A stretch of DNA of 63,970 bases, the filler included, from Circinaria calcarea (Eukaryota), in NCBI GenBank assembly GCA_051942165.1. It is 6 parts of 6 records of this genome, joined end to end, with 100 filler letters (N's around TTAATTAATTAA, not from the genome) between each part and the next. Parts side by side here need not be neighbours in the genome. Positions count along the whole stretch, not along the records: positions 32,559 to 43,306 come from JAVECS010000767.1; 5 more parts are not named here. The stretch is one strand, 5' to 3'. The notes under the pieces are model-generated. The model did no database searches, was not told the DNA's origin, and saw only the letters and a program-made list of their open reading frames with translations. Positions 1 through 63,970 of this stretch are shown in pieces. Positions within the stretch are counted from its first letter, which is position 1; each line of letters opens with the position of its first letter. The translations under genes and the position numbers were made by a program.

Positions 1-1950
1 ATGGCGAAGAGGGATCGGCAAAGGAGTCTTCGCGAGAAGTCTCGTGATCGAAAATTTCTTCCATCCAGCGGGCACAACGAAAGATGTGTTTCCAGCCTTC
101 GGGGAAGATTGAGACGAATTGGAGGAAGCCGTGGGAAATACCTGGAATGAGTGTAACTTCAACATGGTCTTTCTCGTCGAATTCATCTTTGGCTTCTATC
201 AGACCGAGTTCCTTTCTCTGTACAAAAAGATTATACTTGGCTTGGCGAAGTCTCCCGGCAAAGATCACGGTGTCATCGACTAGCGGATCCCGCTCGCCCG
301 TTAGAAAGTATGTTTTTGGGAACCTAGCAAGTAACGCTTCAGGTGCAAGTAGCGGTGAGAGGAGATAGTCGGTGCTGAAGTCCGGGCGGTTGTGTGGCCC
401 AACATATAGGATAATCATAGCCCGCATCATCTCGGGTGTAAGGATCCGGTCGTTAAAGTAAGAAATCATGGATGACATGGCAAGACGAGTTTTAAGGCCT
501 CCTGGTTTTGAAGCAACGACACTAGCTTGTTGATGTTTCACATCTTCTGTTGAGATGAGATGCGCCATTTTTGGCTCCGGCTTCATCGCACCGACAGCAG
601 GCACCTCTGGGCGGACGGCATTACCATTTTCGGGTAGCCGCCCTGGAGAGCTGCCGCCTTCTTCATCGTCCGACGGATGGGGTGTCTCTGCAAGCTTGTA
701 ATAATCTTCACTTTTTCTTCGAAGAATGTTCCTGTTCGTCCTCCGCATACGACGATCTTGAATCAGAGACATCTGCTCATCCGTCATCCAGTTTCCAATA
801 TTCATGTCCAAACCGGGATATATCAAGATAAGGCCCTCTGGGCGTGGCAACACTTCTTGCCCGTTCCACTGGTTTGTACTTGACATTGCGGACTGTAGAA
901 CCATCAAGACAACGCCTGTGGCAAGGTTCCCACCAGCGCTATCTCCTGTAAGGATGATACGTGGTCGAGTACCAGTCTCGAGACCCAAACAGCGACCGCG
1001 GCTAAGAATCAAAGCACGGTACACGTCAAAGCACTCATTCAAGGCGTATGGATACGGATACTCCGGAGCTTTCTTGTAATCCAGGCTCAGTACCGGTAAG
1101 CCTGTCTTGCCCGCCCATCCAATCAGCTTGTCATCGTGGGTTCGAGGATTCATTGCGACGAAACCACCGCCAGGAATATCCAGTATGACCTTTGTGTGGC
1201 TACCAATGGCGGAAAGAGGTCCGTCAAAGTAGAGCCAACCCGTGACTGGCTCTTGGTAGGAAGACCCGGGAGGTCTAGGAATTATAATCTTTCTTGGCGG
1301 ATACTTGACGAGTTTGGGTCTTGTGATTTTGGTAAAGAAGGAAAGGTAGGGCGTGGTTGATTTCTCCCAGGACACTCTTAGATGTTCGATAGTCAATGTC
1401 GCCCTTATCTTCCTGACCTTCTCGTCCGCTTGCTCGGCAGCAATGAGATAGTACACGGTGAAAATCATTGACGCCAAGTCCCGCATCCATTTGCGCCTTA
1501 TCCTCATCGCTGTCCAAAATCCGGCATCCAAGGCAGTTGTTATCCAGGTGGCGCGAAAGTACGATCGGTTGTAAAGGTTGGCCAACGGCTCGGGGCATTC
1601 GAGCCCGCAGATCTTGCCAAAGTTCCGAGATATATACAGCCATAGTAACGTAATCACGAGCGTCTGCCACGCAGTCAATCTTTTCGAGAGGACTTTTGAG
1701 AGTTTGCGCAGTAGTGGAGGGCCGTGATGATTGCCCCTAGAGAGAAACCATCAGCGAGAGTACCGGCGAGGATAGCATCGATCGCTGTGGATGACCCACT
1801 TTAGCAAGTAAAAAGACCAGAAAGAGACAACGGCAAAGACTTGGATCTTGCGGAATTTGACCGAAGGCCGGCCAAGAACATGATCTAGAGGCGAGTCAGC
1901 ATCGAAGGAGGTCAAGAACTCCCCAGAGACAGATGTAACGTACCAATCAT
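1..1950 (-). CDS. Hormone-sensitive-lipase-family alpha/beta hydrolase (spliced; 3' end runs off the window)
   Basis: Manual minus-strand translation, missing from the ORF track because it is open at the edge: MI|DHVLGRPSVKFRKIQ...LDIPGGGFVAM...LDYKKAPEYPYPYAL...TGDSAGGNLA...TGERDPLVDD...PGISHGFLQF. Gives the oxyanion GGG, nucleophile GDSAG and Asp/His motifs. 7-nt first exon ATGATTG|gtacgt at 1950-1944. Confidence 0.9.
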
Positions 1951-2684
1951 TTCTACTCCTTTACTCTACTCTATAGTGTAAGGTACGACCGGCAAGCGAA
2001 TGACTGTAGAGACGGGCGGTGAATGAACAATAAGTGATGCAAGCTATGCATGCTCGACCGCATAAAGGACGAGGACGAAGAGGAAGAGTACAATCGAGGA
2101 TCGGGAATTGCCCAGGACCGTGAGAGCAACGGAGGGAAGGTTTTCCCTCCAGACGAAATGAATAAGCAGCAGTTGACGGGCGGGAAGCGGTGACTTCAAT
2201 CACACTGGGGGGGTGGAGAGGTGAGATGTCGGGCGAAGAGGGAAGCTCCGCTGTACTGTTGCTCGAGTCCGGTCAACCATGGTCTAGGATTGGCATCACG
2301 GAGGAGGGAGGAGCGGCGCCAGTGCTGCAATGCCAATACAACGAAGGGGTAATGCAATGATAAGAAGACTGTCGCGCGCGTGATGTCGGACCTGACTCTC
2401 TGCTTACGAGACTCCCAGTGACACCGTCAAAGGAGATGCAAACGTCAAGGACGCAAAAGCATGTGAAAGGCTCCGAGAGGAACCGAGGGAGAGTTCGACT
2501 GCGGCCCTCAGGTAATGCCGGTCCCGGGTTTCTTATTTGGTCCAGGATCGTGGGGCTGGGCTTCAATGGGATCTCCATCCAAAACATTTATTCATTACCT
2601 ATCACTATGGCCTAGGTCATGGATGGCTACATTCATGCAAACATGGGTATACCCTTTCTCGACAACCTATCCAAACCCTTCACT

Positions 2685-5600
2685 CTAAGCCGTGGCCGCA
2701 ACCTCTCTCATCCCGCCCAAATTCAACCGTACAGGAGGACCCGTCCTAAGACCTCGCGGCTTCATCAACGCTTTGATCCTCTTCCTCCGTGCCTCCCCTC
2801 CCCGTTCTTCCCCGCGGCTGACGCCTTCGTCGACCCACGAAATCTTTTCGACTTTGAAACTCATCCCGTCATGCTTGTTCGTCCACTCTCGGGACTTCAG
2901 ACCATGACAAACAAGGGAGGCATAGCTTTCTAGGGCGGGTAGAATCACGAGCATAATATGCAGATCCTTGTTCGCGGGCGGGAGCATTGGCGTGGTCGGT
3001 GGCTTGGTGAGGGTCCATGTCCCCATGTTGGCATTGTCAATCTTAGGTTGCATCGTTGGTGTGTCATCGTTGTCCAGGTCCAGCATGCTAATATCAACCT
3101 GGTCGTCCCATTCGCCTTGGATCCAGCCACCATGTATGGCAGCAGCAATGGGATCGGAGTCATCCGTATAGACGTCACTTCCCCACAGTGCTCGCGTTTG
3201 GCAAATCTCCTCCCTTTCGGATTTCTGAAGATAGTACCGCGGGACTCTGACGGTAAAAATGCAATTCTCCTTTCCGTCAAATCGGGGGATGGGTCTAGGA
3301 GTACTGACATAACCAAATTTCGCATGATCAGACGAGGTGACTGAAGGGGTGCGCAGAGAAGGGGCGTAAAGCATCGAACCAAGATGGTGGCGGGGAAGAT
3401 GTTTGACGCTTGCAAGCAAACTCTTATTATCGATAGTGATGGTCGGTTTCCGAGGTTGGGGTATTATGGCCGCAGTCGGCTTCGCTCCGTGATGATGGTG
3501 GTGGTGGTGGTGATGGTGATGATGATGGGCGGGTGCTGCGCTCAATGATGAAGCTTGGGTTGGCGTATATGTTCGCTTCGTGCCGCCGGAGGTAGGGAGA
3601 CCAATGCCACTAGGCGTCGGGGTTTCGGCATGATGGTGATGATGGTGACTAGATGGCGTAAGCGAATTCCTAGCAAAAGTAGAAATATCTGAACAGGAAA
3701 CCCACTGATGACCCTGCGGATGTGGATGGTGATGGTGATGGGCGTGCCGGCCTCTCTTGGTCCCTCTGGTACTTACAGTCCGTGACTCTGCGCTCGCATC
3801 ACCGAGTCCGCCATCGTTCTTGGATTCCTCGGTTTTGACCTTCCTACCTTTCCGACCACCTCTCGAGGAAGTTCGGGGCTTGGTAAGCTCGGAAAGATCT
3901 ACTCGTCCAGTAAATGGGGTCCGTCGCGCTTGCTCCTCGATCCTTATAGGACTGGAAGGAAACGACAAAGATGCGCCACCTTCCATTGGTGCTGGAGTGG
4001 GCATGCCACTACCCACTCCACTGCCTATACCAGAAAACATTCTTGCAAATTCGTTCTTAATGCCTGGCTCACTAGCAGGTCCTTTCACTTGACCCTGCGC
4101 CCCTTGAACTGCTTGAGGGAGCGGTGAAATTCGACCCCATCGCTTACTATTGTCTAACAGAAGTCCCAGTGAGCTTTTAGACGGTTCAGGGGTACAATCC
4201 ATTGAGCTTATGCGCTGATCCACATTTGACATATTTTCTGCTCTTTCCATGGAGTGCGAGACCCGTGGTGAGTTGCGAGCCTGCCGATGATCTATTGACT
4301 CCTGATGGTGTGATGTGTTTTGCTTAGGCGATTGCCTGATCTCGCACTGCGAAGGCCCTGAACCTTGCGGTCTCGAGTCACGTAAACGTCGGAAAGCCTC
4401 TTTCATGGATGATGTGCGATTCAGATTTGCAAAGGAGTCAGGGCCTTGTTCTGGTACAAAATTTGATATACCGTTCGAGTTGAAACGGCCAGGGTTACTG
4501 GTGGGCGGTGATCGATCCTGTGGACGCGTGAGGAAAGGATAGTTCGTATCTCCTACATTCGTCGCAGGAGAAGCTCTTGGCCCAAACGGCGACTGCGCGT
4601 GGTGTGCTACTGAGCCCTCTGATTCTTTATTAATAGTATTATCCATTGTGCCCCTCTCCTCAACCGCCGGTCTATTTTCTCTTTCGGGTCTATATCCGTT
4701 CCCTCGTGGCACTTGGCTGGACCTTACAGCTTTCTCTGAGGTTTGTGGATTCCTTGTCCCTTCCAAGGTTGCAATATGTATTTGCCTGTCTACCTCCACT
4801 TCCGTCGGAGGAGTTCTATAGCCAAAATACTGGCTCGCAGTAGGATTCTCTGGCCCCATGGCGCTCGAGCGACGACCTTGGGCATCACGATAAGTTCCCT
4901 GGCTTAAACAATCCGAAATGACTGCCTGGATGGGTTTTTGATTTTGTGAGTGTCGCATTGGTGGCCCAAAGCGCAAAGCCTGTTGTGAACTGGTTCGTGG
5001 TTCAGAAGGGTTTGTCTGAGATGGTTCGCTTGTGTGAACAAGAGGTGGTCGTTTTTCCTCCGCTGACCAAAAAGTATATCTGTCAGGGGCAGCCGCCTCC
5101 TCCTTCAAGGGACAATTCCCGGCAGGAGGGTGAGGCGGCGGTGAAAGTGGGGCGAGAGGTTGGTTTCTTGGCGATGTAATCGAAGTTCCCACCGTTGAGC
5201 CATAGCCACGAGCACGAGCTGATGGCACAAGGTCCCGACTATGATTATCGGCACCAGAGCCCAGCAGAGAGGATATCGACATAGCGCTCCCAGGGCGATT
5301 TACCATCGATAGGGCGGAGATGTCGCGTGTATATGCTGCAGAGGGAGCTTGACCTCGGGGAGTTGAAGGCTGAGCATTAAATTGAGGATGCGAATACGGA
5401 GGAGAAGTCGGTGGTAACATTTGGCGGCTGCCGAAGGGAGGGGGCGGTGGCGAATGACGAGGTAGGGTAGCTAAACGAAAGTCAAGTCAGTCTTCGGTTA
5501 TAGCTCAAAAGTCCCCAGGTGCTTTGGCGCAAGTTTGTGGAGCATGCTCTCACAAGACTCGAACAAGAAAGCTAGAAGTAGCCACGGGAGTAGGGCACTC

Positions 5601-6655
5601 TACTCACTGCCATACATGATAGCTGGGTTTCCTCCGTTCAAAGAAGGCACCCTGGCGTGATCTGCTACATATCGTGCCTTGACAGTTGGTGCTTGCAACG
5701 GCGTTGAAGAAGGGGGAGGAGGTTGCGGCGGTAATGGTCGAGGTTGGTAGCGATGATGATAGCTGTCGTCTAGAAAGGGGAGCGTGTCAGCGCGGGTGAC
5801 AATTTTTAGCTTGGATCTGCAGCATGCGCTAGCAAGGATTGTGCGGGGAGTCTTAGTGTGGATGAGCGCATGGCATTTGCGGTCTGACCCGGAAAAGCCA
5901 GAGAATGAATGTGATGAGATGAGATGAGGCATATGATGGTGTCAACAGCGCAACTTCAGACGGTTCTCTTTGACGTCTGATTTCATATCGGAGGACGGCA
6001 GATGTTGTACTCAGAGGATCCCAGAAACTCGAAAAACAGTGCAATGTGAAGGGGCTCGCAGACCGGAACAACTAGAGCGAGCATGGAACCTCCTTTTTCT
6101 TGCTTCGAAAGAACCTTTGGGCAGATTTTACCTCTCCAAGTCAACGGCTATACCGAGTAGATTGGATATCATAGAGAAGGCTCGAAGCAAAAACACAAGG
6201 TAGACAACATCTCGACAGCAAACTGTAAGCTCTAGAGAGGATTACATACCACCACCGTCGTTGTGCCCGTGATCCTCCGTTCTGCCATTCATATATGTTG
6301 CATTCGCGCCGTAACTTGCCCGCCGTGGTTGGCCATGCTCCACAACGTGATTGTGCGGTACCGAGAGCGGTTTCGGAGGAAATTGAGAGGCTTGGGTGTA
6401 AGCATACGGGTTGGGTGGCTCTGTTGTATTCGGAGGGCCTCCAAGGGCGGTGTCGTATCTTTGCCGTCTTGGGAAAAAGGGATCATGATGCGAGGGAGGA
6501 TCTTGTCGGAAGATGGAGGTCTGCGACGAATACGGCGGAGGCGGTATGGGGGGATATTGCGGGACGTGGGAAACTGCTTGCGGCTGTGAATGCGATTGTG
6601 AGAGATACTGCGGCCTCGAAAATGGATGTGACGGGGTTTGCTGTCGAGGATCCAT
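2685..6655 (-). CDS. RXT3: Rpd3L histone deacetylase complex subunit Rxt3-like protein (spliced)
   Basis: C-terminal ALWGSDVYTDDSDPIAAAIHGGWI...LKSREWTNKHDGMSFKV Rxt3 motif, poly-His tracts and a long low-complexity N-terminus. Probable upstream exons ~6655-6250 (MDPRQQ...) and ~5770-5615 are less certain. Confidence 0.85.
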
Positions 6656-7637
6656 GGCCGAACGCTGTTGCTTGCTTCGAGCGCGTGACGGTTAACGAGA
6701 GGATTGGGTGGTTGCGAAGACGTGCAGTACTGCATACATCATATGTAGATCCGACATCAGGCCGTTCACAGTGGGGTAGAGTGATTCACACTCCTGGTAT
6801 GGCTCATTGTGAGATAGTGGAGGAAAAAGGGAGCAGCTGTGGGTGAAATGAAATGATCAATGGTGATCCGAGAGCGAAAGGTAAACTGCAAACATTCCCG
6901 TAATGCGTGCAAAGCGATCATCAAAGCTTAATCGAAAGAGGCTTAATCCTCGGGGCTAGATCAAGCTAGCCGCTGAGGCTTAAAGCCAAAAGGTCCGGGA
7001 ACTGGGGACTGGGATGTTGATGTGGACAATTACCGAGCGATAAAGACAGATGTTTGTCTGTGCTATGGGTAGGTCGAGTGCAAGACTGAGGACATTCAAG
7101 ATCCGAAGCGGCCCAGGGGATGCCGTATATATACAGGAAGGGGTGTGCCGTTATCAAGTTGCCGTGCGCTCTCGTTGCTTTATTTGCGGGGGCTTCGGAG
7201 TCTCTGCATTCGCTGCGACGTACCTGGCTTCATCGCGTCACTACTGTAGCACCACAGTAGATAAAATTGGCCGGAACCTGGGAGATGCTCATTAGCCGAG
7301 TACCAGCATGCAGGGATCGGCGTGCACGTGCCAGACGGGCGGACTTTGTTTGGGATGCCGATTGGGTGTCTGGTGGTAGCAACGTCAGCTGTACATGTAC
7401 AGACATTAGACAGCAAACCGATCACTCAGATAGATAGGGACGTCGTCCTGCTCGTTCCACCTTCGCTCTCAGATACTGAGGCTGTGTCTTTGACTCCAGA
7501 TGAAAGCTCGATGAGGAACGCTGCGTGAATGACTCTTCCTCTGCCCTTATGGTAAACTTGATCTTTGGCTCCTCTTTCTGATCAGTAACCTTTCTGCTCG
7601 TGTACCATCCTCGCTCAACTTCCTCAACACCCTACCA

Positions 7638-9113
7638 ATGCTACCTCTGCCGGGTGCTCCTTCGACCTCGTGGGCCATGTATAAAGCACGGCTGGGATCT
7701 CGGTTTGAGGGGGTCAACCCGAGGGTGTGCATTGCCTTCTGGCTATTCGGTGCGTAGTATCTGGGAGGGAAGGTGTCATCCCTCGCTCATAATGTCCTAA
7801 CCTTACGTCTTCAAGGGCTCATCAACAATGTTCTTTATGTCATCATCCTCTCTGCCGCTCTCGACCTCGTTGGTCCGAATGTCCCAAAAGGCGTTGTATT
7901 GCTGGCCGATGTCATCCCTTCCTTTCTGATGAAGCTGTGTGCTCCGTACTTCATTCACGTCATGCCGTATTCAATGAGAATTTTTCTCTTTGTTGTACTC
8001 TCCACACTTGGTATGCTCCTTGTTGCTCTGACACCGGCTTACACCGACGGAGGGACGATTAGCACCAAGATGGCTGGTGTGGTGTTAGCAAGTCTGTCCA
8101 GTGGTGCTGGCGAGTTGAGCTTTCTGGGTCTAACCCATTTTTATGGACCTTTCAGCTTGGCCGGTTGGGGAAGTGGCACCGGGGCTGCCGGCTTGCTCGG
8201 AGCTGGGGCGTACGCAATTGCCACGACTGCTTTGAAAATGAGTGTTAAGACTGCCCTACTGGCATCTTCGTGCCTCCCTGTGATCATGCTAATCAGTTTT
8301 TTTGTTATCTTACCGAGAGAAGTCTTACGACAGTCGGGGTATTCGACGTTGAAGGCTGGAGTATTGCACGACTTACCGGAGGCTCCGTTAGATGACCAAG
8401 AGGATGAAGATCAAGAAGGGCACTCTGTCATCGAGAGAGAAGACGAAGGCTTTCTTGCCCCCAAGAGTGCTAGACTGATGGATTCACGTGCTTCCAATAC
8501 CTGGCTGGCGACCTTTCAGACTAATCTAAAGCGTGCCCGGAAGCTTTTCTTTCCCTTGTAAGTACGTTTTTCGAGGTCTAGAAACACTCGCTGAGGCAAT
8601 ACCAGTATGCTTCCTCTCCTGTTAGTCTATATTGCCGAATATACCATCAACCAAGGTGTGGCGCCTACCTTGCTCTTTCCCATCAAGCAAACGCCATTCA
8701 AACATTTCCGTTCTTTCTATCCAACGTACAATGCCATATACCAAACTGGTGTATTCCTTTCTCGATCCTCGACGCCGTTTATCCGAATTCATAATCTCTA
8801 TCTTCCTTCAATTCTGCAGGTCCTGAACCTCGTCTTACTAACTCTGCATGCTGTATTTGACTTCATCCCAAACGTTTACATAATCTTTGTTGTAATCTTT
8901 TGGGAAGGCCTGCTCGGAGGGTTGGTTTATGTAAACACATTCGCAGAGATTCTGGACACAATTCCGAGGGAACACCGAGAATTCTCCCTGGGCGCTACCA
9001 GTGTTAGCGACTCTGGAGGGGTCTGTGTCGCAGGTTTCATCGGCATGGCTCTCGAGGTGGTCCTATGTCGATACCAGGTCGACCATGGAAGAAATTACTG
9101 CAAGAAGTTATGA
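7638..9113 (+). CDS. BTN1: Battenin/CLN3-family vacuolar membrane protein (3 exons)
   Basis: [13 protein letters not shown]...[26 protein letters not shown]...[10 protein letters not shown]...[11 protein letters not shown]...EYTINQGV...[11 protein letters not shown]...[13 protein letters not shown]; introns ~7750-7815 and ~8558-8605. Confidence 0.95.
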
Positions 9114-10678
9114 TAACGGGTTCCACATCAGTTGATGAGACTTGTCACCACGGAACGTGGAAACTAGCTCATGATGAGCTGGCGTATGTTTGGGAAATGT
9201 CGCATTTTAATAGGACGAGATAGGTATCTCAGCCCGCAGCTGCAGTAACCGTCTTCTCTTTGCCTGAAATATCTATGACGTGTATCATAGATTTAAAGAT
9301 CCCCTACGGAATGTTAGGGCAAGCAGTGGCAATTCTGAATCAAAGCAGAAAGCTCGCTTGATAAATTCCGAGACAACCCGAAGATCTTTGAGTTGAAACG
9401 AGATTGCCGCTCATGGTGGTACGGCTTGGTTATATATGGGATCAACAAACGAGAATTACGACGTCTTCGCTTATGAGTGTTAACGTTGCTAATACATTCA
9501 CTATTGGCGCTTGAGGCTTTGAGGGATGCTCCTGATACCACTCAGGTTGTTGAAGGGCTCCACTTTCAACTCGCTGAGGGACTCGATTAGGCTAGATTAA
9601 GACGCCTCTTTGTGTCTTTTTGCATAGGTTTCCCTAAGCAATCCGATACGTTCGTACGCGACTCACAAAGTAGAGAATCTTCTCTCATACGGCCACTGTA
9701 TCAGATAACTTTGAAGCAAAGGTGATCAGAGTCAGCGCGCAGGTTGAAAGCTAGGTTTATCGAAACCAAATATATCTGGGTATGTGTTTATATATCCCTT
9801 ACGCGACTATTGGAGAAATTAGACACTAAGAGAAAAACTACTAGCAAAACGAGTTCAACATTCATTGCATTTACTCCATACCCAATCCCCTTGATATTCT
9901 ATTCAGCATCTGGTTGCAGTGCTTGACCAATCACCTTCGCCTTCATGAATCAGCCACACGGTCTTCCACTGCCGAGTAGCAGTAATACAACAGGGACATG
10001 GCAATAGCTCACTGCTACACAACTATACCGACATTGACACAGTTATAGCCACACATCAAGACACCAATCCGCGCTGAGATCATGCAAGCTACAGGGTCGC
10101 TAGAAAACCCATCCAGGTAAGCCACTTCCCATTGGTATGCACATACCCATACTAAGGTGGCATACTCCAGCTCTACAGTGGCCGAAAATGCCTATCCAGG
10201 CGTCTGAAGATCGGCATACAATCGTGGCCAGGGATCAAGTCGCCAATGCTATTGGGAACCCACTGACAGCAGTGATTGAGGATCCGTGCTATGATTTACG
10301 GCTAACAGCCAGAGTTATTAGTCCCGCTACGAGCATCTCTGATTTATAACTCTGAGTCCCTCCGGTTTACACCCTTCAGTTGACTCGCTAGACAAGTGTC
10401 CCAATTCCGCGACGTTAAATTCGTTAAACTATGACAAGGCACTTTGCTGCGTTATAGCCGCGAGAGCGCAAAGGAGGCGACCCGCTGCTGTTGCCAAACT
10501 GCTTCTACACTAACCCAGAGGTGTCTGGACGTCATTCTGGCACCATACCCGACTGCGAGGTGTACGGTCGTACTTCCCTGCGGTATAGAGTTCGAAAAAG
10601 AAAGTAGCGGCCGCCCTCGTTTAGCTTAGAGGAAGGGATTGGAAAGGCAAGGAAACCGGTAAAACGTGGGGGATCTAG

Positions 10679-10756
10679 GCGGGTTGAGGACGCGGGTTGA
10701 GGACGCGGGTTGAGGACGCGGGGAGGAGATTCTGTGGGGACGCATGGGGGACGCGG
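10679..10756 (+). repeat. G-rich minisatellite (GCGGGTTGAGGAC x3 plus degenerate copies) at a contig end
   Basis: Three exact 13-bp units at 10679-10717, then GGGGACGC variants up to the gap. Confidence 0.85.
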
Positions 10757-10856
10757 NNNNNNNNNNNNNNNNNNNNNNNNNNNNNNNNNNNNNNNNNNNN
10801 TTAATTAATTAANNNNNNNNNNNNNNNNNNNNNNNNNNNNNNNNNNNNNNNNNNNN
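10757..10856. other. Artificial contig linker
   Basis: 44 N + TTAATTAATTAA (stops in all six frames) + 44 N. Confidence 0.98.
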
Positions 10857-11052
10857 AACAGCCTGCCTATATACTGAGGTTGCTTCCCTTGCTCCCGTTG
10901 CTCCCGTTCTGCCCGTCGTGAGCAACCGCACTGCTCCCTATGCTCCCTATGGTTACACAGAGCACCAGTGTAAGCAACCCGGAGTATTGTTCCTCCCTCC
11001 GGAACTTACCCCTCCTGTCCTTAGTGCATGTCATGGTGCTGGCGCCATAACA
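10857..11052 (-). mobile_element. Partial LTR of an LTR retrotransposon, truncated by the contig end
   Basis: Minus strand starts TGTTATGG, contains GTGTAACCATAGGGAGCATAGGGAGCAGTG, further GGGAGCA repeats and a TATATA box; same layout as 53810-54145. Confidence 0.6.
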
Positions 11053-11461
11053 CATACAAAGTCGAGGTCAAGATTACTTGGAAAACAGGTAACTCGGTTC
11101 AAGCGACATTCTGGTAACTGGATCAAACCCCGAGGAGAAGGTTGGTTGGTTCTGCCTTTGATAAGTACTGCTTATACCATCTGGGAGATCACAGTACACT
11201 CCCTTCCATGCGTCGGTTGACCATGCTGGGGCAGGTACGGTAATACGTTGTCCCTGTTTCTCTCTCCAAGGCGATTCGAGGTTTAGAGCTTGTTATAGTA
11301 CTTGCTCCTTGACGGTAGATAGTCACCTAGCAAGAAATCATTCATGATGGCGGTTGTTGCTAGGACACTGACACAGTGGCTAAAGTCGGTTTATGGATCC
11401 ACATATAGAAGCTGAAGTCAGCGAGTGACAACCCAGCTGTATCTCACTCCGTATGATATAC

Positions 11462-12574
11462 TTAATCATCCAAAGCTCGTCCAAAGTCTATCAAACGTAG
11501 CTTTCTCGCATCCCGCGGATGAAACTGAGCCACCTGCGCTCTAACCAAGAAGCGTGCAGCTGCCGAATCTCTCGAAAGAGTCACATATTTCCCCGAAGTC
11601 CCGTCTTCTACAGCTTCATTGAGAAGTTCTTCCGTCAAAGCGCGCATCTCTGCTGCAGCAGCTTCTCGCTCGCTTCGATGACCTTCTCCCACTTCGGCAT
11701 CCTCAGACTGACCCCAGATCTGATCTATCCGTCGTTGTCTTTTGGTCTCATTGGAGCTTTTCGTAGGCTTCATCTTCCTCGCTTTCCCCTGTTGGCTGAA
11801 TCCAGCTTCCAGAACATCATCGGTTACCTCAAGAAGGTCTCCTACCACGGGTCCACCCAGTTCTTCAGCAGCTAGCATGCCCGCTAAATGCTCATTGATG
11901 AACTTGACCAAAGCCTTGATGAGCTTTTTAGTTTCCTTTTCGTAGTTTGTTTTGCGGGTCTGCTGTTCCTGGATTGTGGCGTTTGCGACCTCTTCAGGCG
12001 TCTTTTGGGACTTCTCGTTATACTCGAGCTGAAGATTTTCGACTCGCTTTTCAAGGGCATCGGTCAGCAAACGGGCATCTTTAAGAGTTGCTTTTTCGTC
12101 GCTGAGTTGCTGACGGGCTATAGTCAACTTCTCATGGGTAGTCTTGATGGATATCTTGGTCTCTGCAATGAGCTGATGGGCAGTCCGGACAGCAAGCAGA
12201 GCCGGTAGAGCAGAGTCACACGAAGGTAGCGAAGGCTCCGCTGCTGTCAGGTTGTCGTATGCTGTCTTGACGACACGCAGCTGTCGAAGTCGTTTATGTG
12301 GGTCTGGGGATGGCTGATCGATCATATCATGTCCATTTGTTGCTTTGAGCTAGAGAAACATCTCAGTGACGGCCCTGCAAAAGCTCATAATCAAACTCAC
12401 GGCGGCAATGGCGGCCTTTTGCTTTTCCACCAGATTCTCAAGTTCCCGAGTGGTTTGATCAATGCGAGCTTCATGTGCCGCTTTTACGGCGTTAGACGCA
12501 GCATCATACTCGGTTTTTTTGATCTTGCTAGCATACAACTGCAGATTATGTAAAGCTTGGGGCTGCGTTGCCAT
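11462..12574 (-). CDS. Centromere protein K (CENP-K/Sim4)-like kinetochore protein (2 exons)
   Basis: Long coiled-coil protein ending YVTLSRDSAAARFLVRAQVAQFHPRDARKLRLIDF, resembling the CENP-K C-terminal motif; intron ~12400-12350. Confidence 0.75.
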
Positions 12575-13508
12575 TGTAGAGCTCGAGATAGACTCAACCA
12601 ACTCCCATGCATTCCAATACGACGTTGTCTCACATGTGCTATTTAAGAGGAACGAGTGGCACACATTTCAAGGCCCTCTACAGACTGCATCAATGAAATG
12701 AACGAGGCATTTCTCAAATAAGAGAATATGTTACCGCCAATTGTATTGAATCATCTGCAGGACCTTGCCATATACCACGAGTTCCGGGAGCAGATCCGTT
12801 GACAATCGACAAAGGCGGAATCTCAGCCGCGTAAAGCACCCTAGTCCGCATTAGGTTAGCGCCCGTACAGCTCCTCAATTCACGAACTCCCAAGCCATTT
12901 CCTTCTTTCCTTCGCGTTCTTCAACCTGCTTTCCTGAAGAGAGGCCAAAATTCACCCACTCGACCGTGAACGCTTAGGGGAGAGAACGGAGTCAAACTTA
13001 TCACTATCAGCACGTCCTGCTATCCCGGAGAAACTACAAAAGGTTTGAATTAGGGAGGATCCTGTGCGGGGGTTTCTTACAACCTCTCCAAGAATATTTT
13101 CAAGCCGTCCCTCACAATCACTCAGCACCTCTCGAGCCTCCCACAAGTACATCTCACGTCTCACACGCCTGTCGCCGTACTGCCCTCAGTCCGAACTCCG
13201 CACTTCCTCTTGCAATCATTGTGCTTGCACTTGGCCTCTTCCTCGCTATCACCTACACTACACCTCCAAATCATTCAAAGCACAACACCGTCATCCGATC
13301 CTCCTATCACCGCAAGTCCTCCCCGTCACTTGCGAACACCAGAGTGTATTCCGCTTGCCTACCCGATCCACTGCACCAGCACGTTTTCCTTGGAAACCCC
13401 CTGGTGTATATAGGCAATCAATCAAAATACTTTCAACCAGACGACCGTGCATAACTGATCCCTCCTTCGATCAATTGAGTGGAAAGAGATATTGATAAAC
13501 AGGCAACA

Positions 13509-15096
13509 ATGTCTGCTTCACCAACAACAAATGCAGTTCCGTCGACCAAGCGGCCCCTGGACGACGAATCATCTCCTTCAGGTCCGACCGACCAACCGGA
13601 CGCCAAGCGTCCAGCCTTGGACAAGACCGTGAAAGGCGAGGACGCAGAGGAAGAACAAAAGCCGAAACAAGAGTCGGTCGAGCCATCTGATGCGACCTCC
13701 ACCGAGACTGTCAAGGTTGAACCGGCTGCATCAGCTCTCGCTAACGGTCACAAGGATCTCCAAGGTGATACTGTAGTCCCTGATGCCCCCAACGGTACTG
13801 GTCCATCCGCTTCTGCGGTCTTAGATACTCAACCTATCCAATCCACGGCAGGCCAGCACGATCGCTCTACATCCCATGGACCCTCGCAGCATCAAGGCCA
13901 CCAGGACGAAACCGGCTGGATCCATGTGCGCGCCGTCATCTCGAGTGCCGAAGCAGCTACCGTCATCGGCAAGGGTGGCGAGAACGTTTCTCAAATTAGA
14001 CGGTTTTCTGGTGCCAAATGTACTGTGAGTGACTATGCCAGAGGTGCGGTCGAGAGAATTTTGACTGTCAGTGGCCTTGTCGATGCAACTGCCAAGGTAT
14101 GTCAATGTAAGGTCAATTCTTGACTACACCTTGCTAACAGAAACAAGGCTTTTGGGTTGATCATTCGGACTCTCAACAACGAGCCGCTGGAATCACCGTC
14201 TACACCCCAGTCGAAGACATACCCATTACGACTCTTGGTGCCTCATATTTTGATCGGGTCTATCATTGGCAAATCTGGTGTACGCATTCGTGAAATACAA
14301 GAAGCATCTGGTGCTCGATTGAACGCTTCTGATTCGTGCCTCCCTTTATCAACCGAGCGATCCTTGGTTGTTCTCGGTGTCGCTGATGCTGTTCACATCG
14401 CCACTTACTACGTTGGACAGACCCTCGTGGAACAGCTTACGGAGCGCTTTGGAGGTCCTGCCGCATCTGCTTATGCGACACGCAGCGGAGGACCCGCTGG
14501 AGTTGTTCCTGGTGGGATGCAAGTTGTGCCATACGTGCCTCAACCGGCAGGCGGTCAGTATGGTCATCCCGACAATAGCAGACGCCACACAAACCATCCT
14601 CAGCGTACCCCGGCAAACCCATATGGCGTGCCATACCTTCATGGCCAGCCACCACAGCAAGCACCACAAGCTGCCGTTCATTACGCTGGATCACCCCAAC
14701 ATGGCTATGCGGGTGCTGGACCACACCAACCTCAGCAGCATGGAGGCCATGCCCCACAGATTAATCACGCCGGCCCACCAGCCCAGCCGATGCAGGGTAT
14801 GGTACCAGGTCAATCGCTAACTCAGCAGATATTCATTCCGAATGACATGGTTGGCGCGATCATTGGAAAAGGGGGGGCTAAGATCAACGAGATCAGACAG
14901 CTAAGTGGCAGCGTCATCAAGATAAACGAGCCGCAAGATAACAGCAACGAGAGACTGGTAACAATCACCGGAACTCAAGAATGCAATCAAATGGCCTTGT
15001 ATATGCTCTATTCCAGACTTGGTATGTTTTGATCACCTGCCCTGGATGAAGGGATTGCTAATTTGATACGCAGAGAGTGAGAAGCACCGTATTTGA
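13509..15096 (+). CDS. Triple KH-domain RNA-binding protein (Rnc1/Pbp2/hnRNP K-like)
   Basis: Three KH GxxG loops: VIGKGGENV, IIGKSGVRI, IIGKGGAKI; introns ~14097-14147 and ~15022-15073; ends ESEKHRI*. Confidence 0.93.
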
Positions 15097-15766
15097 TTAC
15101 ATAGTGACTTTCGGCTTGTATGTCGTATCCGAATGTTCATGTATTCATTACGTCAATGTGTCTTTTGGTTTATCTCTTGACTGGAAAAGCATACTAATAG
15201 AACACAATTCAAATTACATCTCATTGGCCATATGCCGTGTCTCCTTCCGTGATATGTTCTGAATCTTCATCTTCTGCTTGAGTACCTCTACTCAGTTTGA
15301 CCATGTTCAGGAGAATTGAAACATTGACTCAAGAACAACACAGTGAATGGAATGCCGTTTGCGATATGACTGTAGGGTTATGCAGTGCCGGAAACAGCAA
15401 TAAAGAAAGTCGCCACGTGCTCTAAGCGAAATAATCGCCAACACCTCATCTCGCGAATATTTTGGCTGAACACATTCAATACGATTGTCCTGCATGCAAA
15501 CGTTTACAAGCATGGCCACGCGCATCTTTTGCGGTGCCTGGTCGCTATTCGCCCAATGCGTCAACACTTCAGTGAATTTGAAACGATGTCATAAAACTGA
15601 AGAGCTCCCACTCACCCAAGTATTCTTTAGCCCAACAAATTCCCATTCACTGGAGCTGTATGACACAGTCGTAATCACATCTCCTGGTTTGTAGACAACG
15701 GGTAATCCATATTTTCACATCGCCTTTCAATATTCAAGGTCTTTCTTTCTGTAGTTACTTCTGGAG

Positions 15767-16711
15767 ATGCGAAATGCCCCAAAGCCCAGGTCCAATGTTT
15801 CTACCATCGCCAATCTGAAGTCGGTCAAGATGTTCAAACCAATGCTCCCAACCAGGTAGCTCGCTCTCATTTCCTTATTCTTTCAATAGCGTACTCATTG
15901 TCATTCCTTATAGGAAACTCTACACCACCACCACAACCATCCTCGTCGGACCGATAGCCTCCCCAACCACCTTTTACGTTCACACCCCCATCCTCACCAC
16001 CCTCTCACCCTTCTTCCGCGCGGCTCTTTGCCCTGCTTCTGCGTTCCTCGAAGCAACAACCAACACCGTCTCACTGCCTGAGGCCTCACCGCCCGTTTTC
16101 TCCTACTTCGTCCAGTACGCCTACACCCGCTCTCTCGCCCACGAAGAGCTCGAAACCCCAAACCCGGCATTTTTCTGGCTCGTGCGGTTGTGGAAACTGG
16201 CGGGTTACCTCGGATGCGAGGAACTGCGAAACGACATCCTCGGGGAAGTGGGCCGGTGCGCGGATCAACGGAACGCGGTCTTCAGCCCGAACGATACGAG
16301 GGAGCTGTGGGAGGATGAAGGGGAGGCGGCGTTGGCGGGCTTGAAGAAATTGTGCGTGGATCTATTTATCTACAAGAAGACGGATTCGTTGATGATGGGG
16401 CATGAGGATAGCTGGTTAGTTCGTTTGACCGAAAACCCCTTTTTTCCCCCTTTTCTTTCTTAAAACAAAAAACTTTTTTCCTTATTTTCTTTCTAATCCG
16501 TCTTTCCCGCGTCCAATTTAACAGCTTCTCCGGGCTCCATAGGGACGAGCGCTTCTTACGGGAACTGGTCGTGCGGTTGCGGAGCTTACGCGAGGGCAAG
16601 ATCGAGGGCGTGCCGAGTGTGGTGCCGTGGCGGGACGCCAAGGTGATTTGCCAGGAATATCACGAGCACAAGGACACGGAGAGCTGTGTTAAGGTGATGG
16701 ATCGGGAGTAA
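15767..16711 (+). CDS. BTB/POZ-domain protein (spliced; ends approximate)
   Basis: TILVGPIASPTTFYVHTPILTTLSPFFRAAL...FLEATTNTVSLPEASPPVFSYFVQYAYT...LVRLWKLAGYLGCEELRNDI; C-terminal CQEYHEH; introns ~15856-15913 and ~16414-16524. Confidence 0.85.
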
Positions 16712-17178
16712 GTTTTTGCTTGTGGTTTTTTTATTGCCAGGGGGGGATAGGGGGAAGGTTCTAGCGATGGCTGACATGCATGGGTAGTGATAGTAAGAAC
16801 GCCAAGGCTGCAAAAACGGAATAGAAAATGGGCTGCTGATTTTCTTTCCTTGGTGGACTCGCTGGTCTTTCGGTTCTGATATGTGCTCGGGAATGGGGGG
16901 TCTTGGTTTCTGTGGGACGCTGTAACAGTGTATTAAGAGGTCTTTGCTGCTCCGACAGACTCTCAAGGGGTACTGCTACGTAGGATATGGATCTCACAAG
17001 AAAAGATGCGACATATCTTCATGTTACTGTGCTGCCGGCAGTGTATATGGATCTGTGCAACGGAGAAGCCTCCAACTGCCAACGGTTTGGACATGACCGT
17101 TTCCCAGAAACTAGCTAGTAAATGGTAAAAGGAGGCTGCTTTTAGATGATAGCTAGTGCTGCCTCAATCTATCCCTGC

Positions 17179-17853
17179 TTACGGCATAAATTTGACATGG
17201 TGCATTTCTAATCCCGTAACTCCTTCACTCTTCAAGAGCCCGATGTTCTCCTTGAACTTTTCTTTCTCCCGGGTGGCCTGGTGTTTCTCCACACTGTCCC
17301 ACCCTATCGCCGCAAGGTATGCCTTGCCCTTGCCCCCCAAGCTCTCATGCTCCAGTTCCTCGACAACCCAGCCAGACCGATAACCCCTATACCCTTCACC
17401 GCATTCCTCCAGCACCTTCATAAACTTGGCAAAGTTCTGCTCGTAGGCTTTCTGGGACTCTGGCGAGGTAGAGGACGGAAGGTAGACCGTGAGGATCTCG
17501 GTGACGGGCGAAAAGGAGCCGCTGAGGACGGCCAGGGGCGGATGCGGCTCAAAATGGACATGAATCAAATAGGCTTTTCCGTCCACCAGGCTCCGCAGTC
17601 TCGCGCTCAGCGGTGGAAAGACCGGCAGCTTCGTGTAGGCGATATGGGCCTCGACGGAATCCCAATCGATGCAGATGTGCAGCACGGTCGGATCCTCGAC
17701 CTGGCGGCCCCAGTAGATGCGTTGGCAGGTCTCGCCGGCGCCGACGGTGTCGCAGAACTCTTTCCAGATTTGCCCGGCCGGGGAAGAGGGGTCTTCGATG
17801 TTGCTCCCGGCGGCGAGAGAGAGGAAGGCGATTTCGGTGACTGGCCGAGCCAT
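17179..17853 (-). CDS. Dimeric alpha-beta barrel (ABM-like) protein with two repeats
   Basis: Intronless 224 aa; two repeats with IYWGRQVED...IDWDSVEAH and SGWVVEE...IGWDSVEKH motifs. Confidence 0.8.
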   Translation of the reverse strand: MARPVTEIAFLSLAAGSNIEDPSSPAGQIWKEFCDTVGAGETCQRIYWGRQVEDPTVLHICIDWDSVEAHIAYTKLPVFPPLSARLRSLVDGKAYLIHVHFEPHPPLAVLSGSFSPVTEILTVYLPSSTSPESQKAYEQNFAKFMKVLEECGEGYRGYRSGWVVEELEHESLGGKGKAYLAAIGWDSVEKHQATREKEKFKENIGLLKSEGVTGLEMHHVKFMP

Positions 17854-18510
17854 ATCGGTAGGTTAGCCCTGGAAGGGGGGATCACCTTAACAGGGTTTGT
17901 TGCCGAGGGAGGAAGTGAAGTTGAGAGAAAAGCAACGTTGCTGCTGGGATACTATCTCGCTGATAGTCGTTGTCTATCTAGAATACCGAGTACTGCAAAA
18001 ACGGGCGTTCCTGATACTGAGGAGGAAGCATCGATGAGGGTTGTAAGACGGTGCATGACTCAGCTGGATGTCGTCAAACCTCGTCACGTCATTCTTCTCG
18101 CAGCTCATATCTGAGATGTGAAGTATCTTTCGACCATCAGCTTACACTATGACAGTAATTGAGTGGTTGGACGGAGCCCGGATGAATAGTTGACCGACTG
18201 GCCGTCATTTCAATCTCCTTCCCCCTGTACATTTGGCGACTGAGGCACAACGGCTGGGCGAAACTTGTAGATATCTATATCCCCCTCGTGCTCTTCATTG
18301 ATATCTCTCAGACAGGTGGTGGTCCCATTACTTGAAGCTGGAGTGGAACATCTGCGTCCTCCTGATGATGTCTTCTGTCAGACCCTGAAGAAGCTGGGCA
18401 ACCTTTTATCATCTATAGTTCGCTCTAAGTGGTCAGCCTTGTTACACGACTGTCCGGACCTGCAGAAAGTAACGGGCGTAAGGAAGGACGCCCCCTTCCG
18501 AAGATCAGCC

Positions 18511-21268
18511 ATGGAACATCCTACCACCAGCATCGGCGTCTTCTCCAATCCTACCCCTCAGTCAGGCAGTGAAGAGGCCTTTGCTTCGGCCGTAAAGAAA
18601 GGCCGCCTTCCTGATCCATCAAATGCCTCTTCAAGCACGACGGCTGGGACGACTGTCCCCCGAATCCGTCGACGAAATCGCATGATAACCTCGTGCTTGG
18701 AATGCCGTCGACGGAAACTGAAATGTGACAAATCGCACCCATGTGCGAATTGCACCAAGTTCACCAGGGATTGCGTCTTCCTGGCACCGGCGTTGGACTC
18801 GGCCTCGCAGCTCAAACTAACGGAGATCAAGGAGAAAATGGGATCCCTGGAGAGAGTATTAGAGCAGGACGTTGCCATGAAGGGTCCCCGAAAGGACCAG
18901 GTAAAGGGTGGCTTTCTACCCAGGACCGAAGAAATTGATTTCGCCCCTGAACCCGAAGACGAGAAACATCTCGAGCAGACCCCCTTGGCGGTCATGGATG
19001 CGGTATATGAGGATGACGCTGACGACGATCTTACGGATTTGGGCATTCAGCTGGGGAAGTTGAGGCTAACGGACAGATTAGGGGGCTTCTTTCGTCCCAA
19101 GTTCAGTGAAGAGGTTTGGAATCCACTCTCTGCTACTTACCGGGAGCTTGCCGTATATTAACAATCGATGGGTAGATTACAGTTAGTTTGACAGATGTGA
19201 GATACGATCGTAGATCTCCTGCCGAGAAATCCGAGTCACCCGAGTCCTATGGCGCTCCCAAGCTGCATAATTTTCTCGCTCCAGGACCGAGCTACATCGC
19301 GCCTACCTCTGGTTTCTTTTTTGCCATTGGGAGTCATGGCACTTCTTTGATCGACTTTCTTCCCTCCAGACTTGCAGCAGACCGTCTCATGCAGCAGTAC
19401 TGGTATGCCGTCCATCCTATTGCACGCGTGGTACACCGGCCGTCCTTTGAAAGGAGATATGAGACCTTCTGGAACGAGGTTCAGATGGGTATTGAGCCTG
19501 TAGGCTCGTTGCAAGCTATAGTCTTTGCTGCAATGTTTTCAGGCGTGGTTAGCATGCCCGAGGAAGTCATCCTAAGAGATTTCGGTGTCGCGAAGAAGGC
19601 TTTGGAGGAGAATTTCCAGCAGGGTACCGAGACAGCCCTTACCAGAGCGAACATCCTTCGAACTACAAAGGTTGAAACACTTCAAGCCTTTGTCATGTAC
19701 ATGGTATGTCGAATCCTATTGGAATGTGAAGTTCTTTTATCATCGTGTAGCAGTATACGTATTTTCATCTACTCCATTTTAGTTCACCTACACTGGTCCA
19801 AGTAGATCTCTATGTTGCATTGATGATTAATACTTCAAAATTCACTTCCTTTCAATGTTTTTGATTACAGTTTAGTCTTCTCTACGACATGATGTATCTG
19901 CGTCTAATACATCCTCCTGCTAGATTCCCCTATGCCGGGATCAACTGTCCCGCTCACATTCTGCCCTATGTGGTACAGCGATTCGCCTGGCAGAATGCAT
20001 GGGTTTACATCGGGATGGGTCTGACTATGGGTTTACTGCTCTCGAAATACACGTCCGTCGCCTAGTTTGGTATCAGCTCTGCCTCCTCGACCTTCGAACA
20101 TGTGAGGCACAAGGGCCGAGACCGGGTATAAGACGAGAGGACTACGATACGAAGTATCCACTCAATGTTGACGATGTCGAACTCGATCAGCTTTATCCTC
20201 CAACAAAGTCTTCGGAACGGTGGACTGACATGACCCTTACTTTAATCAGAATTGAGTGCAATGATATGCATCGTATAATCTGGGTCGACCGACCACGGCT
20301 GGAGAAGAAGCAGATAAGCCTCACGTTAGTTCTTGGCAAAATCGAGAGCTTTAGAAAGATGATGTACGAGAAATACCTGCCTATGATAGATGATAATATC
20401 CCCATACAAAAATGTGGGCGGATAATCTTGAACCTACTCATTTCAAGGATGCACATTATGGTACTCCATAGATACCACAACGGCGTCGCATTTGCTATTC
20501 CAGGTTAGATATTTAGTCCCCCTTCCGTTGCCTTACTGAATACCTCTAGACCGCCTTCGCCAACTCATTCTCACTTCTGGCACCGAACAACTTGAATCGG
20601 GTATGCTTTTGGAAACCGACCCTGCCATACGCCCCTGGGCCTGGTACGCCGGCGCCTTGAACCAATATCACACTGCACTCCTCCTCTTGGTCGAGGTTTA
20701 TGCCTTCCCAATGCGCAAAGAAGCAGACCGCATTTGGAAAGTCGTCGATTACGTTTTCGAGATGCCTCCGGACCTGTCTCGAACCCAAAAAGCCCGCATC
20801 ATCTTGACCGAACTGCGGGATCGCATCGGCGCGTACAACGAAGCTCGGAAGGTCAGGGCTCCGAAAGAGATGTTGCAACGATTAGGGCAACAGCCACCGC
20901 GACGGGCCGGTGATGAGGGGGAGGACCTACCAGCAAACCCGTCCCGATTCGAACTGATAGTCCCGCTACAGCCTCCTGGGTCAGGGACGAACGAAGAGTA
21001 TAAGCGTCTGTTAATGCTGCCGGCAGAGACAGCACGGGTCCGGGAGAGCAGCTCCGATACGAACAGTAGCGCGGGGAATGTAGCAAGTATGCCGCAACCA
21101 ATAAGTATGACTGACGATTTAATGGCTGATATCGATTGGGTATGCTCCGCTTTCCTCTTCTCTCTGTTCTATTCTTGCCTTTTTCTTTCCGGCTAACTTT
21201 TGGGTTAGAATGAATGGGATAAGCTATTTCCGCCCGATATCAATACCGGCGACCTCGATATTATATAA
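18511..21268 (+). CDS. Zn(II)2Cys6 transcription factor with fungal-specific TF middle domain (multi-exon)
   Basis: SCLECRRRKLKCDKSHPCANCTKFTRDC cluster; AIRLAECMGLHRDG...EIHVRRLVWYQLCLLD; terminal exon DIDW|NEWDKLFPP. Confidence 0.93.
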
Positions 21269-21609
21269 TAATACCAAACTCTATTTTTCCCAGAACTTGC
21301 TTTCTGAGTTTCAGCAACATTTGTGAGAGATGTACCCAATATCCAAGTATATTACTACCCTCTTTCTATTGAATAGAGATCCAAGCATACTGTATACCGA
21401 CATCTATGCCGAAACTTCTGTATGCAGAAGTTCTGTACTACCCACATGATTAGTAGTCGCGTGGATTGCAGAGTTTTCCCCTTGTGCCTTCGCACTTTTG
21501 CGAACTCATACACATCACACACAAATACAGACTATTGTGTGCACATTGATTCCTGCCCTTGATGCTTAAGTCACGCTCACGCCCACCCCCCACGCCATAT
21601 ATTCTCCCC

Positions 21610-21709
21610 NNNNNNNNNNNNNNNNNNNNNNNNNNNNNNNNNNNNNNNNNNNNTTAATTAATTAANNNNNNNNNNNNNNNNNNNNNNNNNNNNNNNNNNN
21701 NNNNNNNNN
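21610..21709. other. Artificial contig linker
   Basis: N44-TTAATTAATTAA-N44. Confidence 0.98.
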
Positions 21710-23011
21710 CAACCTTCTCCCACCCGTTCCCCTCCACCGCCTCCCTCGTCCGAGGGACAACCTTCCGCATGGGCCTCACGTCCGCCTTGGCGCCACTCAG
21801 CGGCGTCGCCAAGCCGACTCGCTCCATGGTACTGTAGGTGCCGATGTTGCCGTCCGTGTCGGCGTGGGTGATGAGTTCTTTGCGACGGGTGTCGACGAGG
21901 AGGCGCATAAGGTCCGGGCGCATGTAGTGACCGCCGAGGTCGGCGAGGGCTTTGGGGAGGTGGGCTTCGTCGAGGTCGATCTGTTGGGAGGAGGAGGGAT
22001 CGGGGTTAGAAGTGGTGGTGGGGTTTTGGGGTAATGGGAGTGGGGACTTACGTCGACAAGGACCAAGCCTTCAAAATCCTTGTCGGGTTTGGCGAGGAGG
22101 GCACCGTCAGGGCCAAAGATCCTGGTATGGCCGTTGTACCGATCGGGAGTCTCGACTTCCACGCCAGGCGGGGTGTTCTTGGCTACACCTTCTTGGGAGA
22201 TACGCTGGAATGGAGCGAGAACGAAAGTGCCTGTTTCAATGGCATAGGCGGGGCTCACGATATCGGAGTTGCCATCACTAATATTAGTATAGGGGTCCGG
22301 ATATTGAAGCGTCGTCTTGTCGGGATAGATGGGCCAGGCGGCCACATGGACTTGCTCTCCTAAGCTGGCGGCATATGCCTTCAAGAACGGGTTCAAGTTC
22401 TCCCAGCAATTCAACTGTCCGATACGTCCGATATCAGTGTCCACCACAGGTTCGAACGTATCTCCCGCTCCGTCTCCAAAGATGAGTCTTTCTACGTGAG
22501 TGGGCTTGATCTTTCGTCTGTGATTGAGAATGTCCCCGGTAGGGGAGATGAGGACCTGAGCAAGGTGTAGAGTTGCCATGTCAATCTCGCTGTAACCTAA
22601 GGAGACGTAGATGCCATTTTCTCTAGCCGCGGCCCTTATCCGACGCATTTCGTTCGAGTCTGAAGGAAGGCTGTTTTGACGGTATCGCTTGAGGAAAGGA
22701 AGGGATTGCTGGTAGTTGCTAGGATTGCCGTCAGCTCGACTCAGACTTCACTCATCCCAATGGCATGATGGTCGAACATTTTCCACATCCAATACGGGTA
22801 GCCGGGGATCCCTGCCACCGTTAGGGACAGGAACTCGTGCCAATCGTGGTCGAGGAAGCTCACAAACTTCGGGGAAAGCGACGAGCTTGCATCCTGCTTT
22901 ACCAGCCTCATTGATCCAATGAATAGTCTTCTGGACTGCCAACTCGAGATCAAACCAGCCGGGCTCGGCATGTACAGCCGCGGCCTTGTATTTTTTAATC
23001 TGAGCAGGCAT
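21710..23011 (-). CDS. CHT: Cyanide hydratase (nitrilase superfamily); 3' end cut by the contig end
   Basis: [17 protein letters not shown]...[16 protein letters not shown]...[17 protein letters not shown]...[14 protein letters not shown]...[20 protein letters not shown]; Glu-Lys-Cys triad with the CWEN variant typical of cyanide hydratases. Confidence 0.9.
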
Positions 23012-23354
23012 TCTCAGTCGACTTTGTATTATTGTGCTACTTGGTTTGACGTCTTGCTGAAAGGTGGTTGAGCGTATGAGGCTTTATCGGTTGCAAAATG
23101 GGAGGATCTTCCAGTCTTTTATGTTTGAACGGCAATGATGAATCGACGATCCATCTTCGGGCTTATAGGCCCCTGAAACTATTTCCTTGCAGGAATCGGA
23201 GAAAGTCTCCTCCATCGACTTCCAATCCCCAAGGAGTAGCAAGGGAGGGACGGAAGGCCTCTTCTCGAGTCACCAACGTTTCTCAATATCTTCGCCAATC
23301 AAAAGGGACTTGCAACGGTTGATGCACTGCAGCACCATGGCATTCCTGGCAGAA

Positions 23355-23530
23355 GATAATGATTTCCCAAACCGGTATGATAAGGATGCCATCTCACCAA
23401 ACAGAGTGGACTGAATGGAGATGTACGCCCCCGAGGAGTGACACAGGATCGGATGAAAGGCTGCTGGATCCCGAAAAGATACTTCGAGCGAAAGACCAAA
23501 TGCGGGGATAAGGGTCCAGAAAGATAAGGG
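23355..23530. promoter_or_regulatory. Cluster of GATA sites (putative AreA/NIT2 elements) upstream of the cyanide hydratase
   Basis: GATAA at 23355, GATAAG at 23379, and GATAAGGGT twice at 23507 and 23523. Confidence 0.4.
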
Positions 23531-23897
23531 TACGGAGTTACAGATCGCGATGAGAGTGGCCAAGGCCAGACGTTTGGGGATTGCGGAGTAAAGGGTAAGC
23601 GAGGTAGGGCATCCCCACGCGCGGATGATCGGCTATTCTAATCACCCGAAAATGCAGCTATGGTATGGTAGCCGACTGCGAAAGCATTGCTAAATAGCGT
23701 GGAGAGCAACCAACCTTTCGTCACTTTGACTAAGCACAACTCAGGATGCGATCCGTTGCTCACCTTCTGGGTTTCGGACATTTAACACAGAAATCCCTCC
23801 CTATCAAGCCCCTGCGTAACCTGGAGTCGACGTGGTCTATCGTCTTCCCCCTTCCCGGGCTTATCGACCATTCTTGTAATTTTGTATGTGTTATGAG

Positions 23898-24030
23898 TAC
23901 AGACTCGGCTGGCTAGAATATACCAGGATGGTATTTAATTGCACGGACCGGTTCTGTGTGCAAAAGAGGGTTCAAGGTCAGTATTATTTATAATACGGCC
24001 CCGGTGTACTCTAGCCGGCCCGAGTCTGTA
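23898..24030. mobile_element. MITE (~130 bp), Tc1/mariner-type termini
   Basis: TA|CAGACTCGGCTGGCTAGAATATACC ... GGTGTACTCTAGCCGGCCCGAGTCTG|TA: imperfect ~27-45 bp terminal inverted repeats with TA on both flanks. Confidence 0.75.
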
Positions 24031-24298
24031 TAGGTTTAATGGACCACCACAGTGGAGTACTTTCGCGTACCCCGGACGGGGCTGACTGCCCCAAAGTTCG
24101 TTATTCGGGATTAGTCGAGGGTGGTAACTTAGCGATACGAAGAGGAGCGATAAGAATTATGATTGAGCTGCCTCCGATCCTATCGTTTGCATTGTACGTA
24201 GCTACCAACTTTACTATCAACCTCCACTCTGCGCCCTACGCAAGTGGAATCCTACGCTCAGTGGCCGTGATTAGTTGGGCTCTCCAGTCGCAAGAGCT

Positions 24299-24677
24299 TT
24301 ATTGTGACTTGGCAAGACTACGGGATAGGAAAGGCTCGATTAGACCTTCCATGTCTTTCAGGTATCCGGACTGCAAGCTTGCAGTCTGCATCTCACACGA
24401 ATTGGCCCCCACATTCGTATGATTTCAAGCATACGAGGACCTCCGCTCTGCTGGTGACATGTATGACTTCTTGCGGCTGTTCCGCGCTAGGTTTGAAAGG
24501 TATAGTTGGTTTGAAGTCCAATCTGGGCCTTCTTCCAGTCCTGTTGCTTGTCATCATGCTCCTTGTTAACCTGTCGCTTCTCGTCATGCTTTTTTGTTCA
24601 TCATACCTCTTCTCGTCCGGGTCCCTTCTCGGAATCGCGCTTCGCTTCTTCACTAAATTTTGATCATCACTACCCAT
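24299..24677 (-). CDS. Possible small two-exon orphan gene (basic, charged protein)
   Basis: ATG 24677 (MGSDDQNLVKKRS...); in-phase gtatgc...ttgcag intron gives second exon SGYLKDMEGLIEPFLSRSLAKSQ*; no recognisable domain. Confidence 0.25.
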
Positions 24678-25152
24678 TTCAAAGGGTATGCGGCTATTGT
24701 AATGGAAAGGGTGTGTGTAATTGTTCAGGGGTTGTATGCTGCGCGAGGCTGCAAGCCACAGGGTGTTCTTTTGGTTTAATTCCTTGGTGTGCCTGACTTG
24801 CATGTATTGTCAAACCAAATTGAGACTTTGAAAACGCGGGAGAAAAAGCTCGTTATTAGTGGATCGGCCCCCATTTTCAAACACCAGGGTGGGCGAGTAG
24901 GATGGGTGAGTGCGGGTATCTGACACTTCCAAAGGCTGACCGCCATCGTGAACCGCTGCGCGATGCATGTATATATACTACCATCGGTACATAAATCGTA
25001 CACCCTATTCCCTCCTTTGTTCGTAGGTAGGTAGCACAGGTAACATGCAGTAGGACTGCGACCCGCCCGCGATACTATCTCTACGTCTCAACGGCAATAT
25101 CTGCCGTTGTCCCTACGCCCTCGCTCCGTCATCGCCGCTCTTCGGGTCGAAA

Positions 25153-25539
25153 ATGGCCAGAGAAAATGTTACGATTGCGATTGTGTTCGTCGTCCTTTTC
25201 GTCGTCGTCGCCATCATTGCCTACTATCTCTACAAGTGCGTGAGAGCGGTGGAGACATCACCGCCCACCTCCGAGCCTAGGCCCCCTCGATCTCCGTCGC
25301 CGCAACTCCCGTATGAAAGACCCCCTCCGCCACGACTCCCGCACGAGCAACTCCCTCCTCCTCCTCTTAGGCTTCCGCAAGAACAACCACCTCCCCCGAG
25401 ATTGCCGCAAGAGAGACCCCTGGGCCAACGGCTTCCGCAAGAACAACCACCTCCCCCGAGATTGCCGCATGAGAGACCCCTGGGCCAACGGCTTCCGCAC
25501 GAAAGAGCACCAGGACCTAGAGGCGGAGGGAGAAGATAG
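25153..25539 (+). CDS. Small single-pass membrane protein with Pro-rich cytoplasmic repeats
   Basis: AAAATGG start context; TM segment IAIVFVVLFVVVAIIAYYLY followed by basic residues; RLP(Q/H)E(Q/R)PPPP repeats. Confidence 0.6.
   Translation: MARENVTIAIVFVVLFVVVAIIAYYLYKCVRAVETSPPTSEPRPPRSPSPQLPYERPPPPRLPHEQLPPPPLRLPQEQPPPPRLPQERPLGQRLPQEQPPPPRLPHERPLGQRLPHERAPGPRGGGRR
25370..25500 (+). repeat. 60-bp tandem duplication (~2.2 copies) inside the ORF
   Basis: 25381-25440 and 25441-25500 differ at only 2 positions. Confidence 0.95.
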
Positions 25540-26008
25540 CCATGGGTCTTTGTATGAATGAATCAAGGTTTCTGGCAGCATTAGGGCTACGTGACAGCCT
25601 TGGCATCATGATACTAGATAGGGGTATACTGGCTGGTATTGGGGCTGAATTTGCTCAGAATAGAAGGTTCCTCCTCTGAATATGCTCGTCGCCTATGAAA
25701 GTGGATGGATAGGTAAGCATTCTCTTTACGGTTTCATACCTTTTCCTCTAACTGTCAGCCCACTTACCGATCTGTTGTTCAACAGAGAGTTAACTCCGGC
25801 ATTGGGAGCAAGTGAACATGGGGTAATAGGGGTCTCCAGGGTGGACCTGCCAATCAGGAGAAGTGGGGGAAGTGCATGGGGATATATCTGGAGAGCTTGG
25901 GGATCACACCTGAAAGTGAATTGCGGTAACAAATCAATTGGTCGTCTAAGCGTCGCCGGGAACTCTCCTACCACGGGGTACAGACTCTGGGTCGATGGAT
26001 TGTGATAG

Positions 26009-27843
26009 CTATACGTATTCCATGGTGGCTGGTTCATACCTCTTCCCCTTGTATACCGGTGTGTACTTTGTTTTTGCCGCATAGCAGGTCATCTCGATCT
26101 CAAAGTCGACATTATAGTACCATCGATCGTCCTCTCCGAGTCTCTTCTCCAGGCTTGCCTTTGGAATACCTCTGAGGTCTGCTTTAACTTGCCCCAGTTC
26201 CATGACATCTGGAAAACTCGTCAGCTTGAGTCACTACGGAGGGGTCTGTGCTGGATGTTCATCCCACACCTGGAGTTTTGTATTGGGGAGCGCCGGAGTT
26301 GAGCGGATCTGTGTAGCAGTATATCGTTACCAGAACTTCGGTAGGCGGACCCTCTGATTCCCTCTGGTTAATAGAGAAACCGAAGGATACCGGCATGGAT
26401 TCCGTCACGACATCACCCTGTTCGGAGTTGATCAGCACACTGCGACGTACCATTCGTAAGTCGTCCATGGTAGAGGTGGCGCGCTACCTTTTTCAAAAAC
26501 CATTTCATACACGGGACACTGTATCCACCAGTAAGGTGATTCAGTTGCCTATAGACTGCTTAGCGCCTGCAAGCATTTCTTTGCAACCACAAGCAAGGAC
26601 ACACACTTCCTCTTGCTGCTATGTTTGCCTTCGATGAACTCTGTCAAGCATTCCGTTCCATAGTACTTGCGCGCCAGCCTGGAGTCCACCCTTACATTTG
26701 GGAGCCTAGCTCTGGCCCCTTTTACCTCCGCCAAGCCTTTTATCAAGGCTCCTCTGACCACTGCCGTTCGACTGTCATGTCGCTATTTAGCATGCCAACG
26801 CTCTCTGCTCTGTGGACAGGTTAGATTTGGTTGCATACCTGTTCATGGCCATCTTTACGATGTCTTTCCCAAATTCTTCTCGAAGCCTATTCCGCAAGTA
26901 GGGACTACTGCCAAGACCACCCACGAGAAGAATAAGTTTGACTTTTCTCTGTGTTTCGTTGATCTGCTTCCTCACGAGTGTGATGATTTGGCTGACGACA
27001 GGTTTGAAGATGTCCCTGAGATCAGACTTTGAGACCATGAGTCGGCCCTTGATGATTCCAGGACGCGGCTTTAGGCCGTGGACCGGGATGTAGTCCCCTT
27101 GGTCCCCGTGGAAAGAGCTCTTTGTTTGCGTCTCGAAATGCTCCATTGCTGTGGCCAAGATGTCACTATCCGACTCCCATTCGTAATCCCCTTTGAATTT
27201 GTTGTTCAGGTATTCGGAAAAGATACGGTTAAGGAAAGTACTTCCGCAAAGGTCACCAGTTCCAGGTGCAGCTTCATTGAGTTGAAGAACAGGATCCTTG
27301 GACGAAACTGTGTAGGAGATCAAGTCGACTGTCCTAAAAACCATCACCAGTCAGTCCAGCACATCGCACTTGGGTACTAGGACATTGGCATACCCTCCCC
27401 CTGCATCGCACACCACGAAAGTATCTCCGACTTCAAGTCCGCAGTTCATAGCGCTTAGGGCGTACATGGCCGCCGCTTCCGGTTCCGAGATAATATGGAG
27501 ACTGTTTCGGGACCCCATGCCGGCTTCGGCTGCACAAGAACGTGTCAGATCTTTCGCCATGTCTGACCACACAGCCGGGACGGTGATAATGTATTCCCTT
27601 GGTGTGCTCTTTAGAACTCCTCTTGTAAAAGTCTGCTCTAAGGTATACTCTGCATGCTGATGAAGCGCAGTAAGGTAGTCGGTAGTCAGCTTCTCAGAAG
27701 AAGGGGCGGATCGGGGCGGTAGCTGGGTAGGGCTCGGATATTTGATTGCAAGCTTAGATTCTCTCATCGAACTGGGGTCGAGACCGAGTTTGAACCATTC
27801 ATGCCGGAAGTCCGATCCTTCGATCTGGTAGCCAAACCTATAC
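26009..27843 (-). CDS. Atypical fungal Hsp70-like (HSPA12-type actin-like ATPase), apparently lacking its N-terminus; possible pseudogene
   Basis: FGYQI...EWFKLGLD...YIITVPAVWSD...IISEPEAAAMYAL...VVCDAGGG|TVDLISY...GDLCGSTFLN...LLVGGLGSSPYL...AVVRGA; no upstream DFGTT phosphate-1 motif found. Confidence 0.8.
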
Positions 27844-30800
27844 TATCCTGAGCTGTCAGTCTGAAACTCTCTCCTCATAGACCCCTTTACTTACCAAACA
27901 GTTTAACTCTTCAAGTCAAGGTCCATCTCTCGATGAATCTCGAAAATCTCCTCCAATCTGGATGGCTGAAACATCGATGAAAATATCGTCGGCAATAATA
28001 CCTCGACCAAGTACCGCATTAGATGTGGATCCCGCAATACTCTTGCCGCCGCTTGTACTTAGCTTCGCTACATATCGAAAGTCAATATCTAAGCCCTCTT
28101 TACAACCTTCCTATGAATAACAAGATGGGTGATGACTTAGGGGCATTAGGACCTACTTCTTCGAAATAGTTTTCCACTTCCACCAGATTCCAGACGACAG
28201 AGCCGTTCATGCTATGGGTGTGTTTAATAGTTCCAAGCTTCAAGTCGCCCGATACATAGCATGCATTGTCTTGTTGTCGGGGATTTATTCCCTACTAGGA
28301 GCAGTCGAGTAGGGCGAGAAAATAATTTGGTTGATCATCACGGTTGTACAACCAGGTCGTACACTGGAACACGTCCAGGTAAGTAACGCCATCTAGCTTT
28401 GACTACCTTCTGACGTAGGAGTTTGTGTTCGACTCAAGATTGAATATGCGATATATACCAAACGATCTCTGAGCAATACTAGGATAGCGCCTTTCCTTCT
28501 AAGCGAGAGTTATTACACAAGAGAGACATAATATAGATTAAAGCCCAGTTTTAATAGGATGAATATACGTCCTAAAAGCATATTTTATGTGCTTATTTCG
28601 TTTTCTGTTTAACACCTCGTTAATTATCTCGCCTTTAATGGTTGGGTGAAGTTAACCTTACATCAGAGCAGGGCTAGTACCAAAAGGTCTGACTTAACCC
28701 TGAGGGTCAACGGGACTAACTTCACACTGGTACAATAAGAATAGAGGTAAGCTGAAGCTTGGTAATGATATACCATTAGCGAAGCGTACAAAGACTTAGA
28801 GTTCTTCAACGGCAACAGGATGTATGACCTCGCCATCACTCACACTATAAGGATTTTATGTGACGGCAAAGGCAGGCCTTACTAATCTTTATATAATCGA
28901 AAAGAATGACTATGGACAGATTGGGCATGAAGCGGTCATATAGATAATCAGAAACAATTGCAAATTAAAGGTTTGAGTTTGCTTATTGTTTTTAATCACG
29001 ATAACCAATTCGACAATTAAAGGATGCATAAGACTGAGATGAAACACAGTGGTAATCACACGACCAACAGGGGTACTGGCAGAGTCAAGTTGCGATGGTA
29101 GTGAGTATCTCTATACAATGCAGGTAATGCATAATGGTACGACGGTAGAAGCAAGACGAGAACAATACATAAACCGTTATAGGAACCAGAATATTATGAA
29201 GAGTTAAGATACCAAGTACAAGTTAGGGACAGCTCGGGATACTCAATCTCTCTAGGTACGCCTGGAGAGTTGTATCAAGTGGGAAAGGAGACTTACTATG
29301 TTTGCTGTCCAATGTAGGAAAACATGGGGTCGAAAAGACAAAGGAGCAAACAAATAAGAGGTGGACTAAGCTTACTCATATAGAATAAGTTGTTTGTGTG
29401 ATACAGGATGATAAAAGTATAAATAGGACGGAGCGACTCGAAGTGAAGTTAGAACTTCGAGATCTTTTTGGTTTTTATATATTAAAGAAGAACCGAGAAG
29501 CCTGGATAAGGATTGCTCTTTTAATTCGCAGGATGACAGGCAGTGAAGCTTTTGTGAAGAGAAAAATTCACCAGGCAAGACAGGCGTGGCTAGGCCAGGA
29601 TATTTGACGAGGGTATGCGCCTGACTAACCCCAGTATACTTTGGGAAACCGCAGATCCGTGACATGGTCGGGGCAGAGATGTCTAAGAGTGCTCCAGGCT
29701 TCTCTCATGGCGAGTCTCAGTAGCTATAGGATCTCATTTGAGTCTGCTCTAAGAATGAGGTTTTTCTTGCAGACTGCACAAGATGTTCGGCTATGTCTCC
29801 AGCGGCATCCATCGCACTCCCATCGCACTCCCATCGAGCTCGCTCAGAACCTGGCTCTACCTTTGCTCGGTTATGGTAGTCTAACGAGGAGTTCATGGTG
29901 TGTATGCTTGGCAAGCTATGGTAAGGTCGGAATAATAGATAGGGGAGGCTTAAAAGACATGGGCTCTGTTATCTCCCGGAATGACTGCAGCAACCATTGT
30001 AACCCTTGCCACCACCGACCATGGTAGCGGAGAATTCTTATCAAACCCTTTGTAACTCTGCAACGCTTTGGCCTAGGGCGTAGAGCGCATACAACAATCG
30101 GGTGAATCAGAGTATTCCAACGATGGTGGCTTGTATGAACATCCAGCCAAAGGTGCGAGAACTGGACGTGCATGACCAGTTCTCCAAACCCCCATTTCCT
30201 CACAGGTAGAGTACATATCATGGAGTAAACTCAGGCAACGTGGAGCTCTCGGGCTAGTGTGCCGGGATTGCATACAAACGGTATCAGATCTATAGTCGCG
30301 CCAATGACAACACGCGCTTATCGTAGCCATCGTCAATGGAGGAGGCGGAGAAGATCCCGATCATAGTCGCTTTGGGCCAAGGTCAACAACTGGCTGACGT
30401 TCCGCTGTGCTCGGAGCCTCTGACAGACTCTGGTACCTTTGCCACTCTGGGCGCCGTCGCCAGCCTCCCTTATCGAAGTTGCTTCCGCCCCCTCCTGTTG
30501 TCGAAGCGAGCCAATGACTGATTGCACCCCTTTCCCGTTCCCGTCGCCCAACGGGTAGACTTCGCTCGATCTGAAGAAAACCAGACGGGACTTGATGTCG
30601 GAGGATTGATGAAACAACGTCTCCGTGTTAACCCTCCGATGGGGGAGGCACACTGTACATGCCATATCGCCGAAGCGAGAACGGCTCATCTACTCGATAA
30701 CAAACCTTCTAACACCGGGCCTCCCTTGGACACAGTCAACATCATCTTAGGCCCAAGCGACGAGCTCTAGGTCCCCTCTCCAACATTGAAATCTTCCCCG

Positions 30801-31163
30801 CTTGCTCCTATTGCAAGGTGAAAAGGTTGTCATACAGTACTAAGAGACGGTTACTCTTCTCGCCAAGCGGCATGGCTTACGGACAGTTCGATCTTACCGA
30901 GCCTCTGTTGACCAAGGCAAACCCTACGGAGTTACAATAGCACGGGCTCAAACGAGTATGCCGTGCCCGATCCTTCATACCAACCTCGGCCGTGTGAAGC
31001 CACACTTTCTCAATTCATTCCATCATGGTTGTGTGTATATGATCATGGCTTTTCCTCAGCAGTCGAGCTATTTCCTTGTCTTCAGTACATACTTCAGTAC
31101 CTATACGCATTTCCTCTATCTCAGCATCCAATAGCTTGTATCTATCTCCCAATTATCTTCATT

Positions 31164-31973
31164 ATGCTTTTTCGATTCTCCCTCTCCCTGCTTGGCCTGG
31201 CTGGCATCGTTGCTGCATCTAAACCCGGTCTTCTCTTTGGCCGTGATACCTACTCTGGCGTTGCAACATTCAACAATTACGCTGCTCAGGGAAATACCGT
31301 CTGCGGTCCCAAGTCTGGTATATATCTCCCTCCCCGTCTGTGCTTCTTCCACCAATACCTTCGCTCTGTTCTCCGCCCTTCAAACATTCTCTCCCCCAAG
31401 CATTCTCCCCTCCAAGCATTCTCCCCTCCCAAAATTCTCCCTCCCAATCCCGTTGGCTCCATTATCATCACCAACTAACCACTTTCACCCAAGGCATCGC
31501 CGGAACCTACGGCGCCGCTGCCAGTACAGTCTCCCAATCCATATCCGGAGGTGCCTGTTTCGCCGGTATCGACCGCAGCCAATGCGTAGGCCAATCTCCC
31601 CGCCCCAACTATGTCGGTCCCGGCTGCCCAACCTCCAACTGCGGTTTCTGCTACCGTGTCACCAACACAGGCGGTTACGGCGGTGCCGGTGTTGGCGGAG
31701 TAGGAAACAGCATCGTTGTGCAAATCATCGACAGCTGCCCTGCGGAGAGCGCGTTCAACTACTGTAAGACCAGTGTTCCGGCAGATCAGAGGTGCGGGGC
31801 TGGAAATGGGTTAGATATTGATGAGAGCGCATATAGAGCGTTGACGGGCAGGGGGTTTGCCGGGGTAAGTCTTTGATGAGGCTGTTTTGCTTTTCTTTGA
31901 GAAAGAGTACTAACTTTTGTTCTAGGGCGTACCAAACTTGTATATCAGCATTACGCCGGTTAGGTGTCCATAG
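31164..31973 (+). CDS. Small secreted Cys-rich double-psi beta-barrel protein (barwin/expansin/GH45-like; 3 exons)
   Basis: Signal peptide MLFRFSLSLLGLAGIVAA; GVATFNNY...VCG...GAAAS...CGFCYRVTN...SIVVQIIDSCP...LDIDESAYRAL; introns ~31318-31493 and ~31865-31925. Confidence 0.85.
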
Positions 31974-32458
31974 GTGAGGGGTCATCGAAGTGTAACGGCA
32001 CCTAACGGGCAGAGGCCAACTCCTGCGATAACGTATTCGTTGTTCCCTGCCTACTTAGCCTTGCATGATTGTATATAGGCAGTCAAGACATACTTGTTAC
32101 TTTTATTCAATTCGATCCAAGCCATAGCCTCTTAACGAACCAAAGGACTTCACTTCCGGCTACGCAAACGGCTCTGCCGAACCTACTTCAGAGTGATTCG
32201 AAAGAAACACAAAGAAAGGAGGCTTTCAAACACGACGGGATGGATGTCACAGCTATCAAACCTACCTCAAATTCTTTGATTCTCCTGTTTCACATCTGGC
32301 CTTTAAGCATCGAGCCTACTTTGTCTCCTTTCCTCTCCTTTGCCCTTGTCTATATCCCCTCCACCCCTTCCACCTTCAGTTCTCTCCCTCTCCCTTTCAT
32401 CCTTTTGGCCATCTACGTAATCTCTCGTTCCGTTCAAGCAGGCCTCCCCCCCTCCCTC

Positions 32459-32558
32459 NNNNNNNNNNNNNNNNNNNNNNNNNNNNNNNNNNNNNNNNNN
32501 NNTTAATTAATTAANNNNNNNNNNNNNNNNNNNNNNNNNNNNNNNNNNNNNNNNNNNN
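32459..32558. other. Artificial contig linker
   Basis: N44-TTAATTAATTAA-N44. Confidence 0.98.
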
Positions 32559-35016
32559 AAGATCCTCTTGAGCAGCCGAGCCGAAGCGGATATTGCGGGC
32601 TTACTCAAAGATCAAGAATTTATTCGTGTGGATAATCGAAACTCTGGAAGCATTCAGACGTTCGTGACGCAGCGCACTGAAGAGTGGTTTAGTCAATACA
32701 ACTTTTTGCCAGAAGCTCAAGCTGAGATCCGGGGGTTTTTAGCGCCACTCGCTTCAAATGCAAAAGGTATGCCTTTGTTCTCTAATCCAGAATCACAGAC
32801 AGGCACTAATTGTCCAAGGCATGTTCCTCTACGCCGAAGTGGTTTTAAGTAGTATGGACTACTTGGATGATATCGAAAAGATACGGGAGGACTTCAGCGT
32901 CCTCCCAAAGAGTTTAGATGACGCGTAAGGCCTTAATTGCCTCCTCGAGATCCGAATGTGCTCTTATGTGTGTCAAATTTACTTCAGAATCCTCAATCGA
33001 ATCAACCAGTTGCGTCCTTCAGAAAAGGATAGAGTTCGAAAGATTCTTGGCTGGGTCGGATGCGCACCGATGCCTCTGACGCGTCAGGAGATTGAGCAGG
33101 CTCTAGTTGTCAGCGGTGAGGGTAACAAGGAAAATACGAAGGTGATTGCTGTCCTCGACATACCCAGGATTTGCGGCCCAATTATCGAACGGGTCGACGA
33201 CTATATACAGTTCGTCCACTTCACTGTGAAGGAGTAAGTTCTAGAATAAGCCTTGATAAACGAGCCGCTAAATCTGAATTCATACAGATATTTTTTCAGT
33301 TCAAGTATTACTGGGTCCTTGAGTGTTGCAGAAGCGAAATTAGGCCTCGCGGTGTGTTGCGTCACGTATCTTTGCCAAATGCACCACGATCCTGACCTGC
33401 TGGATGAAGAAATCGACGGCAATATCCTCTCCGGAGCATACCGACTTCATGACTTAGCAGCAACCACATGGTTCGAACTTGTCGAGCTTTCTGTCCCCTT
33501 ACTCAAACAAGAAACCACTCTATCTCCCAAATTCATTGACGCTCTTGAAACGCTTAGGTGCGGAAGAACTAGTGGAACGTATGATAAAGGCGCCGAGACG
33601 TTTACTGCGTCAAGTCTGGAACCTTTCAAATCGATTTCCCCCACTTTGCACGATATGCTCCGCGAAGTGGCTTACTTTCGTCGGGCATCTTTGAAAAGTA
33701 ACTTCGATGAGGACAATGGTATGATGATAGATCGATGCCTCTTGCCTTATCATTCGATTTAACTAATCTCCATAGATTCCTCATGGACAAGCCTCGATCC
33801 TCTGACAATATCAGCCACCTCTGTCCGTATCCATCAGCGATTAAGAAATCTATTGTGTCGAAACAACAAACATCAGGATTGCCAATGCGAGATCATCCGA
33901 TGGCACTACGGTCAACGGCCCTTCAAGTGTGGTTTCCTAAACTGCTCATTTCGCCGCCATGGGTTTGAATCGAGGCCACTCCAAAAGTCACACATGAAAC
34001 ATCACGATCGACCCTGGAACTGCCATTTTGAGGACTGTGAATACACAGAGGGAGGCTTTCTCTCACGAAAGATGCGAGATGATCATTACCGGGATCACAT
34101 AACAACTAACCCCCAAGGGACAGCTTATTCGGAGAATGTAGAGGCGGACGAAATCCAACCGCTTCTTTTCGACTTGATCAAGGCCGACAAAGTGGACGCT
34201 GTCAGGAATCTCATGGACCAGTTCAAGGCTCTACCCGCAGAGATCCAAGAGGCACTTCAAGAATGTGCGGCTTCTGTTGGGTCAGCTGCAATGATTGATT
34301 TGATCCAGCCATTCGATAAATCTTTTCCGATTGATCTTTTGAAGATTTCCATACGAGCTGCAAATGTTGATCTCTTCAAGCACTTATTGTCGCGGAGTAA
34401 AAAATGTGAATTTGTAGATAATAATGGTGGTAAATATGATCATGATCCTAAATATTGGACGGTATTCAAGGAAGTTTTAGAGTCCGATTCTGAGGAAATT
34501 TTCGAAGAATGGGTAAAGTATGCCAATGTCGAAACTAAAGAATCTGAACAGAGAGGATCGCTCCCTTTTAGGGCACAGTACATAAAACCATCTATATTCA
34601 GGGCTACTGCTGGACATCCCAGCAGGGAAAACTTGCTGATTACTACCTGGGAAGAGCTTGGTGTTTCGGAATTACTCGGTCGTCCAACTCTTGGGAGAGC
34701 ACTTGCGGATGTGGTGTCAACGACGTATTCGGTCAAGCTTGCGAAATATCTCATTGACCATAAGGCAAAGGTGGATTTCAGACGCAGCGACTTGTACTTA
34801 ACACCGCTTCATTATGCTGCGCGGCAAAATTCAGCAGCGGCCGCGGAGATGATGAGGTATCTCCTCCTCCAGGGAGCAAATCCCGAGCTCAAGGGCGGAC
34901 GCGCGCGTTTGAGGATTTGTGAAGAGAAGGGTGCGAAGGGAATCGCAAAGTGGTTGGGAATGTCCTGGGATGAGCTCGTTGCAAAAACCAAAGAGGAAAG
35001 GGAGAAGATAGCATAA
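32559..35016 (+). CDS. NLR-like protein: NACHT C-terminal/winged-helix region, two C2H2 zinc fingers and C-terminal ankyrin repeats (5' truncated by contig start)
   Basis: ILLSSRAEADI...LASNAK|GMFLYAEVVL...LPKSLDDA...ILGWVGCAPMPLTRQEIEQAL...RICGPIIE...FVHFTVKE|YF; FKCGFLNC...HMKHH and WNCHFEDC...HYRDH fingers; LTPLHYAARQNSAAAAEMMRYLLLQGANP. Confidence 0.85.
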
Positions 35017-35180
35017 GAGACAGCGAAAAGCATTCATTGATATCAAATACATAGAAGAAAATCATTGTATGATGGCCCCCATAGTCGCTTATTGGATGTT
35101 TCACGTAGCACTCAAGGATAAGAACTTTTATTCGAATCAGAAATGTTTCTAAATAGTCTAAGTCTTGATAATCAACTTTG

Positions 35181-38100
35181 TTACTTCAAGAATAACTTGA
35201 GTTTCTAATTGGGTTGTTAATCTCACCAATTTCATAATGGAACGAGGACGACTAACCTCATACTGACGATTTTCAATGTCATCTTGAGATAAATGCTCCG
35301 AGTCTATCGACTGGTTGATAAATTGCAATTTTTCGTCTTGGATTCTCTGGATGTACTGGACAGAATCAGTATGTTAATTTTTATTAAATAGGTCGTACTC
35401 TGATCTACCCTTTCAATAGAGTTGAGCATGATATATCTAGTGATCACGACTTCGCGTTTTTGTCCTATTCTGTGCACCCGGTCTACAGCCTGCGCCTCTA
35501 CCATTGGATTCCACTGGGGTTCGATCAGGTGTACGTGGTTGGCGACAGTGAGGTCAACCCTAACACAGTCACGTTGTGTAAGCTCTGGCGGAACATTATG
35601 AGTGTGCAAGTGGTCAACACACCCTTCCCCGGCGCTGCCAATACTGGCAAGCATGATAGTATAGCGTGGATCATCATTGAACAGTTCCAAGGCCTTGCTC
35701 CTGTTTTCAAGGCTTGTCTTGCCGTCAATCCGTTGGAATCGGAAGCCGTGTTCCTGGAGTGCTTGTTGGATCAAGTCAAGCATTTTGATCCAGCAGCTGA
35801 AAATGACGCTAGTAATGATCAGCCAGGCACGAGAATAGCATTCTAAATAGAATCGGGATTGGAGACCTCTTAACGGGCTCTGGGGGCCTCTGATTTGTTT
35901 CAACTGCCTGTTCAGTGTGAAGGTTCCGTAACAGTGCCTCAATCTTTGCTGAAGGAGATAAGCCGGTTTCTGGAGGGCTGAGAAAGCTTGAATCCTCCCC
36001 AGAATTTGGCGATATTGCACATTTCGGGCATAAACCCTCCTCTCTGGATGTGCTCTCACTTTGCAGAGCACAGATCGTACAAATCCAGTGGCGACAGCGA
36101 GGTTCATTGCCATTAGAAGCAACGAATTCTGCATCTTCAATATCTGTTTCGCAGATGCAACACCTCCTTCGGCATTTTTGCATTATTTGCCAGTTGATTA
36201 ACGTGCTATTCCGTGCTTTCCAGGCATCCAAAGCTGGTTGAGGTAGGAGCTGTAATCCATGATCACAAATGAGCCGTAAGAAATTGATCAGGGAAAGTAT
36301 ATTGCCGTGTTCGAGTTTGCCCACTTCCTGGAAACTCTGCTTCGTTGATATACCTTCAGCCATTTTTGCGCATTTTTCTTTAAAGAAGGTGTACAGATCT
36401 TGATCTGTTTCGTGAAATTCAATACTTTCGATTCTCTCTGTCCGCCTTGGCAGCTTACACAAATCCCCGAGCGTCCTCTTCGTGCGTCGGAGACAGGTAG
36501 CTCTAATGAGGTCTTTGAGTCTCCGCAAGCCATCTGCCCTCTGGTTTTCGAGAGGGTTAGCGATCCAGAAATCAAATTTAGACTTGTTCTTGAATGGGGG
36601 AATGGCGAGAAAACTTAACAGTGCGCCGTAGTCATCCAGAGAATTTTGTATGGGTGTTCCTGTCAAACACCAACGACAATGTGAAAGGACTGCGCAAGCG
36701 GCTTTGAAAGCCTGAGAACACCGATTCCGAATATGATGTGCTAATATTCCAGTTAGTAATGAGCTACAGCAGCCTTTCATGGAGGCTCTGTTACTGACCT
36801 TCATCTAGAACGAGACGATACCATTTAGCCGAATATAGCGGACCCTTATCCGACCAGTCAGACCTGAGTGTTTCATAGGTTGTTAAGATGAGATCATTGT
36901 TATTGAGAATAGAAGACGAGCGACTAGACCCCAGATACTTATCGACCCGCAAGTTATTAGGATGAATATGGCTAACAATTGATCAGATCGTTAAACCTTC
37001 CTGTTGTTCGGGGTTTCGCACCTGTCAATTTGTCGAATCCAATTGGGTATTGCTCAAATAGTCAATTAGCCAGGAACCTTATAAGACACCAACCAAAGTC
37101 GCACATACTCGATTTAGGTGTAACCACCAAAGTCGCACTAGACATCCCGCTATGTGCTCGGTTTTCCTGCTCATCAAGGGTTGAGCAGATTAGAGCCAAG
37201 AGGCTCAATGTTTTCCCCAATCCCATTTCCTGGTTCAATTGTCAGCAGCGCCTATTCAGCAAAAAGAACCCAAAATTTGACAAACTCACATCAGCAAGAA
37301 CTCCCCCCCGCAGAGGTCTGGGAGATCTCTCATATTGACCAGTAATCCTATGACGGTACCTGCACCACGCTTGTCAGAGTCTTTACAATCCTTTTCATCA
37401 ACGTCATCTCCAACTGACTTATTTGCTGCTCCAGTCAGAGAGTTCATCTCCCAGATCGATGGAAAGGTGGCATTTTCGACAATTCCATACTCTTTCTCGA
37501 TCATCATGGAGAGAGCTGTGAGCTGGTGGCTGCATATTGTCAGTAGTCCATTGTTATCTGGCAACTGGTGCTTACTCTTTTAGGGTCGACCGGAGACGTG
37601 GGCTGGCACTGATTTGCGAAGTGATCCCAAGATTATCTGCGGAGTCGAAGACTCGCAATAGTCTGCTCATCTCCACCTCATCCAGATTTCCAGGGGCTTT
37701 GATGGTGCGGGTGTTGGAGGATATCGACAATTCTGCCAATACTGGCAATTGACATCCAGGACGGACAAGATAGTGAGGATTGCAGTATGTGACGTCTGTA
37801 TCACATTCCGTGGCTGATGGATGTTGAAGGTATAAAGACTCCTTCGAAAGCAGATTACCCACATCACTTCTCTCACTCTTGAGCCCATAGATAACGATGC
37901 GCACAGAGCACTCCTGGCTTGAAAAACGGTTCTTTGTGTTTCTAACCGTGGTTGGCCTAGATTTAGGTGGTGACGTGACCAGAGTTGCGCTGAATCTCAC
38001 GAAGAATTTGTCAAGTAGCTCGCACAGGGCTGGTAGCACTAGAAGACCTGCATATTTGTTTGAGTCTTGGAAATAGAGCTTGAGAATTTCTTTGCATGGT

Positions 38101-39000
38101 GATATATTTACAGGAGCCGAGTAGCTGCCCTGGTCACCAGTGAAGGAGGATAGAGCGTCTGCCACGATCTTCAATCGGTTAGATTGACTTTTCAGGATAA
38201 CGATATGATTTTCTTACAACTCCAAAGCAAGCGTCGTATCGATCCATCTCAGATCCTCTTGGAACACATGCTGGACCTAAACCATCACGTCAGTCATCAC
38301 ATTATATGTCCGACTGAGCGCCTGAATCAAAGCATGTTAATGGCTGACCTGGATAAGTATTTTCGAGGTTAATCTCTGTGCTATCAGGTTCCGAAGCAAT
38401 AATGCTCGAAGGTCGACTTATTGACTCCAATATATCCTGGGATATTGCATCTCCTTCTGAATTAGGTGGGGAGTCGCCAGTAAATTGTAGAGTTATATCA
38501 GAGTGGTTATCCCGAATGCTTGACGCTGTTGAAGCTTCGTGAACGTATTCATCGATCGCTGTTGTATTTGATACCTCCGTTACTGCGCCTTCTTGGATGA
38601 TACCATCAAGAAGGTATTCTATATTGAGCTCCGAGTCTGTTTGGGTAGCAATATTGTAGGGACTTTCGTCCACGAAACTCTCCATGCTAATTCCGAATCC
38701 TGGATTATGTGTCTCTACTTCACCCAAGGCCTCATGTGTGGGATACCCGGGGCGAATGTCAGGCCAATGAGACCCCGAAAGCAACTCGGCGGCATGCTGT
38801 GGATCGACATGTCCAGATAAGTTGGTGGCCGGGTTTAGTTGATGTAGCGTATTCACATATCCATCTAAAACGCCATTCTGGGCTCCCCACGATGATGAAC
38901 TATAGCTAGACGTTGTGGTAGTTCCGTGGTTATGATTATATGCGACAGGCCGGGTGCATCGTCTCTTAGACTCTCGGTAAAAATCATGTGTGTCGTCCAT
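35181..39000 (-). CDS. SNF2-family helicase with inserted RING finger (Rad5/Rad16-like; multi-exon)
   Basis: HQLTAL; GGVLAD|EMGLGKT (motif I); LTTYETL; RLVLDE|AHHIRN (DEAH); WCLTGTPIQN; CLRRTK; C3HC4 RING CCIC...CRHWICTIC...CPKC; SAKIEAL; RIDGK; EPQWNPMVEAQAVDRVHRIGQ; last exon KLKLFLK*. Confidence 0.9.
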
Positions 39001-39562
39001 GATGGGTCTTTTGTCACCAATCAAAAGATGCCAGATAGAGAAACTATGACGTAGACAGGACCTCACGGATGAGATAGAGCCTTGAATGGAGCTCTGTTGC
39101 GGAGTAGGGCTTCAGAAATAGCTACAGTAAGGTGGCTAGATCGACAGTGGTGAGAAATAGAACAAGAGGCCTTGAGTGAGGCTGTATGCCAAAGCCTATC
39201 TCATAGTTTGGCAAGCATCCAGTCAATCATCATCCCGTTCAGCTAGACAAACCTTCTCGGTATTTGGGATGCTGTCAAGATCATGTAAACAAAGAATAGC
39301 TGCTACTACCTCACGCTTACATTACTTATGCCTTCTACTGTACGGAGTCGTGCATCAAAAGTCTTCGATATACGCTAACTGCAATGAGATAGAGCTAATT
39401 TTTTTGTGTACTAGCGTCACATCAGTAGGTAGTAGACCATAAAAGGTGGCCTCAGAAGGCCCATTGGCCAAAGCTTTGGTGACTCGGGACAGTGAGCCAT
39501 TGGCTGAGTGTGTTGAATTTATGTGAAACGGCTATTGATTTGCTATGTGGGAGACTCGTTAT

Positions 39563-40750
39563 TTATACATGAATGACACTAACGCTAAGCCTAATACGGT
39601 CCATAGGGCGACTTCCAACAGCGGCGCCCATCCCTCTCAGTCCGGAGCCCGAGTCAAACGGAGCACACCGTATACACCCTATTCATGGCCCCAGCCTACC
39701 TTTCTCGTCCACACAGCTGTGTCACCCGGCTCCCCAGCACGATAACAGAATGGAGTATGCCGCGTAAGGGGAACATGATTGAAGCGGAAGTCTCAGACAC
39801 TGGCATACACCATTCTGTAGGCACTAAATGCCATCACCGTCCCGATAATTGCCCCAGCTAAGCAGTCGTACCAGTCGTGGAACTCGTCGATGGTCAGCAC
39901 ACCAGCAATAAGTGTGGCACCAAGAATCGGAGCGTAGACAGCAATAAGCTTCCAGAATGCCGGGTGATAGTTGGAAAGAACTTTGAGTTTTGCGTTGAGG
40001 TAGATGAAGAGAAACACAAAGCCAGCAAAGGCAGCAGTGGAGTGACCCGAAGGAAAAGATTCAAGAGAGTCGTCGATATGATTTCGGTCGCCGGTACAGA
40101 TACTACGATAGTACATGATTTGGCGAAGACCGTTGCCGATCTGAATACCATTGTTGGGAATGGAAGGCTGGCAAACTGTAAGGAAATGAGGGTGAAGACC
40201 ACCGATGAGCCACTATGTTAGATAATTAGTGAAAAGTACTGGGAACAGGTGTCCCTAGCCAATATGCCTTGATGAGAACTTTGAAAACTGCAGTGGTGAT
40301 CAAAGAGTAAAGAAGACGAATGACAGCATTGTTAACGTCCCAAAATGAACGAATTCGAATCTGCATCAACAATATCACTGCAATGGGAACCAAGGAGGCC
40401 AGAAGTGCTGCAAGCCAAATAGGAATGATCTCCTTGCGAAAAGGATATGCGAGTTGCGGATACACGATCTCACCATCTTGGAAGTAAACCGGAAAGGAAC
40501 GTGTAGGTGCTGGATGGGCGTGGTATACTCCCAACCCGGCCGCCCCGAGTATCAGCATCGTTAGGATATCCAACCAGGTAAACTTAAGCCATTTCCCAAA
40601 GGAGGGGCGGCGGTTAAGTTAGCTTGAGTTCTCATCGTAAGATGTTCGGGCAACCTTTTCATGATGATGCTGGTCAACACCGGTATCTGCAGTAGTGTTG
40701 GTCGAACTAGCAACATTAGTAGTGTGTGGGCGGCGATTGAAGAGACCTAT
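39563..40750 (-). pseudogene. PAP2/DPP1-like lipid phosphate phosphatase pseudogene
   Basis: K|WLIGGLHPHFL, SFPSGHS and FHDWYDCLAG motifs; presumed start reads ATA (40750); in-frame TAA (40619-40621), TGA (39793-39795) and TAG (~39679); apparent 3' frameshift; GC intron donor. Confidence 0.8.
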
Positions 40751-41386
40751 GATTGAGAGGTATCGTTGACTGGTAGTTGAAGAAGGCAAGGCGAGAAGAG
40801 GGATGATGGGTGGAGATTAAGTGAAAAAAAACCGTGACGACACGCTGCAGCCGTGAATTTGTATGTGCAAACAGTAAATACGGTTTGCTTCAACCTAGTC
40901 CGGAGACTTGCAGTAGCTGGAGCTTCACTGCATACGAGTGGACACAAGGCAGTAACAAATAATTAGAGGTTAATGAGAAAGGCGTGGGTGAAGTCTGCCT
41001 TTAAGTAGGCACGGCACATTCACTTTTCCCAGCCATATCTGACGTGCAAATAGAGACATAGTATCAAAGGTTTGATGTAAACAATACTACAATTAGGGCT
41101 CGTGTGTGAGCCAGATGATGCAAAAGGAAGGTTGCCTGAACCGAAATATGGCACACAAAAATGACCAAAAAAATAAAATACAATTATTTTAAGATCAACG
41201 AGAACCTGAGCCGAGTGGATATAGTCCGACCAGAATTCGGGCAACGATGGAGGGCTCAGCTCAACACGCCGCACCCGAAAGTATTCTTTTAGACCAGATC
41301 TAGCCTGAAGCTAAGATTACCATTGACCGCCATCATGGGTTTTTTAGACTCTCTTCTTTCATCTTGGACAGTTACGCCTTATAGTT

Positions 41387-41648
41387 ACTGTCGAACTTTA
41401 CGGGGTTTCTGAATGCTCGTGGTAAAGTCTAGTGAGTAGGCACTGAGTCACGTCTCTAATTACGTGTGCACAATGCAGTGAGTGAGGCAGTTCATACACT
41501 ATGATTCGAATGCAATTCGTGTTCATTCGGAATCTATGAAAAGTCTGCGGTTCTATGGAGAGAAAAACAACGCTTTTTATGAGTCTCGCTTACTGAACTC
41601 CGGGGTCCGAGCTCGCGAGTTCACGTGTACGGTGCCAAGTTCGACAGT
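41387..41648. mobile_element. MITE-like element family A, copy 1 (~260 bp)
   Basis: Perfect 12-bp TIR ACTGTCGAACTT...AAGTTCGACAGT; the first ~190 bp closely match 47050-47240 on another contig. Confidence 0.8.
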
Positions 41649-42195
41649 TACTTATATATACTTTCAAAATCTGTACACACCCCTAAACGCCAAGACATGC
41701 CCTTAGGCCTATTCGGCTATTTGAGTTTACCTCAGCATCGAGATACCCTAGCCATTGGTTGACAGGGACAACTGCCTATTTTCTTTGCGAAGCTACAGAA
41801 ATCCCTTGTCAGGTGAAAATCCCCGCGCTTCAATCATTACATTAAGAATATTGGGGTCATATTACTACGAAGAAGCTACAATACTCAGTCACATCACATT
41901 GCCCCGAGCTCAAAGCACTTGCTTTCATTTATGGCGCAGTTCAAAAGATCAACTGTCTAGTATGCGGAGGACCATGTCGACCGAAATCAGATTGGATAGT
42001 GTACACGCGTCATGTAGAATGAGTTATCATGAAATGCTGTCGTGTATTTCCTGGCCTGTGAAAAGGCTACACATGATCAAACAACCAACGATCAATCCTT
42101 CCAGATATGTGTACTGCTTGAAGAACCATAAGCCGCAAAAAGATCCGCAGTGTGGCCGACGGGTTGAGACACGTTAGTATCGTTCACCCGCCATT

Positions 42196-43297
42196 TCAGT
42201 CTGCAGATTTCTTGGGCTTTTTCTCCTTGGGTGCTCTGACTGTTCTCTCCGCCTTGGCTGTGGCTTCCTTTGCGGCCTTGCGCGCTTCCGAAACCGTCTT
42301 TTCTAAGACGCTGACCCCGTCTCCAGTAGCCTCACGCACCTTCTCCTTGCTAAGATTTTTCTTGGCGGCTTTGACTGTCTTTCCTGCCTTATCAACAGCT
42401 TCGTCTGCGGTGTTCTTCGCAGCGTTTGAGGCACCGGCTACCACATCCTCAGTGGTACTGGCATTTTCTGTCTTTGCCTCCTTCTCCTTCTTCGAGCCTT
42501 TCTTATTTCCTGCAAGTGTCGTTCCAGTTTTCTTCGCAACCTGGGTTGCTACTTCAATGACATCCTGCATAGCGTTGTTGCTTTCCGAGAGAACGTTGTC
42601 ATTTGCACGCTCGGTCTCCGATTTAGCTTCCTTCCCCCTTTTCCCACCCCTCTTTACCTTTTTACTCACGACTTCCTCGACGGTCACCCAAGTACTCTCA
42701 TTCTCGCCACTACCCACAACCACCGTCTTCTCTTCAACAATTTCTTCAATCTCACCTACATCCTCGACCGACTTCTCTTTCTCTTTCTCTTTCTCTTTCT
42801 CTTTCTCTTTCTCTTTCTCTTTCTCTTTCTCTTTTTCTTTTTCTTTTTCTTTTACTGGCACGGTATCCACCCCTTTGAGCTCGCCGCCGTCAAATTCGTA
42901 CCCAATCTTCTTAAGTTTCTCTTGCTTATCTTCTCTCCTTTCCTTCTCACCCTGAATCCTCTTCTCCCATCCCTCTCGTCCCATCCCCATCTCCAGTTGC
43001 CTTCCTTGAATCTTGTTCCAAGGCACAGCTTTAAACCGTTTGTTAGCTCCCTTCCATAGCTTCTCGTGAACCTGCTCCTTGGGAATAACACTGCATTTCA
43101 GGATGTGGTTAAACATGAGATAGTTGTTCATCGTATCAGCGACAATCTCGGCGACGTCTGCAGATGCGAACTCTATGAAAGCGTAATGCTTAGATTTACC
43201 CGTCGACTTGTTACGTGAGAGACGAAGTCGTTTGATGGTTCCGAATTGAGTGAAGTAAGCGTGCATCTCGTGTTCGTAGAAGCCATGAGGAATACGA
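42196..43297 (-). CDS. NOP15: Nucleolar RRM ribosome-biogenesis protein Nop15/NIFK (5' exon(s) lost at the contig end)
   Basis: RIPHGFYEHEMHAYFTQFGTIKRLRLSRNKSTGKSKHYAFIEF...TMNNYLMFNHILKC...LWKGANKRFKAVPW; Lys/Glu-rich tail. Confidence 0.92.
42773..42852. repeat. Coding hexanucleotide microsatellite (TTCTCT)n encoding a KE repeat of about 13 units
   Basis: Direct reading; translates as KEKEKE... in NOP15. Confidence 0.95.
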
Positions 43298-43306
43298 CTA
43301 CGGTCA

Positions 43307-43406
43307 NNNNNNNNNNNNNNNNNNNNNNNNNNNNNNNNNNNNNNNNNNNNTTAATTAATTAANNNNNNNNNNNNNNNNNNNNNNNNNNNNNNNNNNNNNN
43401 NNNNNN
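43307..43406. other. Artificial contig linker
   Basis: N44-TTAATTAATTAA-N44. Confidence 0.98.
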
Positions 43407-44539
43407 CATATGCATGGAAGTCCATGGCTTCGTTGCACATCAAACTCTGTGCGTTCGATGAGGATTGCCCAAGTAGGCAGATTGTCTTGGAAAAGTGGGT
43501 AGCCCTTTGTGCCTACATGGCCAGGAGGATTACGCCGTTCCAATTGAACTTCAGTATGGACTGTATCGGCAGCACCATAACCGTACCAGAAATCGCCAGG
43601 CAGGTTATGCAGCCGATAAGAAGGCTACCAGAGCTTAAGAATTGCGCTGTTTGTCTTACTTCAAAGCGGGACGAACAGTTGCACAATATTGCCAAGCACA
43701 TGTCGTTGCAAGCATCAGGTAGACATACGACCTTACACGCCGTATTTCCACGATTCGACCGTCTTCCCAGAGAGATTAGACTCATGATTCTTGTCGAAAC
43801 CGAATTGGTTCTGAGAAGCGATGAATGCGAAGATGCGGGAGGCATCAGTATCGCGACGCAGAAATCAGAGAGCCGGAACCTTTGTTGCAAACGATGCACA
43901 CCCGCCTTGGTGGCATGTTGCTGTCAGACACGAAGAGCAGCTTATTCGACAACATGCGTCTGCCGTCGCATACCCACACCCCTTTTCTATGTTAGCCGAC
44001 AGATGTCCTATGAAGCCACCGAGGTCTTTTACTCGCACAACACCTTTCTCCTACGTGGAAGTATCAAGTCGATGACAAAATTCCTCCACCGCCTGTCTCC
44101 ATTTGCTCTCTGGCAGTTACGGACTATCGACATACGGCTCGAATATGATCAGTTTAAGGAATGGCCTGATGTGGAAATGGCCCATACACATGATTGGCAA
44201 TCCTTGATCAGCTTCATGAGTGAAAATCTGAACATATCTAATCTTGCCCTCAGCCTTGACTTGGAAAGTTGTGTAGAGGACCATCTTACACAAGAGGACG
44301 ATACCGTTGATGATGTTGATGATAATGATGGCGATGAGTTGGAGCTAGAATGGCTTCGCGACATATGCACAGACATTGCCATACCACTTGGCCAGTTACA
44401 AGGGATACGTAGTTTTCAGGTTGTACTTGGCCACTTAGACCACTACGAGTCCGCACTCGAGGAAATGGTCCTTGGGCCTCGCCCAGACAGAGAAGGTACC
44501 ACAGGGAGTGTCTTGTATGGGACACCTGAGATCAGATGA
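43407..44539 (+). CDS. Fungal hypothetical protein with an F-box/2EXR-like motif and Cys cluster (probably 5' truncated)
   Basis: FPRFDRLPREIRLMIL; CCKRC...CCC...YSTTCVC; LFYVSRQMSYEATEVFYSHNTF; LRTIDIRL. Confidence 0.7.
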
Positions 44540-46649
44540 AAAGAGACAAGGAATGATGGCCTCTTATTCTTCGAAAACCCATGGGATGGCTAATCACCAT
44601 ACGTGCGACATGGAAATCTTTGGCCACGTACTAGCTGAAGGAGCATCAGGGGAGGAACTATGCTAGTATTGAAGGTACACATCACTGCTGGTTGATACCT
44701 CGGAAGAGTTATCCTAACGATCAGGCTCATCTTCCTACCTTGACACATCACCCATTTCCCCATTCACTGCGGATGTAAATACGCTTGCAAGATCTTCTCG
44801 TATGCACGGTCTCATCTTAAACACAGGCTTCTCCTTTCGTGCTACCCTGTGCAGTGCCTCGTTATCTCATGACTGACAACGTGCTTTCCTTGCTGCCATA
44901 TAACTTCGAGCATCGCTCCATGCGTCATTCCCGAGCTTTGCGACAAACAATGTCGTCGCTTGATCCCAAAATCTTCCTTCACCCACAGATCTCAACTCTC
45001 CAACTCCTTCAAGCTCAGCAGCACCCCTTTTCTACCTCTGCGCTAACGTTCCTCGATCCTTGTCCCTACGGTCCTACAGTTACTGGGAGAGACAATATTG
45101 ATGCAGCCGTACGGTGCAAGGTTTGGAAGAAGCGGGGCATGTTTGTAATGCGCGAGAGGGCTCTAAGAAATAGAAATAGTGGTGAGGGCAAATGGTTGTA
45201 GCCGACAACAACCGTCGTGACCGGAAACTATAAGCCCTAATATACCTGCAGGTCTAGACGCTGTAGATCCTCCGTTTCGGGTGAAATCGAGACGCATTGA
45301 CGCTACATAAGGAGCGGCAAAAGCGGCAAAGGACGGGGAGAACCAATAATGAATCTGTACGCATTGTCTTGCCCGTGCGATGAAGGATGCAATCACCACA
45401 AGAAGGCTGTGTTCGTTGAAGCCTAGGTTCTCCGGATCTTCTATATATGAGGCTAGGTAGTCCGCTGTCTCAGTTTTGGTCCCTTGCCATTTTCCTTTGT
45501 GACTAGTTTTCATTACTTGCTGCTTGCTATGAGGGGATTTATCTTATGAATACTATTTCGAGTTCCTTCAATCGCCATAGAAACCAGATCAAAACGTTTC
45601 TCATCAGGAAAACATCTTGTTGTTCAGCAGGAATATAACGAGCGGGACGCTATGTTAGTTTGCAAGAAAGGGAAGCCCCAGCGGCGGAATTAATTATTAG
45701 TAAGAAGTTTATTAATCTATGCGGATGCCAAAGATGCAAGGTATGACCGAAGATTGTATCACACATGACAAAGAACTCGACTGCATGAGGATGATAGGAT
45801 TATAGAGCGACGAGAAAATATTATTATTAGTTAATTCGCGTCCGCGACTTATGGCATCACTTGTTTTGAATTCAAAAGAGAGTTGCCTTGCATTCTTCAC
45901 TCTGAAGGATTCCTGAATATAAATCTATCGTCAACGGCTCCTTTGGACGAAGCACAGAAGGTTAACGAGAGTTGGGATTCAATACTAATTCACCAACTTC
46001 TCTGCTGTGAGAGGATAGAGACGCAGTACTCGCAGATGTATCTCCGGAGCACAGCAATTGTTCAACTAATATGATTGAAATCAAAGTTTTAATTTCCTAT
46101 AAATTCAAGCAGTTCTCCTATGTAATGCGTGCAAGGAAGGAAACATAGGGGAAGCCAAATTACGTAGGCGAGATTATTGATCTCCTCTATTTTGAGCATT
46201 CAAACGCTTCACTGCAAAGCGAGAGAAAATGAAACTAAATTGACGTTGGCACTTGTCTACTTTTGCCTTTCGACATTACTATCTTACCGCATCTGGCAGT
46301 TTCCCTTATAAGCGTTTGTTATCCACTCGAGCAACTCCTTCCACGGGAGGTTCCGAGAAGGGTTTTCCATGTACGCAAAAGTTAAGGAAGGGTGTTCCTG
46401 CTTAAGCTAGATGGATTAACTTATGCTTCGTGGCTAGACAGAATCTATATTGGTAAATAAGAAAATCCGAAAGTACACAATGACCTGGCACGGGGAGAAG
46501 AACGCGCTCAAGGAACAAAGACGGAAAACAAGTTTATACCAACTGCAAGCCAGTTTGGCCTGAAAGCCGTCCTGAATAACATTCCTGCGCAAAGAGCTAT
46601 AACGAATTGATATTACCCAGATTCTGGATCATACCAACGCGTCTGATTC

Positions 46650-46766
46650 AGCGCCGCCAGTAATGCGGCAGTGCACACTGTACTGGCAGTACAGTACACG
46701 TACTGCACTGCCAAGAACACTATAGTGCGAATTTTGTACCATACTGCTTACATTAATGGCGGCGCT
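46650..46766. mobile_element. Short foldback/MITE-like element (117 bp) with nested palindromes
   Basis: AGCGCCGCCAGTAATG ... CATTAATGGCGGCGCT (15/16 inverted match); internal GGCAGTGCA...TGCACTGCC and CTGTACTG-G-CAGTACAG stems. Confidence 0.65.
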
Positions 46767-47049
46767 AGTCTGATCCGAAGTTCGCATAAAGCCATCCTAC
46801 GAAACTTTTCTGTGACCAACCAACACAATCAAATTATTCGATATCGAATCGTTCCCTCGAGTTATTCCATTTCTTCGACTTAGTGCTTGGCGCGAGCGTA
46901 TCACACACCGGTACGAGCAGAATAGGGACAAAATGTCAGTAATACAGCCCTAAAAAGTTAAGAATGATCGCTAGGTGTGGTACCTAGGTGGACATGATAG
47001 ACATGTAGAAGATAGCTCGAAGCCAAAGTACGCCGGACTGAGATAATAT

Positions 47050-47309
47050 ACTGTCGAATTTTACGGGTTTCTGAATACTCGCAGTAAAGTGTAGTCAGTA
47101 GGCACTAACTCACGTCTCTATTACGTGTGCACAATGCAGTAAGTGAGGCAGTTCATACGTAGTGATTCGAATGCAATTCGTGTTCATTCGGAATCTATGA
47201 AAAGTCTATGGTTCTAAAAGGAGAAAATAACGCTTTTTACACGTGTTTCACGGGGCTAATTCCTCGCGTAATTGCACTCGTAAACTGTTCGACAGTTTAT
47301 ATTCGACAG
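47050..47309. mobile_element. MITE-like element family A, copy 2
   Basis: Starts ACTGTCGAATTTTACGGG; body matches 41387-41580; ends with two TIR-like motifs, GTTCGACAGT (to 47296) and ATTCGACAG (to 47309). Confidence 0.78.
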
Positions 47310-47838
47310 GTTTGAAACTCACCCACTCATTCAAAGAAAGAGGCCCGCCGCGGCGGGCTTACATCATCTGCCGTAAGTTTCCCCAAACTAATAAACCTAG
47401 TGGCCCTGGTGGCATTACTCATCTCTTTCTGCCACCGGATCATTTCAAGTCGGTGGGTTTTTAAGAATTGAACGAGTGCCACACAGCTGCTATATAAAAA
47501 GAGAAAAAATCCCAGATAGGGGTGAGTATAAGCTTTCGATCGAATAGATAATAACAGCCGACAGATAGGAAATGAGATGCCGTTGGCGGTCCCGTTGTTT
47601 TTTAGGCCATTGGGAAGGAAGACGTGTGATATAGTCGGCGCAGGGATGATAGTGATGGGCATCGATAGAGGTCAATTTAGCGGATGATCCCTCTTACAGC
47701 AGTATTTGCGCAAGTGATATTTCCATGCAAGCTCCCAGGCCTCCCTTTCGGTGCGGAATCGGCACCTGAGGCTCGGATACTCTGTAACTTAGGCCCATTC
47801 TCCTGAGTGCGTAGCCTACCTCTTATGATTGCCCACAA

Positions 47839-48064
47839 GCCGTCTGGCGGTCTGACCTGCATACCCAGAGCTAAGATTTTAATTGCTTCATGGTGCTTTT
47901 TCCGATCTTATCTGCATGATGCATACCAGAAGTAAATCGTTACCATATCCAATATGGGCTAGTAAAAACTGGTGGATGCCGTCTGGCAGTCTGACTTGAG
48001 CTGAGATTTTAGATGCTCCGTCGTGTTTTTCTGATCTCACCTGCATGTTCCAATATGGGTTAGT
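47839..48064. repeat. Degenerate tandem duplication (~140-bp spacing)
   Basis: GCCGTCTGGC(G/A)GTCTGAC...GAGCT(A/G)AGATTTTA...TCCAATATGGG(C/T)TAGT occurs twice. Confidence 0.7.
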
Positions 48065-48115
48065 CCGTTTCAAAGAGTGTTAGCTGTCCCGTCGCTTATT
48101 GAGCTACCTTGGTAC

Positions 48116-48301
48116 TTAAGCTCGCGCTTGCCAAAAAAACGCGGACACCCAGAATTCGCCGACCGTAATTAGCGATGCCGTCCAGCCTAAGAAGCCCCTA
48201 CGCTTCCGCAGTCCTCACAAACTTAGTGGCAAGAATTGGGCGGTAATTCTACGGTCGGGCAGATTTGTGTGTCCGCGTTTTTTTGGCAAGCGCGAGTTAA
48301 G
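48116..48301. mobile_element. MITE (176 bp) with perfect 28-bp TIRs and TTAAG direct flanks
   Basis: TTAAG|CTCGCGCTTGCCAAAAAAACGCGGACAC ... GTGTCCGCGTTTTTTTGGCAAGCGCGAG|TTAAG. Confidence 0.85.
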
Positions 48302-48740
48302 GTACCTAGTAGTATGAGAACCTCTTGGCGCCGTTGCCTCCAAATATTCCGAGGCAGCAAGGGCAGGTAGAATAGGTACTAACACACCAAAATTCCCCAA
48401 AACTCAGAGAAACCACCACAGCAGAGCAGGATTCTCATTGCATAGCCATTACATGGCGTGGGACGGGATGGGACCGAGAAGGATCTCAAGATTCCATAAG
48501 GTAGTTACCACTATCGATGACCCATGCACAATGAAGATGCAGGTATCACGTGAAGTGAGATTCAAATTGACTATCCGAATTATTAATCAAGAATAGTAAT
48601 CAAGAAAGCCATTCCATTATTAATCACCCCGTGCATTTGTATCATATATTAGGAGCTAATTGAAATTGGTAATCTGGAATTGCTCAACACTTCGCATTCC
48701 ACACCAACTCGGCACCCATTTCAAGTTCGAATCACTCAAC

Positions 48741-49722
48741 ATGTCTGTGTATGTAATTACCGGGGTGTCCAGCGGAATCGGCGTGAGTCTGCTTGCCTTG
48801 TCGCGCATGGCCTCTGTCTAATCTGGCCTAGTTTGGATTCCTCAAGAGCATCTCCGAAGACCCGCAGAACCTGGTCGTCGGTCTGGTCCGCAACAAGGCT
48901 GCCACTGAACAGAAGGTGGCAACAGAGCTGGGCAAGCGTTCCAACGTCCACATCCTCCATGGAGATCTCACGAACTATGCCAGCCTGAAGCAAGCTGTTG
49001 CCGACACTGCCAAGATTGTTGGCGAGCATGGCATTGACTACCTTGTCGGCAACGCAGCTTTCCTCACCCACTTCGACGCTTATTCCCCTATTGGTGAATT
49101 GTAGGTCTGCTTCCCTCTGGTTACTATCTGAGGTTAACGATATTTGTTCAACAGGGGCGAAGAGCCTGAGGAGCTTGATAACGTTGCAGACAAGGTATTC
49201 AAGACCAATGTCACCGGCAACATCCATTTGTTCAACCTTTTCATGCCTCTTGTATTGAAGGGCAAGACTAAGAAGGTCATCGCCATCACCAGTGGTCATG
49301 GCGACCTTGATTTCATCAACAATTTCGATGTTGAGAATTCTGCCATATACTCTGCCTCCAAGGCGGCCTTGAACATTATTGTGGCCAAGTTTAGCGCACA
49401 ATACAAGAAATACGGTGTGCTCGTCTTCAGCATGAGCCCGGGAGTGGTGGAAGTGGGCCACTTTGCCGACCGTACATACCCCCGTCCTCGAGATTGAAAC
49501 ACCTGTACATTTTACTAATGTGTATCCACAGTGACTCCAAAACAAACCGAGGGGTTGATGAAATTCGTGGGCAAGGTTCAAGCCTATGCGCCTCACTTCA
49601 AGGGTCCAGTCCCCGTAGAAGAAGCCGTCCAGACTATTAGGTCGCTCTGGGAGAGGGCCAGCATCGAGACTGGGTATGCTGGTGCATTCGTCTCGCAGTT
49701 TGGAAATAGGCAATGGGTTTAA
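48741..49722 (+). CDS. Short-chain dehydrogenase/reductase (C-factor/CsgA-like; 4 exons)
   Basis: MSVYVITGVSSGIG (TGxxxGxG); IDYLVGNAA; FKTNVTG; catalytic YSASKAAL; SMSPGVV. Confidence 0.9.
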
Positions 49723-49855
49723 CCTCAGGGGTCCCAATCAGTTGAATTAGATACACTTATCGACATAGGTGTACGCTGTACTTCCATCCATATAGACTCC
49801 GCGAGACCGAATTATATCTCAAGTATCTCAATTCCAGATATCCATTGATGTAACT

Positions 49856-50524
49856 GGCCACCACCTAGTACTGCACCCATTAGTTCAACACATGCTGTGG
49901 ATCCAGTGGCTAGCAAATTCAATATTAGTTATGAAACTTTCCAATGAGTAACAGAGCGCTTACTGGTAACAAAGCCCTGATCCCAACGCTTGTTTATGAC
50001 ATCACCAGAAAATGTTCCTGCCTGGAGTGTAGCAGTTTTTTATCCGGCTGAATAATAATACACGTAAGCATTTCCACATTGATTTCTATACCAGAGAAGG
50101 GTGACAAGGAATCCGTTGTTTTATGACCACGATTTCTAACGAGGAACTCGAAGCTGTTATCATTATAGTACTTGACCTATGTTGACTAGAATCAGCAGGA
50201 GTGTCATCAAATTCTCAAGAATCTCCTGAGTAGGCCACTTGCAATTTTTGCTAGGTCGGACTCGGTTGCTGGTTGCACGACAACTTGATCAGTAGGCGTG
50301 ATTCGAGTATTCCATTTTGTTGTGGCACCTAGATACAGGGCGCTATCAGGTCCGAAGATCAGCGAGCCTTTTGAAAGTTGCGGGCCCAGCTCAATCTTGA
50401 CCGTGCTTGCAGTTATGTGGTCTCGCGAGAACAGGTTTCTCTGAAAATAACGAGGCACGATGGGAGAACTGCTCACGAGGACCGGCAGGAGGGCGAGGCC
50501 ATAAGCCACGATCAAGAACTTGGT
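49856..50524 (-). pseudogene. Truncated, frameshifted secreted FAD-binding (PCMH/BBE-like) oxidoreductase
   Basis: Signal peptide without ATG; VVVQPATESDLAKI, VKYYNDNSFEFLVRNRGH, frameshifts, ATLQAG...WDQGFVT|TGSTACVELMGAVLGGG, then the similarity stops. Confidence 0.75.
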
Positions 50525-51142
50525 AGTAGTTATTTCTGCTTCGTTCCGGTCGTGCTATGGCAACAACGGTAAGATGTCGAATGCAATTCTCTTCCTCCCT
50601 CGAAATAATAGGCATCGCGTCTGCTTTTATGGTCTTGATTCAGAAAGGCCACCGAAATCCTCGCGTTGGGCTTACGACCAATCTCAATCTCAGGACTGAG
50701 TCCATTATCACGCCGCTCGAGGTCTCCCTCCTCTCCGAGCCAGTGCCCATCAGCAAAGCAACGTTGAGACGGCACCATGAACTCTAAATCCCAGCCCATT
50801 TCAAGCCACAGCCTATTAGCATAGTACGTTCGGACGGAACGACTAATTATGTGGCCGACAGCTGGAAAATCTTGTAATCGTCGCTCCTTAGTTTGGGTAC
50901 AAATTCCAGACTTCCAGCTAGACAAAAGCGTGATGCCCTGAAACGACGTGAAACGAAGTGGAAGGGTTTAACTTCGGCGGGAGATATTCCGAACCGAACC
51001 AAAATCTTGCGGTGTTCTCACTCTGGCCTCAAAATTGGCCTAAAATAGTTTAGTTTTTGGCTCGATTAAGCCTGGTTTTCTACCTTATTAAGCCTAATTT
51101 TTCTAACCTATTTGGGCTTATTAGATTTAGCGTAGTATAATT

Positions 51143-51509
51143 TTATGCTAAAAGCTTTATGCTATGTTGCAGCTTTATGGTATGCTGCGTGCTATGCTCT
51201 GCCGCGTGTTTTCGCTGTGCTGTGCTCCATGCTATGCTCCATGCTCTTTCCATGCTATGCTGCGTGTTATGCTTTATGCTATGCTGCGTGCTTTCGCTAT
51301 GCTATGCTTCATGCTATACTACCCGCTTTCTCTATGCTATACGGCGTGCTTTTTCCATGCTATGCAGCATGCTATCGCTATGCTATGCCCGCGTGCTCTT
51401 ATTATGCTATGCCGCGTGCTCTTTCCATACTATGCAGCGTGTTATGCTCGGTGCTATATTGGGTGCTATACTGAGTGCTATATTAAGTGCTATGCTGCAT
51501 ACTATGCTA
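51143..51509. repeat. Degenerate (CTATG)n/(TATGC)n minisatellite with AT-rich flanks
   Basis: Dozens of TATGC units interleaved with GCGTG and TTTCC spacers. Confidence 0.9.
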
Positions 51510-51806
51510 AACACTATATTACATATTAAATTAACCATAATACATTTCAGGGTTTTGCGCGCTTGCGCGCGTTACAAGTGTTTATGCATACACGTCTGTG
51601 CACGGCTTGGATATAAGGTTACAATTGGTTAGCTAGGTGGCACAAACTAGAGTTTGGTCTGTGCAAAAAACACACAGACCTGTACGCGTGAGCAACGGCT
51701 TAAGGGATAGTAAGCTGGTATTAAAAAGTCTGTACCGCTGAGTTTTAGAAGCGCCCTCTTTCCTCCCGCTGTCGTTGCTCCTCTGTTACCTACTCCCAAT
51801 TGCGCC

Positions 51807-53682
51807 ATGACTTCGACATCTCCAAACATCCCGTCCGAAAAGGTATATGCCAATTCAGCGGTGATAGAGAAGAATCTAAATCACTCCGAAAGCTCGTCTG
51901 CCAACAATGCTGTTGTGGCTGTAGACCCAGCTCACGCCCGGCGCGTCACTCTGAAATGCGACTTGCATATATTACCTCCCTTATTTGTACTATATTTCTT
52001 GACCTTCATCGACCGGGTCAATATTGGCAATGCGCGGATTCAGGGACTGGAGAAGGATTTGCATATGGACCCGAAGGGCAATGCCTTCAACATTGCACTA
52101 GTCATCTTTTTTATACCTTTTATACTATTCGAGATACCCAGTAATATTGTACTCAAGCACGTTCAGCCGTCGTTATGGCTTTGCCTCGAAGTGTTCTTAC
52201 TTGGTATGGCATTAAAAGCTGCCCCCGAAGGAGATTGGAGAAGTTATTGCTGACGTTGTGTAGCGATTGCCACCATTGGTCAAGGGGTGATTAAGAATTT
52301 CAGCGGGCTTGTTGCAATGCGATTCTTGGTAGGACTTTGGGAAGCCGGACTCATACCTGGTAAAGCAGTCCACCAATCTCTCAGGTTGATATTTCGCTAG
52401 AGGATGACACTCATAAGACTTTCAAGGCTCGGTATTTCTGCTTTCGCGCTACTATCCTCGGTTCGAGCTTCAATGGCGATTGAGCATCTTGTTCATTGGG
52501 AATGCTTTAGCTAGCGCTTTTGGTGGAGTCAGTCTTCCCCGAATAACAGATTCTTGACATGCAGAGGCGGGCCACCTGTGAAAGGTATAGAAGCACAGCT
52601 GACGCTTTCGTAGCTATTAGCCTACGCACTCGCCGGTCTCAGTAGTCCCGAACCCACAGGATATCATGGCTGGAGATGGTGAGCGCCAACCAAACCTGAT
52701 GTCATCATTGGTATGCCTGAGATCTAACCCGCAGATAGGATCTTCATCATCGAAGGAGCCATCACCGCCGTAGTAGCAATAATCTGCTACTTCGTCATGG
52801 CCGACTGGCCCGAAACCGCGAAATTCCTTATCCCCAAAGATCGAGAGATGATCAAAGCTCGTATTTCCAACGACGGTGGAACCGGTCGAATGGATCGACT
52901 CGATTCTAGAGCTATCAAGCGCTGTCTCTCGGACTGGAAGATCTGGTCTAGGTAACCCCCTCTACCCCTTGGCTTCTTCTCATCCCAGAAACCCAGCACC
53001 TATAACTAATACCACATCCCTTCTTCCCAACAGCATTGCAATCTACATCTGCACCGTCAACACCCTCTACGCCATCAACCTCTTCTCCCCTACCATCATC
53101 GCCCAGCTAAACCCCCATTTCACCCCGCGCGCTGCCCAAGCCCGCGTCATCCCCCTCTTCGTCGTCTCTGCGATCGCGGCCGCCATCACAGCTTATGCCT
53201 CTGACCGACTGCGCCACCGTTACTCGTTTGCGATGGCCGGCTACGGCTTCGCTCTTGTCGGATGGATTATTCTCCTCTGTCAGAAACATGCAGGCGTGAC
53301 GGTGGGCGTGAGATACATGGCGCTTTATTTCGTCAGCGTGGGGGGTTACATCACACTCCCACTCCTCTGGACGCTGCTCGCCAACAACAGCGGCGGACGA
53401 TATAAAGTCGCCATCGCCTCGGCCGCCCAAATCGGCTTCGGCAACTCGGGCGGTATCATCGCGAGTCTGATTTTCCAAAGCAAAGAAGCCCCATTTTATC
53501 TAACGGGGTACGCGGTCTCGTGCGGGCTGATTGTGGTTGCGGCATTGGGACTGACGGCCTTTGTGTGGGTGTTGAAGTGGGAGAATAGGAAGAGGGAACG
53601 GGGGGAGAGGAATTGGAGACTTGGGGAGGCAGATGCGGATAATCTGGGCGACGATCACCCGTCGTTCCGGTTTGTATTCTAA
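51807..53682 (+). CDS. MFS transporter, anion:cation symporter family (Dal5/Tna1-like; multi-exon)
   Basis: KCDLHILPPL...FIDRVNIGNARIQGLEKDL...FFIPFILFEIPSN...MRFLVGLWEAG...GWRW|IFIIEG...GFGNSGGIIAS...LGDDHPSFRF. Confidence 0.93.
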
Positions 53683-53809
53683 AGCTTGGGGTGGATGGCG
53701 TTGGTTCCTTACAAAGCCTCCGACCGTGCAGCCGGTGCAGAGCTGCTTAGCAGTTCACGGTGGAAGTATATACTACTAAGCCCCGTACTATCGGTGCAAT
53801 GCAGCATAT

Positions 53810-54145
53810 TGTTAAGACACTAGAGGAGCGTGACCAAAGAAGCCCAGGGGAGGCGTATGATGAGGTATGCTCCCGGGGATCCTTGTGTAACGGATGGGAG
53901 CAGTGGGAGCACGGGGCTTGGCATGCTCCCAGAGATCCCTGTGTAACGTATGGGAGCAGTGGGAGCAGAGGTGCTACCCCTGTCCCAGGGGATCTATATA
54001 ACCACAGTCCTTTCCGTAGTATTTGACCTGTGTGGTCAAGACTTTACAAGTGTAGCAATATACTTCTATTGTCACTTATTACTTGCCAAGTGATTGGTAT
54101 AGAACCTTAGTGCATATTACAGAGTCCCCGCCTTATACCAGTGAC
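53810..54145 (+). mobile_element. Near-complete LTR (~336 bp) ending at the contig break
   Basis: Starts TGTTAAG and ends ...CAGTGAC at the gap (expected TG...CA, final base missing); internal 45-bp direct repeat (53867-53911 / 53923-53967); TATATAA at ~53995. Confidence 0.7.
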
Positions 54146-54245
54146 NNNNNNNNNNNNNNNNNNNNNNNNNNNNNNNNNNNNNNNNNNNNTTAATTAATTA
54201 ANNNNNNNNNNNNNNNNNNNNNNNNNNNNNNNNNNNNNNNNNNNN
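54146..54245. other. Artificial contig linker
   Basis: N44-TTAATTAATTAA-N44. Confidence 0.98.
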
Positions 54246-55616
54246 ACTACGACACCATCCATCAATAGTGATATGGGCGGGGAACAACGAGGACTACCAG
54301 TATCAGGAGAGCGAGAATCTAGACTATGACCCTAATGACACAGATCCTTCAAGCTGGCTGAAAAGTACATTCCCAGCTAGATACATCTACGAAAAGATTC
54401 TACCAGATGTGACAAGGGAACTAATTCCAGGTACCTACTACCACTTTGGCTCGCCTTTCGGTGGGAAGAATACCAGGGATCCTACCGTTGGAGACATTCA
54501 TCAATGGAACGGCAAGTTTCCTGAACAATAAACTCAAGTTGTTTTGCTCTAACTTTTAACGCAGTATGGCACGGGACTCAGGAAAAGTATCAAAACTTCG
54601 ATAAATTAGCCGGCCGATTTGTTTCAGAATTTGGAATGGAAGGTTTCCCAAGTATCAAGACCATTGATAGCTATTTACCAGAAGGAAAGGAAGATGCTGA
54701 TAGATACCCTCAGTCCTCGACTGTGGACTTTCACAATAAAGCCGATGGACATGAGAGAAGGATAGCGCTCTACCTGGTGGAAAATATGCAATACAAGTTC
54801 GAGCCGTTCGAACAATTCATATATTGCACGCAGCTCATGCAAGCCGAATGTCTTGCTAGTGCCTACAGACTATGGAAGCGGCAATGGAAAGGGCCAGGTC
54901 GAGAATATTGCGCTGGCGCACTAGTATGGCAAATCAACGATTGTTGGCCGGTTACATCTTGGGCTATCGTGGACTATCATCTCCGTCCCAAGCATGCGTA
55001 TTACACTGTCAAGAGGGAGCTTGCTCCGATTACTATTGGATTAAAAAGGACCGTTACCACGACGCCTGCAAACAAGTATACGCGTGTAGACGTGAAGACA
55101 GTTCATAAAATTGAAATGTGGGCGTCAAATCTGTCGCTCGAGAAGCGCACCATGGAAGTTCAGCTCAAAGCATGGGATGTCGTAACGGGGAAGGAGACTT
55201 ACTTAAAGTCGCTACACGACGCCTTCGTACTCGAACCCAATCGAAGCATGGAGATTACAGAGTTTAAAATGCCGGTGCTTAGGGAAGACGCTGAAGAAGA
55301 GCTAAGCACGGTTGTCGCTGCATACTTGATCGAAGATGGAAAAAAAGTCGCACGACATGTCAATTGGCCCGAACCGTTGAAGTACACGCATCTTCAGAAG
55401 CCGAAAGACTTGCAGGTCAAGTTATCCTCCGGAGGTGACGCTGTGGAGATTACGGCAGAGGTGCCAGTGAAGGGCATTGCACTCGAAGCTGAAGGTGATG
55501 GAGTGGTGTTTGCGGATAACTGTATAGATGTCGTTCCCGGAGAGACAATCAGGATCGGAGTAACAGGACTGAAGAGTGGTGAAGAGGGGAAGCTTGATGT
55601 TCGATATCTGAACTGA
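54246..55616 (+). CDS. mndB: Beta-mannosidase, GH2 (5' truncated)
   Basis: LRHHPSIVIWAGNNED (acid/base); GDIHQWN|VWHG; RFVSEFGMEG (nucleophile); DFHNKADGHERR; GALVWQINDCWPVTSWAIVDY. The symbol reflects resemblance to the Aspergillus mndB type and is less certain than the family call. Confidence 0.9.
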
Positions 55617-55719
55617 CGCATCTGGCGTAATAGGCTATTCCGGTGACGACTGTATGAATACCCTGGATTCCTGGACCGATACCCCTGAAGGGAAGTAATG
55701 TCTTGGTTCCATCGTGCCC

Positions 55720-56301
55720 TCAAACATCCGACACTATGCCTATGAAATGTCGGAATCGTGTCCGTTTCGCCTCTACAGTCCCATCTACTGATAGTCCGTA
55801 TGTGCTGAGTATGTTCGTCATCTGGCGCGCTAGGATTTGTTAGTCAAGTATATCACTCGGTCTTCAGAGATCCTCATACTATTTGCAGTAGCGATCTGTG
55901 CCGATGTTTCTGGAAAGCCATCAGGCTCAACATTGTTCCGGGTTTTTAGGCGGTGGAGGGTATGACCGGCTTTGTTGATGGCGGCATTGTGGATTCGGGC
56001 GAGATTGTTATGATCACTATGTTCTGATGTAAGCTTAGGATTTTTGAATAACAAGTTAAGCTTACACAGCTGAAATTCTGTCTCCTAAACTAGTGAAGCC
56101 GGCATCCATGTCAGTTCTAAGCCGGCCTATCTCAGCCTTCATTCCTCCTATCTCAGTCTTTATTCCTCTGATTTCGGCCAATATCGTCTGTAGAGTCGCT
56201 GCTTCATGGACCGCGGGCGGATTGTTGAATCGTGCAATCTCGTTGGCAGCACTATGCAGGTGATGTGCTATCTGGTTGGCGTCGGGCTGGGGTAATTCCA
56301 T
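55720..56301 (-). CDS. Small coiled-coil protein with a Mug135-like C-terminal domain (3 exons)
   Basis: Heptads AEIRGIK-TEIGGMK-AEIGRLR; NNLARIHN...LHRLKT...DGFPET...ILSTYGL...GTVEAKRTRFRHFIG; introns ~56065-56016 and ~55883-55830. Confidence 0.7.
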
Positions 56302-56446
56302 AGATGTAGCCTGGGTCTTGAAATTGGTTTGCTTTTACTGTTGGTTTGGAGAGTTTCCATGTAGAAAATGTGCCGTGGAGCCCGACAGTGAATTCAAGGA
56401 CTATTTATTTATCGCGATGTGGGGCACAACTCGTCAACCTAAATAC

Positions 56447-56664
56447 TACTATGGTTGCAGGGACAATAGATGTTAGCGTGGGTTTCGACCAACCCGGGTA
56501 CACTGAGCAAAGGCTATATAAATTCTTTTAAAAAGAGATTTAATATGGAGGACATCCTCCATTGTATATTCCGTCTTTCTGTATGAAAGCAAACTGTCGT
56601 TTGGGCCTTCTATAATTATTGTAAGATAACCACACTAACATCTATTATGCCTGCTACCATAGTA
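56447..56664. mobile_element. MITE family B, copy 1 (214 bp plus TA flanks; Tc1/mariner/pogo type)
   Basis: TA|CTATGGTTGCAGGGACAATAGATGTTAGCGTGG ... CCACACTAACATCTATTATGCCTGCTACCATAG|TA; ~33-bp imperfect TIRs. Confidence 0.9.
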
Positions 56665-57004
56665 ACTCAATTTCTGATCGCGCTTGCATTCACCGTCGTT
56701 GCTAAGGCAACGCTAAAGCTAGATGTCAGACCCCCGTCATTTGATGACTAACTGATGCGCATAAATATTTCACTAACCTTACCAATTACCTCATAAGCCA
56801 GCCAGTGAGAAGTACGACTCCGCATTGTGGGGATGGAAATGCCCCACTATGAGTGACAAGGCTGGTCGTAAGAGGATGGAATACCATGGGTTTCTCAAAT
56901 GGGCCGGCGGACGACGATTTCTTTGCTGTTTCTCTTGAGTTTCGCGAATGACTGAAAGATTGAAGCAAATTGTTGGACAATTCTCACCGAGTACAAACGA
57001 CAAG

Positions 57005-58216
57005 ATGGCAGCAAAGGCAAGCTAAATCGCGGGCATATTTTCTGCCTGCGATGCAACGAGATTGGATTGAGACTAATTCACATTACCAACACAGAACCTA
57101 TCCTTCATTCTCAATGCCCCCTACAAAGTCTCCTACGAAGACCGCCCCCTTCCCTCTCTACAATCTCCCCATGATGTTATTGTGCAGGTCAACTGGACCG
57201 GAATCTGCGGCAGCGATGTACCTCTTCCTCCTCTCCTCTTCTTCCACCCAGAGTAATATATCCTAACTCTCCCCAAACAGATACACTACTGGGACTCCGG
57301 TGCCATTGGGAAGTTCGTCCTCACCTCCCCCATGGTTCTTGGCCACGAATCTTCCGGTACGATCTCTTCTGTTGGTTCCGCCGTCACTTCGTTGAAACCC
57401 GGCGACCGCGTGGCGCTAGAACCAGGGGTGCCGTGTCGGCGGTGCGAGAGTTGCAAAGCAGGCCACTATAACTTGTGTCCACATATGGCGTTTGCATCTA
57501 CTCCGCCCTATGATGGGACACTGGCCAAGTATTACTCCCTCCCGGAAGATTTCTGTCACAAGTTACCCGAGGGCATGACCCTGGAGGAAGGCGCGCTGGT
57601 CGAACCGACGGGTGTAGCGGTGCACATTGTGCGTCAAGCGGATGTGCGACCGGGGATGAGCGTTGTCGTGTTCGGGGCAGGTCCGGTCGGCTTACTGTGC
57701 TGTGCTGTAGCAAAGGCGTTTGGGGCGGGAAAGGTAGTTACGGTTGACATCCAAGAAGGGCGCGTCAACTTTGCGAAAAGCTGGGTGCAGGGGGGTGTTG
57801 GAACATTCATCCCCTCCCGTGAGTCCTCCTCCGAAGAAAACGCCGCCAAACTCGTATCCGAAAACCATCTCGGCGCAGGGGCGGACGTGGTCATCGACGC
57901 CAGCGGGGCGGAAGCCAGCGTGCAAACAGGCTTGCACGTCGTGCGCGAGGGGGGAACCTATGTGCAGGGTGGCATGGGCAAGAACGAGATCACGTTCCCG
58001 ATCATGGCGCTGTGCATCAAGGAGGTCACCGTGAAAGGAAGTTTCCGGTACGGTAGCGGGGACTATAAGCTGGCGGTGGATTTGATTGGGCAGGGCAGGA
58101 TTAGTGTGAAGGAGCTGGTAACGAGGAAGGTCAAGTTTGAGGAGGCGGAGCAGGCGTTTAGGGATGTGAAGGGTGGGAAGGGGATTAAGGTGTTGATTGA
58201 GGGGGTGAAAGATTAG
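57005..58216 (+). CDS. xdhA: Xylitol/sorbitol dehydrogenase (Zn-dependent MDR; 3 exons)
   Basis: NLSFIL...TGICGSD|IHYW...MVLGHESSG...GDRVALEPGVPCRRCESCKAGHYNLC...FASTPPYDGTL...FGAGPVG...GSFRY. Confidence 0.92.
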
Positions 58217-58722
58217 GGTTGGGAGGAAATAACTACTGACACTATTGTATCTCACTGTAAAATTTTGGTTGGAGGATCAACATTCGCGCTGGGAAAGGAT
58301 ACTACTGCTTTTAAGCGATCGATAAGCTTTTGAAATCCTACCTTATCTTATCCTTGGTGGATATTGAGCAGCAGCAGATCGGTTCTGGATTTAATAGCTC
58401 AATATGCAACCTCTCCCATCATGCTGCTACTACGGTACGAACGACACGTGGAGCAAGTCAATATTCCACATCGTGACTGCTTTTCATTTTCCCTCCGCCT
58501 CAACTTCGTAGCAGTGCCACTAAATCGAAAAAGCCTCCCTTCTCCCGAAAAGGGTACGGGAGCAGCGGGCTGAGAACACGTGTCCCGATGCGGCCGCAGT
58601 TTGGGAATTTGATCGGGACTCGTAAAGACGCATGTGTGAATCGGTATGAGTGGAGAGCATGTTGCCCGTGGGGTTTGCGAGGGCTGGAAGTGTGGGGAGA
58701 AGATCTGGCCTTAGGGTAGTAC

Positions 58723-58941
58723 TACTATGGTTGCAGGGACAATAGATGTTAGCGTGGGTTTCCGACCAACCCGGGTACACTCAGCAAAGGCTGTATAAAT
58801 TCTTTTAAAAAGAGATCTAATATGGAGGACATCCTCCGGTGTATATTCCGTTTTTCTGTATGAAAGCAAACTGTCATTTGGGCCTTCTATGATTATTGCA
58901 AGACAACCACACTAACATATATTATGCCTGCCACCATAGTA
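58723..58941. mobile_element. MITE family B, copy 2 (same orientation as copy 1)
   Basis: Colinear with 56447-56664 over the whole length, differing by roughly a dozen substitutions and one indel; TA flanks. Confidence 0.9.
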
Positions 58942-59806
58942 CCTAATTACCGCCCCACGGGCCACGTAGATATCTTATGATCAAGTCGGGGAAAGGCCCG
59001 GTGTTACCGCGGATTTAAATAGAGTCCGGGTGGGTTAGCGGCGTAACCATCTTCAAGGGCTTTATCTTCGGTAGGGTTTTGATAAAGGGCTCTGGGGCCA
59101 GGTCGAGTGCATCGAAGGGTTTCATCCGAGGTGAGGGGAAGTGTTTGTACAGATGTGGTCTTTTGCTTTGGACGGATGGGGGTTAGATAAGGTCGCTCAC
59201 GGAGCTGATAAAGAAAGAGGACACTAGCATTTTTCATCGCCAAAGTCGAATGGTGGCCGCCGCCAGCTAATGTGTGGAGTGGACGTCTGTCCGTTTACGC
59301 TCTCTGCTCCGCCGCATGCGACCAATCGGTAGACAAGGCGAATGTCCTTGGAAGGAGGCATTGAAAAGCCATCGGAAACCGGATCGACTTAATGCGTCTA
59401 CTGGGGGACGGATTCTGTCGTCAGCATTACGCTCACGACTAGTAGTCTTCGTTACTATATATCCTGATCGCAATCACCTTTGATTTCATCCCGGAGGTCA
59501 TATTGGGGGAGCCGAGTAGTACGGCGGATGGTTACTCTGGAGAGGGAAGATCAAAAGGCTTGTTGTGTGTTTCACGAGCAACCAAATTTCCCTAAACTCT
59601 GATGACACACGACCCCTGGACTCTCACCACCTCACCATACGAGTGCAACTGCCCCCCCTCGTTGGCGTCATAAAGCTCAGAGGAAAGAATCTCACATATT
59701 TACAATGCGACGATAGGCTTTCTTTCCATCTCACATATCCTATCACTCCGGGGAGTTCGCATCGCTTCGGCTCGTCATTGACTGACGGCCGTCGTCAGCT
59801 CTCATC

Positions 59807-61312
59807 ATGACAAGACCAACATTGTCTACCCTCTCTCCTCAACACACCGGCAGCAGTACACCGTCTGCATACTCTTCCACGACGAGTCGGACGTGGAATA
59901 CATCGACTGTAACATCATACCCTACTTCCACAGTATCCGACGAGCAGGAGGGACAGTCATGGAAGAAAGGACAACAAACAAACCACCCGCAGGCGGGATC
60001 CAAACCAAGATTACCAAGCCTCAAGACATCTTCGAGTCAAGGGGCGATGAATGCCGCGAGGGCTGCGGCGGGCTATGGAAAGCTTCACAAACGCGGGAAC
60101 TCAGCCTCATCGACCACAGCATCACCAAACATGGCTTTTCCAGCTTTCGACCCAAACTATTCGCTTACCGGTCCTTCTCACGGCATGGCGAGCCCTCCAT
60201 CCGTATACCGAGATATCTATGCTCCCCCGATGTCAAGCAGCAAGGTAAAGCTAAAACCTCTCTTGCGTAAGCTTTCCGCACCAGAGAAGAATCAGATAGA
60301 TCTATCCCGATCCGCGGCGGAAAATGAAGGGTTGGGAATATATACCTCCTCGACTAGTATTGGGGGTAAACGCGGTGGATCGGATCCAGCATATGGCGCC
60401 GGTGGGAGAAAACCAACGCATCATCGCACCATCAGCGGCGCTTCACAAATCTCCACCACAACAACCTCTAGCAACCATCGACCTGGCGCGCAGTACGTGC
60501 ATCCAATGCGACAAACACCACGGCCCTATACTCCACCAACAACACATTCATACCAGAATTCACTAACTAGTAGTGACATATCGTCCGCGAAACCACCAAA
60601 TATCTCCGAAGAAGGGTACTACCATCTTCCAAGCCTTCAAAATGCATCTTACAATACTACCGTAGCTCCTCACACTTCCCTATCCTCGTCTGGCCCTACA
60701 CCACCCCCGCTACACATCCGCACGCACTCATCATCTCGCATCACCAGCGCTTCGCAAACCAATCTTCCTGGTACACCCTCATCGTTGCGTCATCGTAGTG
60801 ATACTCTTCACTCGGCAGACCCAATGCCGCATACGACGAGGTCATCAGTCGAAAGCGCGTTTCGAAAACGAAGCCGTACCAACACCAACACTGACCCTAC
60901 GGCTCAACTCGCTGCTGTTCAGGCCCTGAGAGCTGAATTCAACGCGAGGGAGGCTGCGAAAGAACTCAAGTTTCGAGAGGCTGAAGCCAAGGCCCAGGAG
61001 AAGGAGTGGAAGAGGAAGGAGAAGTTAGACGAGTCAATCAGGCGCAAGTCGGAAGCTCAGGAGAGGAGGAGGGCAAAGAGCAACGCCACGAGCGAAAAGT
61101 CTGTACCGCTGTCTACTGGTGGATATAGCAGTACCGCTGCCTTCCCCCTCGATACCGAACCTCCAACTCTTCACCACGGTCGGCCGCGTCGAGGTCGAAC
61201 AGCGACTGCCGGTTCTGCCACCAAGGCGGTATCAAGTCAGTGGAGCTTGTTCTGGTTTAAGTTTAAGACAATGTGGATGAAATTCAAGAGGAGTATGAGA
61301 GGGGGTTCTTGA
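59807..61312 (+). CDS. Hypothetical Ser/Thr/Pro-rich protein with C-terminal coiled coil and basic amphipathic tail
   Basis: Intronless 501-aa ORF; islands KVKLKPLLRKLS, IDLSRS, YVHPMRQTPRPYTPP; charged coil EFNAREAAKELK...; tail SQWSLFWFKFKTMWMKFKR. Confidence 0.75.
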   Translation: MTRPTLSTLSPQHTGSSTPSAYSSTTSRTWNTSTVTSYPTSTVSDEQEGQSWKKGQQTNHPQAGSKPRLPSLKTSSSQGAMNAARAAAGYGKLHKRGNSASSTTASPNMAFPAFDPNYSLTGPSHGMASPPSVYRDIYAPPMSSSKVKLKPLLRKLSAPEKNQIDLSRSAAENEGLGIYTSSTSIGGKRGGSDPAYGAGGRKPTHHRTISGASQISTTTTSSNHRPGAQYVHPMRQTPRPYTPPTTHSYQNSLTSSDISSAKPPNISEEGYYHLPSLQNASYNTTVAPHTSLSSSGPTPPPLHIRTHSSSRITSASQTNLPGTPSSLRHRSDTLHSADPMPHTTRSSVESAFRKRSRTNTNTDPTAQLAAVQALRAEFNAREAAKELKFREAEAKAQEKEWKRKEKLDESIRRKSEAQERRRAKSNATSEKSVPLSTGGYSSTAAFPLDTEPPTLHHGRPRRGRTATAGSATKAVSSQWSLFWFKFKTMWMKFKRSMRGGS

Positions 61313-61897
61313 GGGGATCGATGGAAGGAATCAAGTGTTTATGGTTGAGGAGTAACGGTGTTTGCTATTGGGAGCTACATGCTGACACAGTTTCTTTCAG
61401 CGACGGAGTTCAGGGCAACCCCTAGGAGTCTATGAAAGGTTATGGCATATGATACCACTCCGTTCGCTTTGGGTTATGGGACTGGGACTTGTTGTTTTGA
61501 AGGCCGGGAATCAATCGGCCCTAGGTCGTGGCTTAAAGTCTGTGTAGTAACCGATTAGATTCAATCGATTCGAAGTTTATTATGGTTCATATGTGTGTGG
61601 TATAATGTAGGAGGCGAAATAACAGTCCCAGACATTGTGCCTGATGACATCTTCTACTCCGTTCACCATGATTCAGTCGTGTCGAGTGAATCTTCACCTT
61701 CGGAATAACCGGAGCCGGCAGGCCCGACTTGGAATAGCGTCCACACGGCAATTAAGGCTCCGGCCACGGATAACGTCCAACGCGCAAAGTTCAACAACAG
61801 ACACAGCTCCGTAGACAGTACGGGTACGCAAAGGGCAGAAGAACGCAGGATACCGACGACCGGATACGACGAGAGCAGACAAGGGAGAACGGTCAAG

Positions 61898-63970
61898 ATG
61901 GTGTATGACTGGGAGGGAAAGGAGCATCTGCTTCACGACCTGTACATTGTGAAGAACATGAGCCTCGAAGAGATTATGAGATTCATGAAAGATCAGCATG
62001 ATTTTGCACCAAGGTAAGCGGCGTCGCTTCTCGAGTCCATGGTCTGTTTGATGGTGATTGGAAAAGAGCTGCCCCGACTGATATCGAGCACTACGGCGCC
62101 CTGTTCTCCATTGCTGTATTGCCCTCGCCGCCTTTTTAACTGACCCTGTCCCCAAATTGCTGTATATATACCTTCATGGGCAGATGACTGTGCTTGTTGA
62201 AACACTGTGATTATTTCTCACCTTGGGAATCTGTTGTTGTTGCATGCACAGTTGAATGATGCATTCGAAACGTGCGAGGCTGAGTAAAAATGTTTACCTT
62301 ACAGCAAACGCGCATTTCAAACCCAGTTCAGACGTTGGGAGTTTCCTTCGAAGCAAAACCCCGCCCATCTCAACAAGCCTTTGGTCGATGCGATCAAGGG
62401 CTTGTGGGAGAGAAACCTTGGACAAAAGGAGATGTATCGAGTCCTGAACGAAGAGTTGGGGTTTGAGATCAACGAGCGCGAACTAATGCGGACTCGGACC
62501 AAGCTGGGTATGCTCATGCGTGTTCCCAACGGGACTAAGAACACATTCGAGGGCATTGGGAAAAGGGGATTCCACAACATCTCCACCGACACTGACGAGC
62601 AACTCCAAAACCCCTACGGGAACTTCACCCAAGCAGATTTCGAGGCCGACAGTATCCATCAACTTGTCTCTACTCAAGTTGACCAACCATCTAATGCCCA
62701 CAATCCGGCCAAAAGAACGAAGACATCCATGTCTCAGCCCAATCCACTCGTTGTCTCGCGGATCGGTCTTCCCGGCATGTCGGCTCGACCTCGAGCACCC
62801 ACTCCCGAGCTGGAGCCGGAAGTCATCGCCAAGAGAGCGGAGCGCCTCAAGCAGAAGCAGGAACAGAGTGAGGTGTTGTGGGCCCAGAAGAAGCGACGTC
62901 GTCGAACGCGTGACCGGGCCGGCTTGCCTGCCGACCCGCCATGTGCTCCTCGTTTCCCATCAGAGACCACCATCGATGAAGCTAAGCAGTTTCTACATTT
63001 GGACGACAACCTCTACCAACAGATGCGCAAGGACTTTACAAACATCTGCAACGAATTAGGGATTGTGAAGAAAACACTGGCTGGCCAGGAAGGCTGGAAA
63101 GCCGCAAAAGATCGGCTGATTCATGAAAGCCCACATTTGCATCACTATTGCTTGCTGCAACCGGCACCTGGTGGCGAAGGACGCGAGCTCCTTGCCGTTG
63201 ATATCATCTGTTCTGACGTGACGAAGAGGATCCGTACCCTTGAAAAGAAAATGACAATAGCGGAAGCGAAGAATGCAATAGGGATCAATCCAGAAGAAAG
63301 TCGCCAAATCCGTCGTGCATTCTATGATATCCTCAAAGCGGACCATTTCACCAGCAAGCTGGAGGCTGGAGAAGAACACTGGAAAGAGTTGAAGGAAAAA
63401 TGGGTGGCTGGGCTTCCTGTCCTCCAAGAAGTTTTGGCACCTGGTGATGCAGATCCACAGCACGGCCTCAAAGTCAAAGCAATAGAAATACTATGCCGGG
63501 ATGTTATGAAGCGTCTGCGTGATGATCAAGCGAAGCGGGACCCTAACCGTAAGCAGGGAGCCAAAGAGAGCGGGCCCAGTACGAATACCAAAACGAAAGC
63601 TAGAAGTGGCCCTTTTACAAACACTTCAAACAAAATTGACTCTGGTATGAGTGCTCTGGCATCTCGTGCACTAGCGACCGAACACAACATCTCTCTGGGA
63701 CAGCACTCTCCAGGTATCAACACGATGCCAACCCACGCCCTAGGCTCGGGAGGGAATATGGCCCCACATAGCGTCCAGCAAGATACATTTGCAGACTTTC
63801 AAATCGACCCCGAACTGCTCGCCAATCCGACAGGACCCTCACTCGGCATCAATCCACCCACGCACGAACAAATCCCCATCTACTTCCGCCTCTCCCCGCA
63901 CTCGCCTATCCAGGTCAATCCGAAAATCTGGCTCGCGACCATCAGCCGCTCCTCGATCAAAGACCTCGAG
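61898..63970 (+). CDS. Clr5-domain protein (runs off the window end)
   Basis: MVYDWEGKEHLLHDLYIVKNMSLEEIMRFMKDQHDFAP|SKRAFQTQFRRWEFPSK...; intron ~62014-62303, then an open frame to the window end (PRFPSETTIDEAK, LDIICSDVTKR). Confidence 0.85.

Follow-up and report, generated by a model that had tools for sequence, protein, structure and literature searches.

Why should a gene for an NLR-like protein lie tail to tail with a gene for a SNF2 helicase, and do the two belong together? The question is raised by one contig of a Circinaria calcarea MAG (positions 32559-43306), studied here as part of the window, i.e. the whole 63,970-nucleotide stretch of DNA analyzed, which is built of six contigs with N44-TTAATTAATTAA-N44 spacers between them. 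On this contig, the NLR-like gene (+) and the SNF2 gene (-) are convergent, as the sequence-only reading had described, and the exon models leave an intergenic spacer of 164 bp (35017-35180) between the stop codons ending at 35016 and 35181. Given this short distance between convergent stops, the 3' ends of the two transcripts may overlap here. The orientation and spacing of the pair were read at the Circinaria calcarea contig only.

The NLR-like gene (32559-35016, +) is cut at its 5' end by the contig start and retains its 3' 743 codons, distributed over five exons (32559-32766, 32819-32924, 32988-33233, 33288-33718 and 33776-35016) with four GT-AG introns and without an internal stop ahead of the stop codon at 35014-35016. 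The translation matches the public model P0001 at each of the latter's 733 aa and aligns with P0002, a homologue of 1160 aa, over residues 408-1157, so that the alignment begins after Walker B. Approximately 407 N-terminal residues comprising DUF7708, Walker A and Walker B therefore lie beyond the contig start. The winged-helix domain following the NACHT module (32988-33233, +; Pfam GPIID_WHD, E 2.6e-5) scores 25 bits in the window, just below the Pfam cut-off of 27 bits, which is reached by three full-length homologues that begin with DUF7708; PF22939 is precomputed for P0001. Pattern and alignment analysis revealed two tandem C2H2-type zinc fingers (33928-34098, +; CX4C-X15-HX3H twice), whose eight ligands are all invariant across 27 aligned sequences and whose pattern is present in 107 of the 126 NLR family members. 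In sequence these fingers weakly resemble those of CTCF and WT1 (best E 4.8e-4). Pfam returned neither a zf-C2H2 match in the window or on the finger segment nor any other zinc-finger family there; 12 copies of the Crz1-type finger-site word GNGGCKCA were counted in the window versus 15.7 expected. The protein ends in an ankyrin-repeat solenoid with a conserved C-terminal helix (34144-35013, +; fold and Pfam Ank, E 5e-7), which spans about 290 residues by fold in an AlphaFold model of pLDDT 83.8, and the top Foldseek matches of this model were all ankyrin-repeat proteins (276-388 aligned columns).

Across the NLR family, Walker A was found in 112 and Walker B in 124 of the 126 members, and Pfam NPHP3_N and NACHT matched all four full-length homologues scanned. 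The N-terminal domain of the relatives, off contig here, is DUF7708, whose Atlas clusters overlap the Goodbye and NACHT_N families (scores 0.84-0.92). Read from these sequences, the order of domains in full-length relatives is a Goodbye-like DUF7708, NACHT, winged helix, helical spacer, two C2H2 fingers and ankyrin solenoid. Hypervariable repeats are typical of allorecognition NLRs. In this family the majority fraction amounts to 0.62-0.67 in most domains, a value as low as 0.36 being confined to the first half of the ankyrin solenoid, and the NLR is, as judged from the alignment, well conserved and devoid of such hypervariable repeats.

The SNF2 gene (39000-35181, -) is Rad5/HLTF-like and intact, with 13 exons encoding 1047 aa from an ATG at 39000 to a TAA at 35183-35181, no internal stop, and 12 introns of 46-72 nt, all GT-AG. 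Exons 1-2 (38218-39000, -) encode an acidic, S/T-rich N-terminal region recognized by composition and matching no Pfam family (aa 1-235: 37 D/E, 10 K/R, 49 S/T). The first ~125 residues of the 197-aa exon 3 (37794-38168, -) are predicted to fold as a HIRAN-like domain, and the linker that follows, to 37576, contains most of the invariant residues of the alignment. Foldseek searches with the domain model (pLDDT 78.7) returned Rad5 or HLTF HIRAN domains as the top 12 matches (E 3e-3 to 4e-2), and VIA-align superposed it on the HIRAN domain of HLTF (4xzg_A) with Z 9.9 and an rmsd of 1.8 over 92 residues; Pfam HIRAN matched 0 of 39 SNF2 family members at E<=1, so that the HIRAN assignment holds at the fold level only. 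The ATPase core (exons 4-11; 35409-37529, -) carries Walker A at aa 498, DEAH at aa 602 and motif VI at aa 980 in intact form (GLGKT, DEAH and QAVDRVHRIGQ) and is recognized by Pfam as SNF2-rel_dom (E 7e-31) and Helicase_C (E 7e-12). Between the two ATPase lobes lies a C3HC4 RING finger (aa 797-844; 36019-36162, -), assigned by pattern and aligned with the Rad5 RING, and the closest solved relative of the protein is K. lactis Rad5 (6l8n, E 2.4e-98). With the N-terminal domain taken from the model, the SNF2 protein has the Rad5/HLTF layout of HIRAN-like domain, ATPase and embedded RING.

The RING pattern is present in only 58 of the 120 listed SNF2 relatives and in 10 of the 33 paired ones, and the RING is deleted in whole clades and decayed in many relatives; the activity conserved at the core of the family therefore cannot be ubiquitin ligation. 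Two SNF2 paralogues from different clades were detected in Xylaria palmicola, Thozetella sp., Paraphoma chrysanthemicola, Fusarium anthophilum and F. austroafricanum, which argues against the SNF2 gene as a single housekeeping RAD5 copy. The alternative named in the sequence-only reading, a single-copy housekeeping RAD5/RAD16 orthologue, is thus opposed by these paralogues, by the loss of the RING and by the Pfam HIRAN result, as far as it was testable here. Among the 120 matches listed, all SNF2 relatives are Pezizomycotina or metagenome records.

Both proteins look functional, because their frames are open, indels are harmless to the frame and the Walker and finger motifs of the NLR family are kept. 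The indels were judged against a relative of both genes, 90-95% identical, from the biocrust metagenome run X1: all frame-breaking indels fall in predicted introns or in the spacer, and those in exons are in frame or compensated. No contig of X1 bridges the spacer, with loose ends at 35056 and 35077. As to the composition of the two proteins, the sequence-only reading was accurate: the NACHT-associated winged helix, two C2H2 fingers and ankyrin repeats, the intact SNF2 ATPase with C3HC4 RING and long acidic N-terminus, and the position of the NACHT Walker motifs and N-terminal domain off contig were all recovered. Its description of the surroundings as an accessory-type context with a pseudogene and a MITE was not supported. 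The other genes on the contig, both outside the pair, encode a PAP2-family phosphatase (39793-40618, -; Pfam PAP2, E 2.3e-18) and an RRM protein cut by the contig end (42196-43306, -; Pfam RRM_1, E 5.9e-12); no neighbouring pseudogene was identified, and the MITE was rejected with inverted repeats of 14-17 nt only. A tandem-duplication origin of the convergent layout was also discarded, as 39001-43306 contains no NLR or SNF2 remnant (best E 0.32). Neither a transposase gene nor any further gene of a mobile element is present on the contig, and long terminal repeats are absent as well. The 39.0-39.8-kb region upstream of the SNF2 gene shows no word array and a single 12-nt two-copy repeat; the promoter of the NLR gene lies beyond the contig. 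In a related metagenome, the segment 41468-41646 shows the behaviour of a dispersed repeat.

To what extent the two genes travel together was assessed by comparing the best 120 of 232 and the best 120 of 316 homologues, so that the pairing counts are lower bounds; a pair was defined by the same species label and a contig of identical size. This comparison revealed at least 33 NLR/SNF2 same-contig pairs, covering at least 32 of the 47 species labels common to both homologue lists, compared with about 2.4 of 47 expected by chance if the genes were placed at random in a genome taken to be 35 Mb in size. At least 10 pairs carry consecutive gene numbers (Bogoriella, Zopfia, Trichoglossum, Neopestalotiopsis, Madurella, Cudoniella, Pestalotiopsis fici, Lophiostoma, Parastagonospora and Monosporascus), three contigs as short as 6719, 8864 and 11579 bp contain both genes, and adjacency spans six fungal classes. 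For 15 of the 47 labels no same-contig pair was found among the matches listed, some of these labels comparing different strains, and in four species of the Fusarium fujikuroi complex the two genes are located on different contigs. A metagenome scan yielded two short loci only (L001, 1575 bp; L002, 1262 bp), without neighbours, and no relative was found in a prokaryote genome collection searched with the NLR profile or in viral contigs.

Gene trees built from the 33 pairs and the window genes mirror each other, with 18 of 31 splits in common and a Mantel r of 0.90; none of 2000 permutations, free or within-class, reached the observed split sharing or Mantel r. Both trees group Trichoglossum, Cudoniella and Phialemonium from three different classes, as well as Madurella and Whalleya from two orders. 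The same-contig pair of Xylariaceae sp. FL1651 falls into different clades in the two trees, and the window NLR is placed weakly, beside a long branch (support 62). Much of the congruence is explained by shared species history. Adjacency in six classes together with the same cross-class paralogous lineages in both trees implies that the two genes were apparently duplicated or relocated jointly and not merely left in place. A dedicated pair, as proposed in the sequence-only reading, is thus supported in this sample by shared contigs, consecutive gene numbers and matching trees, and the case that would have spoken against it, homologues that are rarely adjacent, does not apply here.

Since the two genes stay neighbours across many distant moulds, they probably constitute one two-protein unit, so far undescribed and predicted to act on DNA; its DNA-related parts are the HIRAN fold, Rad5 as the best solved relative, and the CTCF/WT1-like fingers. 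We consider it rather probable that the Circinaria calcarea genes represent a single copy of a pair that has been kept as a unit across Pezizomycotina and that is passed on, and apparently also duplicated or relocated, as a whole; its first gene would encode an NLR-type STAND switch and its second a paralogue of the Rad5/HLTF kind.

A functional unit of this composition could also serve a specialized branch of replication-stress or DNA-damage tolerance instead of defence, the STAND switch with its DNA-binding fingers regulating or recruiting the Rad5 paralogue at particular lesions or loci. Such a role would agree with Rad5 as the closest solved relative across the whole core, the presence of a HIRAN fold, an NLR that is conserved instead of hypervariable, and the ordinary character of the remaining contig genes (PAP2, RRM). 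Against it stand the presence of more than one SNF2 paralogue from different clades in several species, the loss from many members of the RING, on which PCNA ubiquitination by Rad5 depends, an NLR N-terminus that goes with Goodbye/NACHT_N-type domains typical of fungal NLRs, and SNF2 relatives that are, among the matches listed, all Pezizomycotina or metagenome records. We regard this explanation as doubtful and weakly favour a role in conflict or defence, directed at foreign DNA, transposons or viruses, rather than one in routine damage tolerance.

Two further explanations dispense with a joint host function. The genes might be neighbours for regulatory or historical reasons, such as an old shared promoter, a chromatin domain or slow synteny decay, and work independently, which would fit the lack of a demonstrated common motif between NLR N-terminus and partner and the fact that shared species history predicts much of the tree congruence. 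Yet the copy studied here is tail to tail, where a shared promoter is impossible, and the genes are still adjacent; adjacency extends over six classes, and class-crossing paralogous lineages match in both trees, leaving independence improbable. Alternatively, a mobile or selfish element that spreads horizontally could carry the pair as cargo or have it as its core, in which case the conservation of the pair would reflect the element and not a host function. The cross-class groupings in both trees and the several copies in some species would agree with such spread, but this contig carries no transposase, long terminal repeats or element genes, the neighbouring genes are ordinary, no second-copy remnant is present in 39001-43306, and searches of the viral and prokaryotic collections gave no relative, so that we judge a mobile origin very improbable.

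Returning to the two-protein unit, a possible course of events can be proposed. The Rad5-like motor would engage a DNA structure through its HIRAN-like domain and ATPase, candidates being a free 3' end, a stalled fork or foreign DNA entering the cell. The NLR could then read this engaged state by its fingers and ankyrin surface, either on the DNA or on the motor, whereupon its NACHT module would oligomerize and the N-terminal domain relay a response, e.g. signalling or cell death; either partner could be the sensor and either the executor. Tentatively, and with low confidence, we take this further to a nuclear innate-immunity module, in which an HLTF-like factor would patrol for foreign or aberrant DNA and the linked NLR would guard it against parasite interference, or be activated by this factor on DNA by way of the fingers and ankyrin surface, with NACHT oligomerization firing the Goodbye-like domain to cause cell death or signalling. 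To our knowledge, triggers and partners are unknown for almost all fungal NLRs; if the proposal is true, no earlier fungal NLR would match this one in having both a defined, conserved partner and a trigger linked to nucleic acid. The NLR is unusual in its conservation across classes, its DNA-type fingers and its one defined neighbour, a Rad5/HLTF-like motor, and the tail-to-tail copy indicates that adjacency can persist without a shared promoter. The pair offers a concrete, genetically tractable handle on fungal NLR activation and would tie STAND switches to eukaryotic DNA-structure sensing.

Among known systems, bacterial defence uses SNF2 motors (DISARM DrmD) or STAND/NACHT sensors (Avs, bNACHT). 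These belong to the same two protein superfamilies and act there against foreign DNA, a likeness by analogy only. Domain details differ, and a search of the prokaryote genome collection with the NLR profile gave no homologous pair. Plant paired NLRs combine integrated DNA-binding domains, a genetically linked partner and guard/guardee logic. The present pair is similar in having an NLR with a DNA-binding module and a linked partner, again as an analogy only, and differs in that the partner is not a second NLR and that there is no sign of effector targeting. In the openly accessible literature searched, no paper ties a NACHT/NLR gene to a SNF2/Rad5-like neighbour, and searches for 'DUF7708' and for six locus tags each returned 0 papers.

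As far as the accessible part of the source goes, a survey of Sordariales describes 34 NLRs with C2H2 fingers, mostly C-terminal, and treats the fingers as possible integrated decoys, while 'helicase' has 0 occurrences in it (PMC12258605). The architecture described here fits this class of finger-bearing NACHT NLRs as presented there, with the difference that its fingers do not vary from class to class and precede an ankyrin solenoid. Adjacent, co-inherited NLR and neighbour genes are also a feature of amyloid-signalling pairs of the NWD2/HET-S type, and co-localization of an NLR with a neighbour gene is discussed as a help to co-inheritance in the accessible part of PMC9815663, where 'helicase' and 'SNF2' both have 0 occurrences. 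Unlike those pairs, the present one has no short amyloid motif common to NLR N-terminus and partner: BLASTP with the first 260 NLR residues over the 33 pairs gave three matches at E<=0.01 in inconsistent positions, with limited sensitivity for very short motifs. Its NLR begins with DUF7708, a long helical domain, and its partner is a nuclear-type enzyme of roughly 900-1100 aa and not a small pore-forming effector.

The SNF2 protein itself compares most directly with Rad5 of yeasts and human HLTF, with which it shares the order of HIRAN, SNF2 translocase and embedded RING; the alignment with K. lactis Rad5 covers the ATPase core, the position of the RING and the C-terminus of the protein, and its N-terminal domain has the HIRAN fold of HLTF. 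This likeness is one of layout, fold and sequence similarity and does not imply RAD5 orthology or PCNA ubiquitination. Unlike Rad5 and HLTF, the family has a HIRAN-like domain that Pfam HIRAN does not recognize in 39 members, is multi-copy in some species with a RING often decayed or deleted, and is represented here by a protein with a long acidic N-terminus whose gene is linked to an NLR gene. For HLTF, a contribution to conflict with invading DNA has a precedent in that the human protein acts as a restriction factor against cytomegalovirus, whose protein UL145 degrades it, as stated in the accessible part of PMC6146656.

The window holds six contigs of about 10.7 kb each, in descending order of length, with N44-TTAATTAATTAA-N44 spacers between them (10757-10856, 21610-21709, 32459-32558, 43307-43406 and 54146-54245); as it is not one molecule, neighbourhood across the spacers is meaningless. 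The fourth contig (32559-43306; 10,748 bp), from a MAG of the lichen fungus Circinaria calcarea (Lecanoromycetes according to the NCBI taxonomy), carries the NLR-like gene and the SNF2 gene tail-to-tail, with 164 bp between the stop codons and both frames open within the contig. At its core, the sequence-only reading was correct to the base. The orientation of the pair was read in this window alone.

Five exons of the NLR-like gene lie on the plus strand within the contig (32559-32766, 32819-32924, 32988-33233, 33288-33718 and 33776-35016), separated by four GT-AG introns of 52-63 nt. The reading frame comprises 743 codons without internal stops and is identical to P0001, the public partial protein model of this gene, across its 733 residues. 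The product aligns with residues 408-1157 of the 1160-aa full-length homologue P0002, and because the alignment begins at residue 408, about 407 residues of the N-terminus, the Walker motifs among them, lie off the contig, as the initial reading had placed them. For intron 2 (32925-32987), the sole canonical acceptor is the CAG at 32985-32987, also used in P0001; it removes three in-frame codons (Y-F-R, in the 32979-32987 region) matching the conserved 'DDAY.RIL' motif of the family, which represents either a lineage-specific deletion of three amino acids or an unusual splice.

Three of the four full-length relatives scanned combine DUF7708, NPHP3_N/NACHT and a winged helix, with a C-terminal part barely annotated by Pfam, while in the fourth, P0041, a kinase is added at the N-terminus and no winged helix was matched. 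In the window, the post-NACHT winged helix scored 25 bits against a Pfam cut-off of 27, and one ankyrin repeat was called. Modelled with AlphaFold (pLDDT 83.8), the last exon forms an ankyrin solenoid from residues ~128 to 417, for which all top Foldseek matches were ankyrin-repeat proteins. Upstream of it are two CX4C-X15-HX3H fingers, without a Pfam call, whose eight ligands are all invariant in 27 sequences; the finger-pair pattern occurs in 107 of 126 NLR family members, and a sequence search against solved structures retrieved fingers of CTCF, WT1, GLI and YY1 (best E 4.8e-4). With majority fractions of 0.62-0.67, the N-terminal domain, NACHT, winged helix and fingers are the best conserved parts, and the first half of the solenoid is the least conserved (0.36). 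In the ESM Atlas, DUF7708, the N-terminal type expected off the contig, falls with clusters in which Goodbye and NACHT_N also occur (scores 0.84-0.92), all of which are typical fungal NLR N-termini with putative activity. A sub-lineage with an additional N-terminal protein kinase domain was represented by P0041 (Pestalotiopsis fici, 1811 aa) and P0046 (Neopestalotiopsis clavispora, 1683 aa), and the gene of the former is numbered beside its SNF2 partner (PFICI_07920/07919).

The SNF2 gene, on the minus strand with its start at 39000 and stop at 35183-35181, is split into 13 exons by 12 GT-AG introns of 46-72 nt, and encodes 1047 aa without internal stops, featuring GLGKT, DEAH and QAVDRVHRIGQ motifs, a C3HC4 pattern at aa 797-844 and 37 D/E versus 10 K/R over the first 235 aa. 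A profile of 39 family members identified K. lactis Rad5 (6l8n) as by a wide margin the nearest solved relative (E 2.4e-98, the next entry reaching 3.7e-71); the alignment spans SNF2 core, RING and C-terminus. Exon 3 (197 aa) matches no Pfam family, and Pfam HIRAN was found in none of the 39 members. Its model (pLDDT 78.7) is a beta-rich domain for which the 12 best Foldseek matches were all Rad5 or HLTF HIRAN (TM-score to target 0.58-0.65 for HIRAN entries); a second, independent aligner placed HLTF HIRAN above every other representative (Z 9.9, rmsd 1.8 Å, 92 residues). Given the Rad5 alignment and these fold matches, the predicted architecture is that of Rad5/HLTF, its HIRAN domain having diverged beyond what Pfam recognises. 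The invariant residues of exon 3 fall mostly in the linker that follows the HIRAN-like fold. Among the best 120 of 232 SNF2 relatives, each ATPase motif is kept in 94-104, and the C3HC4 pattern in 58; among the 33 paired members, 10 have the pattern. A Periconia/Lophiostoma/Paraphoma/Parastagonospora clade and the Aspergillus members shown have lost it by deletion. The putative RING is not a conserved feature of the family. The SNF2-family alignment A3 displays a stepwise decay, from full C3HC4 through the first and middle cysteine pairs only to deletion of the whole insert, the last stage being seen in a Dothideomycete clade and the Aspergillus members shown.

One protein collection was searched with the NLR last exon (49 matches), the largest SNF2 exon (best 120 of 232) and a profile built from 30 full-length NLRs (E<=1e-50; best 120 of 316), and a same-contig pair was defined as an NLR and an SNF2 match with one species label and contigs identical in bp. 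At least 33 such pairs were found, covering at least 32 of the 47 named labels common to both listings, against a chance expectation of about 2.4 labels for random placement in an assumed 35-Mb genome. At least ten pairs bear consecutive gene numbers, eight of them with positional NCBI-style tags for both genes, and those of Zopfia and Lophiostoma with JGI numbering. Contigs of 6719, 8864 and 11,579 bp each contain both genes, with no space for anything between. The remaining 15 of the 47 labels lacked a same-contig match among the matches listed; for Aspergillus fumigatus, A. turcosus, Endocarpon pusillum and Trichoderma harzianum different strains were compared, and in four species of the Fusarium fujikuroi complex the genes lie on separate contigs.

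Gene trees of the 33 pairs and the window, one per gene, had 18 of 31 splits in common and correlated patristic distances (r = 0.90), and neither value was matched in any of 2000 permutations with free or within-class labels. Species history accounts for part of this congruence. Several well-supported groups that cut across taxonomy nevertheless occur in both trees: Trichoglossum (Geoglossomycetes) with Cudoniella (Leotiomycetes) and Phialemonium (Sordariomycetes); Madurella (Sordariales) with Whalleya (Xylariales), the taxonomy of these two groups having been checked; and Colletotrichum with Nectriaceae, apart from Trichoderma and Cladobotryum. Because such groups recur in both trees, the pair behaves, judging by these sequences, as a single evolutionary unit through old duplications or transfers. 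Xylariaceae sp. FL1651 falls into a different clade in each tree; the window NLR is placed weakly (support 62) beside the long Pestalotiopsis branch, and the closest company of the window SNF2 exon is Melanomma and Zopfia (97*). As paired members occupy both halves of the SNF2 tree (best 120 of 232 relatives), NLR linkage appears ancestral to much of this family. The comparative evidence, with linkage far beyond chance and congruent trees, hence supports the dedicated pairing proposed in the sequence-only reading.

In one public biocrust metagenome run, contigs of a 90-95% identical relative cover both genes at similar word depth. Its listed 1-2-base indels across genes and spacer all fall in predicted introns (33745, 35227, 35245, 35370, 37568) or the spacer (35146), while changes in exons either compensate each other (34560/34562, 34686/34689) or preserve the frame (+GTT at 36343; 64 nt to 22 nt at 34401-34466, in the variable ankyrin part). 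This pattern supports both the predicted gene structures and the action of purifying selection on the two genes. A further listed indel lies at 39581, upstream of the SNF2 gene. No contig of this run bridges the spacer; the relative's contigs cease to match at 35056-35077, about 40 nt past the NLR stop and about 100 nt past the SNF2 stop, with unlike loose ends, so that its 3' spacer is either far more diverged than the genes or differently arranged.

The accessory-type context first suggested, with a pseudogene and a MITE, is not supported: the neighbours are a PAP2 phosphatase gene (39793-40618, minus) and an RRM protein gene truncated by the contig end (42196-43306, minus), and no transposase or long inverted repeats were found on the contig, nor, on its remainder, any trace of a further NLR or SNF2 copy. 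A stretch of ~180 bp (41468-41646; loose ends 41468, 41646 and 41647) recurs with unlike flanks on several contigs of the related metagenome, one copy lacking 69 nt (41543-41611, GT..AG ends), and a 16-nt inverted repeat (41383-41398/41637-41652) brackets the area; possibly, it is a small dispersed repeat corresponding to the supposed MITE. The RRM gene includes a long (KE)n low-complexity run (42700-42880, minus) from a GA-rich microsatellite, of which 42766-42864 was skipped as a repeat in read mapping. The other five contigs carry ordinary fungal genes (e.g. at 2685-5486, 7758-8561, 13479-15032, 18271-20508, 21797-22747 and 57257-58216), among them Rxt3, CLN3, a KH-domain protein, a Zn2Cys6 transcription factor, a nitrilase-family hydrolase, an alcohol dehydrogenase, mannosidase domains and a 2EXR/DUF7730 protein, and none of 24 large ORFs scanned in the window encodes a second SNF2 or NACHT protein.

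Two intact-looking enzymes with DNA-related parts thus share a conserved linkage and a congruent history, and we consider it reasonably probable that they work together on DNA or chromatin as a single functional unit. In such a unit, the Rad5-like motor would recognise a DNA structure via its HIRAN-like domain and ATPase, the NLR could read this recognition via its fingers and ankyrin surface, and NACHT oligomerisation would activate the N-terminal Goodbye-like domain. The main rival is a specialised damage-tolerance role. The SNF2 protein is built like, and predicted to work like, Rad5/HLTF; its status as RAD5 orthologue is doubtful. For the unit we slightly favour a role in conflict or defence, since the family is multi-copy with cross-class groupings, the RING is decayed and the N-terminus is of NLR type, and because there is precedent in human HLTF, which, according to PMC6146656, acts as a restriction factor against cytomegalovirus and is itself destroyed through the virus's UL145 protein.

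With its fingers, the window NLR matches a known group of fungal NLRs that carry C2H2 fingers at the C-terminus; 34 such NLRs were counted in Sordariales (PMC12258605). Linked NLR and partner genes are known from amyloid-signalling pairs (PMC9815663), but the shared motif that defines those pairs is absent here: no short motif common to the NLR N-terminus and the SNF2 partner was found. A helicase is mentioned in neither of the two papers, and no paper on an NLR/Rad5-like pair was found in a search whose coverage excluded most subscription journals and bioRxiv supplements. We conclude that the pair is a real feature, and that an NLR with a linked partner is of a known kind; the Rad5/HLTF-like type of partner is unprecedented in the literature searched.
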